A stretch of 32,000 nucleotides of DNA, taken from contig JAQTOB010000002.1 of the NCBI GenBank assembly GCA_028713575.1, positions 30,001 to 62,000 on the forward strand, read 5' to 3'. This document shows positions 1-32,000 of this stretch, one piece after another. The first letter of the stretch is position 1; every line of letters starts with the position of its first letter. The notes beneath the pieces were generated by a model. It was not told the origin of the DNA. It saw only the letters and a list, made by a program, of their open reading frames with translations, and made no database searches. Both the position numbers and the translations under genes were made by a program. Source of the stretch: Patescibacteria group bacterium (GTDB lineage Bacteria; Patescibacteriota; Patescibacteriia; UBA2591; UBA6264).

Positions 1-53
1 AAGGAGAGAATAACAGGGACTAAGGTAAGGTTAGGATTCATGGACAAAGCACA

Positions 54-106
54 ACTTCTTGCAGGTCCGACCTGCAAGAAGTCTGCGAGAAGTGCTGCGA
101 GAAGTG
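54..106. repeat. Perfect hairpin with 13-nt arms (54-66 / 70-82), followed by the 12-bp tandem repeat CTGCGAGAAGTG x2 (83-106)
   Basis: Read directly: ACTTCTTGCAGGT-CCG-ACCTGCAAGAAGT, then CTGCGAGAAGTG twice. G+C-richer than the AT-rich flank. Cut by the window edge; function unknown. Confidence 0.5.
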
Positions 107-345
107 CTGAATCATTAATATTTACAAAATGAAAAAAGTGAAAAATGCTATTATTTTTTGTCCTGAGAAATTAGAGAAAATAAAAAGATTGATATGGGTC
201 AAAGAAACGGAAAAATTTCATATTTTATGTGATTTTAGCCAAACCGGATATTTTTATGTTAAAATATTTAGTATATTTAGTATTAAGGAATATATAGATA
301 TCCCTAAAGATAAATATTTTTTAAATGATAATATAAATAAAATAT

Positions 346-1137
346 ATGTTTAAAAATTTTTTGAAAAATTTTGATAATCCGCAAGAAGAATTGATTAATC
401 AGAAAGAATCAATTAATCCAATTAAATCAGAGCATTTAAGAGAGGGGATTAAACCAATTATGGCTTGCGTTGGGACGCCCGATGATTTTCCTGAGCCAAT
501 CAAAAAAGTGATGTCTAAAGAAAATAAATTAGTTAATGTAAATTTTTATGAAAATTTTATAGGATTAAGTTTAAAGAGATTCAAAAACGCCGGAGAATAT
601 TCTTATGTTATATCTAATATAAATAATAAAAATAAATTTTCCGAGTGTTTTTTAAACTGTACAGGATTAATAGTCGCTGGTTTTAGTAAAAAAACAAATG
701 AAAATATTTCTTTCGTCAGCCATCAAAATCCTGGCTTTTTTTTAGAAAGTGAAAACAATAAAAAGAAATTTTCCAAAGACCTTAGGCAAAGGCTATTAAA
801 ATTAAAAGATAAAAGTTTAGACAAAACCATTGATGCGGTGATTGTTGGCGGAAATTATTTTAGCCAACAGGGAAAAGTTAATGAGTTTGGGGAGGATTAT
901 TTTGCTTCAATCAAATTATTGTCAGAAGAAGTATTAAAAATTTTAGGATTTGAGCCAGTGGTTATAATTGGACCCAAAATAATTGATAGAAATCATGGCG
1001 ATGAAGATATTTTTTACGACAATAAAAATAGGCAGCTTTATATCGTCAGGTTATCTGTTGACAACAAAACAGCAAAAAGTTTCATCCCAAGTGATTTAGA
1101 AGAACAAAGTAAAAATTGGGACAAAGATAAATTTTAA
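346..1137 (+). CDS. Hypothetical protein (263 aa)
   Basis: Long ORF with coding-like composition; no motif recognised. Confidence 0.5.
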   Translation: MFKNFLKNFDNPQEELINQKESINPIKSEHLREGIKPIMACVGTPDDFPEPIKKVMSKENKLVNVNFYENFIGLSLKRFKNAGEYSYVISNINNKNKFSECFLNCTGLIVAGFSKKTNENISFVSHQNPGFFLESENNKKKFSKDLRQRLLKLKDKSLDKTIDAVIVGGNYFSQQGKVNEFGEDYFASIKLLSEEVLKILGFEPVVIIGPKIIDRNHGDEDIFYDNKNRQLYIVRLSVDNKTAKSFIPSDLEEQSKNWDKDKF

Positions 1138-1262
1138 CAAAGTGATTATTATAACCTTTACGAAGTCGCTTTGTTTGATATAATAAAAATATGAATCCTA
1201 TTATATTTTTAGGAGTTTCTATTTAAGGTTTAGGAAAATTAATTTATTTAATTTTTAACAGA

Positions 1263-2294
1263 ATGAACATTTTTTTTATTGTTTTAATCGTTATCGTTTT
1301 ACTCGGATTTTCAGGCGTGTTTTATTTCTTATTTCGGGCATTTGACAATAAAAAAGCCAATGAGGGACAGGGGATGATGATGTTGCAGAATCAGATCGGT
1401 GAAATTAGGCAAAGTATTCAGTCTCAGTATCAGCAAAGCCTTAATCTTACTAAAGATTTAACAGAAAAACTGGGCAAATTAGACCAAACCAATCAACAGA
1501 TTGTTGGTTTTGCCGACCAGTTACAGGGATTACAGGATATTTTGAAAAATCCCAAACAAAGAGGCGTTTTGGGGGAATATTTTTTGGAATCGGTGTTAAA
1601 GAATGTTTTGCCGCCGAAGATTTATAAAATGCAATATAGCTTGGGGAAAGACGAGGAAACAGAAAAAGAATTAATCGTAGACGCGGTAATTTTTATTAAA
1701 GAAAAAATCATTCCTATTGATTCCAAATTCTCTTTGGAAAATTATAATCGTTTACTAAACGAACACAATCCGGAGCAGCAAAAACAGTTGGAAAAAATTT
1801 TTAAGCAGGATTTAAAAAACAGGATTGATGAAACCTCCAAATACATTAAGCCAGAAAAAAATACTTTTGACTTTGCTTTTATGTTTATTCCTTCTGAAGC
1901 TATTTATTATGATTTATTAATCAATCAAGTTGGCCCGATTAAAAGCGTTACTAATAACTTGATTGAATACGCGGTAAAGGAAAAAAGAGTAATTATTGTT
2001 TCTCCTACCACTTTTTTAGCTTATTTGCAAATGGTATTACAGGGTTTAAAATCATTACAAATTGAAGAATCGGCAAAACAGATTAAAAAAAATATTGAGA
2101 TACTTAGCCAACATTTGCTTAGATACGATATTTATTTTAAAAAATTAGGGAATCATTTAGAAACTACAGTCAACAGCTATAACATTGCTTATAAAGAACT
2201 GGGGAAAATTGACAAAGATGTGGTTAAGATAACCGGCGGGGGAAAAAAAATTGAACCGCTGTCTTTAGATAGACCAAAAGTGATTGAGGAATAA
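1263..2294 (+). CDS. rmuC: DNA recombination protein RmuC
   Basis: N-terminal TM helix, Q-rich coiled coil, then the RmuC core (QRGVLGEYFLESVL..., FMFIPSEAIY). Confidence 0.8.
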   Translation: MNIFFIVLIVIVLLGFSGVFYFLFRAFDNKKANEGQGMMMLQNQIGEIRQSIQSQYQQSLNLTKDLTEKLGKLDQTNQQIVGFADQLQGLQDILKNPKQRGVLGEYFLESVLKNVLPPKIYKMQYSLGKDEETEKELIVDAVIFIKEKIIPIDSKFSLENYNRLLNEHNPEQQKQLEKIFKQDLKNRIDETSKYIKPEKNTFDFAFMFIPSEAIYYDLLINQVGPIKSVTNNLIEYAVKEKRVIIVSPTTFLAYLQMVLQGLKSLQIEESAKQIKKNIEILSQHLLRYDIYFKKLGNHLETTVNSYNIAYKELGKIDKDVVKITGGGKKIEPLSLDRPKVIEE

Positions 2295-2296
2295 TT

Positions 2297-3439
2297 ATGA
2301 ACAAAAAATATTTATTTATAAAAGCCATTTCCGTGCTTATCGGCACTATTATCGGAGCGGGAATTTTTGGCTTACCCTATGCTTTTGCCCAAGGCGGGTT
2401 TTTACTCGGCTTATTTTATTTATTGCTTTTAACAGGATTATTTTTAATTGCTAAACTTTGTTATACAGAAATTATTCTTCGCACAAATGATAATTTAGAA
2501 ATGGCTGGTTATGTGGAACGTTATTCGGGTCGCTTAGGCAAAATAATTATTACGCTTTGTTTAATCTTTGGGACTTATGGCGCTTTAACCGCCTATACCA
2601 TTGGGGTGGGAGAATTTCTTTATTCTTTACTTAATCCTATTTTAGGCGGAACGCAAGTATTTTGGTCTATTATTTTTTGGGTCCTGGCCAGCATTTTAAT
2701 TTTTATCGGCATCGGCATTATCAGCCGCATAGAAGTTTTTATGGTTTTCGTTTTAATTTTTATTATTTTTTTTGTTTTTTTAAAATGTTTTCCTTATTTT
2801 AATTTTCAAAATTTAAAGTATGTTAATTTAGATTGGCGAATAATTTTTTTCCCCTATGGTCCGATTCTTTTCGCCCTGGGAGGAGCTTCGGCTATTCCAA
2901 CCATGAGACGGATTTTAAAAGATAAAACTTATCTTTTAAAAAGGGCCGTGATAATTGGATTTTTTATTCCCGTAATCATATATTTGATTTTTGCCTTTAT
3001 TGTAGTCGGAGTGAGCGGGAAACAAACTTCGGAAACTGCTTTAATCGGCCTGACTAATTTTACAGACGGCAATCTTTTATTAATTGGTGGAGTTTTTGGC
3101 ATCTTTGCCATGACAACTTCTTTTTTGGCATTAGGACATTTTTTAAAAGAATTGTTTCATCGCGATTATCATTTGCCTAAAATTGTTGCCGGATTGTCAG
3201 TAGTAAGCGTTCCTTTGATTTTTTTCCTTATAGGTATGAGAAGCTTTATTACTGTCATTAGTTTTGCCGGCGGCGTTCTTTCTGGTATGCAAGGGATAAT
3301 TTTGATTGTCACTTATTATCGGGCAAAGAAAAAGGGCGATCGCCAGCCGGAATTTAGTTTTAATTTACCTCGTTTGCTGGCTTATTTTATTTATTTTTTA
3401 TTTATTTTCGGTATTGTATATCAATTTATTTATGTCTGA
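2297..3439 (+). CDS. Amino-acid permease (Aa_trans / Trp-Tyr permease-like, about 11 TM)
   Basis: Polytopic membrane protein with N-terminal IGAGIFGLPYAF motif typical of this transporter family. Confidence 0.65.
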   Translation: MNKKYLFIKAISVLIGTIIGAGIFGLPYAFAQGGFLLGLFYLLLLTGLFLIAKLCYTEIILRTNDNLEMAGYVERYSGRLGKIIITLCLIFGTYGALTAYTIGVGEFLYSLLNPILGGTQVFWSIIFWVLASILIFIGIGIISRIEVFMVFVLIFIIFFVFLKCFPYFNFQNLKYVNLDWRIIFFPYGPILFALGGASAIPTMRRILKDKTYLLKRAVIIGFFIPVIIYLIFAFIVVGVSGKQTSETALIGLTNFTDGNLLLIGGVFGIFAMTTSFLALGHFLKELFHRDYHLPKIVAGLSVVSVPLIFFLIGMRSFITVISFAGGVLSGMQGIILIVTYYRAKKKGDRQPEFSFNLPRLLAYFIYFLFIFGIVYQFIYV

Positions 3440-4478
3440 TAAATTAATTTTAGTTTTAAACGCCGGTAGTACTTCCTTTAAGTACAAATTATTTAATGAA
3501 CAATTAAAAACGATTAAAGAAGATAATTATACGCACTTAGACGGAAAGACCAATAGTCATTTAGAGGTTTTTCGCAAGATTCTTAGAGAAATCGGGGATT
3601 TGACTGATATTAAAATTGTAGGCCATCGGATTGTGCACGGTGGCGGAAAATTTTTTCAACCAACATTGATTGATGATAATAATTTTCAAGAATTAAAGTC
3701 ATTCAATCATTTAGCGCCTTTGCACAATCCTTATAATTTGCAAATTTTAGAATCTTCCCGCGTCTATTTGTCTCATGCTCCGCAATTAGCTGTTTTTGAT
3801 ACGGCTTTTTTTATTTCTCTTCCTTTTAAAGCCAAAATTTATGCCCTGCCTCTGGAGTATTATGAAAAACATCATTTACAACGTTTTGGGTTTCATGGTA
3901 TTTCGCATCAATCAGCGGCCGAACAGGCAAGAGAAAAATTAAAAAGAAAATTAAATACTCTTAATTTAATTATTTGTCATTTAGGCGGCGGTTGTAGTGT
4001 GACGGCGGTTAAAAACGGTCAAGCCATTGATACAAGCATGGGGTTTACCCCTATGGACGGATTAGTCATGATGACTAGGTCGGGCAATATTGATCCGGGC
4101 ATAATTCTTTATTTACATGAAAATTTTAACATGCCTTTTTCGGAAATCAATTATTTATTAAATAATCAGTCAGGCATAAAAGGTTTGTTTGGCAATTCCG
4201 ATTTTAAAAAACTTTTAAAAGCGGTTAAAAGGGGAAACAAAAAAGCCAAACTGGCTTTTGATATTTTTGTTTATCATGTTCAAAAATATATTGGCGCTTA
4301 TGCCGCGATTTTAGGAAAAATCGACGCTTTGGTTTTTACTGGCGCTATTGGTAACGGCGACCCTTATACTCGCAAAAAAATTTGCCAATTGGAAATGTTG
4401 AGAAAAATTAAAATTTTAAATTTTAAGGCCGACGAAGAAAAGGTCATTGCTCAAGAATGTCAAAAATTATTAATTTGA
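3432..4478 (+). CDS. ackA: Acetate kinase
   Basis: LVLNAGSTSFKY, HRIVHGG, FDTAF, RFGFHGISH, CHLGGGCSVTA, FTGAIGN motifs. Start moved from 3306 to the ATG at 3432 (MSDKLILVLNAGS). ATGTCTGA gives an 8-nt overlap with the permease stop. Confidence 0.85.
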   Translation: MSDKLILVLNAGSTSFKYKLFNEQLKTIKEDNYTHLDGKTNSHLEVFRKILREIGDLTDIKIVGHRIVHGGGKFFQPTLIDDNNFQELKSFNHLAPLHNPYNLQILESSRVYLSHAPQLAVFDTAFFISLPFKAKIYALPLEYYEKHHLQRFGFHGISHQSAAEQAREKLKRKLNTLNLIICHLGGGCSVTAVKNGQAIDTSMGFTPMDGLVMMTRSGNIDPGIILYLHENFNMPFSEINYLLNNQSGIKGLFGNSDFKKLLKAVKRGNKKAKLAFDIFVYHVQKYIGAYAAILGKIDALVFTGAIGNGDPYTRKKICQLEMLRKIKILNFKADEEKVIAQECQKLLI

Positions 4479-4493
4479 TATAAAAATTAGTTT

Positions 4494-4769
4494 ATGAATA
4501 GTTTTAATAAAATTGAAGCAAGCATTCCAGATGAAGATGTTTTTGGATGGATAGAATCCTTAAAAAGAGGAGGAATGAGCGAAGAGGAAATAGATTTGAT
4601 TTTAGAAAGACTCAATTATTATTATCGGAAGGCGAAAAATCATTTATCAGTTGAAGAAGAATTAGAAATAATAAACAAGGAACATTTTGCCAAGCACGGC
4701 CGACCTTTAGATAGTGAACAAAAAGAATATTTTAGAAAAGGATTAAAAACAAAGAGGGGAGAAAAGTAA
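4494..4769 (+). CDS. Hypothetical protein (91 aa)
   Basis: ORF followed by a good terminator; no motif recognised. Confidence 0.45.
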   Translation: MNSFNKIEASIPDEDVFGWIESLKRGGMSEEEIDLILERLNYYYRKAKNHLSVEEELEIINKEHFAKHGRPLDSEQKEYFRKGLKTKRGEK

Positions 4770-4796
4770 TTTTGCTCTTTAAAAATTTATTTTAAT

Positions 4797-4826
4797 AAAT
4801 CCGGTTTTTACCGGATTTTTATTTTG
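4797..4826 (+). terminator. Rho-independent terminator
   Basis: AAATCCGGT-TTTT-ACCGGATTT 9-bp stem followed by a T-rich run. Confidence 0.6.
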
Positions 4827-5043
4827 TTCCATTCTGAATTCTAATTTTCCTAAATTTTTTATGGTAAGATACTCGCCGCACTCGGATTTATTTAGTCGCT
4901 ATTTTGCGGCGGTTAATAATTAATAAATTTTAAACAATAAATTGTTAATAAATTTAGATGGCAAAATTAAAATGAAAGATTTTATTATTTTGATAAAAAT
5001 TATTGCAGTTTTAATTTATAATTTTTGAAAATAGTGAAAAAAG

Positions 5044-5149
5044 TTATCCACAGGGCAAAGATTGTTTTGTGGGAAAAAATGGTTTATAATACATCTGTTG
5101 TGTATATCTGTGGATAAAAGTGGGGATAAATAAAGATATCTGTGGATAA
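5044..5149. promoter_or_regulatory. Cluster of DnaA-box-like / MraZ-operator-like 9-mers upstream of mraZ
   Basis: Perfect TTATCCACA at 5044-5052. Its reverse complement TGTGGATAA at 5109-5117 and 5141-5149. One-mismatch TGGGGATAA at 5121-5129 and two-mismatch TGTGGGAAA at 5068-5076. ATATCTGTGGATAA repeated at 5104-5117 and 5136-5149. Confidence 0.5.
5062..5090 (+). promoter_or_regulatory. Candidate sigma-70 promoter for the mraZ operon
   Basis: TTGTTT (5062-5067), 17-nt spacer, TATAAT (5085-5090), about 80 nt upstream of the mraZ ATG. Confidence 0.35.
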
Positions 5150-5169
5150 CTCTCAAATAATATTTTTAT

Positions 5170-5601
5170 ATGTTTATCGGCGAATACCATTATTCAATAG
5201 ATGATAAAAATAGATTAGGTCTGCCTGTTAAATTTAGACTTGATCTTTTTAAAGGCGCAGTAGTCACGCGGGGTTTGGATGCTTGCCTTTTTTTATTTCC
5301 CAAAAAAGAATGGGAAAAATTGGCAGCTAAGTTGGCAGAAATGCCAATCAGCCAATCAAAGCCGCGGGCTTTTGCCCGCTTGATGTTGGCCGGCGCCATG
5401 GACGTGGAATTGGATAAACAGGGTAGAATTAATTTGCCTGATTATTTACGCAGTTATGCTGATTTGGGTAAAAAAGTAGTGGTGGCCGGTTTATACAATC
5501 GTTTGGAAATTTGGGACGAAAAGAAATGGGAAGAATACAAGAAAACATCAGAGGAAGACAGCTCAGAAATTGCCGAAACATTAGGAGAGTTGGGAGTATA
5601 A
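5170..5601 (+). CDS. mraZ: Transcriptional regulator MraZ
   Basis: Two SpoVT/AbrB-like halves with DDKNRLGLP and DKQGRINLP motifs; first gene of a dcw cluster. Confidence 0.9.
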   Translation: MFIGEYHYSIDDKNRLGLPVKFRLDLFKGAVVTRGLDACLFLFPKKEWEKLAAKLAEMPISQSKPRAFARLMLAGAMDVELDKQGRINLPDYLRSYADLGKKVVVAGLYNRLEIWDEKKWEEYKKTSEEDSSEIAETLGELGV

Positions 5602-5714
5602 TAGAAATGGAAAATATAAAAATCAAAACATAAAATGATAACACGAGACACAAAAAATAAAATAATAGAATCAGATATAATTTTTAATTTTGATTTTTAG
5701 GTTTTAAATTATCT

Positions 5715-6584
5715 ATGCATATTCCAGTTCTTTTAAAAGAAGTTATTGAATATTTTAATCCCAGTCCGGGCAAGAATTTTATTGACGCAACTATTGGCGG
5801 CGGGGGACATGCCAAAGAAATTTTAAAAAAAACATTTCCAGATGGGAAATTACTTGGATTAGACGCTAGTCCGGAAGCAATTGAAGACATTAAAGCTCAG
5901 ACAAAGGAAAGCGATTTAAAAAGACTTATTTTAATTAATGATAATTTTTCTCATTTAAAAGAGATTGTTCAAGAAAATAATTTTCAACCAGTTAATGGAG
6001 TTTTATTTGACTTAGGATTATCAAGTAATTTATTAGCAAGTAGCGGTCGGGGATTCAGTTTTATGGCGCATGAATTTTTAGACATGCGGTATAATCCGCA
6101 AGGCCAATCTTTAACGGCGGATAAAATTATTAACAATTACGATAAAAATGATTTAGAAATGTTTTTTCGGGATTATGGCGGAGAAAGGTTTGCTGGTCGC
6201 ATCGCTCAGGCCATTGTTAAGGAAAGAAAAAACGGGAAAATTACTATGACCAGCCAATTAGTAATGATTATAAGAAAAGCTTTAGGCCGCCGTTTTCATG
6301 TCAAAAGTTTAGCCAGGGTTTTCCAGGCCTTAAGAATTAAGATTAATTACGAGATGGAAAATATTCAATTGGGCTTTAATGACGCGGTTGACATTTTGAC
6401 ATCGGGCGGAAGAATTATTGTTCTTACTTATCATTCAGGTGAAGACCAAATTGTAAAAAATCTTTTTAAACAAGAACCAAGAATAAAAATAATAAATAAA
6501 AAAACCATTAAACCCTCTCAAGAAGAAATTAAAAATAATATTCGGGCGCGGAGCGCCAAAATGAGAGTAGGGGAGAAAATTTAA
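5715..6584 (+). CDS. rsmH: 16S rRNA (cytosine1402-N4)-methyltransferase RsmH
   Basis: HIPVLLKEV..., DATIGGGGHA SAM motif, position after mraZ. Confidence 0.9.
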   Translation: MHIPVLLKEVIEYFNPSPGKNFIDATIGGGGHAKEILKKTFPDGKLLGLDASPEAIEDIKAQTKESDLKRLILINDNFSHLKEIVQENNFQPVNGVLFDLGLSSNLLASSGRGFSFMAHEFLDMRYNPQGQSLTADKIINNYDKNDLEMFFRDYGGERFAGRIAQAIVKERKNGKITMTSQLVMIIRKALGRRFHVKSLARVFQALRIKINYEMENIQLGFNDAVDILTSGGRIIVLTYHSGEDQIVKNLFKQEPRIKIINKKTIKPSQEEIKNNIRARSAKMRVGEKI

Positions 6585-6590
6585 AACATT

Positions 6591-6923
6591 ATGACTCTTG
6601 CTCAAAAATTTTTCCGAACAATTTTCGGAGAAAAACAAAAAACAAAATACATCGTTTTTAATTGTTCCGCTTTATTGGTTTTTATTTTAATTGTTGTTTT
6701 TTATTTAATTCAAGTTAATACCGGCATTTCTTATCGTTTAGAAATGGAAAAAACAAACAAAGAAATAAGATCTTTAAAAATTGAAAACGAAGAACTTTTA
6801 AAACAAACGACCGTAGTCGGTTCTATGGCTAATGTTCACCAATTGGCGCAAGGACTAAAAATGGTTAAAGTCGACCAAACGGATTATTTATTTATGTCAG
6901 AAGAGGTTTTTGCCAGAAAATAA
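6591..6923 (+). CDS. ftsL: FtsL-like cell-division protein
   Basis: 110 aa, single TM helix followed by a coiled coil; conserved position between rsmH and the PBP gene. Confidence 0.55.
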   Translation: MTLAQKFFRTIFGEKQKTKYIVFNCSALLVFILIVVFYLIQVNTGISYRLEMEKTNKEIRSLKIENEELLKQTTVVGSMANVHQLAQGLKMVKVDQTDYLFMSEEVFARK

Positions 6924-6936
6924 TTTTATATATGAT

Positions 6937-8715
6937 ATGAATAGAAGGATAAAAATACTAATAATGTTAGTATTTCTTTTAGGATTTTGCGTGGTTGGTC
7001 GACTTTTTGAATTGCAAGTTTTGGGCCATAATTTTTTGGGTGAAACGATTTACCGCCGACAAATAACAAAGAAAATAATTCCGGCGGAACGGGGAAAAAT
7101 TTTTACTCACGACGGGAAAGATTTTTATTCCGTGGCCATTAATGTTAATACTTATAATTTAATTGCGTCACCGAATGAAGTTTCACAATCAAAAATAACG
7201 CCCGCGCAATGGTTGGGGAAAATCGTTTCTTATTTGGATATTTCCGAACCAACGTCTGTTTCAGAAGAAGTATTTTTAATTCAAGAGAACGAAGAAACAA
7301 ATAAATTAAAAAATGTTTTGATTAGAATTTCCAGCAAAAATGATTATTATGAATTATTAAAAAAGGGATTAACCACTAAGGAAATGGAAGAAATTCAAGA
7401 TTTGAATTTACCGGGTATAAGTTTTGAAACAGTTCCTCGGCGTTATTATCCAGAAGAAAACGTTTTTAGTCATTTAATTGGTTTTGTTAATTTGCCACAA
7501 GATTGCGAGCAGGGAATATGTCAAGGTGGTACTGGCCAATATGGCTTGGAAAAATTTTTTGATAAAGAACTTGCTGGTCAATCTGGATGGCAAAACATAG
7601 AAAATAGCGGCGGCTTGCCTGATTATACTAAAGACACCATTAAGCCGGCAAAAAAGGGGATTGATTTAGTTTTAACCATTGATCGCACCATTCAATTTTT
7701 TACTTGTCAACTTCTTGGAAAAGCAATTAAAGAATATGAAGCTACAGAAGGATCAATTGTGGTTTTAGAAATCAAAACAGGAAGAATTTTAGCTCTTTGT
7801 AATAAGCCGGATTTTAATCCTAATAATTATTCTGAAGTAAAAAATTATTCTTTATTTAAAAATCCGGTTGTTAATTCGTCTTTTGAGCCAGGCTCAATTT
7901 TTAAAGTTATTACCATGGCGAGCGGATTAGACAGTGGGGTGGTAATTCCGGAAACAACTTTTCTTGATTTGGGAATGATTGATATAGATGGAGATGTTAT
8001 CCATAATGTTGACGACAGAAGCTTTGGTTATCAAGATATGACCGGGATTTTGGAAAAATCAATTAATACGGGCGCAGTTTTTGTAGCACAAAAGTTAGGT
8101 CGTCCTAATTTTCGTAACTATTTGAAAAAATTTGGTTTTGGTAGCCTGACTAAAATTGAGTTGCCGGATGAAATGATTGGCGACATTAGTAATTTAGATC
8201 AAAAACAAAAAATATACTTAGCGACCGCTTCTTTTGGTCAAGGAATTACAGTTACGCCCATACAAATGGTTAACGCCATTGCCGCCATTGCCAATAAAGG
8301 CAAATTGATGAAGCCTTATTTAATTGAGGCAATAATTAAAGATGGACAAAAAATTATTCAAGAGCCGGAATTTATTCGTCAGGTAATTTCTCCATCCGTT
8401 GCCTCCTCTTTAACCGCGATGATGGTTTCGGTTTGTGAAAAAGGCTATGGAAAGGGAGCACAAGTAAAGGATTATTATGTAGCCGGAAAAACAGGAACGG
8501 CACAAATCCCCCAAAAAGGAGGCGGTTATTCTGACGAGACAATCCATTCTTTTGTTGGCTTTGCGCCGGCGACTGATCCAAAGTTTGCGGTTTTAATTAA
8601 ATTTGACAAACCTCAAAAAGGACGTTTTGCCGAATCAACCGCGGTTCCGGTATTCGCGCAATTGACGGAGTTCATTTTGGATTATTACCACATCCCGCCA
8701 GACAAAAAACATTAG
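6937..8715 (+). CDS. ftsI: Penicillin-binding protein (class B transpeptidase, FtsI/PBP2-type)
   Basis: N-terminal TM, SxxK (SIFK), SxN (SIN) and KTG (KTGTA) motifs. The ATG at 6937 is preferred over the TTG at 6910. Confidence 0.85.
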   Translation: MNRRIKILIMLVFLLGFCVVGRLFELQVLGHNFLGETIYRRQITKKIIPAERGKIFTHDGKDFYSVAINVNTYNLIASPNEVSQSKITPAQWLGKIVSYLDISEPTSVSEEVFLIQENEETNKLKNVLIRISSKNDYYELLKKGLTTKEMEEIQDLNLPGISFETVPRRYYPEENVFSHLIGFVNLPQDCEQGICQGGTGQYGLEKFFDKELAGQSGWQNIENSGGLPDYTKDTIKPAKKGIDLVLTIDRTIQFFTCQLLGKAIKEYEATEGSIVVLEIKTGRILALCNKPDFNPNNYSEVKNYSLFKNPVVNSSFEPGSIFKVITMASGLDSGVVIPETTFLDLGMIDIDGDVIHNVDDRSFGYQDMTGILEKSINTGAVFVAQKLGRPNFRNYLKKFGFGSLTKIELPDEMIGDISNLDQKQKIYLATASFGQGITVTPIQMVNAIAAIANKGKLMKPYLIEAIIKDGQKIIQEPEFIRQVISPSVASSLTAMMVSVCEKGYGKGAQVKDYYVAGKTGTAQIPQKGGGYSDETIHSFVGFAPATDPKFAVLIKFDKPQKGRFAESTAVPVFAQLTEFILDYYHIPPDKKH

Positions 8716-8800
8716 AATATTGGAGCATGAGAGCATAAGAATAGAAGAATAAAAATAATAATAAAATTTAATTTTTTATTTTACTTTTAACGAAGATTTT

Positions 8801-10102
8801 ATGTTATTAAAAATTTTACAAAAAATTTTAGCTTTTATGGCCAAAAAAATAATTAAACGGCACAAACCGTTAGTAATTGGTATTACCGGAAGCGTGGGCA
8901 AATCTTCTGCCAAGCAGATGATTTCTTTGATTTTGAAAGACCAAATGGATATTCGTGAAAGTAAGGGTAATTATAATAATGAAATTGGTGTGCCTTTAAC
9001 CATTATTGGCATAAGCAAATCGCCAGGGAAAAATGTTTTGGGTTGGTTTAGAGTTTTTATTTTCGCTTTAATTAAAATTATTTTTAAAAAAAGATTTTAT
9101 CCAAAAATTTTGGTTTTGGAAATGGCTGCGGATAGACCGGGCGATATTGAATATTTACTTAAAATAGCCGCTTGCAACATTGGAGTAATAACCGCTATTT
9201 CTTCGGCTCATATAGAATTTTTTGAGAGTTTAGAAAACATAGCTAAAGAAAAAAGTTCGCTCATTTCTAATTTACCAGAAAACGGTTGGGCAATTTTAAA
9301 CATGGACGATAAAAGGGTGGCAGGCCTTAGAAATGCGGCCAAGGCGCAGGTTTTAACTTATGGTTTTGATTCTCAGGCCGATTTGCGGGGATTGGGATTG
9401 GAAATAGACCAGACTTTAAAACCAGAAGGACCAATAATAAATGGTTTGCAATTTAAAGTAAGTTATCGGGGCAATGTGATACCGGTTTTTTTGCCAAAAG
9501 CAATTTCTTTTAGCCAAGCTTATTCCGCTTTAGCCGGCCTGGCCGTTGGCTTGGCCTTAGGTTTTAATTTAATTGATTTAGTTCAATCTTTTGAAAAACA
9601 TAAAAATTTACCCGGTCGTATGAATTTAATTTCTGGAATTAATAAAAGTTTAATCATTGATGATACCTATAACTCTTCGCCCCGAGCCGTAGAAGCGGCG
9701 TTAGAAACCCTGAACAAGATAGAAATTAACTCACAAGCAAGTAGATGGGTGATACTTGGCGATATGTTGGAATTAGGAGAAATTAGCCAAAAGGCCCATT
9801 ATCAAATCGGCGAAAAAATTAATAAAGAAAAAATTGATTATTTAATAGTTGTGGGGAAGGAAGCGGGAGCCATTGCTCAGGGTGCCAGAGAGAACGGTTT
9901 TATAAATGAAAATGTTTTTATTTTTGAAAATTCCATGGCCGTGACAAAGTTTTTAAAATCAAGGATTAAAACCGGCGATGTGATTTTAATCAAAGGTTCG
10001 CAAAAGATGCGTTTAGAAAGATTGGTCAAGGAAATAATGTTGCAGCCAAGAATGGCAAAAAAATGTTTGGTCCGCCAGAGCCATTATTGGCTTAAAAATT
10101 AA
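8801..10102 (+). CDS. murF: UDP-N-acetylmuramoyl-tripeptide--D-alanyl-D-alanine ligase
   Basis: Mur ligase P-loop GITGSVGKSS, YNNEIGVPLT motif, dcw context. Confidence 0.8.
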   Translation: MLLKILQKILAFMAKKIIKRHKPLVIGITGSVGKSSAKQMISLILKDQMDIRESKGNYNNEIGVPLTIIGISKSPGKNVLGWFRVFIFALIKIIFKKRFYPKILVLEMAADRPGDIEYLLKIAACNIGVITAISSAHIEFFESLENIAKEKSSLISNLPENGWAILNMDDKRVAGLRNAAKAQVLTYGFDSQADLRGLGLEIDQTLKPEGPIINGLQFKVSYRGNVIPVFLPKAISFSQAYSALAGLAVGLALGFNLIDLVQSFEKHKNLPGRMNLISGINKSLIIDDTYNSSPRAVEAALETLNKIEINSQASRWVILGDMLELGEISQKAHYQIGEKINKEKIDYLIVVGKEAGAIAQGARENGFINENVFIFENSMAVTKFLKSRIKTGDVILIKGSQKMRLERLVKEIMLQPRMAKKCLVRQSHYWLKN

Positions 10103-10143
10103 AACTTGTTATTTTTTAATATAACAAGAGATAGACAAAAGCA

Positions 10144-10176
10144 ATAAGCCCCGGAAACGATTTCCGGGGCGCTTAT
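10144..10176. terminator. Bidirectional rho-independent terminator between convergent murF and elp3
   Basis: GCCCCGGAAA-CGA-TTTCCGGGGC 10-bp stem, extended by ATAA/TTAT, T-rich on both strands. Confidence 0.6.
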
Positions 10177-11754
10177 TTATTTTAATTTTTTAATCAGGTA
10201 AGTATTTTTGAGACGATAGCCGAGACGGCGGTAGTATTGGCGCACACCGATGCCGGAGATGACCGCCATTTTTTTATACCCTTGTTTTTTGGCGATTTTT
10301 TCCGCCTCAATCATTAACTTTTTTCCAAAACCCAAATGCTGAATCGCTTTTTTATTTTTTTTATTTACTTCTACTGATTGACCATAAGTGTGCAACTCTC
10401 TGATTAAAGCGGTATTTTTTAAAACCGGAAAAATTTGGTCGCTGTTTTTTGATAAACGTAAACGACAAAAGGCAATCAATTTACTCTCTTTCTTGTTTTC
10501 AAATGATAAGAAAATTTCTTTCCCTTCTGAAGCGACATATTCTCGTCTAATTAATTTAAAACTTGAAATTTTAAATTTTAAATCTTTTATTTCCCGACAA
10601 CGAATACATTGACAGGGCTTTTTCAATTCTTTCATTTTTTTCTGGACAAATTCCCTAAGATTTGATATTTTACTGCCACCCTGTATTTGCCAAGCCGGGA
10701 TATCACGAATTAAGCGATTAATTCGCGTGTAAGGAGGAACAATTAATTTAATTTTTATTAAAAGATTGATTAATTGTTGGTCAGAATATGGTTTATATTT
10801 TTCTTTTTTCCAAAGTTGATATAGAAAAGACCCTTTGGTGACCACGCAAGGATAAATTTTAAGCATGTCCGGATGAAAATTTGAATTAGTAAAAACTTTT
10901 TTAAATTTTTTGAAATCATTTTGCAATGAAGAGCCGTAAAGACCGGGCATTAAATGATAACATATTTTAAACCCTGCGTTTTTCAGTAATTTTGTTGCCG
11001 CAATAATTTCTTCAATCCCGTGTCCTCTTTTGTTTTTTTTCAAGATTTTGTCGTCAATAATTTGAACCCCCAATTCAACTCGGGTACACCCAAGTTTTCT
11101 CATTCTTTTAATTTCTTTTAATGTTATATAATCAGGCCGAGTTTCTAAAGTAAGGCCAATTATTCGGTGTTTGGCTTTTTCATTTATTTTTTGTGCTGTT
11201 TCCAGGTTTTTACTGATTAATCCATTGGCCGCGTCAAAACATTTTTTAATAAACCAGGTTTGGTATTTCGGGGGCAAATAAGACCAAGTACCGCCAATGA
11301 CAATCAATTCTATTTTATCAACCGGATGACCGCCTCTTTTTAGCATCTCAATTCTTTTTTTTACTTGAAGAAAAGGATTATATTTTAATGTTTTCGCCCT
11401 TTCTACCGCCGGTTCTCCGGATAAATAACTTTTAGGAATGCCTTTTTCTAAAGGGCAGTAAAGGCAATGCCCGGGACAGGGCCAAGGTTTGGTTAAAACC
11501 GCGACCACGGCCACGCCGGATAAAGAACGAATGGGTCTTTTTTTTAGTATTTTTTCTAAAAATTCATTGTTTTTTATTTTTTTGTTTTTTTTCAATTTTT
11601 GATAAAAACTTAAAATATCAACATTGCTTGGCGGGTCAATTTTATATTTAGCGCAAAATTTTTGTTTTTCTTTTATTAAATCGTCAAAAGAATTAATTTT
11701 TTTCAAAATTAATTTTTTAATTAAGAGAAACATTGATTTTTCTTTACAATTCAT
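10177..11754 (-). CDS. elp3: Elp3-type tRNA uridine(34) modification enzyme (radical SAM + GNAT acetyltransferase)
   Basis: VAVLTKPWPCPGHCLYCP radical-SAM cluster region, DKIELIVIGGTW. C-terminal GNAT (QHLGFGKKLM...GVRQYYRRLGY). Collinear with archaeal/eukaryotic Elp3. Confidence 0.85.
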   Translation of the reverse strand: MNCKEKSMFLLIKKLILKKINSFDDLIKEKQKFCAKYKIDPPSNVDILSFYQKLKKNKKIKNNEFLEKILKKRPIRSLSGVAVVAVLTKPWPCPGHCLYCPLEKGIPKSYLSGEPAVERAKTLKYNPFLQVKKRIEMLKRGGHPVDKIELIVIGGTWSYLPPKYQTWFIKKCFDAANGLISKNLETAQKINEKAKHRIIGLTLETRPDYITLKEIKRMRKLGCTRVELGVQIIDDKILKKNKRGHGIEEIIAATKLLKNAGFKICYHLMPGLYGSSLQNDFKKFKKVFTNSNFHPDMLKIYPCVVTKGSFLYQLWKKEKYKPYSDQQLINLLIKIKLIVPPYTRINRLIRDIPAWQIQGGSKISNLREFVQKKMKELKKPCQCIRCREIKDLKFKISSFKLIRREYVASEGKEIFLSFENKKESKLIAFCRLRLSKNSDQIFPVLKNTALIRELHTYGQSVEVNKKNKKAIQHLGFGKKLMIEAEKIAKKQGYKKMAVISGIGVRQYYRRLGYRLKNTYLIKKLK

Positions 11755-11829
11755 TATTAAATGATAACATTTTATTTAAAAATCAAAAGACCATGTTGTC
11801 TTGTCATAAAATTCTGTTATTATTAGCCC

Positions 11830-12519
11830 ATGAGACAAAAAAATGTTCAAATGGTTTTAGAAGATAATAAAAATAATTGGGATGAAATAGCCGATAAATT
11901 TTCCCAAACCCGTCATCATCTTTGGTTTGAATTTGCAGATTTTAAGGATTATATTAAAAAAGGGGACAAGGTTCTGGATTTAGGCTGCGGCAACGGCCGA
12001 TTAATTGAATTATTTGATAAAGATATTGATTATTTAGGCGTTGACCAGTCGCAAAAATTGATTGAAGCGGCAAAAAAGAGATTTCCTTCGGGTAAATTTT
12101 TTGTCGCCGACGCCCTTAATTTGCCGTTTAAAAAAAAATTTGATGTTATTTTTTCTATTGCTTTTTTTCACCATATTCCTTCCCAAGATTTACGCTTAAA
12201 AATTTTAAAAGATTGTTATAGTTTTTTAGCACCAAAAGGAGTTTTTATTTGTTTAGTTTGGAACCTTTTTCAGCCGCGGTTAATTTGGAAATACAATCTT
12301 GGTAAAATCATTTTTGGTTTTAAAAATGTTTTAATTCCTTTTAAAATCAAAGAGCAAAAAATAAAAAGATATTATTACGCTTTTACTAAAGGAGAATTAA
12401 AAAAATCTTTTAAGAAAACCGGTTTTAAAATTATAAAATGTTATTATGTTAGAAAGGGTCGGTTGGCCAGTCGGTTGAACGGATATAATTTAATTTTAAT
12501 CGCCAAAAAAGATGATTAA
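11830..12519 (+). CDS. Class I SAM-dependent methyltransferase, Trm9/ALKBH8-MTase-like
   Basis: EIADKFSQTRHHLW, LDLGCGNGR, VADALNLPFKKKFDVIFSIAFFHH. These line up with yeast Trm9 motifs EIAPHFSQTRYKPW, DVGCGNGK and VADGLNLP...FDFAISIAVVHH (from memory). Confidence 0.6.
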   Translation: MRQKNVQMVLEDNKNNWDEIADKFSQTRHHLWFEFADFKDYIKKGDKVLDLGCGNGRLIELFDKDIDYLGVDQSQKLIEAAKKRFPSGKFFVADALNLPFKKKFDVIFSIAFFHHIPSQDLRLKILKDCYSFLAPKGVFICLVWNLFQPRLIWKYNLGKIIFGFKNVLIPFKIKEQKIKRYYYAFTKGELKKSFKKTGFKIIKCYYVRKGRLASRLNGYNLILIAKKDD

Positions 12520-13867
12520 AAATAATATTTTTAAAGCTTATGACATTAGGGGAGTTTATCCCGCGGAGATTAATGAGGAAGTCGCTTTTAAAGTTGGCGT
12601 TTCTTTAGCTAAATTCTTAAGAAAGAAGTTGAAAAAAAATAATCTTCGGATTGTGGTCGGCCGTGATTGCCGCTTGTCTTCACCCTCCCTTTTTCAGGCA
12701 CTCTGTCAAGGAATATTTAAGGAAAAAGCAACAGTAATTGATATTGGTTTAGTTTCCACCGACACCCTTTATTTTGCTCTCAGTTATTTTAAATATGACG
12801 GCGGCGCAATGATTACCGCTTCACATAATCCCAGAGAATACAATGGTTTTAAAATGCAGATACGCGGCCAGAAATTTATTTATCAAGAATGGGGAATGGA
12901 GGAAATAAAGAGATTAGTTAATAAAACAAAAATATCAGAAAAAGAAATAAAAGGAAAAATTATTAAAAAAAATGTTATTCCCTTTTACGTTAAACACATT
13001 TTGAAATTAATTGACCTCAAAAATATAAAAAAATTAAAAGTTGTGGTTGATGCCGGCAATGGTATGGGCGGCCGAAACATCAAAGAGATTGCAAAAAAAA
13101 TACCAATTACCTTATTTCCTTTATATTTTGAACCAGACGGTAATTTTTCTTCTCGTCATCCCGATCCAATAATTAAAAAAAATCTTAAGGACTGCCAAAA
13201 AATGGTGATTAAAAGAAAGGCTAATTTTGGTTTGGCCTTTGATGCCGACGCTGACCGGACAATTTTTTTTGACGAACGCGGAGAAATTATTAGAGGCGAT
13301 ATGATTATTGCTTTATTCTCTCAATATTTTTTGAAAAAATATCCCGGAGCGAAAATTGTTTATAATTTAATCTGTTCTCGGGCAGTAGAAGAAATTATTA
13401 AAGAAGCCGGTGGTTATCCGCTTAAAGTCAGGACAGGCCATGTTTTTATAAAGGAAAAAATGTTAAAGAAGAAAGCCGTCTTCGGCGGCGAGAAATCAGG
13501 CCATTTATTCTTTCCTGATGTTTTTTATTCTGAATGCGGCGGCCTAGTTTTTTTGATCATGATTAAGATTCTTTCCGAAACAGGGAAAACTCTTTCTGAA
13601 TTAATAAAACCATTTAATAGATATTATCAAATTAATATTAATTTAAAAATAAAAAATAAAGAAAAAATAATTAAAAAATTAAAGAGTTTTTATCAAAAAG
13701 AAAAAAGGAATCAAGTTGACGGCTTAACCATAAAATCAAATGATTGGTGGTTTAATGTAAGGCCCTCCAATACTGAACCATGTTTAAGATTTGTTATTGA
13801 GGCAAAAAATAAAAAAATTGCTCAAAAAGAGTTTAAGCAGATAAAAGAAATCGTTAAAAAAGTTTAA
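12512..13867 (+). CDS. Phosphomannomutase/phosphoglucomutase-family phosphohexomutase
   Basis: Active-site ITASHNPREYNGFK, metal loop FDADADR, sugar loop GGEKSGH; 8-nt overlap with the upstream methyltransferase gene. Confidence 0.8.
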   Translation: MIKNNIFKAYDIRGVYPAEINEEVAFKVGVSLAKFLRKKLKKNNLRIVVGRDCRLSSPSLFQALCQGIFKEKATVIDIGLVSTDTLYFALSYFKYDGGAMITASHNPREYNGFKMQIRGQKFIYQEWGMEEIKRLVNKTKISEKEIKGKIIKKNVIPFYVKHILKLIDLKNIKKLKVVVDAGNGMGGRNIKEIAKKIPITLFPLYFEPDGNFSSRHPDPIIKKNLKDCQKMVIKRKANFGLAFDADADRTIFFDERGEIIRGDMIIALFSQYFLKKYPGAKIVYNLICSRAVEEIIKEAGGYPLKVRTGHVFIKEKMLKKKAVFGGEKSGHLFFPDVFYSECGGLVFLIMIKILSETGKTLSELIKPFNRYYQININLKIKNKEKIIKKLKSFYQKEKRNQVDGLTIKSNDWWFNVRPSNTEPCLRFVIEAKNKKIAQKEFKQIKEIVKKV

Positions 13868-13875
13868 CTTTAAGA

Positions 13876-14856
13876 TTAGGATAGGCCCATGTTTTTTTTA
13901 ACTTCTCTCATGGTTTGAGAAGCGATTTCCTTGGCTCGTTTGGCTCCTTCAAGGAGCGTTTTTTTTATTTCCTTTTCTTTTAATTTTTTTCTTCTTTCTT
14001 GAATCGGTTTTAGCTCCTTAAATATATTTTCAGCTAAAAGTTTTTTACATTCCAGGCAGCCGATTTTAGCCTGAGTGCACCCTTCCACCACGTAATCCAA
14101 ATCTTTTTTATCAGAAACCAATTGATGGAGGGTATAAAGATTGCATTTCTCCGGCGTGCCGGGGTCGGTTTTTCTTTTTCTGGCCGGGTCGGTCATTGCC
14201 GTGGACAATTTGCGGTAGATCGTTTCCTTTGAGTCGGATAAGGCGATGTAGCTTTCCGGGCCGTATGATTTGCTCATTTTTTTGGTTGGGTCAGTCAAAC
14301 TCATTAATCGAGACCCCTTTGTTAAGAGCGATTTTGGTGAAGGGAATGTTTCACCGAATTTTTTATTAAAACATCTAGCGATTTCTCTAGTTAATTCCAC
14401 ATGTTGTCGTTGGTCGTCTCCAACTGGCACGACTTGGGCTTTATAAAGAAGAATGTCAGCCGCCATCAGGACCGGATAATTAAAGAGTCCTGCATTAACA
14501 TTTTCAGTGTTTTGTTTTGACTTTTCTTTAAACTGAGTCATTCTTTTTAAATCGCCGAGCGAGGTGATGGTGCTTAATATCCAGGCCAATTCAGTATGCT
14601 CGGCCACGGCTGACTGGACGAAGATGATTGATTTTTTCGGGTCAAGCCCGCAGGCCAAATAATCCCCGGCTAAATCCAGAATCCTTTGTGGCATTTTTTT
14701 TGGTTCATAGGAAATAGTAATGGCGTGATAATCAACAATACAAAATAAACCGGAATACTCTTCTTGCAGTTTAATCCAGTTTTTAATGGCCCCAAAATAA
14801 TTGCCGATATGGAGCAGTCCGGTTGGTTGAATGCCGCTGAAAAGTCTCTTTTTCAT
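13876..14856 (-). CDS. trpS: Tryptophan--tRNA ligase
   Basis: SGIQPTG..HIGNY (HIGH) and KMSKS motifs; 326 aa. Confidence 0.9.
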   Translation of the reverse strand: MKKRLFSGIQPTGLLHIGNYFGAIKNWIKLQEEYSGLFCIVDYHAITISYEPKKMPQRILDLAGDYLACGLDPKKSIIFVQSAVAEHTELAWILSTITSLGDLKRMTQFKEKSKQNTENVNAGLFNYPVLMAADILLYKAQVVPVGDDQRQHVELTREIARCFNKKFGETFPSPKSLLTKGSRLMSLTDPTKKMSKSYGPESYIALSDSKETIYRKLSTAMTDPARKRKTDPGTPEKCNLYTLHQLVSDKKDLDYVVEGCTQAKIGCLECKKLLAENIFKELKPIQERRKKLKEKEIKKTLLEGAKRAKEIASQTMREVKKNMGLS

Positions 14857-14901
14857 ATTATTTTAATTATATTTAAATAATAATAATTTTATAAAAGAGG
14901 A

Positions 14902-14984
14902 TGCCAGAGGTGGGACTCGAACCCACAAGCCCTTCGGCATACGGCCCTGAACCGTACGTGTTTACCAAATTTCACCACTCTGGC
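14902..14984 (-). tRNA. tRNA-Leu(CAG)
   Basis: Hand-folded: acceptor GCCAGAG/CTCTGGC, anticodon stem TACGG/CCGTA with loop TTCAGGG, 13-nt variable arm, T-arm GTGGG-TTCGAGT-CCCAC, discriminator A. CCA not encoded. Confidence 0.9.
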
Positions 14985-15059
14985 TCTTAAATTATGAGTA
15001 TCTGTTTTGCCAATGGATTTATCAAATGCCATTGCGGTTCGTAAATCAATCAAATAATT

Positions 15060-16829
15060 TTATCTCGTTATTTTGTTAAGTTGTCTTCTGGTTTTAATAT
15101 ACCAGTTTTCAATATTATTAAAACGGTCAGCGGGGTGAGTAATAAAATTAATTTCAATGCCCTTTATTTTTTGGTCAACTAAATATCCGTGGATTTGATT
15201 ATAAAGAAAAATGGCCGGGACATTATCCACAATTATTTCTTGAAATTCATGATAATATTTTCTTTTTTCTTCTTGATTTTGTGCTAAAGAAGATTTTTCT
15301 AAAAGCTCATCACTGCGACGATAATTAAAGGCCGTTAAATTAAGACCCGGGGGATAAATTTGCGAAGAATGCCAAAGAAAAAATGGATCAGGGTTATAGT
15401 TTTCTAGTACTCCGTAGAGAAAGGCTTGAAAATTTCTGTTTTTAATAATTTCTTTTATTTGCTCCGGCGGCACTATGATCAATTTAACCTTTAGTCCTAT
15501 GTTTTGCCATGATTTTTGAATCAGTTGAGCGGTTTTTACAAAATCAGGCTGATCAACTGTAGTTAAAGAAATCTCTAGAATTTTATTATTTTTCTCATAA
15601 AAATCTGTGTTTTTTCTCCAACCAGCCATAGTTAATAAATTTTCCGCCGTTGTTGGCTCGTAGTTATAAGTTTTTATTTCCGGATTGTAATAGGCAGAAT
15701 AAGGAAGAATTGGCCCGTGGATAACAATGCCTTGTTCATTGAATACCTGGCTGAAGATTTCTTGTTTAGGGGTTAGATAAGCCAGGGCTTTTCTAACGGA
15801 TTTTTCCTGTAAATAATTTATTTTTTCTTCAATTGGGAAATCTCTAAGATTAAGAAAGACGGCGGTGTAATAAGGCAAATTAAATTGATAATATTTAAAA
15901 TTTCCGACAAACGATAAATCTTGATTTAATTGTTTAGATGAATAATTAAGGCCTTCTATTTCCTGATTTTTTAACATCTCCAGGGCTTGATCAAAGTCGG
16001 AGTAAAAACTAAAGACCAGATCTTTAATAAAAGGAGATTGGTCGTAAAATTTTTCATTAATGATTAAATCATATAATTTAATTTTGTTTTCTAAGTTTCG
16101 CGCTAAAGAAGCAAATTTATAAGGACCAGTTCCAACTGGTTTCAAGTTAAATTCTGACTGGGTAAAATTTTCCGGCTTGATTTTTCCCCATATATGTTCA
16201 GGCAAAATACCAAAGGTTAAATTTGACCAAAAAGTTATGGAAGAATTTTCCGCGGCAACCTGAAAGCAATTTTCATCAATTTGGTTAATTTGAATATTCT
16301 TTATTTTTTCTAAAAGGGGGCTTTTAAAAACCGGATTTTTAATTAAAGAAAAAGTAAAAAGAATATCTTCTATGTCTAATTTTTCCCCGTCATGCCAATA
16401 GACATTTTCTTTTAAACAAAAAATATGTTCTTTTTGTTCAGGGTTGAAAACAAAGCTTTTTACTAAATCAGGCTGTAGCTCTGAGTTTTGATTGAGTTTT
16501 AATAAACCGGAAAAAATTAAATTAACAAGAGTTAAATCAGTTTCATCCACGGCTAAAACAGGATTGATGAATTTTGGCTGACCGACTAAGCCCTCTATGT
16601 ATCTCCCTCCTTTCTGAGGAACAATTTCCGAATGAGCGAAATAAAAACGACCAATCAATAAAACCAAACAAACAATAATTATTAAAGAAAATAACTTAAT
16701 CAGTTTTTTTTCTTTTTGTGAAAGAACCTGATTAAGATATTTTAGTTGTTTCCAAGTGGGAATTATTTTATGTTTTTCTTTTTTTGTTTTTTGAAAAAAA
16801 GAAAACTTTTTTAATAATTGTTTAAACAT
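15060..16829 (-). CDS. ABC transporter substrate-binding protein (family 5, peptide/nickel type), membrane-anchored
   Basis: 589 aa, N-terminal TM anchor, overall family-5 SBP-like sequence (PKGGRYIEGLVGQP..., PVGTGPYKF). Confidence 0.7.
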   Translation of the reverse strand: MFKQLLKKFSFFQKTKKEKHKIIPTWKQLKYLNQVLSQKEKKLIKLFSLIIIVCLVLLIGRFYFAHSEIVPQKGGRYIEGLVGQPKFINPVLAVDETDLTLVNLIFSGLLKLNQNSELQPDLVKSFVFNPEQKEHIFCLKENVYWHDGEKLDIEDILFTFSLIKNPVFKSPLLEKIKNIQINQIDENCFQVAAENSSITFWSNLTFGILPEHIWGKIKPENFTQSEFNLKPVGTGPYKFASLARNLENKIKLYDLIINEKFYDQSPFIKDLVFSFYSDFDQALEMLKNQEIEGLNYSSKQLNQDLSFVGNFKYYQFNLPYYTAVFLNLRDFPIEEKINYLQEKSVRKALAYLTPKQEIFSQVFNEQGIVIHGPILPYSAYYNPEIKTYNYEPTTAENLLTMAGWRKNTDFYEKNNKILEISLTTVDQPDFVKTAQLIQKSWQNIGLKVKLIIVPPEQIKEIIKNRNFQAFLYGVLENYNPDPFFLWHSSQIYPPGLNLTAFNYRRSDELLEKSSLAQNQEEKRKYYHEFQEIIVDNVPAIFLYNQIHGYLVDQKIKGIEINFITHPADRFNNIENWYIKTRRQLNKITR

Positions 16830-16833
16830 TTTA

Positions 16834-17055
16834 TTATTGAGCGACGAATAAACGGAAAACCCCTAATCCCATAAAAGTAATTACTAAAATAATCGTCGCC
16901 GAGAAAATTATTTTTTCCAATCCCCTTTTTGTATGATAACCTTCGCCGCTGCCGCCGAAAGCCGAAGATAAACCGCTTCCCCTTTGTTGTAAAAGAACAG
17001 AAACGATTAAAAGAACGGAAATAATGATTTGGATAATATTTAGTATTTTTGTCAT
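16834..17055 (-). CDS. secG: Preprotein translocase subunit SecG
   Basis: 73 aa, two TM helices, LLQQRGSGLSSAFGGSG motif. Confidence 0.8.
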   Translation of the reverse strand: MTKILNIIQIIISVLLIVSVLLQQRGSGLSSAFGGSGEGYHTKRGLEKIIFSATIILVITFMGLGVFRLFVAQ

Positions 17056-17061
17056 ATGTTT

Positions 17062-17856
17062 TTATTTAGCAGATAAATATACGTTTTTTAACAAATAAAT
17101 CACGGTTAAAGGTCCAATTCCTCCGGGCACGGGCGAAAGATAATGTGTTTTTAAATGAATTTGAGAGTCAACGTCGCCGACTGATTTCCCTTTTTTACCA
17201 GAGGCAGACCGATTATAGCCAACATCAATAATAACTGCATTTTTTTTTATCATAAAGGGCTTAAGAAAATTAGGTTTCCCTAAAGCAACAATTAAAAAGT
17301 CCGCATTTTTAATTTTATTTTTTTTGAAATTTTTTAAATCAATGATTTCAACAATTAGTTTCTTTTTTTCCAAAATATTTTTTAAAGGATAAGTAAAAAC
17401 AGGATTTTTTCCCAAAATGACAAATTTTTTATTTTTGAGTGGCCTTTCACTTTGTTGAATTAGTTTTAGGACGGCTTGATAAACCGGAGAAATAAATTTT
17501 GTTTTTGGTCCAAATCCATCAACATCTTTTTGAGGAGAGATATTTTCTACCAAGACATCAGGATTAAATTTTTTTGGCAAGGGCATTTGAACAATCAAGC
17601 CGTGAAAATTTTTGTTTTGATTTATTTTTTTTATAACCGCAATTATTTTTTTTTGCGCAATTGAAGCAGGGAAACGAAAAAGCTTAAATTTCATTCCCAG
17701 TCGTTCAGCTGCTTTCTGTTTCAGCTTAACATAAATTAAAGAACCTGAGTTTTTTCCAATTAGAATAACAGCCAGGCCTGGTTTTTGTGGGCATTTTTTT
17801 ATTTTATTTTTTAGCCCTTTTTCAATTTTTTTGGCCGTGTCTTTGCCGTATAACAT
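17062..17856 (-). CDS. folD: Bifunctional methylenetetrahydrofolate dehydrogenase/cyclohydrolase
   Basis: VILIG..SGSLIYV, KDVDGF, SPVPGGIGPLT motifs. Confidence 0.85.
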   Translation of the reverse strand: MLYGKDTAKKIEKGLKNKIKKCPQKPGLAVILIGKNSGSLIYVKLKQKAAERLGMKFKLFRFPASIAQKKIIAVIKKINQNKNFHGLIVQMPLPKKFNPDVLVENISPQKDVDGFGPKTKFISPVYQAVLKLIQQSERPLKNKKFVILGKNPVFTYPLKNILEKKKLIVEIIDLKNFKKNKIKNADFLIVALGKPNFLKPFMIKKNAVIIDVGYNRSASGKKGKSVGDVDSQIHLKTHYLSPVPGGIGPLTVIYLLKNVYLSAK

Positions 17857-17857
17857 T

Positions 17858-19099
17858 TTATATCTTTAATTTAGAATAGAGGGGGTGACTTCGCGCCAAT
17901 TCTTTTACTTGTCGCGCGGTTTTTTTGAGAATTACCGGATTTTCCGGGTTGTAAACAACTTGACTGATTAATTGGCCGATGATTTTCATTTCTTTTTCTT
18001 TAAATCCGCGTGTGGTCAGGGCTGGCGTTCCTAACCTGATTCCCGAGGGATTAAAAGGCGTCCGCTGGTCATAAGGAATCATATTTTTATTAACATAAAT
18101 ACCAACCGCTTCTAAAGATTTCTCCGCTTGTTTGCCCGTTACTCCAGTTTTAGTTAAATCAACCAGAATTAAATGATTGTCTGTGCCGCCAGAAATAAGA
18201 GTTAAATTATTATCCTTTAACGATTGAGCTAAAGTTTTGGCGTTTTTTACAATCTGTCGGGCGTATTTTTTAAAACTCGGCAAAGAGGCTTCTTTTAATG
18301 CCACGGCAATAGCGGCGGTAGTGTGATTATGGGGTCCGCCCTGAAAACCGGGAAAAACGGTTTTATCAATCATTTCCGCGTATTCTTTTTTACACATAAT
18401 CATGGCACCCCGCGGTCCGCGCAAAGTTTTATGAGTAGTGGTAGTAACGATGTCAATAAAAGGAAAAGGATTAGGATGAACGCCGCCGATAATCAGGCCG
18501 GCCAGATGGGCAATGTCCGCCATGCTAACAGCCTTGACTTTTTTGGCAATCTCGGCGAATTTTTTGAATTTAATTATCCGCGGATAAGCCGTAGCCCCGC
18601 AAATAATAATTTTCGGACGATATTTTTTCGCCAGTTTTTCCACTTCTTTATAGTCTATCAGATGATTTTTTGGATTGACGCCGTACTGAACAAAATTAAA
18701 GATGCGACCGGAAAGATTAACTTTATGCCCGTGAGTCAGATGGCCGCCATGCGCCAAGTTCATGCCCATAATGGTGTCGCCGGGCTGTAACAAGGAAAAA
18801 TAAATTTCTAAATTAGCCGGAGAACCAGAATATGGTTGGACATTGACGTGTTCGGCATAAAACAGCTTTTTAGCCCTTTCTATCGCCAATGTTTCTATTT
18901 CATCAATGAACTGATTACCCCCGTAATATCTTTTCCCGACATAGCCCTCTGAATACTTATTGGTGAGAGGGGACCCTAGGGCTTCTAAAACTGCTTCAGA
19001 AACGAAATTTTCAGAGGGAATCAATTCCAAGCCCTGTCTTTGGCGGTTTATTTCTTTTGCCAATGATTTCGCGATTTGGGGGTCTGTTTTTTTTAACAT
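17858..19099 (-). CDS. glyA: Serine hydroxymethyltransferase
   Basis: LIPSENFVS, PLP-lysine motif TTTTHKTLRGPRG. The ATG at 19099 (MLKKTDPQ...) is preferred over the TTG at 19117. Confidence 0.9.
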   Translation of the reverse strand: MLKKTDPQIAKSLAKEINRQRQGLELIPSENFVSEAVLEALGSPLTNKYSEGYVGKRYYGGNQFIDEIETLAIERAKKLFYAEHVNVQPYSGSPANLEIYFSLLQPGDTIMGMNLAHGGHLTHGHKVNLSGRIFNFVQYGVNPKNHLIDYKEVEKLAKKYRPKIIICGATAYPRIIKFKKFAEIAKKVKAVSMADIAHLAGLIIGGVHPNPFPFIDIVTTTTHKTLRGPRGAMIMCKKEYAEMIDKTVFPGFQGGPHNHTTAAIAVALKEASLPSFKKYARQIVKNAKTLAQSLKDNNLTLISGGTDNHLILVDLTKTGVTGKQAEKSLEAVGIYVNKNMIPYDQRTPFNPSGIRLGTPALTTRGFKEKEMKIIGQLISQVVYNPENPVILKKTARQVKELARSHPLYSKLKI

Positions 19100-19126
19100 G
19101 GTTAAATTATATCTCAAACAGTTATT

Positions 19127-19146
19127 TTGTCAATTAATATTGACAA
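19127..19146. promoter_or_regulatory. 20-bp perfect palindrome carrying back-to-back TTGACA -35 hexamers
   Basis: TTGTCAAT-TAAT-ATTGACAA. On the minus strand: TTGACA, 16 nt, TATAAT (19106-19111) just upstream of the glyA ATG. Confidence 0.35.
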
Positions 19147-19197
19147 AGTTTGAATTTTATGGCATATTTATTATATATTTTAAGAAAAGGAGGAAAA

Positions 19198-19389
19198 ATG
19201 GGCACAAGAAAAAAAAATGAGGATGGCCTCTTGGTAGAGGCGTCCTCGCAAAAGCCCTATTCAAAGGGCTTTGACGATCGCATCAATGAAAGATGCGACT
19301 CAACGCCTCCTGAAGGCGTTGATTATTGGTGGTGGAAAATCCACTACCAACATGGGCAAGAGGATGCCCAGAAAATTTTGGACGAGTAA
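19198..19389 (+). CDS. Small hypothetical protein (63 aa)
   Basis: AAGGAGG 5 nt upstream of the ATG at 19198; strong terminator immediately downstream. Confidence 0.5.
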   Translation: MGTRKKNEDGLLVEASSQKPYSKGFDDRINERCDSTPPEGVDYWWWKIHYQHGQEDAQKILDE

Positions 19390-19401
19390 CTCATCTCGTC
19401 C

Positions 19402-19439
19402 AAAAAAAAGCTTCTGACCTCAGAAGCTTTTTTTATTTT
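19402..19439 (+). terminator. Rho-independent terminator
   Basis: AAGCTTCTGA-CC-TCAGAAGCTT stem followed by a T-run. Confidence 0.7.
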
Positions 19440-19473
19440 CTTTTTTTTGCTATACTATAATTTATACCAAGAA

Positions 19474-19545
19474 GCCGCTATCGTCTAGTGGTTAGGACAC
19501 ATGGTTCTCAGCCATGAAACCAGGGTTCGACTCCCTGTAGCGGTA
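19474..19545 (+). tRNA. tRNA-Glu(CTC)
   Basis: Hand-folded: acceptor GCCGCTA/TAGCGGT (G.U first pair), D-arm GTCT-AGTGGTTA-GGAC, anticodon stem CATGG/CCATG with loop TTCTCAG, T-arm CAGGG-TTCGACT-CCCTG. Confidence 0.9.
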
Positions 19546-19604
19546 TTTATTGCCTTAATTTATATTTAATTTATAATATAAGTATTATTCATAAACATAA
19601 ACAT

Positions 19605-20102
19605 ATGCCTCATGAAATAAAAGAACATCCGATTTCTTCAGAGATTCCTCAACCAGAGTCTTCTTTAGAAACCCCGTCTTCTTTAGAAAAAAAAGAACAA
19701 GAATCAAAATTTATTGAACCGGCGAAAACGGATGAGATTTTAAAAAAAATAAAAAAAGCTTTACCGGGGATTAAAACCAAACTAACCACTACTATTGTCA
19801 AAGAAAAAAGCCAAACAGTGAAAGAAATAGAAAATATTTTATCCGAAGACATGAATGAGATTTATCAGAATTTGTCGCCAGACATTAAGCAGGAATTTAA
19901 AAGAAGGGGCGAAGAGACGGCGTTTAAAATAGAACAATTGATTTGTCAGGTTAAAATCGCGGTTTATAAAATAGTGGATTTAATTAAACAATGGCTATTA
20001 ATTGTGCCGGGGGTGAATAAATTCTTTTTAGAACAAGAAACAAAAATAAAAACAGATAAAATTTTAGCTTTATCGGAAAAGGAAAAAAAGAATAAAGTTT
20101 AA
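19605..20102 (+). CDS. Hypothetical protein (165 aa), Lys/Glu-rich
   Basis: ORF ends 10 nt upstream of the TraD-like ATPase gene; no motif recognised. Confidence 0.5.
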   Translation: MPHEIKEHPISSEIPQPESSLETPSSLEKKEQESKFIEPAKTDEILKKIKKALPGIKTKLTTTIVKEKSQTVKEIENILSEDMNEIYQNLSPDIKQEFKRRGEETAFKIEQLICQVKIAVYKIVDLIKQWLLIVPGVNKFFLEQETKIKTDKILALSEKEKKNKV

Positions 20103-20112
20103 TTAATATAAT

Positions 20113-22662
20113 ATGGGGTTAGATATTTATTCAAATATTTTGTATTGGCGCGAGCGAGGATTTTTTAATCTTAAATTTTGGCTCCCTTTTTTTGTTTTAA
20201 TATTATTTTTAATTTTATTCTTCTTTTTAAAAAAATATTTAAGAAGGTCGGCTCAATATAAGTTTTCTTTTCAGCGCGCCATTCTTTTAGTCACGGTGCC
20301 TAAGATAAAAATGGATAAAGAAGAAAAAGAGAAAACCCCCAAAGAAATGTTGCAACCAATAGAAAATTTTTTTGATAACATTGGCGGATTAAAAGCACAA
20401 AAAGGATTTAAAACTTGGTTTTTAGGCCGTTCAGACCATTTTTCTTTTGAAATACTTTCAGACAAGCAGGGTATTATTTCTTTTTATGTGGTCGTGCCGC
20501 GAAATTTGCAAACGTTTTTTGAACAACAAGTTCACGCGCAATATCCAGCGGCGCAAATAGAAGAAGTAGATGACTATAATGTTTTTTTACCCCACGGAGA
20601 AGTTGTTTGCGCCAGTCTTACCTTAAGAACTTATTCCATGTTCCCAATTAAAACCTATAATAAGACAGAAACTGATCCTTTAAATGCCATTACTAATTCT
20701 TTGAGCCGAATTGCGGAGGAAGATTCAGCCGCGATTCAAATTATGGTTCGTTCGGCTCAGTCAGGTTGGCGTCAACCCGGCATCAAAGTTGCCCTAGAAA
20801 TGCAACAAGGCAAAAAATTATCAGAGGCGCTAAAAAATATGAGCGGAGGTTTATCAAAATTTTTTAGTTTTTTAACCGATTTTATTTTTCCCAAATCGCA
20901 AAAAAAACAAGATAAAGAATTAGATAAGCCGCATCAACTTTCACCCATGGAACAAGAAGTCGTTAAGACCATTGAAGAAAAGGCGAGCAAGGCCGGAATG
21001 GATGTAAATATTAGAATTGTGGTTTCTGCCCGCGATAAAGGATTGGCTGAAAGCTATTTAGATAACATTGTTAATGCTTTTGCCCAATATACGGGTTATG
21101 AATACGGCAATGGATTTAAAAAAGCAAAAATGAATAAAAACGAGATTATTAGGAATTTTATCTACCGGAATTTTAATGAGAATATAAGTTTTGTTTTAAA
21201 CACAGAAGAAATGGCCAGTATTTATCATTTTCCATTGCCGACAACAGAAACGCCAAATATTCGTTGGTTAATGGCGAAAAAAGCGCCGGCGCCGATTAAC
21301 ATTCCGCACGAAGGCTTGTTTTTAGGTTACAATATCTATCGCGGTCAAAAGACAGCCATTAAAATTAAAAGAGAGGACCGTCGTCGACATATGTATGTTA
21401 TTGGTATGACCGGTACAGGCAAATCTTGGTTTGCCGAAGGCTTGGCTATGCAAGATATTGCCAATGGCGAGGGTATCTGCTTTATTGACCCGCATGGAGA
21501 CGCTATTGGTCATATTTTAGAAAGAATTCCCAAGAATAGAGCCGAAGACGTAATTCTTTTTGACCCGGGCGACTTAACTCGGCCATTAGGATTGAATATG
21601 TTAGAATATGATTTTTCAGAACAAAAAACTTTTGTCATTAATGAAATCATGAATATTTTTGACAAGCTTTACGATTTGCGCGCAACCGGTGGTCCGATTT
21701 TTGAACAATATTTTAAAAACGCTTGTCATTTGGTTATGGATGATATAGCTTCAGGTTCTACTTTATTGGAAATTCCTAAAGTTTTAGCTGATGATGAATT
21801 TAGAAGATATAAGCTTTCCAAATGCAAAACCTTAATGGTTAAAGAATTTTGGGAAAAACAAGCTTTAAAGGCGGGGGGTGAAGCTTCTTTACAAAATATG
21901 GTTCCTTATATTACTAGTAAATTGACACCGTTTTTGACTAATGAATTTATGCAACCTATTATTTCCCAGCAAAAAAGCAGTTTGAATTTTAGAGAGGCCA
22001 TGGATAATAAAAAAATAATTTTAGCTAAATTATCTAAAGGTAAAATTGGTGATACCAATGCCTATTTGTTGGGAATGATTATTGTTGGCAAGATTTTAAT
22101 GTCTGCTTTGAGTCGTGGAGATATGCCGGAAGAAAAAAGAAATGATTTTTATTTATACATTGATGAATTTCAAAACTTTTTAACCGAAAGTATGCAGGTC
22201 ATTTTATCCGAAGCGAGAAAATACCGTTTATGTTTGAATATTATTCACCAGTACATCGGCCAGTTGGTTAAAAATAGTGATACTAAATTTAAGGACTCCA
22301 TTTTTGGCAACGTGGGGACAAAAATAGCCTTTCGTATCGGCGTGGACGATGCTGAAGATTTGACTAAAGAATTTGCCCCGGTTTTTAATGAATACGACTT
22401 TTTAAATATGCCTCAATATAGCGCTTTTGTAAAACTTTTGATTGACAATGCCAATCCGCCGGGTTTTAATATTTCTACGGTTCCTTTTGACCAAATCCCC
22501 GGAGTGCCACCGGCTAATCCGGAAATCGCAAAAATTATTAAGGAATTATCTCAATTAAAATACGGCAAAACTTTACCCATGATTGAACGGGAAATAAGTC
22601 AAAGAAGTCAAATTATTAATCAATTAAAGCAAACAACAGATGGTAATTTATCGCAAATATAG
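20113..22662 (+). CDS. Membrane-anchored P-loop ATPase, type IV secretion coupling-protein-like (TraD/VirD4/TrwB superfamily)
   Basis: N-terminal TM helix, Walker A GMTGTGKS, DPHGD, Walker B-like LYIDEFQNF, RKYRLCLNIIHQYIGQL block as in TraG/TraD C-terminal ATPase domains. Confidence 0.7.
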   Translation: MGLDIYSNILYWRERGFFNLKFWLPFFVLILFLILFFFLKKYLRRSAQYKFSFQRAILLVTVPKIKMDKEEKEKTPKEMLQPIENFFDNIGGLKAQKGFKTWFLGRSDHFSFEILSDKQGIISFYVVVPRNLQTFFEQQVHAQYPAAQIEEVDDYNVFLPHGEVVCASLTLRTYSMFPIKTYNKTETDPLNAITNSLSRIAEEDSAAIQIMVRSAQSGWRQPGIKVALEMQQGKKLSEALKNMSGGLSKFFSFLTDFIFPKSQKKQDKELDKPHQLSPMEQEVVKTIEEKASKAGMDVNIRIVVSARDKGLAESYLDNIVNAFAQYTGYEYGNGFKKAKMNKNEIIRNFIYRNFNENISFVLNTEEMASIYHFPLPTTETPNIRWLMAKKAPAPINIPHEGLFLGYNIYRGQKTAIKIKREDRRRHMYVIGMTGTGKSWFAEGLAMQDIANGEGICFIDPHGDAIGHILERIPKNRAEDVILFDPGDLTRPLGLNMLEYDFSEQKTFVINEIMNIFDKLYDLRATGGPIFEQYFKNACHLVMDDIASGSTLLEIPKVLADDEFRRYKLSKCKTLMVKEFWEKQALKAGGEASLQNMVPYITSKLTPFLTNEFMQPIISQQKSSLNFREAMDNKKIILAKLSKGKIGDTNAYLLGMIIVGKILMSALSRGDMPEEKRNDFYLYIDEFQNFLTESMQVILSEARKYRLCLNIIHQYIGQLVKNSDTKFKDSIFGNVGTKIAFRIGVDDAEDLTKEFAPVFNEYDFLNMPQYSAFVKLLIDNANPPGFNISTVPFDQIPGVPPANPEIAKIIKELSQLKYGKTLPMIEREISQRSQIINQLKQTTDGNLSQI

Positions 22663-23737
22663 GCCAAAAACTTTTAAGGAAGTAATTGGTCAAGAAAACA
22701 TTGTGCAAATTTTAGAAAACGAAATTAAAAGTGATAAAGTTGCTCATGCTTATCTTTTTACCGGACCTCGCGGTTTAGGTAAAACCACTTTATCAAGATT
22801 AATGGCCAAAGCAGTTAATTGTTTAAATAGAAAAAACGGAGAATCAGAACCATGTAATAAATGCGACCATTGTCAAAGCATCAACAATAATCGTTTTATA
22901 GATTTGATTGAACTTGATGCCGCTTCACAAACGGGGGTGGATAATGTGCGAGAAAACATTATTGCTTATTCAAGAATTCCTCCGGCTCAAGGCAAATACA
23001 AAGTTTTTGTCATTGATGAATGCCACATGCTTTCTTTGTCCGCCTTTAATGCCTTGTTAAAAATATTAGAAGAGCCGCCTAAATATGTTATTTTTATTCT
23101 TGCTACTACAGAAATTCATAAATTGCCAGAAACCATTATTTCTCGATGCCAGAGATTTGATTTTAACAAAGTGAGCATGGAAAAAATTGTGCAAAGAATG
23201 GAAACAATTATGAAGCAAGAGAAAATAAAAGTGGATAAAAAAGTTCTTCAAAATATCGCTAGTCGTTCTGAAGGTTGTGTCAGGGATGCGGAAAGTCTTT
23301 TAGGTCAATTAATGTTTTTAAATGATAAAAATATTACCGAAAAAGAGGCCAGTCTGATTTTGCCTTTGGCTCAGACCGATGCTATTGTCAAATTTTTGCA
23401 ATTTATTTTTAAAAAAGACAAAACCGAAGCGGTTAAATTAATTAATGAACTTTTAGAACAGGGGATAAACTTGGACCAATTTGTCGTTGATTTAATAGAA
23501 TTTTTAAGAAAGATTATGCTGATTAAAATCAAGGCGGTTAATAAAGATTATTGGCTCCAAGATGAAAATTTTCAAAAAAAAGCAGACGAAATGGCGGGAA
23601 AAACAGAATTAAAAACCTTAATTTCTGCCCTTGATGTCTTTATCAAAACCAAAATTCAACTGGGTTACAGCGAAATTCCGCAGTTGCCTCTGGAACTGGC
23701 TGTTTTAAAAATTTGCGAAGAAGCACAGCCTAAATAA
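22640..23737 (+). CDS. dnaX: DNA polymerase III subunit gamma/tau (short, gamma-length)
   Basis: YRKYRPKTF, GPRGLGKTT, Zn module CNKCDHCQS, DECHML, SRCQRF. 23-nt overlap with the upstream ATPase gene. Confidence 0.85.
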   Translation: MVIYRKYRPKTFKEVIGQENIVQILENEIKSDKVAHAYLFTGPRGLGKTTLSRLMAKAVNCLNRKNGESEPCNKCDHCQSINNNRFIDLIELDAASQTGVDNVRENIIAYSRIPPAQGKYKVFVIDECHMLSLSAFNALLKILEEPPKYVIFILATTEIHKLPETIISRCQRFDFNKVSMEKIVQRMETIMKQEKIKVDKKVLQNIASRSEGCVRDAESLLGQLMFLNDKNITEKEASLILPLAQTDAIVKFLQFIFKKDKTEAVKLINELLEQGINLDQFVVDLIEFLRKIMLIKIKAVNKDYWLQDENFQKKADEMAGKTELKTLISALDVFIKTKIQLGYSEIPQLPLELAVLKICEEAQPK

Positions 23738-23880
23738 TAAATAAAAACAAGCCATGGCCCACAACGGGCGACGCCTGTTTTTAGTAGATACTATGAATAA
23801 TAGTATCTGAATATAGAATAACAATTTGACACAAAAGGTCAAGCGCTAATCTGTGGGGAACTAAAACTAGTTAACTTTCC

Positions 23881-25062
23881 ATGAAAACAAACGTTGACGA
23901 AAAACAAATTAAAGGATTATTAACTCGAGGAGTTAATGAAGTAATTGATTTTAGTCATTTAAGAAAACGTTTGTTATCGGGAGAAAAATTAAGAATCAAA
24001 TTAGGCATTGACCCTACCAGCCCTCATATTCATTTAGGAAGGGCGGTTTCTCTTCTTAAATTAAGAGATTTTCAAAATCTTGGGCACAAGGTGGTATTTA
24101 TTATTGGCGATTTTACTGGTGTTGTTGGCGACACTTCTGACAAAGAAAGCGAACGCCCCATGCTTTTTAAAAAACAGGTGGAAGAGAATATGAAAACGTA
24201 TATCAGGCAAGCTGGGAAAATTTTAGACATGGAAAAAACCGAAATTTGTCATAATTCTACGTGGCTAAAAAAACTTGGCTATGAAGAAATAGGAAAACAG
24301 GCGAATCAGTTTTCTTTAGCTGAGTTCATCAATCGGGAAAACATTAAAAAGCGACTAAACTTGGGGACCAGGGTTTCTTTAAGAGAACTTCTTTATCCTT
24401 TAATGCAGGGATATGACAGCGTTGAAGTGAAAGCTGACGTGGAGCTCGGGGGAACAGACCAGAGATTTAATTTGCTGGCAGGTCGGACCTTGCAGGAATA
24501 TTATGGTCAAAAACCTCAGGACGTAATGATGACTAATCTTATTTTAGGTACGGACGGCAGAAAAATGAGTTCCAGTTGGGGTAATACTATCAATATTGTG
24601 GACAAACCAAGTGAAATGTTCGGTAAAATAATGAGTTTAACCGATGATTTAATCATAACCTATTTTGAACACTGCACCCGGGTTGATATGGATAAGGTGA
24701 AAAAATATAGCGAAGAATTGAAGGCCGGTAAAAATCCCAAAGATGTCAAAATGGATTTAGCTTATGAGATTACCAAGATATACTGGGGAGAAAAAAAATC
24801 AGAAGAAGCCAAAGATTATTTCATCACTGTTTTTCAAAAAAAGGGAATTCCGCAAGAAATATCGAAAATGAAATTGGCGAACAAAAATATTCTTGAGATT
24901 TTGGTTTTAAGTAAATTGGCAAAAAGTAAAAGCGATGCCAGAAGGCTAATAGGTCAAAAAGGCGTAACAGTTGATGGAAAAACAATAGAATCAACAGAAG
25001 AAACAGTTAAAAAGGGTAGCATTATCCAAAAAGGAAAAAGATATTTTGTAAAAATCATTTAG
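23881..25062 (+). CDS. tyrS: Tyrosine--tRNA ligase
   Basis: GIDPTSPHIHLGR (HIGH), KMSSS (KMSKS), C-terminal S4-like domain. Confidence 0.9.
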   Translation: MKTNVDEKQIKGLLTRGVNEVIDFSHLRKRLLSGEKLRIKLGIDPTSPHIHLGRAVSLLKLRDFQNLGHKVVFIIGDFTGVVGDTSDKESERPMLFKKQVEENMKTYIRQAGKILDMEKTEICHNSTWLKKLGYEEIGKQANQFSLAEFINRENIKKRLNLGTRVSLRELLYPLMQGYDSVEVKADVELGGTDQRFNLLAGRTLQEYYGQKPQDVMMTNLILGTDGRKMSSSWGNTINIVDKPSEMFGKIMSLTDDLIITYFEHCTRVDMDKVKKYSEELKAGKNPKDVKMDLAYEITKIYWGEKKSEEAKDYFITVFQKKGIPQEISKMKLANKNILEILVLSKLAKSKSDARRLIGQKGVTVDGKTIESTEETVKKGSIIQKGKRYFVKII

Positions 25063-25095
25063 ATGCCGGGTCGTCTAACTTGCCCCGCCAATTTT

Positions 25096-25431
25096 ATGTC
25101 ATATCTTTATATTTTAAAAAATAGATTAGGCAGGCATTATATCGGGATTACTAAATTAGAACCAAGAGAAAGATTAAAACGACATAATCAAGGAGACGTT
25201 TATTCAACAAAATCCGGGAGGTCCTGGAAAATAATTTGTCTAGAAAAATTTGAAACTCTTAAAGAAGCAAGAGAAATGGAAAAAATGATAAAGAGATGGA
25301 AAGGCGGAAATGCATTTAAAAAGTTTCTCTGCAAAACTGCCGGGTCGTCTAATGGCAGGACAACGGATTCTGGCTCCGTTTATCTTGGTTCGAATCCAAG
25401 CCCGGCAGTTTTGCAGAAAAACAAGATATAA
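25096..25431 (+). CDS. GIY-YIG nuclease-family protein (small UPF0213/YhbQ-like type); 3' end uncertain
   Basis: MSYLYILKN..GRHYIGIT..RLKRHNQG...EAREMEKMIKRWK. No in-frame stop before the tRNA, so the last ~30 codons are translated tRNA sequence. Confidence 0.7.
   Translation: MSYLYILKNRLGRHYIGITKLEPRERLKRHNQGDVYSTKSGRSWKIICLEKFETLKEAREMEKMIKRWKGGNAFKKFLCKTAGSSNGRTTDSGSVYLGSNPSPAVLQKNKI
25338..25408 (+). tRNA. tRNA-Gln(CTG)
   Basis: Hand-folded: acceptor TGCCGGG/CCCGGCA (U1-A72), D-arm GTCT-AATGGCA-GGAC, anticodon stem ACGGA/TCCGT with loop TTCTGGC, T-arm CTTGG-TTCGAAT-CCAAG, discriminator G. Confidence 0.9.
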
Positions 25432-25754
25432 ATTTGGCGGGGTGAACAGGACAACGGATTCTGGCTTCGTTTATCTTGGTTCGACTTGTCCCGTTAAAGG
25501 CGGGAATCCAATCTTGGCAGCCATCCTTCGCCAAGGCTACGAAATGGCTAAAACTATGTTGTTGTATTTGTTGCTTTGAATTTTAGGTAGTCCGGAACTT
25601 TAGTGAAGGATACCAAGCCCGGCAGTTTTTTATTGCTTCCGTTCCTCAAAACCTTCAGCCCGCTATATAAATAGCGACGAAGACACTGATGCTGAGGGAA
25701 GCGCCGACGAACGAGAGTGAAGAGGGACTGAGCTTAACAGAGCGAATGTAATTA

Positions 25755-25968
25755 ACTTAAGAAAGGGGTCTGTCCCCAAAAAATGCCTTTCTAAAATCCT
25801 TATCAGTGTTGGATTTTAAGACGATTTTTAAAAAATAGTCGAATATCGACTACTTTAGAAAAATTAAATTCACCAAAATGGGACCGCCTTTGGAAAATGG
25901 CATACAGGGGCCGGACATAGATTTTTTAAAAGTCAGACCCCTTAAAGGGAAGATTGAGGAGGTTTAAC
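25755..25968 (+). repeat. 214-bp structured direct repeat, copy 1
   Basis: Aligns without gaps to 27685-27898 (offset 1930 bp) with 8 differences, all transitions. Confidence 0.9.
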
Positions 25969-26144
25969 ATCTGATGTGATGGTGAGTACCTACGAGGTGA
26001 GACCTCGTAGGGGTGATGAAAAATTCCCGTTTTTGTTTTTTGGCCCAATTTCGCCTCTATCTTTTACAGGGTCGCCACTTTTTATTGAGGTATATAAAAA
26101 TACGAAATTATTTAAATAATTTGCGGATTAAAAAATTTAATTTT

Positions 26145-26477
26145 ATGAAAACAATCAAATGGTTTGCTCGAATAATCGCATTATGTATTCTGGTGTTCGC
26201 TTTGCCGTTTTATTTTGGCTACGGTAATCCATTGCCGTTTGCTAATCCGAATTATTCTTTGTGGGAGAATGTTGCACTATCTATGATGCCACTGGTTTTT
26301 ATCGGTTTAGCCTTGGGCTGGAAGTATCCAAAAATCGCAGGCTGGCTTATTATTAGTGCAATTGCAATTGGTTTTATCGTTGGACTTTTAACAGAAGCAA
26401 ACCTCAGTATCAATCTGGCAGTTCCTATCATTCCAGGAATTTTGTATTTAATAGATGGGTATAAAAAAAATGAATAA
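26145..26477 (+). CDS. Small integral membrane protein (110 aa, 3-4 TM)
   Basis: The hydrophobic ORF core starts at MKTIKWFARIIAL (ATG 26145). The upstream part of the ORF, from 26013, is AT-rich and basic, so it is probably not coding. Confidence 0.55.
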   Translation: MKTIKWFARIIALCILVFALPFYFGYGNPLPFANPNYSLWENVALSMMPLVFIGLALGWKYPKIAGWLIISAIAIGFIVGLLTEANLSINLAVPIIPGILYLIDGYKKNE

Positions 26478-26646
26478 ATATATTAAGATAATACTTTCTA
26501 TTCTGGCGGTATTATTCGGGTTATTTTTAATTGTATTTGGCGGATACGATGACAGTCCTGGAGCACAAGGACTTGGACTTATATTAGTTATTACTACAGT
26601 CATTATCGTAATTAGAAGCAGAAAGAAAAACAACAATCCACTATGA
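26455..26646 (+). CDS. Small membrane protein (2 TM; alternative start 26470)
   Basis: Two hydrophobic helices separated by GGYDDSPGAQG; overlaps the neighbouring genes at both ends (operon-like). Confidence 0.4.
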   Translation: MGIKKMNKYIKIILSILAVLFGLFLIVFGGYDDSPGAQGLGLILVITTVIIVIRSRKKNNNPL

Positions 26647-27659
26647 TTTTTGAGCATTCATCAAAAAACAAAAAGGTATTATTGTTTATTTTTATAACTA
26701 TTTTAATGATAGGTGTTTTTTTGTCTTTATATTCGTCAGTCATCTTTCAAGAAGGCAATCCTTGGCCACAAATCAAAGGAATGGTTCAATTAAAATTTGG
26801 CGATAGTGATATTGTGAAGTTGTCGGGTTCAGATAATAAATTTATGACCGAAAGTAAAAACGGGACCATGATACATAATTTCATGAAAACCAAAGGATAC
26901 GAATTTACCGAGCAAATGGGTTCAGGTTACTTCTTCAAATCTTCTACAGGACAAAGCGCCATTGCCACTCATAAATATTACACTCGTTATTATTCGCTTT
27001 GGACTATTACCGAAAATAACAATTTCCAAACTGACAACGATCTGTGGGCGATGACTACCGATAACAACGGAGCAACCTTTCAATATCCAAAAGAGTTATT
27101 GGCCAAATATATTAGTATTGTAGAGTGGCCGCCGACAGTTAAGGTGGAATTTGGCAGTTTCTCTTGCGTTGAGACGCCACAAGAAAAAAGCAGTATGCTT
27201 GAAATAACCAGTCAGAGATTGGTTGATGATAGAATTTACTGCGTTAATGTTAAAAATGAGGGAGCGGCGGGAAGTGTTTATTCTTCCTATGTTTATACGA
27301 CTCCCAGGAGAGGAAAACTGGTTTCGGTTAGCTTTGTCTTGCGCTATACGAATTGTGCCAATTATGACGAGGAGCAGAGTCAGGCCTGTACAAGCGAGCG
27401 CGAGGCTTTTGATTTTGATGCGACAGTGGATCGCATAGTCCAGACTGTTAAATGGGATTCAGCTTTAAGTGAAGACACCTTATTTAATCAAATAGCTAAA
27501 TGTTTGGTATCAAGTCGGTCGGAAGATCAGGAAAAATGCGATGAATTTTTGAAACAGATTAGCGATTTTGATTCCTGCGTAATGGCTGGTTTCTCCATAA
27601 TGAAATCAAACCCTCTCCAGTGCGCCACGCCAGACGGCCGAATCTTTATTCAAAAGTGA
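26643..27659 (+). CDS. Signal-anchored extracytoplasmic protein (338 aa), Cys-containing C-terminal module
   Basis: N-terminal TM/signal anchor; visibly higher G+C than surrounding genes. ATGA overlap with the preceding ORF. No family recognised. Confidence 0.55.
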   Translation: MIFEHSSKNKKVLLFIFITILMIGVFLSLYSSVIFQEGNPWPQIKGMVQLKFGDSDIVKLSGSDNKFMTESKNGTMIHNFMKTKGYEFTEQMGSGYFFKSSTGQSAIATHKYYTRYYSLWTITENNNFQTDNDLWAMTTDNNGATFQYPKELLAKYISIVEWPPTVKVEFGSFSCVETPQEKSSMLEITSQRLVDDRIYCVNVKNEGAAGSVYSSYVYTTPRRGKLVSVSFVLRYTNCANYDEEQSQACTSEREAFDFDATVDRIVQTVKWDSALSEDTLFNQIAKCLVSSRSEDQEKCDEFLKQISDFDSCVMAGFSIMKSNPLQCATPDGRIFIQK

Positions 27660-27684
27660 AATAAGTAATTTTTCGGTATAATAG

Positions 27685-27898
27685 ACTCAAGAAAGGGGTC
27701 TGTCCCCAAAAAATGCCCTTCTAGAATCCTTATCAGTGTTGGATTTTAAGACGATTTTTAAAAAATAGTCGAATATTGACTACTTTAGAAAAATTAAATT
27801 CACCAAAATGGGACCGCCTTTGGAAAATGGCATACAGGGGTCGGACATAGATTTTTTAAAAGTCAGACCCCTTAAAGGGAAAATTGGGGAGGTTTGAC
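27685..27898 (+). repeat. 214-bp structured direct repeat, copy 2
   Basis: See copy 1; lies directly upstream of the SRPBCC gene. Confidence 0.9.
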
Positions 27899-27957
27899 CT
27901 CAGTAATATAGGGACGTGACAGGGTTCGGCCCAGCAAATTATTGTAAAATAATATAC

Positions 27958-28404
27958 ATGAACAAAATAACGCTCCATAATCAATGGGTTGTCAAAGCTC
28001 CCATAAATGATGTATTCAGAATAATGACCGACTTTGAAAAATTTCCGAAGAATTTTCCAAAGGTTGCTGAATCAATACAGATTAATAAACGGGAAGGAAA
28101 TTATTTGGGAATGGACGCAACCGTAAAATCATTCGGCAAAAGGTTTCAAGTAAAGATGAAAACTCAAATCCTCCCAGGGAAGGGCTTTATCTCAGATAAT
28201 GACAGTTATCAGTTTGGGACTTCCGGACATGAAGAGCTGCTGCTTTCCGAACACGTTGAAGGAACTTTAATTGACTATACCTATCAGGTCACCATTCATA
28301 AAAAATGGCTGAGTATAATCGCTGTACCTCTGCTGCGCTGGTATTCAATGAAATACTGGGAAAAGGCGGTTATTGATCAGCTTAAAAAGACCCTTGAGAA
28401 ATAA
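27958..28404 (+). CDS. SRPBCC-superfamily protein (polyketide cyclase/START-like)
   Basis: About 148 aa, with the pattern I.APINDVFRIMTDFEKFP... typical of SRPBCC N-termini. The ATG at 27958 is preferred over the GTG at 27916. Confidence 0.6.
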   Translation: MNKITLHNQWVVKAPINDVFRIMTDFEKFPKNFPKVAESIQINKREGNYLGMDATVKSFGKRFQVKMKTQILPGKGFISDNDSYQFGTSGHEELLLSEHVEGTLIDYTYQVTIHKKWLSIIAVPLLRWYSMKYWEKAVIDQLKKTLEK

Positions 28405-28447
28405 TTGAAAGTAGGAGTATGCAGGGGTTCAATTCCTACATTTTTTC

Positions 28448-28476
28448 TTGACAAATTTTTATTTTTATCGTATAAT
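28448..28476 (+). promoter_or_regulatory. Consensus sigma-70 promoter
   Basis: TTGACA (28448-28453), exactly 17 nt, TATAAT (28471-28476). Confidence 0.6.
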
Positions 28477-28565
28477 ATAATTGTTAGATTAAAAGATTCC
28501 TAAAAGGGGAGTTTTTTAATTCAAGGTCGATCTTTAACAAGTTAAAGCAAAAAAGAGGCACGCCT

Positions 28566-28835
28566 ATGGCTTTATTTTTTATTGGCATTTTGGAGATGAT
28601 TATTGTCACCACCTGGACTAAAGTCGTAACCCGGACGAAGATTATCGCAAGCGGAATAGTTACCTTAATCAACATTTTGATTTGGTATTATGTTTTAGAG
28701 ACAATTGTTAACGATATTAACAATTGGCGTTTAGTTCTCTTGTATGCTTTTGGTTGTGCTCTGGGTACGATGTTGACGACTTTTTATTTCGCCAACAGAG
28801 AAAAAACAGGGCAAGCGGAAAAGAAGCTAGAATAA
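28566..28835 (+). CDS. DUF5698-like small membrane protein (N-terminal module of the UPF0316/YebE family)
   Basis: 3 TM; pattern LEMIIVTTWTKVVTRTK..., ...DINNW..., ..GCALG resembles the UPF0316 N-terminal domain (from memory). Confidence 0.5.
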   Translation: MALFFIGILEMIIVTTWTKVVTRTKIIASGIVTLINILIWYYVLETIVNDINNWRLVLLYAFGCALGTMLTTFYFANREKTGQAEKKLE

Positions 28836-28907
28836 CATTATTTTAGTCTTTGTGCTTATGACACCAGAAGATTCATTGCCGAATAGTCGCAAGACAATCG
28901 GTAACTA

Positions 28908-28946
28908 AAAATCGCTTTTATTATATGTAAAGCGATTTTAGTTTTA
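28908..28946 (+). terminator. Rho-independent terminator
   Basis: AAAATCGCTTT / AAAGCGATTTT 11-bp stem, 10-nt loop, followed by AGTTTT. Confidence 0.65.
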
Positions 28947-28982
28947 AATAAAATGTGTTATAATGTTAAAAATTTTAATAAT

Positions 28983-29804
28983 ATGTCAAAAAAAATTGTT
29001 GATTTCGTAAAAATCGCCTGGTATGGTAAACATTTTGGCGAAGAACCTCCTTTGGTTGGAAAAAGGGGAGCAGGCGCCATATTTTTTACTGGTTGCAATT
29101 TAAGATGCATTTATTGCCAAAATTTTCAAATTTCTCAACAAGGTTTAGGCAAAAGGTATAATCTTAAAGAATTTATTGACATAATGCTAAAATTACAAAA
29201 GGAAAGGGCCCTGAATATAGACTTAGTTACGCCGACCATCTGGCGTAAACAAATAAAACAAGCGGTTATTTTAGCCAAAAAAAAGGGATTGAAGATTCCG
29301 ATTGTTTGGAATTCAAACGCTTATGAAGAAGTTGATGATTTAAAAGAAATGGAGGGATTGGTGGATATTTATTTGCCGGACTTTAAATATAGCGATGATA
29401 ATTTGGCTTTTAAATATTCCGGAGCAAAGAATTATGTTACTAAAGCAACGGCGTCAATCAAAGAAATGCAGCGCCAAGTTGGCAACTTAAAAACATTTAA
29501 GGGCATAGCGGAAAAAGGGATAATCGTTAGGCATTTAATTTTGCCAAATCAGGCAAAGAATAGTTTGAATGTTTTAAAAATCATCAAAAAAATTGATAAA
29601 GATATTATGGTGAGCTTGATGACGCAATACGAACCGGTTCACAAGGCGAAGGATTTTTCAGAAATAAACAGAACAATAAATAAAAAAGAATTCAATGAAG
29701 TTTTAAATTACTTTTTATTTTTGAATTTTAAGAACGCCTGGATTCAAGAGCGGGGAAGCCACCATATTTTTTTGCCTGATTTTAATAAAAAAAATCCTTT
29801 TTAA
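28983..29804 (+). CDS. Radical SAM protein, PflX-like (homolog of pyruvate formate-lyase activating enzyme)
   Basis: HFGEEPPLVG..GAIFFTGCNLRCIYCQN (CX3CX2C). Start moved to 28983 because TGTTATAAT (28956-28964) lies inside the longer ORF. Confidence 0.75.
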   Translation: MSKKIVDFVKIAWYGKHFGEEPPLVGKRGAGAIFFTGCNLRCIYCQNFQISQQGLGKRYNLKEFIDIMLKLQKERALNIDLVTPTIWRKQIKQAVILAKKKGLKIPIVWNSNAYEEVDDLKEMEGLVDIYLPDFKYSDDNLAFKYSGAKNYVTKATASIKEMQRQVGNLKTFKGIAEKGIIVRHLILPNQAKNSLNVLKIIKKIDKDIMVSLMTQYEPVHKAKDFSEINRTINKKEFNEVLNYFLFLNFKNAWIQERGSHHIFLPDFNKKNPF

Positions 29805-29848
29805 AAAACAAATTTTATGTTATAATAATTTTTTATGATTAAAAATAT

Positions 29849-30583
29849 ATGAATACTTTAATTTGGATAATTATTTCCGCTTTTATTATTAGCTTAACAG
29901 CTTGGGTCGGTTTAATTACTTTAATTTTAAAAGAAGAAAAATTAAAAAAAATTCTTTTACCCTTAGTGGCTTTTTCCGCCGGCTCTTTAATCGGTGGCGC
30001 TTTTTTACACTTGATTCCTGAAGCCCTGGAAAGAGAAGGTTCTGAAAATGTCTTTTTTTGGCTTTTAATCGGATTTTTAATTTTCTTTTTAATGGAACAA
30101 TTTTTGCATTGGCATCATTGCCACCGAGTTCCTTCTGAACATAAAAAGCCGGTAACTTATTTAATTCTTATTTCTGACGGCATTCATAATTTTATTGACG
30201 GCATGATTATTGCCGGCTCTTTTTTAATTAATGTAAAGATGGGGATTATTACTTGGTTGATTTGCTTAGGTCATGAAATTCCCCAGGAAATAGGGGAATT
30301 TGGTATTTTACTCCATGGCGGATGGAAAAAATATAAAGCCCTGTTATTCAATTTTGTTTCCGCCTTAATGATTATTCCCGGCGGGCTTTTCGTTTATTTT
30401 ATTTCTCAAGAAATCAATACGACTTTCTTGCTTTCTTTCGCTGCTGGCAATTTTATTTACATTGCAGCTTCTGATTTAATCCCAGAAATAAAAACAGGAG
30501 AAAATTTAAAAAAAAGTTTAAAACACTTTTTCTTTTTCATCCTTGGTATTTTATTTATTTTTTTAATTGGCATGATTGAATAG
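29849..30583 (+). CDS. zupT: ZIP-family divalent metal transporter (ZupT-like)
   Basis: Multi-TM; HNFIDGMIIAGSF and GHEIPQEIGEFGILL signature motifs. Confidence 0.8.
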   Translation: MNTLIWIIISAFIISLTAWVGLITLILKEEKLKKILLPLVAFSAGSLIGGAFLHLIPEALEREGSENVFFWLLIGFLIFFLMEQFLHWHHCHRVPSEHKKPVTYLILISDGIHNFIDGMIIAGSFLINVKMGIITWLICLGHEIPQEIGEFGILLHGGWKKYKALLFNFVSALMIIPGGLFVYFISQEINTTFLLSFAAGNFIYIAASDLIPEIKTGENLKKSLKHFFFFILGILFIFLIGMIE

Positions 30584-30634
30584 AGGCCAATTTTCCTTTA
30601 TTAAAAGTTATTTAATTAATAATAATTTAATATT

Positions 30635-31477
30635 ATGAATAATGAATTTGAAAACAAAATTTTTGAAGACTTAACCCAAGAACAAATGTTTTCTAAAGCG
30701 AAAAAAGTTATTCAAAGAGAAGAAATAAAACCCCGTGATTTTAAGGACCTTTATGGCGAAGATAATGTACAAATTGACGAACAATACGTGGAAAGAATGG
30801 AAAGAATATTTAAACAAGAAGAAAAACCGGAACAAAAAAAAATAAATCAGTTGGCGACTATTTTTGAAGCAGTTATTTACGAACATGGTGAATTAAGCGA
30901 TTGGTTCGGACCAGACGCTTATATGATTAAATCTTCCCGTTATGATGACATAAAAAACGGCGTAGACAGTGTAATAGAGTTTAGAGAAGATGAGCGCGCA
31001 GCCTCCCATTTGGCTTTGGCCGTTGATGTCACTTTTAGTTCGGATACACAAAATAAATTTAAAAGAATAAAAAAAGAAATTGATAACGGCCAATTGGCTA
31101 AAGTTAAATATTTTTGCTCAGAACATTTGAGTATTAGAGGAGAGTTAAGCCATTTGCCTCGTGTAATAATCGGCGCCGGGGCTAAAACCGTCAATGAATT
31201 AGGAGAATTGTGGATAGAAGAAAAAAACAAAAAATTAGGCAATCATCATATTCAATTTCAGATTTTAGAAGAGATATTAATGCAAATGAAAGCTTTTGCC
31301 AAATATGCCAAAACAAAGAAACAAAACGAAATCGCGGATACTTATGAAAAAACAGCTAAAATGATTGAAAAGATATATCAAAATAAAAAAGAGAATTTAA
31401 AAGACGATGGAGAAAGGGATGAGATTTTTTATCATCTTAAGGATTTGGTAAATTTCTTTGACCTTTTTTCTGATTAA
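30635..31477 (+). CDS. Hypothetical protein (280 aa)
   Basis: Long ORF with coding-like composition; no family recognised. Stop lies 3 nt before the sigma-factor start. Confidence 0.5.
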   Translation: MNNEFENKIFEDLTQEQMFSKAKKVIQREEIKPRDFKDLYGEDNVQIDEQYVERMERIFKQEEKPEQKKINQLATIFEAVIYEHGELSDWFGPDAYMIKSSRYDDIKNGVDSVIEFREDERAASHLALAVDVTFSSDTQNKFKRIKKEIDNGQLAKVKYFCSEHLSIRGELSHLPRVIIGAGAKTVNELGELWIEEKNKKLGNHHIQFQILEEILMQMKAFAKYAKTKKQNEIADTYEKTAKMIEKIYQNKKENLKDDGERDEIFYHLKDLVNFFDLFSD

Positions 31478-31480
31478 TAT

Positions 31481-32000
31481 ATGGATTTTTCCGACCAGCA
31501 ATTAATAGTTGATTATCTAAAGGGTGATGAAGAATCTTTTAAGATTTTGATTAAACGATATCTTAAACCGATTTATAATTTTGTTTATCAATACGTTAAT
31601 GACCCACAGGAAGCGCAAGACATTACTCAGGAAGTGTTTGTCAGGGTCTGGCGTTATTTGAAAAAATTTAATCAAAAAAAAAATTTTAAAACCTGGCTTT
31701 TTCAAATTGCTAAAAATGTTTCTATAGATTTTTATCGAAAGGCTCGCTTTCATGGAGGAGAAAGAAAAAATATTTCCTTTAGTGATTTTGAAAACGAAAA
31801 AGGGGAAAATATTTTAACAGAAACCATTCCTGACCCCGGACCTTTGCCCGATGAAATTTTAGAAAGAAGCGATATAGGTCAGCAACTGGCGAAAGCGACA
31901 AAAAAACTGTCGTTAAATTATAAAAACGTCATTTGTCTTTATTATTATCATCATTTTACTTTTCAAGAAATTGCCGAAATTTTATCTGCGCCGTTGAATA
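31481..32000 (+). CDS. ECF-type sigma-70 family RNA polymerase sigma factor (3' end beyond the window)
   Basis: Hand-translated; not in the ORF track because it runs off the window. Region 2 motifs DITQEVFVRVW and WLFQIAKNVSIDFYRK. Start of region 4: LSLNYKNVICLYYYHHFTFQEIAEIL. Confidence 0.8.
   Translation, partial: MDFSDQQLIVDYLKGDEESFKILIKRYLKPIYNFVYQYVNDPQEAQDITQEVFVRVWRYLKKFNQKKNFKTWLFQIAKNVSIDFYRKARFHGGERKNISFSDFENEKGENILTETIPDPGPLPDEILERSDIGQQLAKATKKLSLNYKNVICLYYYHHFTFQEIAEILSAPLN

Follow-up and report, generated by a model that had tools for sequence, protein, structure and literature searches.

The question raised by this locus is whether a tRNA-Gln gene that is interrupted twice by related sequences, in its D loop by a long insertion carrying an open reading frame and a second, intact tRNA-Gln and in its T loop by a short hairpin, could still yield a working tRNA through removal of both inserts from its transcript, or whether the gene has been broken at the DNA level. 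The locus lies in what we call the window, the whole stretch of 32,000 nucleotides that was analysed, from a host that is bacterial by its DnaX and its bacterial-type TyrRS; the parts are collected in Table 1. The answer we consider likely is that the resident tRNA-Gln was invaded and killed by a selfish DNA cassette that supplies a substitute tRNA, with the SegB-type homing endonucleases as its closest known counterparts. The anatomy and size of the cassette are constant, its long and short forms share termini, and it recurs across genomes and in two phyla; in the literature that we searched we found no description of such an element.

Table 1. Parts of the interrupted tRNA-Gln locus (positions within the window).
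Feature	Positions	Strand	Basis or remark
Outer (resident) tRNA-Gln, 5' fragment, tRNA positions 1-15	25064..25078	+	begins 2 nt past the tyrS stop codon
Type-1 cassette, long form, 368 nt, in the D loop	25079..25446	+	boundaries from alignment to inner tRNAs
5' terminus CTTG + CCCCGCC + AATTTTATG...; left terminal-inverted-repeat arm	25079..25108	+	inverted repeat I3
GIY-YIG nuclease ORF	25096..25431	+	start codon 25096-25098, inside the 5' terminus; TAA at 25429-25431
Acceptor-stem extension of the inner tRNA, 5' strand (14-15 bp; last ORF codons)	25323..25337	+	inverted repeat I2
Intact replacement (inner) tRNA-Gln(CTG)	25338..25408	+	ARAGORN; Rfam RF00005, 59 bits
Acceptor-stem extension, 3' strand	25409..25422	+	inverted repeat and conservation
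3' terminus ...ATAAATTTGGCGGGGTGAA; right terminal-inverted-repeat arm	25417..25446	+	
Outer tRNA-Gln, middle	25447..25484	+	37/38 match to 25356-25393 (direct repeat D1)
ORF-less short form, 21 nt, CTTG-TCCCGTT-AAA-GGCGGGA	25485..25505	+	in the T loop, with GGTTCGA before and ATCC after it
Diverged tRNA 3' end with encoded CCA (ATCCAATCTTGGCAG+CCA)	25506..25523	+	direct repeat D2, 82% identity
Hairpin-rich spacer ending ...AACTTTAGTGAAGGAT	25524..25612	+	inverted repeat I1, 25523-25553 / 25581-25611
Third tRNA-Gln 3' end (CCAAGCCCGGCAG + TTTT)	25613..25629	+	direct repeat D3, 17/17 identical to the inner 3' end plus trailer

An earlier, sequence-only reading had likened the two inserts to ORF-bearing and ORF-less members of a single insertion or intron family; the common insertion family stands, as do all its sequence statements and coordinates. 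The D-loop insert opens with CTTGCCCCGCCAA (25079-25091) and the T-loop insert with CTTGTCCCGTTAA (25485-25497), identical at 10 of 13 positions with all three differences C/T. In the long form TTGCCCCGCCAA (25080-25091) pairs with TTGGCGGGGTGA (25434-25445) over 12 bp, two of them G.U, enclosing 342 nt, and a repeat finder lengthens this stem to 26-nt arms (25083-25108 and 25417-25442) at 81% complementarity. The short hairpin at 25489-25505 reads TCCCGTT-AAA-GGCGGGA, and taking out 25485-25505 joins GGTTCGA to ATCC in a normal T loop. Both termini are common to the two forms; those of the long form read CTTG-CCCCGCC-AAATTT on the 5' side and, complementary to it, AAATTT-GGCGGGG-TGAA on the 3' side, and between them lie the nuclease ORF and then the replacement tRNA. 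The window alone cannot show that this resemblance is other than chance, since its two copies are what defined the motif, and independent genomes were needed. Of the 20 Patescibacteria loci examined first, 14 have the same 5' terminus at the corresponding D-loop junction, and because of this recurrence in independent genomes we take the termini to be more than a chance match.

The remains of the outer gene can be followed through the window. The 5' fragment is identical at 15 of 15 positions to the start of the intact tRNA (25338-25352, direct repeat D4), and such a fragment also precedes the cassette in related loci. The middle part runs from the last bases of the D loop through the 3' strand of the D stem and the anticodon arm into the T arm, of which it includes the 5' half. 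Three tRNA 3' ends are present at a spacing of 105-112 nt. The third is probably the displaced original, because it pairs perfectly with 25064-25070 (inverted repeat I14). The 3' end directly after the short hairpin has a layout resembling the type-2 cassettes of two related loci (L007 and L012 in our numbering) and is probably, though we say so tentatively, a replacement 3' end from a second, now ORF-less cassette. The spacer behind it may tentatively be read as the remnant of a type-2 GIY-YIG cassette; the motif at its end matches the 3' end of the second ORF of L007 and one hairpin loop in L005. The 9-mer TTTAGTGAA, considered as a link between position 25599 of the window and the type-2 cassettes, was set aside as such since its frequency is about that of chance across all loci; its location alone is non-random, and while the position is suggestive a type-2 connection stays tentative. 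A scan of the locus for promoters and terminators returned nothing exceeding shuffle expectation.

An assembly artefact was rejected, as the independent assembly GCA_028711035.1 has the identical arrangement with 2 substitutions over 661 aligned bases. In four further contigs, which come from other sequencing runs, an identical tyrS leads straight into the start of the cassette ORF; these contigs end about 320 nt downstream, so that they support tyrS and the ORF start and not the remaining arrangement. An allele with an empty site was not found among the five contigs with identical tyrS, all of which have the ORF start and one of which (L158) spans the element, and in the TyrRS relatives at 73% identity synteny is gone and no tRNA-Gln lies downstream. 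Assemblies break at these repeats.

A common layout of outer tRNA-Gln, cassette and inner tRNA-Gln was found at about 20 loci in Patescibacteria. In order, it consists of positions 1-15 of a tRNA-Gln, CTTGCCCCGCCAAATTT-ATG, a GIY-YIG nuclease of about 81 aa, an intact tRNA-Gln, AAATTTGGCGGGGTGAA and the remainder of the outer tRNA. In the 11 loci measured the insert is 363-376 nt long with the same termini, and the ATG usually lies 17 nt into the insert (range +13 to +29). The complementary termini, shared by long and short forms, are 17-20 nt long; the matching 3' terminus GGCGGGGTGAA is also found in the Patescibacteria loci, as are further CTTG-YCCCG hairpins in their outer tRNA copies, and all but one of the motif matches in these loci lie within at most a few hundred bases of the cassette. 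The ORF and the tRNA-Gln stay together in homologous proteins numbering more than 60 and at 20 genome loci, every homologous ORF being followed by an intact tRNA-Gln, and most also retain the split outer tRNA and both termini. The inner anticodon equals the outer one wherever the latter is readable, except in L014, and at two loci (L010 and L023) the cargo tRNA is identical to the outer copy. At four others (L002, L005, L014 and L015) the outer halves pair together and show compensatory differences from the inner tRNA, which indicates that one host gene was split by a cassette bringing a different, foreign tRNA. Two loci (L005 and L175) have two or three nested layers. The cassette always sits in or beside a tRNA gene (Gln, Pro or Ser), with tRNA sequence flanking it on both sides. 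This nesting, the foreign cargo and the varied contexts point to a mobile element.

Terminal inverted repeats shared by a long and a short form are what a transposon with a MITE-like non-autonomous derivative would have. No known transposase family is encoded, however, the only ORF being the GIY-YIG domain, and no target-site duplication was found: the D loop loses 2-3 nt, the junction in L015 is +2/-2, and other sites are exact insertions or replacements. A collection of viral sequences held no relatives of the cassette. The ORF product is a GIY-YIG domain (Pfam PF01541, E = 6e-14) that also matches a PHROG family annotated as homing endonuclease (E = 3e-5), and its nearest solved structures are UPF0213 proteins and SLX1. 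The domain occupies about 25096-25338, ending where the replacement tRNA begins; no stop codon precedes the tRNA, and the frame reads on through it, as it does through a tRNA in more than 60 homologues, whose tail is AGSSNGRT..YLGSNPSPAA and in whose tails the 3' terminus is translated as FGGVK. With about 81 aa the protein is a catalytic domain only, without a DNA-binding domain, unlike SegB or I-TevI. It has no match in NCBIfam or PADLOC and is thus not a component of a named defence system. For tiny GIY-YIG proteins we found more than 7,600 sequence clusters.

The mechanism we propose starts from the cargo. The replacement tRNA would keep the host viable, so that the broken outer copy would be free to decay. 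Breaks made by the nuclease in tRNA genes would be repaired by copying from the cassette-bearing allele, a homing process like that of SegB in phage T4, with conserved tRNA sequence providing the homology arms as well as the target. The nuclease probably recognises the invariant GC palindrome (CCCCGCC/GGCGGGG, TCCCGCC/GGCGGGA) and would probably act as a dimer. Two helices may act on the transcript. The terminal stem of 12+8 bp covers the ATG, the minimum free energy fold pairing the 5' terminus with 25417-25445 (fold z = -3.9), and the acceptor stem with its extension forms a 21-bp helix under the inner tRNA. This extension is conserved in 20 of 20 loci and is retained where it is non-coding (L175); RNAalifold finds 14 extension pairs, 12 of them with compensatory double changes, and G.U exceeds A.C by 19 to 9, an excess that leans towards pairing at the RNA level. 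The stem burying the start codon and the 21-bp helix would together limit translation of the nuclease and release the cargo tRNA, possibly by way of RNase III. Several points count against this model: besides the missing DNA-binding domain, the lack of an empty-site allele among the contigs compared and the lack of viral relatives, the cargo tRNA has the presumed target sequence in its own D loop, so the nuclease should cut its own cassette too.

The closest comparison for such a cassette is SegB of phages T4 and T6, a free-standing homing endonuclease of the GIY-YIG kind, encoded within a cluster of tRNA genes, that recognises tRNA T-arm DNA (PMC2330249) and that amplifies segments of tRNA plus segB (PMC13096335). 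Both systems have a GIY-YIG gene embedded among tRNA genes, the SegB site includes conserved T-arm sequence, SegB propagates adjacent tRNA genes along with its own gene, and the tandem amplification of tRNA and nuclease by SegB resembles the arrays of 3-4 units that we see in Bacteroidota. SegB differs in being a phage protein with a DNA-binding region, whereas here an 81-aa catalytic domain is found on cellular chromosomes, and it lies between tRNA genes, whereas the cassette has a tRNA gene on either side of it split in two and brings a complete tRNA as replacement. Additionally, GC-palindrome termini and ORF-less hairpin derivatives are not described for SegB, and by sequence the nuclease here is nearer to UPF0213 and SLX1 than to the Seg proteins.

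The replacement of a target-gene part has its own precedent. Homing-endonuclease ORFs of fungal mitochondria bring along a substitute for part of the target gene, as in the GIY-YIG insertion in Allomyces atp6, where likewise a nuclease sits in an essential gene with a foreign copy of the displaced part, while the resident part persists downstream as a pseudogene. That case concerns an organellar protein gene, whereas our target is a bacterial tRNA gene that is replaced entirely, the new copy being nested in the old one. Small mobile GC-rich palindromes are known as the GC clusters of yeast mitochondria, the double-hairpin elements of Allomyces and the palindromic elements of Rickettsia, and bacterial REP elements combine a conserved tetranucleotide beside a hairpin with a dedicated nuclease or transposase (RAYT). 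Like the GC palindromes, the hairpins here are short GC-rich insertions in AT-rich genomes that can land in RNA or protein genes; they differ in being of about 20 nt, confined to tRNA copies beside a GIY-YIG gene, and in sharing termini with an ORF-bearing long form. The enzyme associated with them is of the GIY-YIG kind and not, as for REP, an HUH (RAYT) transposase.

The ORF-less hairpins have the form CTTG-YCCCGC-loop-GCGGGR with a loop of 3-7 nt, the two termini standing back to back (CTTG...TGAA), and are confined to the D, anticodon and T regions of outer copies, where they occur in L002, L004, L005, L007, L011, L012, L015 and L175; all 20 inner tRNAs are free of them. Two loci (L013 and L177) carry a complete short form (CTTGCCCCGCTAGGGCGGGGTGAA) at the very D-loop site occupied by the long form elsewhere. 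The 21-nt T-loop hairpin of the window is supported by these comparisons as an ORF-less miniature of the same element, and such hairpins would accumulate in the dead outer copy alone, since selection would act against any that landed in the working inner one. Their stems are invariant in sequence and their loops freely variable, with G.U against A.C at 5 to 5 in a count that comes mostly from Bacteroidota since the filter missed many Patescibacteria hairpins; the palindrome appears to be read by its sequence and not merely by its pairing. A metagenome scan with CTTGYCCCGCN{2,8}GCGGGR gave, among the matches listed, mostly chance matches in GC-rich genomes, and only one of those listed (L048) was informative, being a tRNA-Ser version of the system; Rfam placed none of 16 low-GC scan matches in an rRNA or other RNA context.

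The same palindromes accompany homologues of 38-47% identity beside tRNA-Pro in Chitinophagaceae, and beside tRNA-Ser in L048. In Bacteroidota the hairpins replace whole arms (D and T) of tRNA-Pro, so that no excision could restore the tRNA there. The palindrome adjoins the ORF at its start codon in Patescibacteria and at its stop codon in Bacteroidota.

Taken further, these features would suit a bolder reading, which we hold as a possibility somewhat short of even: that the system is an undescribed class of bacterial mobile element with an autonomous and a non-autonomous partner, a cassette of about 370 bp with a minimal SLX1/UPF0213-like GIY-YIG nuclease and a replacement tRNA, and a GC palindrome of about 20 nt with the same termini, spreading across phyla. 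Structure as well as sequence would then guide the nuclease to the palindrome, or to the DNA of a tRNA gene in an extruded cloverleaf, and it would act at loop positions of tRNA genes, with tRNA sequence serving as target and homology arm wherever it spreads.

A different account of the hairpins and outer pieces would make them built-in cis elements of the cassette, such as an operator at which the nuclease represses itself, stabilising hairpins at the 5' and 3' sides, or devices against processing or charging of the leftover tRNA-like RNA, and not independent mobile forms; the T-loop hairpin would be a local product, made for instance when repair used the neighbouring terminus as template, and would owe nothing to transposition. 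The hairpins do occur only beside cassettes, clustering near them across the loci, and the 32-kb window has none elsewhere; the ORF is always adjoined by the palindrome, and invariant stems are what a protein operator would have. I-TevI represses its own gene through an operator resembling its homing site, and Bacteroidota arrays contain D-arm hairpins in otherwise perfect tRNA-Pro copies. We nevertheless regard this account as unlikely: the hairpins vary among loci in number, in position (9/10, 33/34, 34/35 and 52/53 as well as the D loop and the T loop) and in orientation, with one reversed in L005, which favours repeated independent insertions, and many of them stand in copies that are clearly decaying.

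This brings us back to removal at the RNA level, in which the outer tRNA-Gln would be a working gene, both inserts being cut from the precursor, the long one once its terminal stem has folded and the short one as a hairpin, and the exons religated or held together by pairing, in parallel with the multi-intron and split tRNAs of archaea or the intervening sequences excised from rRNA by RNase III. Several features of the locus would suit this. The conserved long stems bring the exon ends together, both helices are of 20-21 bp and thus sufficient for RNase III, and the outermost CTTG/TGAA pairs are G.U and valid on the transcribed strand only. The T-loop hairpin of the window, hairpins in L005, L007 and L012 and several hairpins in anticodon loops are exact insertions; 3 of the 4 substitutions in the outer copy of the window give G.U pairs; and with both inserts removed ARAGORN still finds a cloverleaf with an encoded CCA. 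Exact insertion and substitutions that yield G.U would also be tolerable for a process acting on RNA.

The D-loop junction speaks against it. In 15 of the 15 loci with both halves, the outer tRNA restarts at (G)TAGGAC directly after ...GGCGGGGTGAA, leaving out 2-3 native bases (Y, G, (G)) that include G18/G19, which excision could not restore; in the window the product would have a D loop of 4 nt (AACA), and only the T-loop insertion is exact. Such imprecise junctions are as one would expect of DNA events. The earlier reading had suggested folding the junctions to look for a bulge-helix-bulge or an RNase III-like geometry. A bulge-helix-bulge has two 3-nt bulges on opposite strands with a 4-bp helix between them. 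The minimum free energy fold of 25064-25524 leads instead from the D stem (4 bp) to the terminal stem by way of a symmetric 3x3 internal loop (AAC/ACA), in which both D-loop junctions face one another, and at the T-loop hairpin the two sides measure 9 nt and 2 nt, neither being a bulge-helix-bulge. The long double-stranded closing stem (~20 bp) of intervening sequences excised by RNase III, as in fragmented 23S rRNA, is present, though the sequence speaks against an outer tRNA that would work after excision. A ribozyme was already thought to have no room here, and with Rfam, run over 24900-26200 at the gathering threshold and at E <= 10, the inner tRNA was found alone apart from matches at chance level, with no group I or group II core. 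Every locus has an intact tRNA-Gln inside the supposed intron, whose processing by RNase P would cut the outer precursor, and the outer copies form a decay series running from identity with the inner copy to unrecognisable. The whole-arm replacements in Bacteroidota, and hairpin stems conserved by sequence with no G.U bias, argue the same way. The intron reading of the locus thus goes unsupported, with the D-loop bases missing, the outer copies decaying and an inner tRNA present, and we judge RNA-level removal very improbable.

As far as the archaeal work (Fujishima et al.) is represented in PMC10714607, where it is cited, the multi-intron, split and transposing tRNA introns share with our loci related short sequences at several non-canonical tRNA positions (D, anticodon and T loops) and ORF-less copies that look transposed, and they differ in having a bulge-helix-bulge, precise splicing by EndA and sole-copy host genes. 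Our loci, in a bacterial host, have inexact junctions without a bulge-helix-bulge, and the interrupted gene is always accompanied by a working duplicate.

Scarcely credible, lastly, is an integrative element with att duplications or a tandem duplication by replication slippage, with the GC hairpins incidental: tRNA genes are classical integration sites of genomic islands and the tRNA 3' ends are indeed repeated three times at near-regular distances, but there is no tyrosine or serine recombinase in or adjoining the 368-bp insert, which encodes only the 81-aa nuclease and a tRNA, the repeats are nested and not tandem with the 5' fragment duplicated too, and the same termini and hairpins occur in unrelated genomes of two phyla.

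With invasion by a selfish cassette as the preferred reading, the locus illustrates how a selfish element can occupy an essential gene of the single-copy type without splicing, by bringing a spare copy. The layout of a tRNA within a tRNA recurs in Patescibacteria and, in related form, in Bacteroidota, and the association of tiny GIY-YIG proteins with tRNA genes and with a specific GC palindrome leads to a testable hypothesis about their substrate. For those hunting introns there is a caution, since related interruptions at several tRNA loops can come from DNA insertion into a redundant copy and need not reflect intron transposition. There are consequences for annotation as well: gene callers fuse such ORFs to translated tRNA (tails AGSSNGRT...SNPSPAA), and tRNA finders call hairpin-armed pseudo-tRNAs genuine tRNA-Pro. 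If the reading as a new class of element were true, it would account for those tRNA-like genes, now called as tRNAs by gene finders, whose D and T arms are hairpins, and would give a function to thousands of small ORFs annotated as GIY-YIG nuclease family that are currently without one.

We consider it fairly likely that this locus holds a selfish nuclease cassette acting at the DNA level, which carries a replacement tRNA, has an ORF-less palindromic derivative and sits in a disrupted, redundant tRNA-Gln gene. The sequence-only reading had placed two insertions in the resident (outer) tRNA, one long with an ORF and one a short hairpin, in a single insertion or intron family. Every one of its coordinates and pairings was correct when re-checked against the window sequence. 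The single family is supported and the intron idea is not.

Features of the interrupted tRNA-Gln locus, and positions of short hairpins within outer tRNA copies
Feature	Position	Strand	Remark
tyrS	23881-25062	+	1 nt before broken tRNA-Gln
Outer tRNA positions 1-15	25064-25078	+	identical to start of intact downstream tRNA
Insert, 368 nt	25079-25446	+	holds GIY-YIG ORF and intact tRNA-Gln(CTG)
GIY-YIG ORF	start 25096, frame to 25431	+	PF01541, E = 6e-14
Intact inner tRNA-Gln(CTG)	25338-25408	+	within 368-nt insert
Outer tRNA middle	25447-25484	+	37/38 match to intact copy
21-nt hairpin	25485-25505	+	outer tRNA T loop
Diverged tRNA 3' end + CCA	25506-25523	+	second 3' end, CCA encoded
Hairpin-rich spacer, ~88 nt	25524-25612	+	31-nt inverted arms; terminates AACTTTAGTGAAGGAT
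Third tRNA 3' end	25613-25629	+	17/17 identical to 3' end + trailer of intact tRNA
Hairpin	9/10 of outer tRNA		L004
Hairpin	33/34 or 34/35 (anticodon loop)		L002, L004, L005, L007, L012, L015
Hairpin	52/53 of outer tRNA		L007, L015
Hairpin	T loop of outer tRNA		window, L011

No stop codon interrupts the nuclease ORF ahead of the inner tRNA, and the frame runs across that gene. A protein search returned more than 60 homologues whose called ORFs likewise cross a tRNA and end in the tail AGSSNGRT..YLGSNPSPAA. In many of them the N-terminus is the translation of a tRNA 5' fragment plus CTTGCCCCGCCAA, and the C-terminal FGGVK that of TTTGGCGGGGTGAA. An intact tRNA-Gln follows every homologous ORF in 20 Patescibacteria genome loci. 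Most of these loci have the same termini and the full layout: outer positions 1-15, CTTGCCCCGCCAAATTT-ATG, ORF, tRNA, AAATTTGGCGGGGTGAA and the outer remainder. The insert is 363-376 nt long, with the ATG mostly 17 nt inside it.

Additional GC hairpins of 20-29 nt occur in outer tRNA copies only, in the forms CTTG-YCCCGC-loop-GCGGGR(-TGAA) or TCCCGCC-loop-GGCGGGA-TAAA; one in locus L005 is reversed in orientation. Long and short insertions are tied together by two loci (L013, L177) in which a complete short form, CTTGCCCCGCTAGGGCGGGGTGAA, lies at the exact D-loop site of the long form. A hairpin loop in L005 retains 14 nt of recognisable interior, a hint that short forms may arise from long forms through internal deletion. 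Elsewhere in the window a single strong GC hairpin occurs (10148-10170, GCCCCGGAAA-cga-TTTCCGGGGC); it is terminator-like and not related to the CCCGCC family.

Invasion of such loci is repeated. In the window, 25064-25070 is perfectly paired with the third 3' end at 25619-25625. The stretch 25506-25629 tentatively resembles the remnant of a second, related (type-2) GIY-YIG cassette that entered the T loop and carried a replacement 3' end, perhaps the middle one (25506-25523). The type-2 ORF is absent from the window; elsewhere this nuclease, 30-39% identical to the window's, lies after the tRNA CCA (L007, L009, L023, L166, L170). Two or three nested layers are found in L005 and L175. At about 25660-25760, GCGACGAAGACACTGATGCTGAGGGAAGCGCCGACGAACGAGAG resembles the structured leaders of type-2 ORFs (L009, L023, L166, L170), which lie downstream of tRNA-Gln and show motifs like TCCCGAG...ACGACGAGGGA; in the window the stretch leads into no ORF. 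The hot spot takes yet another type of insertion in L008 (2826-2990, 3400-3500), where an element of about 140 nt (TACTGC.TCGCTTTGCTCACCAG...GACGAAGAG...) stands in place of the anticodon loop in an outer tRNA-Gln fragment and appears again downstream. In the window, close to the tRNA hot spot and upstream of dnaX, an 849-aa ORF (20113-22662; Pfam DUF87 and TraG-D_C) encodes a conjugation/secretion-type ATPase.

In L002, L005, L014 and L015 the outer halves pair perfectly together, and where their acceptor and T stems depart from those of the inner tRNA the changes are compensatory, so a single host gene has been split by a cassette with a tRNA of other origin. The cargo tRNA is foreign. Its anticodon equals the outer one wherever the latter is still readable, except in L014 (about 650-710), where an otherwise well-paired outer tRNA-Gln has TTA, an anticodon for the UAA stop, against the inner TTG. 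The outer copy has either mutated as a pseudogene or could act as a suppressor.

An alternative is that the inserts are removed from RNA. Some insertions are exact and would be tolerable to an RNA-level process too. Once both inserts are taken out, the outer tRNA of the window can form a cloverleaf, but its D loop is AACA, of 4 nt, and its T stem contains a mismatch. At the D loop the junction is imprecise. In 15 of 15 loci the outer tRNA restarts at (G)TAGGAC right after ...GGCGGGGTGAA; measured against a native D loop of AAYGGTA, the DNA lacks 2-3 bases, G18/G19 among them. With the hairpin left in, ARAGORN detects no tRNA in the window's outer copy. Outer copies range from identical to the inner one (L010, L023), through hairpin-bearing (window, L004, L005, L007, L012, L015), to badly degenerate (L009, L011, L016, L017, L018), and a working inner tRNA-Gln is present in every locus. 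These missing bases, the decay, the constant inner tRNA and the lack of an intron signature all argue against an intron. Rfam detects no ribozyme around the insert, in keeping with the earlier view that the region has no room for a group I or II core. A bulge-helix-bulge, one junction geometry proposed for checking, was rejected, the fold being D stem, 3x3 loop and long stem. Assembly error is rejected by an independent assembly with the identical arrangement and two substitutions.

Four contigs from other sequencing runs have the beginning of the cassette ORF after tyrS and stop about 320 nt downstream. No empty allele was found among identical-tyrS contigs or the TyrRS relatives examined.

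The cassette also has conserved helices. The inner tRNA is flanked by two stretches of 14-17 nt that pair with each other in 20 of 20 loci (window 25323-25337 with 25409-25422; L001-L023, L175), and the upstream strand is the ORF's last codons. RNAalifold gives 14 extension pairs, 12 of them with compensatory double changes, and the extension is kept in L175, where it is non-coding. Acceptor stem and extension form a 21-bp helix, long enough for RNase III; the terminal stem is 17-20 bp and includes the start codon. RNA 25064-25524 has a nested fold (z = -3.9). The cassette would be transcribed from the resident tRNA's promoter, with stems that hold nuclease translation low and permit release of the cargo tRNA, possibly via RNase III.

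The system is found in a second phylum as well. Homologues of 38-47% identity lie between tRNA-Pro genes in Chitinophagaceae and Ferruginibacter, in the order normal tRNA-Pro, spacer of about 43 nt, ORF with its stop inside the next tRNA, and modified tRNA-Pro. The latter has GCCCCGC(C)-loop-(G)GCGGGGC in place of the D arm, and often TCCCG..CGGGA in place of the T arm or variable region. ORF + tRNA-Pro units are repeated in tandem, up to 3-4 of them per array (L020-L035, L173, L174). In these loci the D arm of a tRNA-Pro copy is an 8-bp GC hairpin, and ARAGORN calls such copies tRNA-Pro of 77-79 nt, so they are likely annotated as real tRNAs. A tRNA-Ser version (L048, 1650-2520, minus strand) has two GC hairpins in the D region of a tRNA-Ser 5' fragment, then a GIY-YIG ORF reading into an intact tRNA-Ser, and a degenerate hairpin-bearing fragment copy downstream. 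Across 46 hairpins, mostly from Bacteroidota, the stem sequence is invariant, loops vary freely and the G.U count equals the A.C count. Since a sequence-specific palindrome accompanies the protein from phylum to phylum and with different tRNA types, the simplest reading is that it is the nuclease's putative recognition site. Among solved structures, the nuclease is closest to UPF0213 proteins and to SLX1, a structure-specific nuclease.

Mobile GC palindromes (yeast GC clusters, Allomyces double-hairpin elements, Rickettsia palindromic elements, REP/RAYT) and fungal mitochondrial endonuclease ORFs that bring a replacement gene end are partial parallels. The closest known system is phage SegB. 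This GIY-YIG homing endonuclease, encoded in a tRNA cluster, has tRNA T-arm DNA as its recognition site and spreads its own gene along with the adjacent tRNAs (PMC2330249); through its action tRNA+segB segments are amplified in tandem, and among phages its link to tRNAs is widespread (PMC13096335). In contrast, the present elements reside on cellular chromosomes, their protein consists of the catalytic domain alone, the cassette lies within its target gene together with a whole replacement tRNA, and palindromic termini and ORF-less miniature derivatives are their own features. Full-text literature searches turned up no account of such an arrangement from Patescibacteria or Bacteroidota.

From the stop-less ORF, gene callers yield proteins with a translated-tRNA tail (homologues P0001-P0060), some of which also begin with a translated tRNA fragment. 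Such tails are a systematic annotation artefact of public protein sets.

Follow-up and report, generated by a model that had tools for sequence, protein, structure and literature searches.

Imperfect direct repeats as the probable substrate of a recombination by which a Patescibacteria genome gains or loses a three-gene cassette

Repeats that enclose accessory DNA are described from several systems. In solo-LTR formation, two direct repeats and the internal segment between them collapse by homologous recombination. Integron attC sites are 57–141 bp long, carry RYYYAAC...GTTRRRY core motifs, cross over at the G|TT of R' and usually have an IntI gene nearby. MITEs and IS elements are recognised by strictly terminal inverted repeats, duplication of the target site and many dispersed copies, and DGRs by differences confined to template adenines, a VR inside the target gene, and RT and Avd nearby. 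The microcin H47 island of Escherichia coli is flanked by repeats and can move, although it lacks a recombinase of its own (PMC3191183; PMC5426353). Here we compare these systems with a repeat pair in a Patescibacteria genome (34% GC), using a window of 32,000 nt (the whole stretch of DNA that was analysed).

A repeat search of the window returned a 223-nt two-copy direct-repeat family at 25749–25971 and 27679–27901 (both +), with a spacing of 1930 and 95% identity. As the earlier note had claimed, the copies align without internal gaps at a 1930-bp offset, and its count of eight differences, all transitions, was reproduced exactly within the core (25755–25968). These differences (copy 1/copy 2) are 25758 T/C, 25788 T/C, 25794 A/G, 25847 C/T, 25911 C/T, 25952 G/A, 25957 A/G and 25966 A/G. 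Judged from the alignment, a 214-nt match at 96% cannot be due to chance. The all-transition pattern is nothing special: the near-identical assembly L001 departs from the window by 24 single-base changes, 20 of them transitions, which gives P ~0.2 for eight out of eight. Similarity fades across ~10 nt at each edge (25745–25758 and 25966–25975), and the claim of unrelated flanks holds beyond this decay. Both copies are intergenic, and blastn detected no third copy in the whole window. The possibility that the duplication is confined to one assembly does not apply, as both copies are also present in GCA_028711035.1; the two independent assemblies that carry the pair are 99.75–99.9% identical. 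Copy 1 is identical in L001 and L029, and copy 2 of L001 has C at 27777 where the window has T.

Each copy precedes a different gene set, also as previously stated, with the DUF7670 cassette after copy 1 and the SRPBCC gene after copy 2. The cassette body (25972–27678, +; 1707 bp) consists of three genes and a 173-nt spacer (25972–26144) that carries a perfect hairpin at 25989–26011. The genes (all +) are a DUF7670 gene (26145–26477), which is the cassette's sole Pfam family, a 63-aa membrane ORF (26455–26646) and the gene of a 338-aa membrane-anchored protein (26643–27659), the latter two without family match. The structure model of the 338-aa protein was weak (pLDDT 66.7, pTM 0.37) and, when used as the query, gave no fold match in Foldseek at E ≤ 0.001. 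No cassette protein was found on viral contigs. In relatives a 64-aa gene stands before DUF7670, and a test showed that the spacer is not what is left of it; our guess that homologs of 400–404 aa arose by fusion of the 63-aa with the 338-aa ORF proved wrong. Copy 2 follows the stop codon of the 338-aa gene and precedes the SRPBCC (Polyketide_cyc) gene (27958–28404, +). The non-coding copy 1 separates the cassette from an upstream tRNA-Gln region, in which tRNA-Gln(CTG) (25337–25409, +) is located 340 nt from the repeat. The 17-nt 3' end of this tRNA is duplicated, and the tRNA-Gln locus has a past rearrangement history. No recombinase, transposase or RT gene was found by Pfam annotation of the window or 6 kb beyond, in agreement with the earlier claim that no integrase, transposase or reverse transcriptase lies nearby.

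A sister strain offers a second state of this locus. The strain (L028; JGI Ga0378408_0000012, on a 517-kb contig) is 99.8% identical to the window and collinear with it on both sides: window 16047–25971 aligns to L028 1–9944, and window 27679–32000 aligns to L028 9722–14043. Because L028 9722–9944 matches both copies, exactly 1930 bp are missing from this strain, which is the cassette body plus one unit. Its single unit follows the tRNA-Gln region and precedes SRPBCC, the gene order runs from TyrRS to SRPBCC, and the DUF7670 and 338-aa genes are absent. The solo unit is of copy-1 type at 25758, 25788, 25794, 25847 and 25911 and of copy-2 type at 25952, 25957, 25966 and 25969, and is otherwise unchanged. 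A left part from copy 1 and a right part from copy 2 place the crossover within a 40-nt tract that, in the three-way alignment, is the same in both copies (25912–25951 = 27842–27881). The junction flanks of L028 and the window are identical over 1.5 kb on the right and differ by two substitutions in 700 bp on the left. Comparison of the assemblies thus shows two locus states in near-identical strains, namely unit-cassette-unit and, on one metagenome contig, a single hybrid unit. This supports the proposal that the repeats are recombination-competent and that excision leaves one copy.

It could be argued that assembly has produced one of these states artificially, by collapse of the repeat in L028 or by a chimeric duplication in the window. 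All data are metagenome assemblies, the solo state is seen on one contig, and two short contigs (L022 and L030) end inside the unit. However, the duplicated state was recovered twice, from genomes that were assembled separately and are distinct at 24 further sites, and the eight differences between the copies do not fit a simple assembly duplication. The hybrid junction requires k-mers that span both 25911 and 25952, and therefore either a real haplotype or k ≤ 41; an assembler join would also have to fall in the 40-nt tract rather than in the longer tracts of 52 or 63 nt. We consider an artefact highly improbable. With regard to the broken contigs, the Logan contig L030 (SRR12486999) begins at window 27852, the start of the first 31-mer that holds the copy-2-specific base 27882. 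In Logan graphs, which use k=31, each 31-mer occurs once (PMC12424806), so this start marks a branch, which one would expect in a sample that contains a copy-1-type right end as well.

We therefore interpret the direct repeats, with a probability of about 70%, as the sequences that recombine when a 1.93-kb accessory segment is gained or lost. This segment comprises one unit and the DUF7670, 63-aa and 338-aa membrane/secreted gene set. A homology-driven exchange between the repeats, RecA-type or RecA-independent, would loop the segment out as a 1930-bp circle, and in the reverse route such a circle could enter a solo unit by a Campbell-type single crossover. The one junction at hand fits homologous and site-specific exchange alike. 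The two copies diverge by 3.7%, compared with ~0.1–0.2% between strains outside obvious imported tracts, so that a duplication in situ would predate the split of the strains by far. For the L028 lineage, loss appears somewhat likelier than recent gain.

The locus resembles the H47 island in that accessory genes lie between extended imperfect direct repeats, the segment encodes neither integrase nor excisionase, and the empty site (in L028) is one hybrid of the two repeats with its junction in a segment of identity. It differs from the island in its size (1.9 kb vs. 13 kb) and its uncultured Patescibacteria host, and here one junction was seen, in silico only. As in solo-LTR formation, two repeats and a segment give one recombinant repeat; unlike a solo LTR, the unit is not an LTR and comes with no retroelement and no target-site duplication. 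We read the locus as an ordinary case of accessory genes gained or lost through flanking repeats, with no new class of RNA or mobile element. The mechanism is textbook and opens no new question, and the repeat unit itself is an unclassified, lineage-restricted sequence. The value of the locus is that of a clean natural case, in which ~99.8% identical strains of Patescibacteria (CPR) differ in a small set of membrane/secreted proteins, and a single exchange between 214-bp repeats explains the difference without involvement of mobile-element genes. To CPR bacteria, with their tiny genomes and host-attached life, repeat-bounded islets could offer cheap cell-surface variation.

Is the unit instead a dedicated attachment site? 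An integrase-less 1.93-kb cassette might be excised and inserted again by a recombinase from another part of the genome, as is the case for integron cassettes, CIMEs and the H47 island. The unit has sharp, module-like limits and contains palindromes and a 10-bp perfect inverted repeat, whose arms are AAGGGGTCTG (25763–25772), 14 nt inside the left edge, and CAGACCCCTT (25934–25943), 28 nt inside the right edge. The hybrid solo site is also what an att x att exchange would leave, and the E. coli H47 island shows that movement is possible without an own recombinase (PMC3191183). On the other hand, no recombinase gene was found within about 40 kb, and the unit was detected at one locus only. Its strongest palindrome, a perfect 7-3-7 (TAGTCGA-ATA-TCGACTA, 25836–25852) at the tip of a long A/T-rich central hairpin, lies outside the crossover interval, and one of its arms is altered from C to T in copy 2 of the window.

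As in integron cassettes and in CALIN, the attC clusters that have no integrase, structured repeats that resemble one another are interspersed with genes, and a circular intermediate is conceivable, but the unit (214 bp for the core, 223 bp in full) exceeds any attC, the R''/R' core motifs (RYYYAAC/GTTRRRY) are missing, the cassette holds three genes, and no IntI gene was found. The unit edges read AATTAAC/AATAGAC and GTTTAAC/GTTTGAC, and the crossover between 25911 and 25952 falls to the left of the GTTT at 25962; it is 20 nt or more away from the right edge and off the terminal G|TT of an attC core. We rejected an integron attC on these grounds. With tRNA-targeting integrative elements and with CIMEs, the cis-mobilizable elements that att sites delimit, the locus shares direct-repeat bounds, the lack of mobility genes and a neighbouring tRNA gene, 340 nt off, whose duplicated 17-nt 3' end is typical of past integrase activity. 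Unlike in those elements, the repeats are not tRNA-derived and a partner ICE or integrase was not seen. An attachment-site role for the unit is, overall, unlikely. We regard as somewhat more doubtful still its full form, in which the site is purpose-built and a circle leaves and re-enters solo units with recombination provided by the host or by another element; if true, it would provide cassette exchange for surface and membrane proteins in reduced Patescibacteria genomes.

The units could also be copies of a non-autonomous, MITE-like element that flank passenger genes in the style of a composite transposon, with the solo unit comparable to a solo LTR. This would be in line with the inverted repeat near the ends, with orthologous positions in relatives that have no unit, and with a GTAAT beside both outer edges. 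The inverted repeat is nonetheless sub-terminal, the GTAAT motifs do not abut the edges, no flush duplication is seen, a transposase gene is absent, and dispersed copies were not found. The earlier note had proposed a search of the unit against the whole genome, related bins and Rfam; we covered Rfam, ~69 kb from this species, or some tenth of its genome, where no further copy was detected, and 227 kb of related loci, where a covariance model of the unit returned the known copies only. Blastn against phage and plasmid records gave chance matches of 30 nt and no similarity beyond these. An interior 20-mer had two exact matches in 185,579 species genomes, both by chance (Clostridium, Desulfobacterales), and three exact patterns from the interior of the unit, this 20-mer included, had none in IMG/VR, although such scans are blind to diverged copies and lend absence elsewhere weak support. 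A 20-mer of the left-end hairpin was found in 13 unrelated, GC-rich JGI metagenome contigs, but this was the short motif alone and similarity did not extend from it. A MITE or IS end was therefore rejected, in line with the earlier note, which had not recognised the sequence as any known IS end, and we consider a MITE-like origin of the pair very unlikely.

Two further identities were set aside. A DGR TR/VR pair had been considered because an RT adjoins the cassette homolog in the relative L003, but the DGR of L003 has its own unrelated TR/VR pair of 143 nt and its own target. The copies studied here differ in both directions (T/C, A/G, C/T and G/A) and not at template adenines alone, both are intergenic, and the window holds no RT. 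The unit is also not a protein-coding fragment. Its frame +0 is open but for one TAG, and a stop (TAA/TGA) is kept where similarity ends, but the translation had no match in Pfam or PHROGs and a single spurious match, to a repeat protein, among 1.84 billion representative proteins.

To evaluate the unit as an RNA, we considered that it may be a cis-regulatory leader or riboswitch-like RNA for both the cassette and the SRPBCC operons, to which the cassette polymorphism would be incidental. The + strand is predicted to form a stable multi-branch fold (−59 kcal/mol, z = −3.4; core z = −2.7). A small hairpin, GGGG-TCTGT-CCCC, at 25765–25777 is overlapped by the AAGGGGTCTG arm. The unit is GC richer than the genome, copy 2 has a −10-like TATAAT at its left edge, and alternative pairings could mask a GAGGAGG near the unit's 3' end. 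However, the − strand folds about equally well (z = −3.0), which attributes the folding signal to the inverted repeats rather than to a strand-specific structure. Four copy differences fall in predicted stems, and three of them would still allow a G-U pair on the + strand, but this is the chance expectation for transitions and indicates no covariation; the eight transitions include no compensatory change. The SD-like GAGGAGG of copy 2 has no properly spaced start codon. The earlier note had not recognised the sequence as any known RNA family, and no Rfam family was matched: only tRNAs passed the gathering threshold in the window, and at E ≤ 10 the best scores on 2.8 kb and 261 nt were 13–20 bits against thresholds of 48–114. 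The sequence UGGGACCGC looks like the T-box motif UGGNACCGC, yet the T-box was not among the families listed at this cutoff and its Rfam model gives no match.

Relatives add to this evidence. The unit is absent from homologous DUF7670/338-aa clusters (L002, L003 and L023) and from the region upstream of SRPBCC homologs (L020 and L021), as determined for L002, L003, L020 and L021 by blastn, nhmmer and the covariance model. None was seen near P0053, which is this genome's other gene of the 338-aa family, and L019–L021 included no outgroup with conserved synteny. Downstream of the unit, the SRPBCC gene has a conserved block of ~28 nt, cccagcaaattattgtaaaataatatac, followed by ATG (27930–27957, +; in the window, L019 and L020). 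The block, which is shared with relatives that have no unit, is therefore probably the promoter region of SRPBCC itself. The earlier suggestion of one regulatory leader for two operons is thus not supported, given relatives with the same genes and no unit, and the proximal upstream block that SRPBCC has of its own. We do not think that the unit is a shared leader, and a regulatory RNA of this kind seems quite unlikely. The unit is a discrete, hairpin-rich, lineage-restricted non-coding module of ~220 bp, normally upstream of SRPBCC.

Repeat-mediated gain or loss is also favoured by the frequent recombination of these strains. Dense mosaic tracts were found in TyrRS (24024–24141), in a ZIP gene (30019–30496) and, in L022, at the 3' end of SRPBCC.

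The repeat search returned one two-copy repeat family in the window, at 25749-25971 and 27679-27901 (95% identity over 223 nt), with a start-to-start spacing of 1930 and zero gaps inside the repeat when the copies were aligned with MAFFT. Both analyses bore out the gap-free direct repeats that an earlier note had placed at 25755-25968 with an offset of 1930. Exactly the eight core differences that it had listed were found, all of them transitions, and the flanks were indeed unrelated, with likeness fading across ~10 nt at either edge. Transitions also made up 20 of the 24 substitutions between the window and the near-identical assembly GCA_028711035.1, so the all-transition pattern between the copies is uninformative. 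No third copy was present in the 32-kb window.

Both copies are intergenic, in a window of 34% GC whose proteins match Patescibacteria/Paceibacteria MAGs, and all listed genes lie on the plus strand. DnaX is the first of these; further along come TyrRS (23881-25062), a GIY-YIG ORF (25063-25431), tRNA-Gln (25337-25409), fragments of a second tRNA-Gln, and copy 1. A 173-nt spacer separates copy 1 from DUF7670 (26145-26477), which is followed by a 63-aa ORF, a 338-aa membrane-anchored protein (26643-27659), and copy 2. SRPBCC (27958-28404) comes directly afterwards, and then DUF5698, a radical-SAM protein, and a ZIP transporter. As previously remarked, there is no integrase, transposase, or reverse transcriptase nearby (none in the window or in ~16 kb added from flanking loci).

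The unit-cassette-unit arrangement is no single-assembly artefact. The cassette and both unit copies also stand on a 60-kb contig of GCA_028711035.1, 99.75-99.9% identical to the window, whose copy 2 differs from that of the window at one site (27777). An ENA contig (L022) starts inside the unit, in its 3' part, and matches the window exactly from 27866 into SRPBCC. A Logan contig from a third data set (L030; SRR12486999) begins at window 27852. Logan graphs hold 31-mers, each once per accession (PMC12424806), and the first 31-mer containing the copy-2-specific base 27882 starts at 27852; a branch point is therefore expected there if SRR12486999 also contains a copy-1-type right end that continues into the cassette. 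This contig adds support for the two-state locus.

The second state was found in a sister strain. An identical SRPBCC protein is encoded on a 517,351-bp JGI contig (3300037067, Ga0378408_0000012; locus L028), where TyrRS is followed by SRPBCC without the cassette genes between them. Window 16047-25971 aligned with L028 1-9944 and window 27679-32000 with L028 9722-14043; both alignments overlap at L028 9722-9944, so this segment matches both copies and L028 is without exactly 1930 bp. In a five-way alignment, this solo unit was copy-1-type at 25758, 25788, 25794, 25847, and 25911 and copy-2-type at 25952, 25957, 25966, and 25969, with zero private changes, which places the exchange point inside the 40-nt identical tract 25912-25951. 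To the right of the junction, L028 and the window had 0 differences over 1.5 kb, and the 700 bp to the left held two substitutions, a 19-nt indel, and one more substitution. The locus thus has two allelic states, with a hybrid solo unit whose junction lies in an identity tract. This natural empty site supports the proposal of the earlier note that the repeats are recombination-competent and that excision leaves one copy.

We infer that the two states are linked by homology-driven exchange between the direct repeats, which would remove the segment as a 1930-bp circle, or by the reverse route, single-crossover integration into a solo unit. Judged from this single junction, a site-specific recombination system may act in trans, but nothing in the data requires one, and the best palindrome falls outside the crossover interval. 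The copies have diverged by 3.7%, compared with ~0.1-0.2% between strains outside clustered tracts, which allows two readings. We favor, at roughly two chances in three, a duplicated arrangement far older than the strain split, with L028 having lost the cassette. A recent arrival of the cassette, on DNA that brought a diverged unit with it, is also plausible given the dense imported tracts in these strains. None of the relatives compared offered an outgroup with kept synteny at the locus. The clustered differences resemble short stretches imported by recombination into genomes that are ~99.8% identical elsewhere: 27 differences in 118 nt of TyrRS (24024-24141, window vs. L028), 11-12 strain differences in the ZIP transporter gene (30019-30496), and 35 differences over the final 184 nt of L022, at the 3' end of SRPBCC (window 28237-28420).

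The unit itself is a discrete ~220-bp module with G+C above that of the genome. It holds a small hairpin (GGGG-TCTGT-CCCC), a 10-bp inverted repeat (AAGGGGTCTG ... CAGACCCCTT), and a GAGGAGG motif close to its right edge; of its three internal hairpins, one is tipped with a perfect 7-3-7 palindrome. Compared with shuffled sequence, the predicted plus-strand fold gave z = -3.4 (core, -2.7), the minus strand -3.0, and the unit folded as DNA -2.7; the 340 nt upstream were not unusually stable (z = -0.6). Since both strands fold stably, the signal belongs to neither strand in particular and reflects the inverted repeats. The near-identical copies give no covariation support for the fold, and the three of four stem differences that are G-U compatible are the chance yield from transitions.

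The unit remains unclassified and, within the range searched, is confined to one species-level lineage; neither ~69 kb from that species nor 227 kb from related loci held a further copy. In line with the earlier note, it is not a known RNA family, as it matched nothing in Rfam. One frame is nearly open, yet had no Pfam or PHROGs matches and only one spurious match among 1.84 billion representative proteins, and a coding fragment was therefore rejected. Searches of phage, plasmid, and viral sequences led us to reject those origins. A DGR template/variable pair was rejected as the differences run in both directions, the copies are intergenic, and reverse transcriptase is absent; the DGR beside a cassette homolog in a relative (L003) has separate 143-nt repeats. 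The unit is too long for an attC, lacks the core motifs, and has the crossover wrongly placed. It is not a typical MITE, given a sub-terminal 10-bp inverted repeat and no flush target duplication. The suggestion that one regulatory leader serves two operons was unsupported: the unit is absent from relatives with ~80% identical cassette genes (L002, L003, L023) or 89-93% identical SRPBCC genes (L019-L021), and SRPBCC has its own conserved proximal block (27930-27957), 3' of the unit and common to relatives without it.

Set against the features that define integron cassettes, MITEs, DGRs, and Rfam families, the locus fits none of them. Among described cases it comes closest to the E. coli microcin H47 island, where extended imperfect direct repeats bracket accessory genes and excision leaves hybrid sites with junctions within identity segments, with no recombinase of its own (PMC3191183; PMC5426353). 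Solo-LTR formation follows the same logic. Our locus is a new example of this known kind of genome plasticity, in a CPR bacterium.

Several further features were observed. The L003 DGR (11681-14051) comprises bAvd, reverse transcriptase, and a template/variable pair with 85% identity that ends in a 216-aa target gene, with serine recombinase and restriction-modification genes nearby. The 20-mer AAAGGGGTCTGTCCCCAAAA, containing the GGGG-TCTGT-CCCC hairpin, was found in 13 unrelated, GC-richer JGI contigs (L006-L018), in our judgement more than expected by chance; L012, L013, and L018 carry several copies or inverted pairs. The spacer after copy 1 contains a perfect hairpin with a 9-bp stem (25989-26011; CCTACGAGG-TGAGA-CCTCGTAGG) followed by T-rich sequence, which may be the cassette's own terminator or insulator. 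The conserved block at 27930-27957, containing TTGTAAAAT, sits just ~7-10 nt before the SRPBCC ATG, suggestive of an mRNA with little or no leader, and a perfect TTGACA-17-TATAAT promoter (28448-28476) lies 5' of the DUF5698 gene. A second 338-aa-family paralog (283 aa, 70% identical) occurs in the same genomes at an unrelated locus near rpsP/trmD (L031 9517-10852; L032), where the unit is absent. Located 3 kb 5' of the repeats is an 849-aa HerA/DUF87 protein with a TraG/TraD C-terminal (type IV coupling protein-like) region (20113-22662), with no further conjugation genes nearby.

The GIY-YIG nuclease ORF (Pfam E = 9e-14) runs straight through the tRNA-Gln gene and is missing from the called genes of GCA_028711035.1. 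Just 3' of the real tRNA-Gln is a pseudo-copy not called by ARAGORN (window 25437-25632; L028 9300-9520): 25447-25484 copies the stretch from anticodon to T-arm at 97%, ~125 nt occupy the place of the T-loop, and the 17-nt tRNA 3' end CCAAGCCCGGCAGTTTT recurs at 25613-25629. In L028, 19 additional nt (GGCCTGCCTGCGGGAGGCA) are inserted beside the CTG anticodon of the pseudo-copy and, taken together with the adjacent bases, can form a 7-bp stem. An earlier integration targeted to the tRNA may have left the pseudo-copy as its scar.

Follow-up and report, generated by a model that had tools for sequence, protein, structure and literature searches.

Patescibacteria (CPR) have tiny genomes, and the way in which they swap accessory genes is poorly understood. 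Downstream of a tRNA-Gln gene in one such genome, two direct copies of a hairpin-rich sequence (here denoted R) flank a 1.7-kb module of three plus-strand ORFs, raising the question of whether R acts as an RNA or marks, at the DNA level, a site where genes are gained and lost. A first-pass annotation of the window, the whole stretch of 32,000 nucleotides analysed here, had proposed an uncharacterised cis-regulatory or mobile-element RNA of about 180 nt. The window is a low-GC, Paceibacteria-like segment carrying mraZ-rsmH-ftsL-PBP-murF, several aminoacyl-tRNA synthetases and three tRNAs; the protein matches bear the names Patescibacteria or Paceibacterota. The nearest homologue of its TyrRS is 76% identical at the amino acid level, indicating that the species has no close sequenced relative.

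Repeat search and alignment detected a single long direct repeat in the window, in agreement with the annotation: two copies of 223 nt, R1 and R2, 95% identical and spaced 1,930 nt from start to start (Table 1). R lies 340 nt downstream of tRNA-Gln and is small, AT-rich, non-coding and intergenic. The inverted-repeat word that bounds the core (AAGGGGTCTG/CAGACCCCTT, pairing 10/10, P1 of the annotation) has four exact sites in the window, all of them repeat ends, and the homology between R1 and R2 runs past the inverted repeats by 14 nt on the left and 28 nt on the right. The cores differ at four positions, all transitions (T25788C, A25794G, C25847T and C25911T); C25847T is private to the window strain, as R2 of assembly GCA_028711035.1 retains C there. 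Differences between the copies are rarer in the core (4/181) than at the repeat edges (7/42; Fisher p=0.001), a contrast that suggests constraint on the hairpin-rich part, or gene conversion there. R1 and R2 agree at every base over stretches of 116, 40 and 29 nt. A short direct repeat is found at both edges of each copy and co-varies within it, TTAAC...TTAAC in R1 (25752-25756 / 25964-25968) and TAGAC...TTGAC in R2 (27682-27686 / 27894-27898); it could be chance or a trace of the insertion of the unit. We rejected a coding remnant: one frame has a 42-codon open stretch, whose sole match, to an Fn3-repeat protein, is spurious and which has no Pfam family. A 29-aa ORF carries two non-synonymous changes and one synonymous change.

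Table 1. Features of the repeat locus, in window coordinates
Feature	Position	Strand	Remarks
tRNA-Gln(CTG)	25337..25409	+	
-10-like hexamer TGTAAT	25747..25752	+	left edge of homology, 12 nt before GGGG; in R2 a perfect TATAAT, 27677-27682
R1, full 223-nt unit	25749..25971	+	repeat search and alignment
Left terminal inverted repeat AAGGGGTCTG	25763..25772	+	R2: 27693-27702
R1 core, 181 nt, bounded by 10-bp inverted repeat	25763..25943	+	
Hairpin P4, extended in the MFE fold (CUAAAAUCC/GGAUUUUAAG)	25790..25821	+	pairing probability 0.94
Central long hairpin, P5 (TAGTCGA-ATA-TCGACTA) with A/T extension GATTTTT...AAAAATT	25823..25865	+	pairing probability 0.96
40-nt block identical in R1 and R2, containing the hybrid crossover	25912..25951	.	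R2 equivalent: 27842-27881
Right terminal inverted repeat CAGACCCCTT	25934..25943	+	R2: 27864-27873
Purine-rich tail AAAGGGAAGATTGAGGAGGTTTAACATC	25944..25971	+	R2: 27874-27901; 4 differences/28 nt
Strain-variable segment between the repeats	25972..27678	+	with one repeat, the 1,930-bp indel unit; missing in L070
Cassette ORF 1, 110 aa, DUF7670 membrane protein	26145..26477	+	Pfam E=2e-13
Cassette ORF 2, 63 aa	26455..26646	+	no family
Cassette ORF 3, 338 aa	26643..27659	+	apparent N-terminal hydrophobic segment (read from translation)
R2, 95% identical to R1	27679..27901	+	repeat search and alignment
R2 core, 181 nt	27693..27873	+	
SRPBCC-like gene	27958..28404	+	downstream of R2; directly downstream of the single repeat in the sister strain

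Other assemblies carrying the locus were found by exact-protein look-up. Both R copies and the cassette are present in GCA_028711035.1 (contigs L069/L071), which is 99.84% identical to the window. The 517-kb JGI contig of a sister strain (L070), 99.3-99.5% identical in both flanks, carries one R copy and no cassette, with the gene order TyrRS-tRNA-Gln followed directly by R and the SRPBCC gene. The single copy is a hybrid: it has the copy-1 left flank and the copy-1 core states at 25788, 25794 and 25911, and is copy 2 from 25952 on, indicating a crossover within the 40-nt identical block. In SRR12486999, the Logan contigs L072 and L090 each start exactly 30 nt ahead of the first tail SNP, from where one runs into the cassette and the other into the SRPBCC gene; these starts match the k=31 graph branch expected when both tails are present. 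A single recombinant genotype has been seen so far. Because the copies bracket a segment missing from a 99.4%-identical sister strain, R marks a junction of gene gain and loss, and these data demonstrate that the 1,930-bp unit has a presence/absence polymorphism mediated by the repeat. The annotation was right in sensing a mobile element, inasmuch as the copies are the junctions of a unit that two strains carry and a third does not. The locus shows, at base resolution, the gain or loss of a three-gene module between near-identical strains via a repeat that is rich in hairpins and lies beside a tRNA gene.

Neither a recombinase nor a transposase domain turned up in the cassette, among those window ORFs that were scanned or annotated, or over the ~6 kb past the window end that L070 covers. 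The cassette proteins match no defence family in PADLOC, and in PHROGs they have only weak matches, to families of unknown function. The 338-aa protein belongs to no Pfam family and has many homologues in Patescibacteria, in other contexts and with the repeat absent. A strong 10-bp hairpin, CCTACGAGGT-GAG-ACCTCGTAGG, with TTTTTGTTTTTT ~20 nt further on, is found at 25989-26040, within the cassette-specific spacer of 159 nt that separates R1 from the DUF7670 gene; this spacer has no counterpart in L077 and L078, two Patescibacteria contigs with homologues of the module.

Partial copies of tRNA-Gln are found 3' of the gene. Positions 20-57 of the tRNA recur at 25447-25484 (97%) and positions 60-73, its 3' end, at 25613-25626, where a T-run comes next; in the sister strain the first partial copy is longer by a 21-nt hairpin (CTGCCTGCGGGAGGCAGGCTC) in its anticodon-loop-like part (L070:9380-9620). 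The partial copies look like remnants of nested integrations or like an interrupted tRNA, and the tRNA-Gln locus looks like an old integration hot spot. R itself is not a tRNA-targeting integrative att repeat, as it shares nothing with tRNA-Gln and the partial copies lie apart from it. An ORF with a GIY-YIG domain (25063-25431; Pfam E=9e-14) reads through the tRNA-Gln gene. In addition, an 849-aa protein encoded at 20113-22662, 3 kb upstream of the locus, has DUF8128, HerA/DUF87 and TraG-D_C (coupling-protein-like) domains. On the other side, the SRPBCC gene region (27932-28405) shows 84-89% DNA identity to genes in non-syntenic Patescibacteria contigs (L074:1485-1959, L075:19-495 and L076:10001-10448). 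This homology begins ~26 nt before the ATG, at a AATTATTGTAAAATA box, and ends at the stop codon; such similarity could reflect horizontal movement of a single-gene unit or extreme conservation.

The annotation had drawn R as seven helices (P1, P2a, P2b and P3 to P6). All seven are fully complementary, nested and free of conflict, and the four core substitutions are as it described them, both in-helix changes (A25794G and C25847T) producing G.U pairs. Its statement that the substitutions respect the helices is true in that none breaks a helix, but this outcome is expected by chance (p about 0.35, our estimate for four transitions with 84/181 bases paired). The Shine-Dalgarno-like tract at the right end is likewise present, as GAGGAGG in copy 1 and GGGGAGG in copy 2, but it is not the ribosome-binding site of any conserved ORF: in R1 the next ATG lies 11 nt past GGAGG and is followed immediately by TGA, and in R2 a TTG 2 nt past GGAGG opens a frame of 5 codons.

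The plus strand of R folds with an MFE of -50.8 kcal/mol vs -35.2 +/- 3.8 for shuffled sequences (z = -4.1). The reverse complement reaches -54.0 kcal/mol (z = -3.8) and scores 40 bits against R's own covariance model. As both strands fold alike and the reverse complement matches the model of R, the signal is one of inverted symmetry in the DNA and is not strand-specific. The hand fold of the annotation, at -39.5 kcal/mol, is less stable than the MFE structure by 11 kcal/mol. The helices have pairing probabilities of 0.87 for P1, 0.94 for P4, 0.96 for P5, 0.56 for P2b, 0.42 for P6, 0.17 for P2a and 0.001 for P3, the last because longer versions of P4 and P5 outcompete it; P1, P4 and P5 are the only helices predicted to be thermodynamically robust. 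The available copies comprise only three distinct core sequences, and two-sided pair changes number 0/42 in the hand fold and 0/59 in the RNAalifold structure. Rfam 15, searched at the gathering threshold over the whole window, returned only the three tRNAs. At E<=10 over 25600-28000 the sole match within the repeat core was SpF25, at 19.6 bits vs a threshold of 48, and the interval between tRNA-Gln and R gave no match. Distant blastn found no match to R in phages and plasmids, and in this sense the annotation's word uncharacterised holds. No terminator or Shine-Dalgarno sequestration that could serve as an expression platform was found in or after R on the plus strand. Together these data do not establish an RNA function: the copies show no covariation and both strands fold equally well. 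The observation behind the proposal is real, its support was overstated, and the case for an RNA is weak.

A covariance model was built from the three R copies and gave one match clearly above noise, a 116-nt element on the minus strand of L078 (18999-19114; 26.8 bits vs a noise ceiling of 13.6), a sequence not picked by any DNA pattern. The E-values of the model are optimistic, as shown by 23 noise matches at E<=1, and our extrapolation from the empirical tail gives ~4e-4. The L078 element has a ParB-methylase operon on one side and an HTH_17/helicase operon on the other; the surrounding region also contains a large serine recombinase and a diversity-generating retroelement (DGR). The element has a 10-bp closing stem (GGCTCGTCAA/TTGACGAGTC) and keeps a TTTTTAAAA-hairpin-CTTTAGAAAAAYTAAA motif, in which the hairpin sequence differs yet pairs; AYATAG before the 3' stem is common to both elements, and the central hairpin is the best-matched part of R. 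A -10-like hexamer, which has a background frequency of 0.9-1.8% per position, stands exactly 12 nt before GGGG in all three sequences (TGTAAT in R1, TATAAT in R2 and TATTAT in the L078 element). P1 and P5 are retained with changes on both sides, in a candidate that the structure model itself had found, and P2, P3, P4 and P6 are missing. The opposite strand of the L078 element folds slightly better (z -4.0 vs -3.2), Rfam gives no match to the element, and sequence-only alignment of R to the L078 intergenic region is not significant, with 49/500 shuffles scoring as well. We consider the L078 element a lead, a candidate distant relative hinting that the structure itself may have been selected.

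R was found in this species only. No further copy is present in the window, in L070 or in L079-L083; about 95 kb of the species was covered, and pattern scans of genome, metagenome and viral collections yielded no additional copy. R is not upstream of the SRPBCC homologues (L074-76), nor beside the DUF7670/338-aa homologues (L077, L078 and L091), nor at the paralogue locus of the same genome (L079-83). Since the homologues of the module in L077, L078 and L091 lack R, R is not part of the genes. Searching species-representative genomes for the 10+10-nt inverted-repeat pattern retrieved 68 loci, mostly a multi-copy palindrome of Magnetococcales, together with Burkholderiales and Endomicrobiellum elements; none was accepted as a relative, as blastn and nhmmer detected no internal similarity to R and the 10-mer alone is shared. 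The inverted repeat of the Magnetococcales family continues outward past the 10-mer, indicating that this family is unrelated to R. A JGI metagenome scan with the right-end 20-mer gave one match (L073), merely a short palindrome, and the viral collections, covered by four DNA-pattern scans and one protein scan, yielded nothing beyond a chance coding match (L092). In the Magnetococcales MAGs (PEAO01, PEAN01, JADGCQ01 and JACSDG01; L001-L066), a palindromic repeat of ~200 nt whose inverted ends are long (TTATTAAAAGAAAAAAGGGGTCTGGGGGATTGCCCCCAGGGTTTTGA...) occurs dozens of times per genome and looks like a high-copy MITE-like family. The Endomicrobiellum MAGs carry orthologous AT-rich elements of 166-170 nt with the same 10-nt inverted ends (L034:3518-3683 and L067:3243-3412), which start AAGGGGTCTGTCTAAAAAA and score 20-28 bits against the R model, mostly from the preselected ends.

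The reading we favor, to which we give slightly less than an even chance (about 0.45), is that of a non-coding foldback intergenic repeat, restricted to this lineage, with recombination between its copies adding or removing the cassette. R would consist of a -10-like box, a 181-nt core closed by the 10-bp inverted repeat and filled with internal palindromes, and a purine-rich tail, placed 5' of gene modules and downstream of the putative tRNA-Gln hot spot. Its two direct copies would serve as portable homology, such that recombination between them loops out or takes in the 1,930-bp unit, one repeat plus three genes, with presence/absence variation between co-existing strains as the outcome. 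The exchange is probably not the work of a dedicated recombinase but ordinary homologous (RecA-type) recombination, for which the identical blocks of 116, 40 and 29 nt would suffice. The direction could be either: L070 may have lost the unit by deletion, or the other strains may have acquired it in a Campbell-type or transformation-mediated event. The nested fold would be mainly a by-product of DNA inverted symmetry, not a selected RNA shape. Against this reading, the crossover fell in the 40-nt and not in the 116-nt block, an outcome estimated at ~13% under length-proportional homologous recombination, and the origin of the two copies is left unaccounted for. The better conserved core and the L078 element, with its retained stems and -10-like hexamer, also speak against it; like the position of the crossover, they would fit a promoter with a structured leader RNA and, less well, a folded attachment site.

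A possible, though somewhat unlikely, alternative is that R is a promoter with a structured 5'-leader or intercistronic RNA. Transcription of the plus strand from the left-edge -10 box would yield a ~180-nt multi-helix RNA, closed by P1, that regulates or stabilises the mRNA of the downstream operon (the DUF7670 module in one case, the SRPBCC gene in the other), and recombination would be a side effect. The fixed 12-nt spacing of the hexamer, the start of the R1-R2 homology at this very hexamer and the way in which R1, R2 and the L078 element each face a downstream gene of their own strand all suit such a leader, as do the two-sided changes that spare P1 and P5 in L078, the plus-strand G.U pairs and the better conserved core. 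Moreover, no plus-strand terminator was found between the 338-aa gene and the SRPBCC gene, indicating that R2 is probably transcribed anyway. In its size, closing stem, nested hairpins and position upstream of same-strand genes R resembles riboswitch-type leaders, but it differs from them in having no Rfam match, covariation, terminator or Shine-Dalgarno-sequestering platform and in not being conserved upstream of homologous SRPBCC, DUF7670 or 338-aa genes in other genomes. The real copies give the leader no covariation; the minus strand folds at least as well; no usable start codon follows GGAGG; the next gene lies at variable distances (57, 168 and 175 nt; 175 for R1 and 57 for R2); a conserved promoter-like box that lies outside R serves the SRPBCC gene separately; and the L078 element, which lacks P2, P3, P4 and P6, is linked to R by the model match and not by sequence alignment. 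Present evidence is that of an ordinary repeat-mediated indel, and an RNA role is possible.

The remaining explanations concern how the unit moved, or whether it moved at all. It is unlikely that R is an attC-like folded attachment site, a hairpin recognised by a recombinase encoded elsewhere, with a 1,930-bp circle of three genes and its own R integrating at a resident R by strand exchange close to the hairpin's right end. The topology matches an attC x attC insertion exactly, with resident core joined to cassette-borne tail and cassette-borne core to resident tail; as in integrons, a structured imperfect palindrome, here with its core better conserved than the flanks, stands at the 3' boundary of a promoterless-looking cassette and a hybrid site remains after exchange. 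The crossover at the 3' end of the hairpin, outside the longest identical block, and the adjoining tRNA gene with partial duplications typical of integration hot spots are also in line with it. However, R has the closing stem AAGGGGTCTG/CAGACCCCTT in place of inverted GTTRRRY/RYYYAAC (R''/R') core sites; its RYYYAAC-like edge words (AATTAAC and GTTTAAC in R1, changing to GAC in R2) are direct and not inverted repeats; no IntI or other integrase was found among the scanned or annotated ORFs of the window or in the ~6 kb beyond it; the 181-nt core exceeds the usual attC length of 57-141 nt; and similarity extends 28 nt past the hairpin. With partner sites 95-98% identical over 223 nt homologous recombination is sufficient, and one array position with one cassette is known, no other copies having appeared in the species sequence or the collection scans. 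At longer odds still, R and the L078 element may form a new Patescibacteria family of 120-180 nt (-10 box, closing stem and central hairpin), acting as an attC-like cassette-exchange site or as a promoter-linked structured RNA at the boundaries of mobile modules. Should R turn out to be a folded site dedicated to recombination, or a new class of RNA, it would give a handle on cassette exchange in the phylum. We hold equally improbable that R is a decayed MITE, for example a Tn3-derived TIME, which inserted or was duplicated on both sides of the module and is now immobile. Its perfect 10-bp terminal inverted repeat, its size, within the 150-250 nt range of TIMEs, its AT-rich, non-coding, intergenic nature and the short edge direct repeats in each copy would fit. 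So would the right end read inward, GGGGTCTGAC, which equals the first 10 nt of the Tn3 inverted repeat, a word that is common in vector sequences. TIMEs, however, need inverted repeats of roughly 38 bp (starting GGGG) and 5-bp duplications, and R has neither: its inverted repeat is 10 bp, it is abutted by AAGA and AAAG, and its 5-nt flanks are unequal (AGAAA vs TTAAA). The homology between the copies reaches 14 and 28 nt beyond the inverted repeats, the two copies occupy one locus, the sister strain keeps one copy and offers no empty site, no transposase was found, and the elements of Magnetococcales, Burkholderiales and Endomicrobiellum that end in the same 10-mer share no interior with R. 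Finally, it is very improbable that the cassette-less genotype is an artefact of a repeat collapsed during assembly of the JGI contig. Assemblies do break here, with Logan contigs starting or stopping in R and tRNA-Gln; but the hybrid joins C25911 to A25952, two SNPs 41 nt apart, which makes mis-assembly of L070 unlikely as a mis-join at k<=41 would be needed, and L070 is a distinct strain, 0.5-0.7% divergent and with the extra 21-nt insertion upstream.

Returning to the favored reading of a foldback repeat that recombines, R is best filed as a new, species-restricted example within a known class. The ERIC sequences (IRU) of enterobacteria are non-coding imperfect palindromes, 100-200 nt long, that occupy transcribed intergenic regions, can fold on either strand and have no enzyme of their own. 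R is like them an imperfect palindrome of that size, non-coding, foldable on either strand and without an associated enzyme. In contrast to the tens to hundreds of dispersed ERIC copies per genome, with a conserved consensus, R is present twice, at a single locus of one species, has no sequence in common with ERIC and flanks an indel cassette. R also resembles the Correia elements of Neisseria (CREE/NEMIS), which are small, bounded by inverted repeats and located upstream of genes, and which can carry promoter hexamers and are transcribed into hairpins. The Correia elements differ in occurring in hundreds of copies, with inverted repeats of 26 bp and a TA duplication, vs two copies, 10 bp and no duplication for R.

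The reverse transcriptase (RT) and Avd genes beside the L078 homologue had raised the idea that R1 and R2 are the template and variable repeats of a DGR. This was rejected, since the DGR of L078 has its own pair of repeats; moreover, R1 and R2 differ by T>C, A>G, C>T and C>T, both lie between genes and the window has no RT. The L078 DGR is complete and lies next to the cassette homologue (L078:11681-14051). Its template repeat spans 11681-11818, with bAvd at 11859-11993 (minus strand) and the RT at 12178-13239; the target ORF (13401-14051) contains the variable repeat (13901-14038), which matches the template at 86% identity. Genes for a large serine recombinase, a ParB-methylase and SNF2 lie close by. 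A paralogue of the 338-aa gene in the species of the window also has a strain-variable intergenic region upstream (L079:9690-9990, L080:60-330, L081 and L082). There, a ~140-nt segment has been replaced, and one or three copies of GACCCCAAGTCGATAA stand in tandem behind a GGGGTCAGACCCC palindrome.
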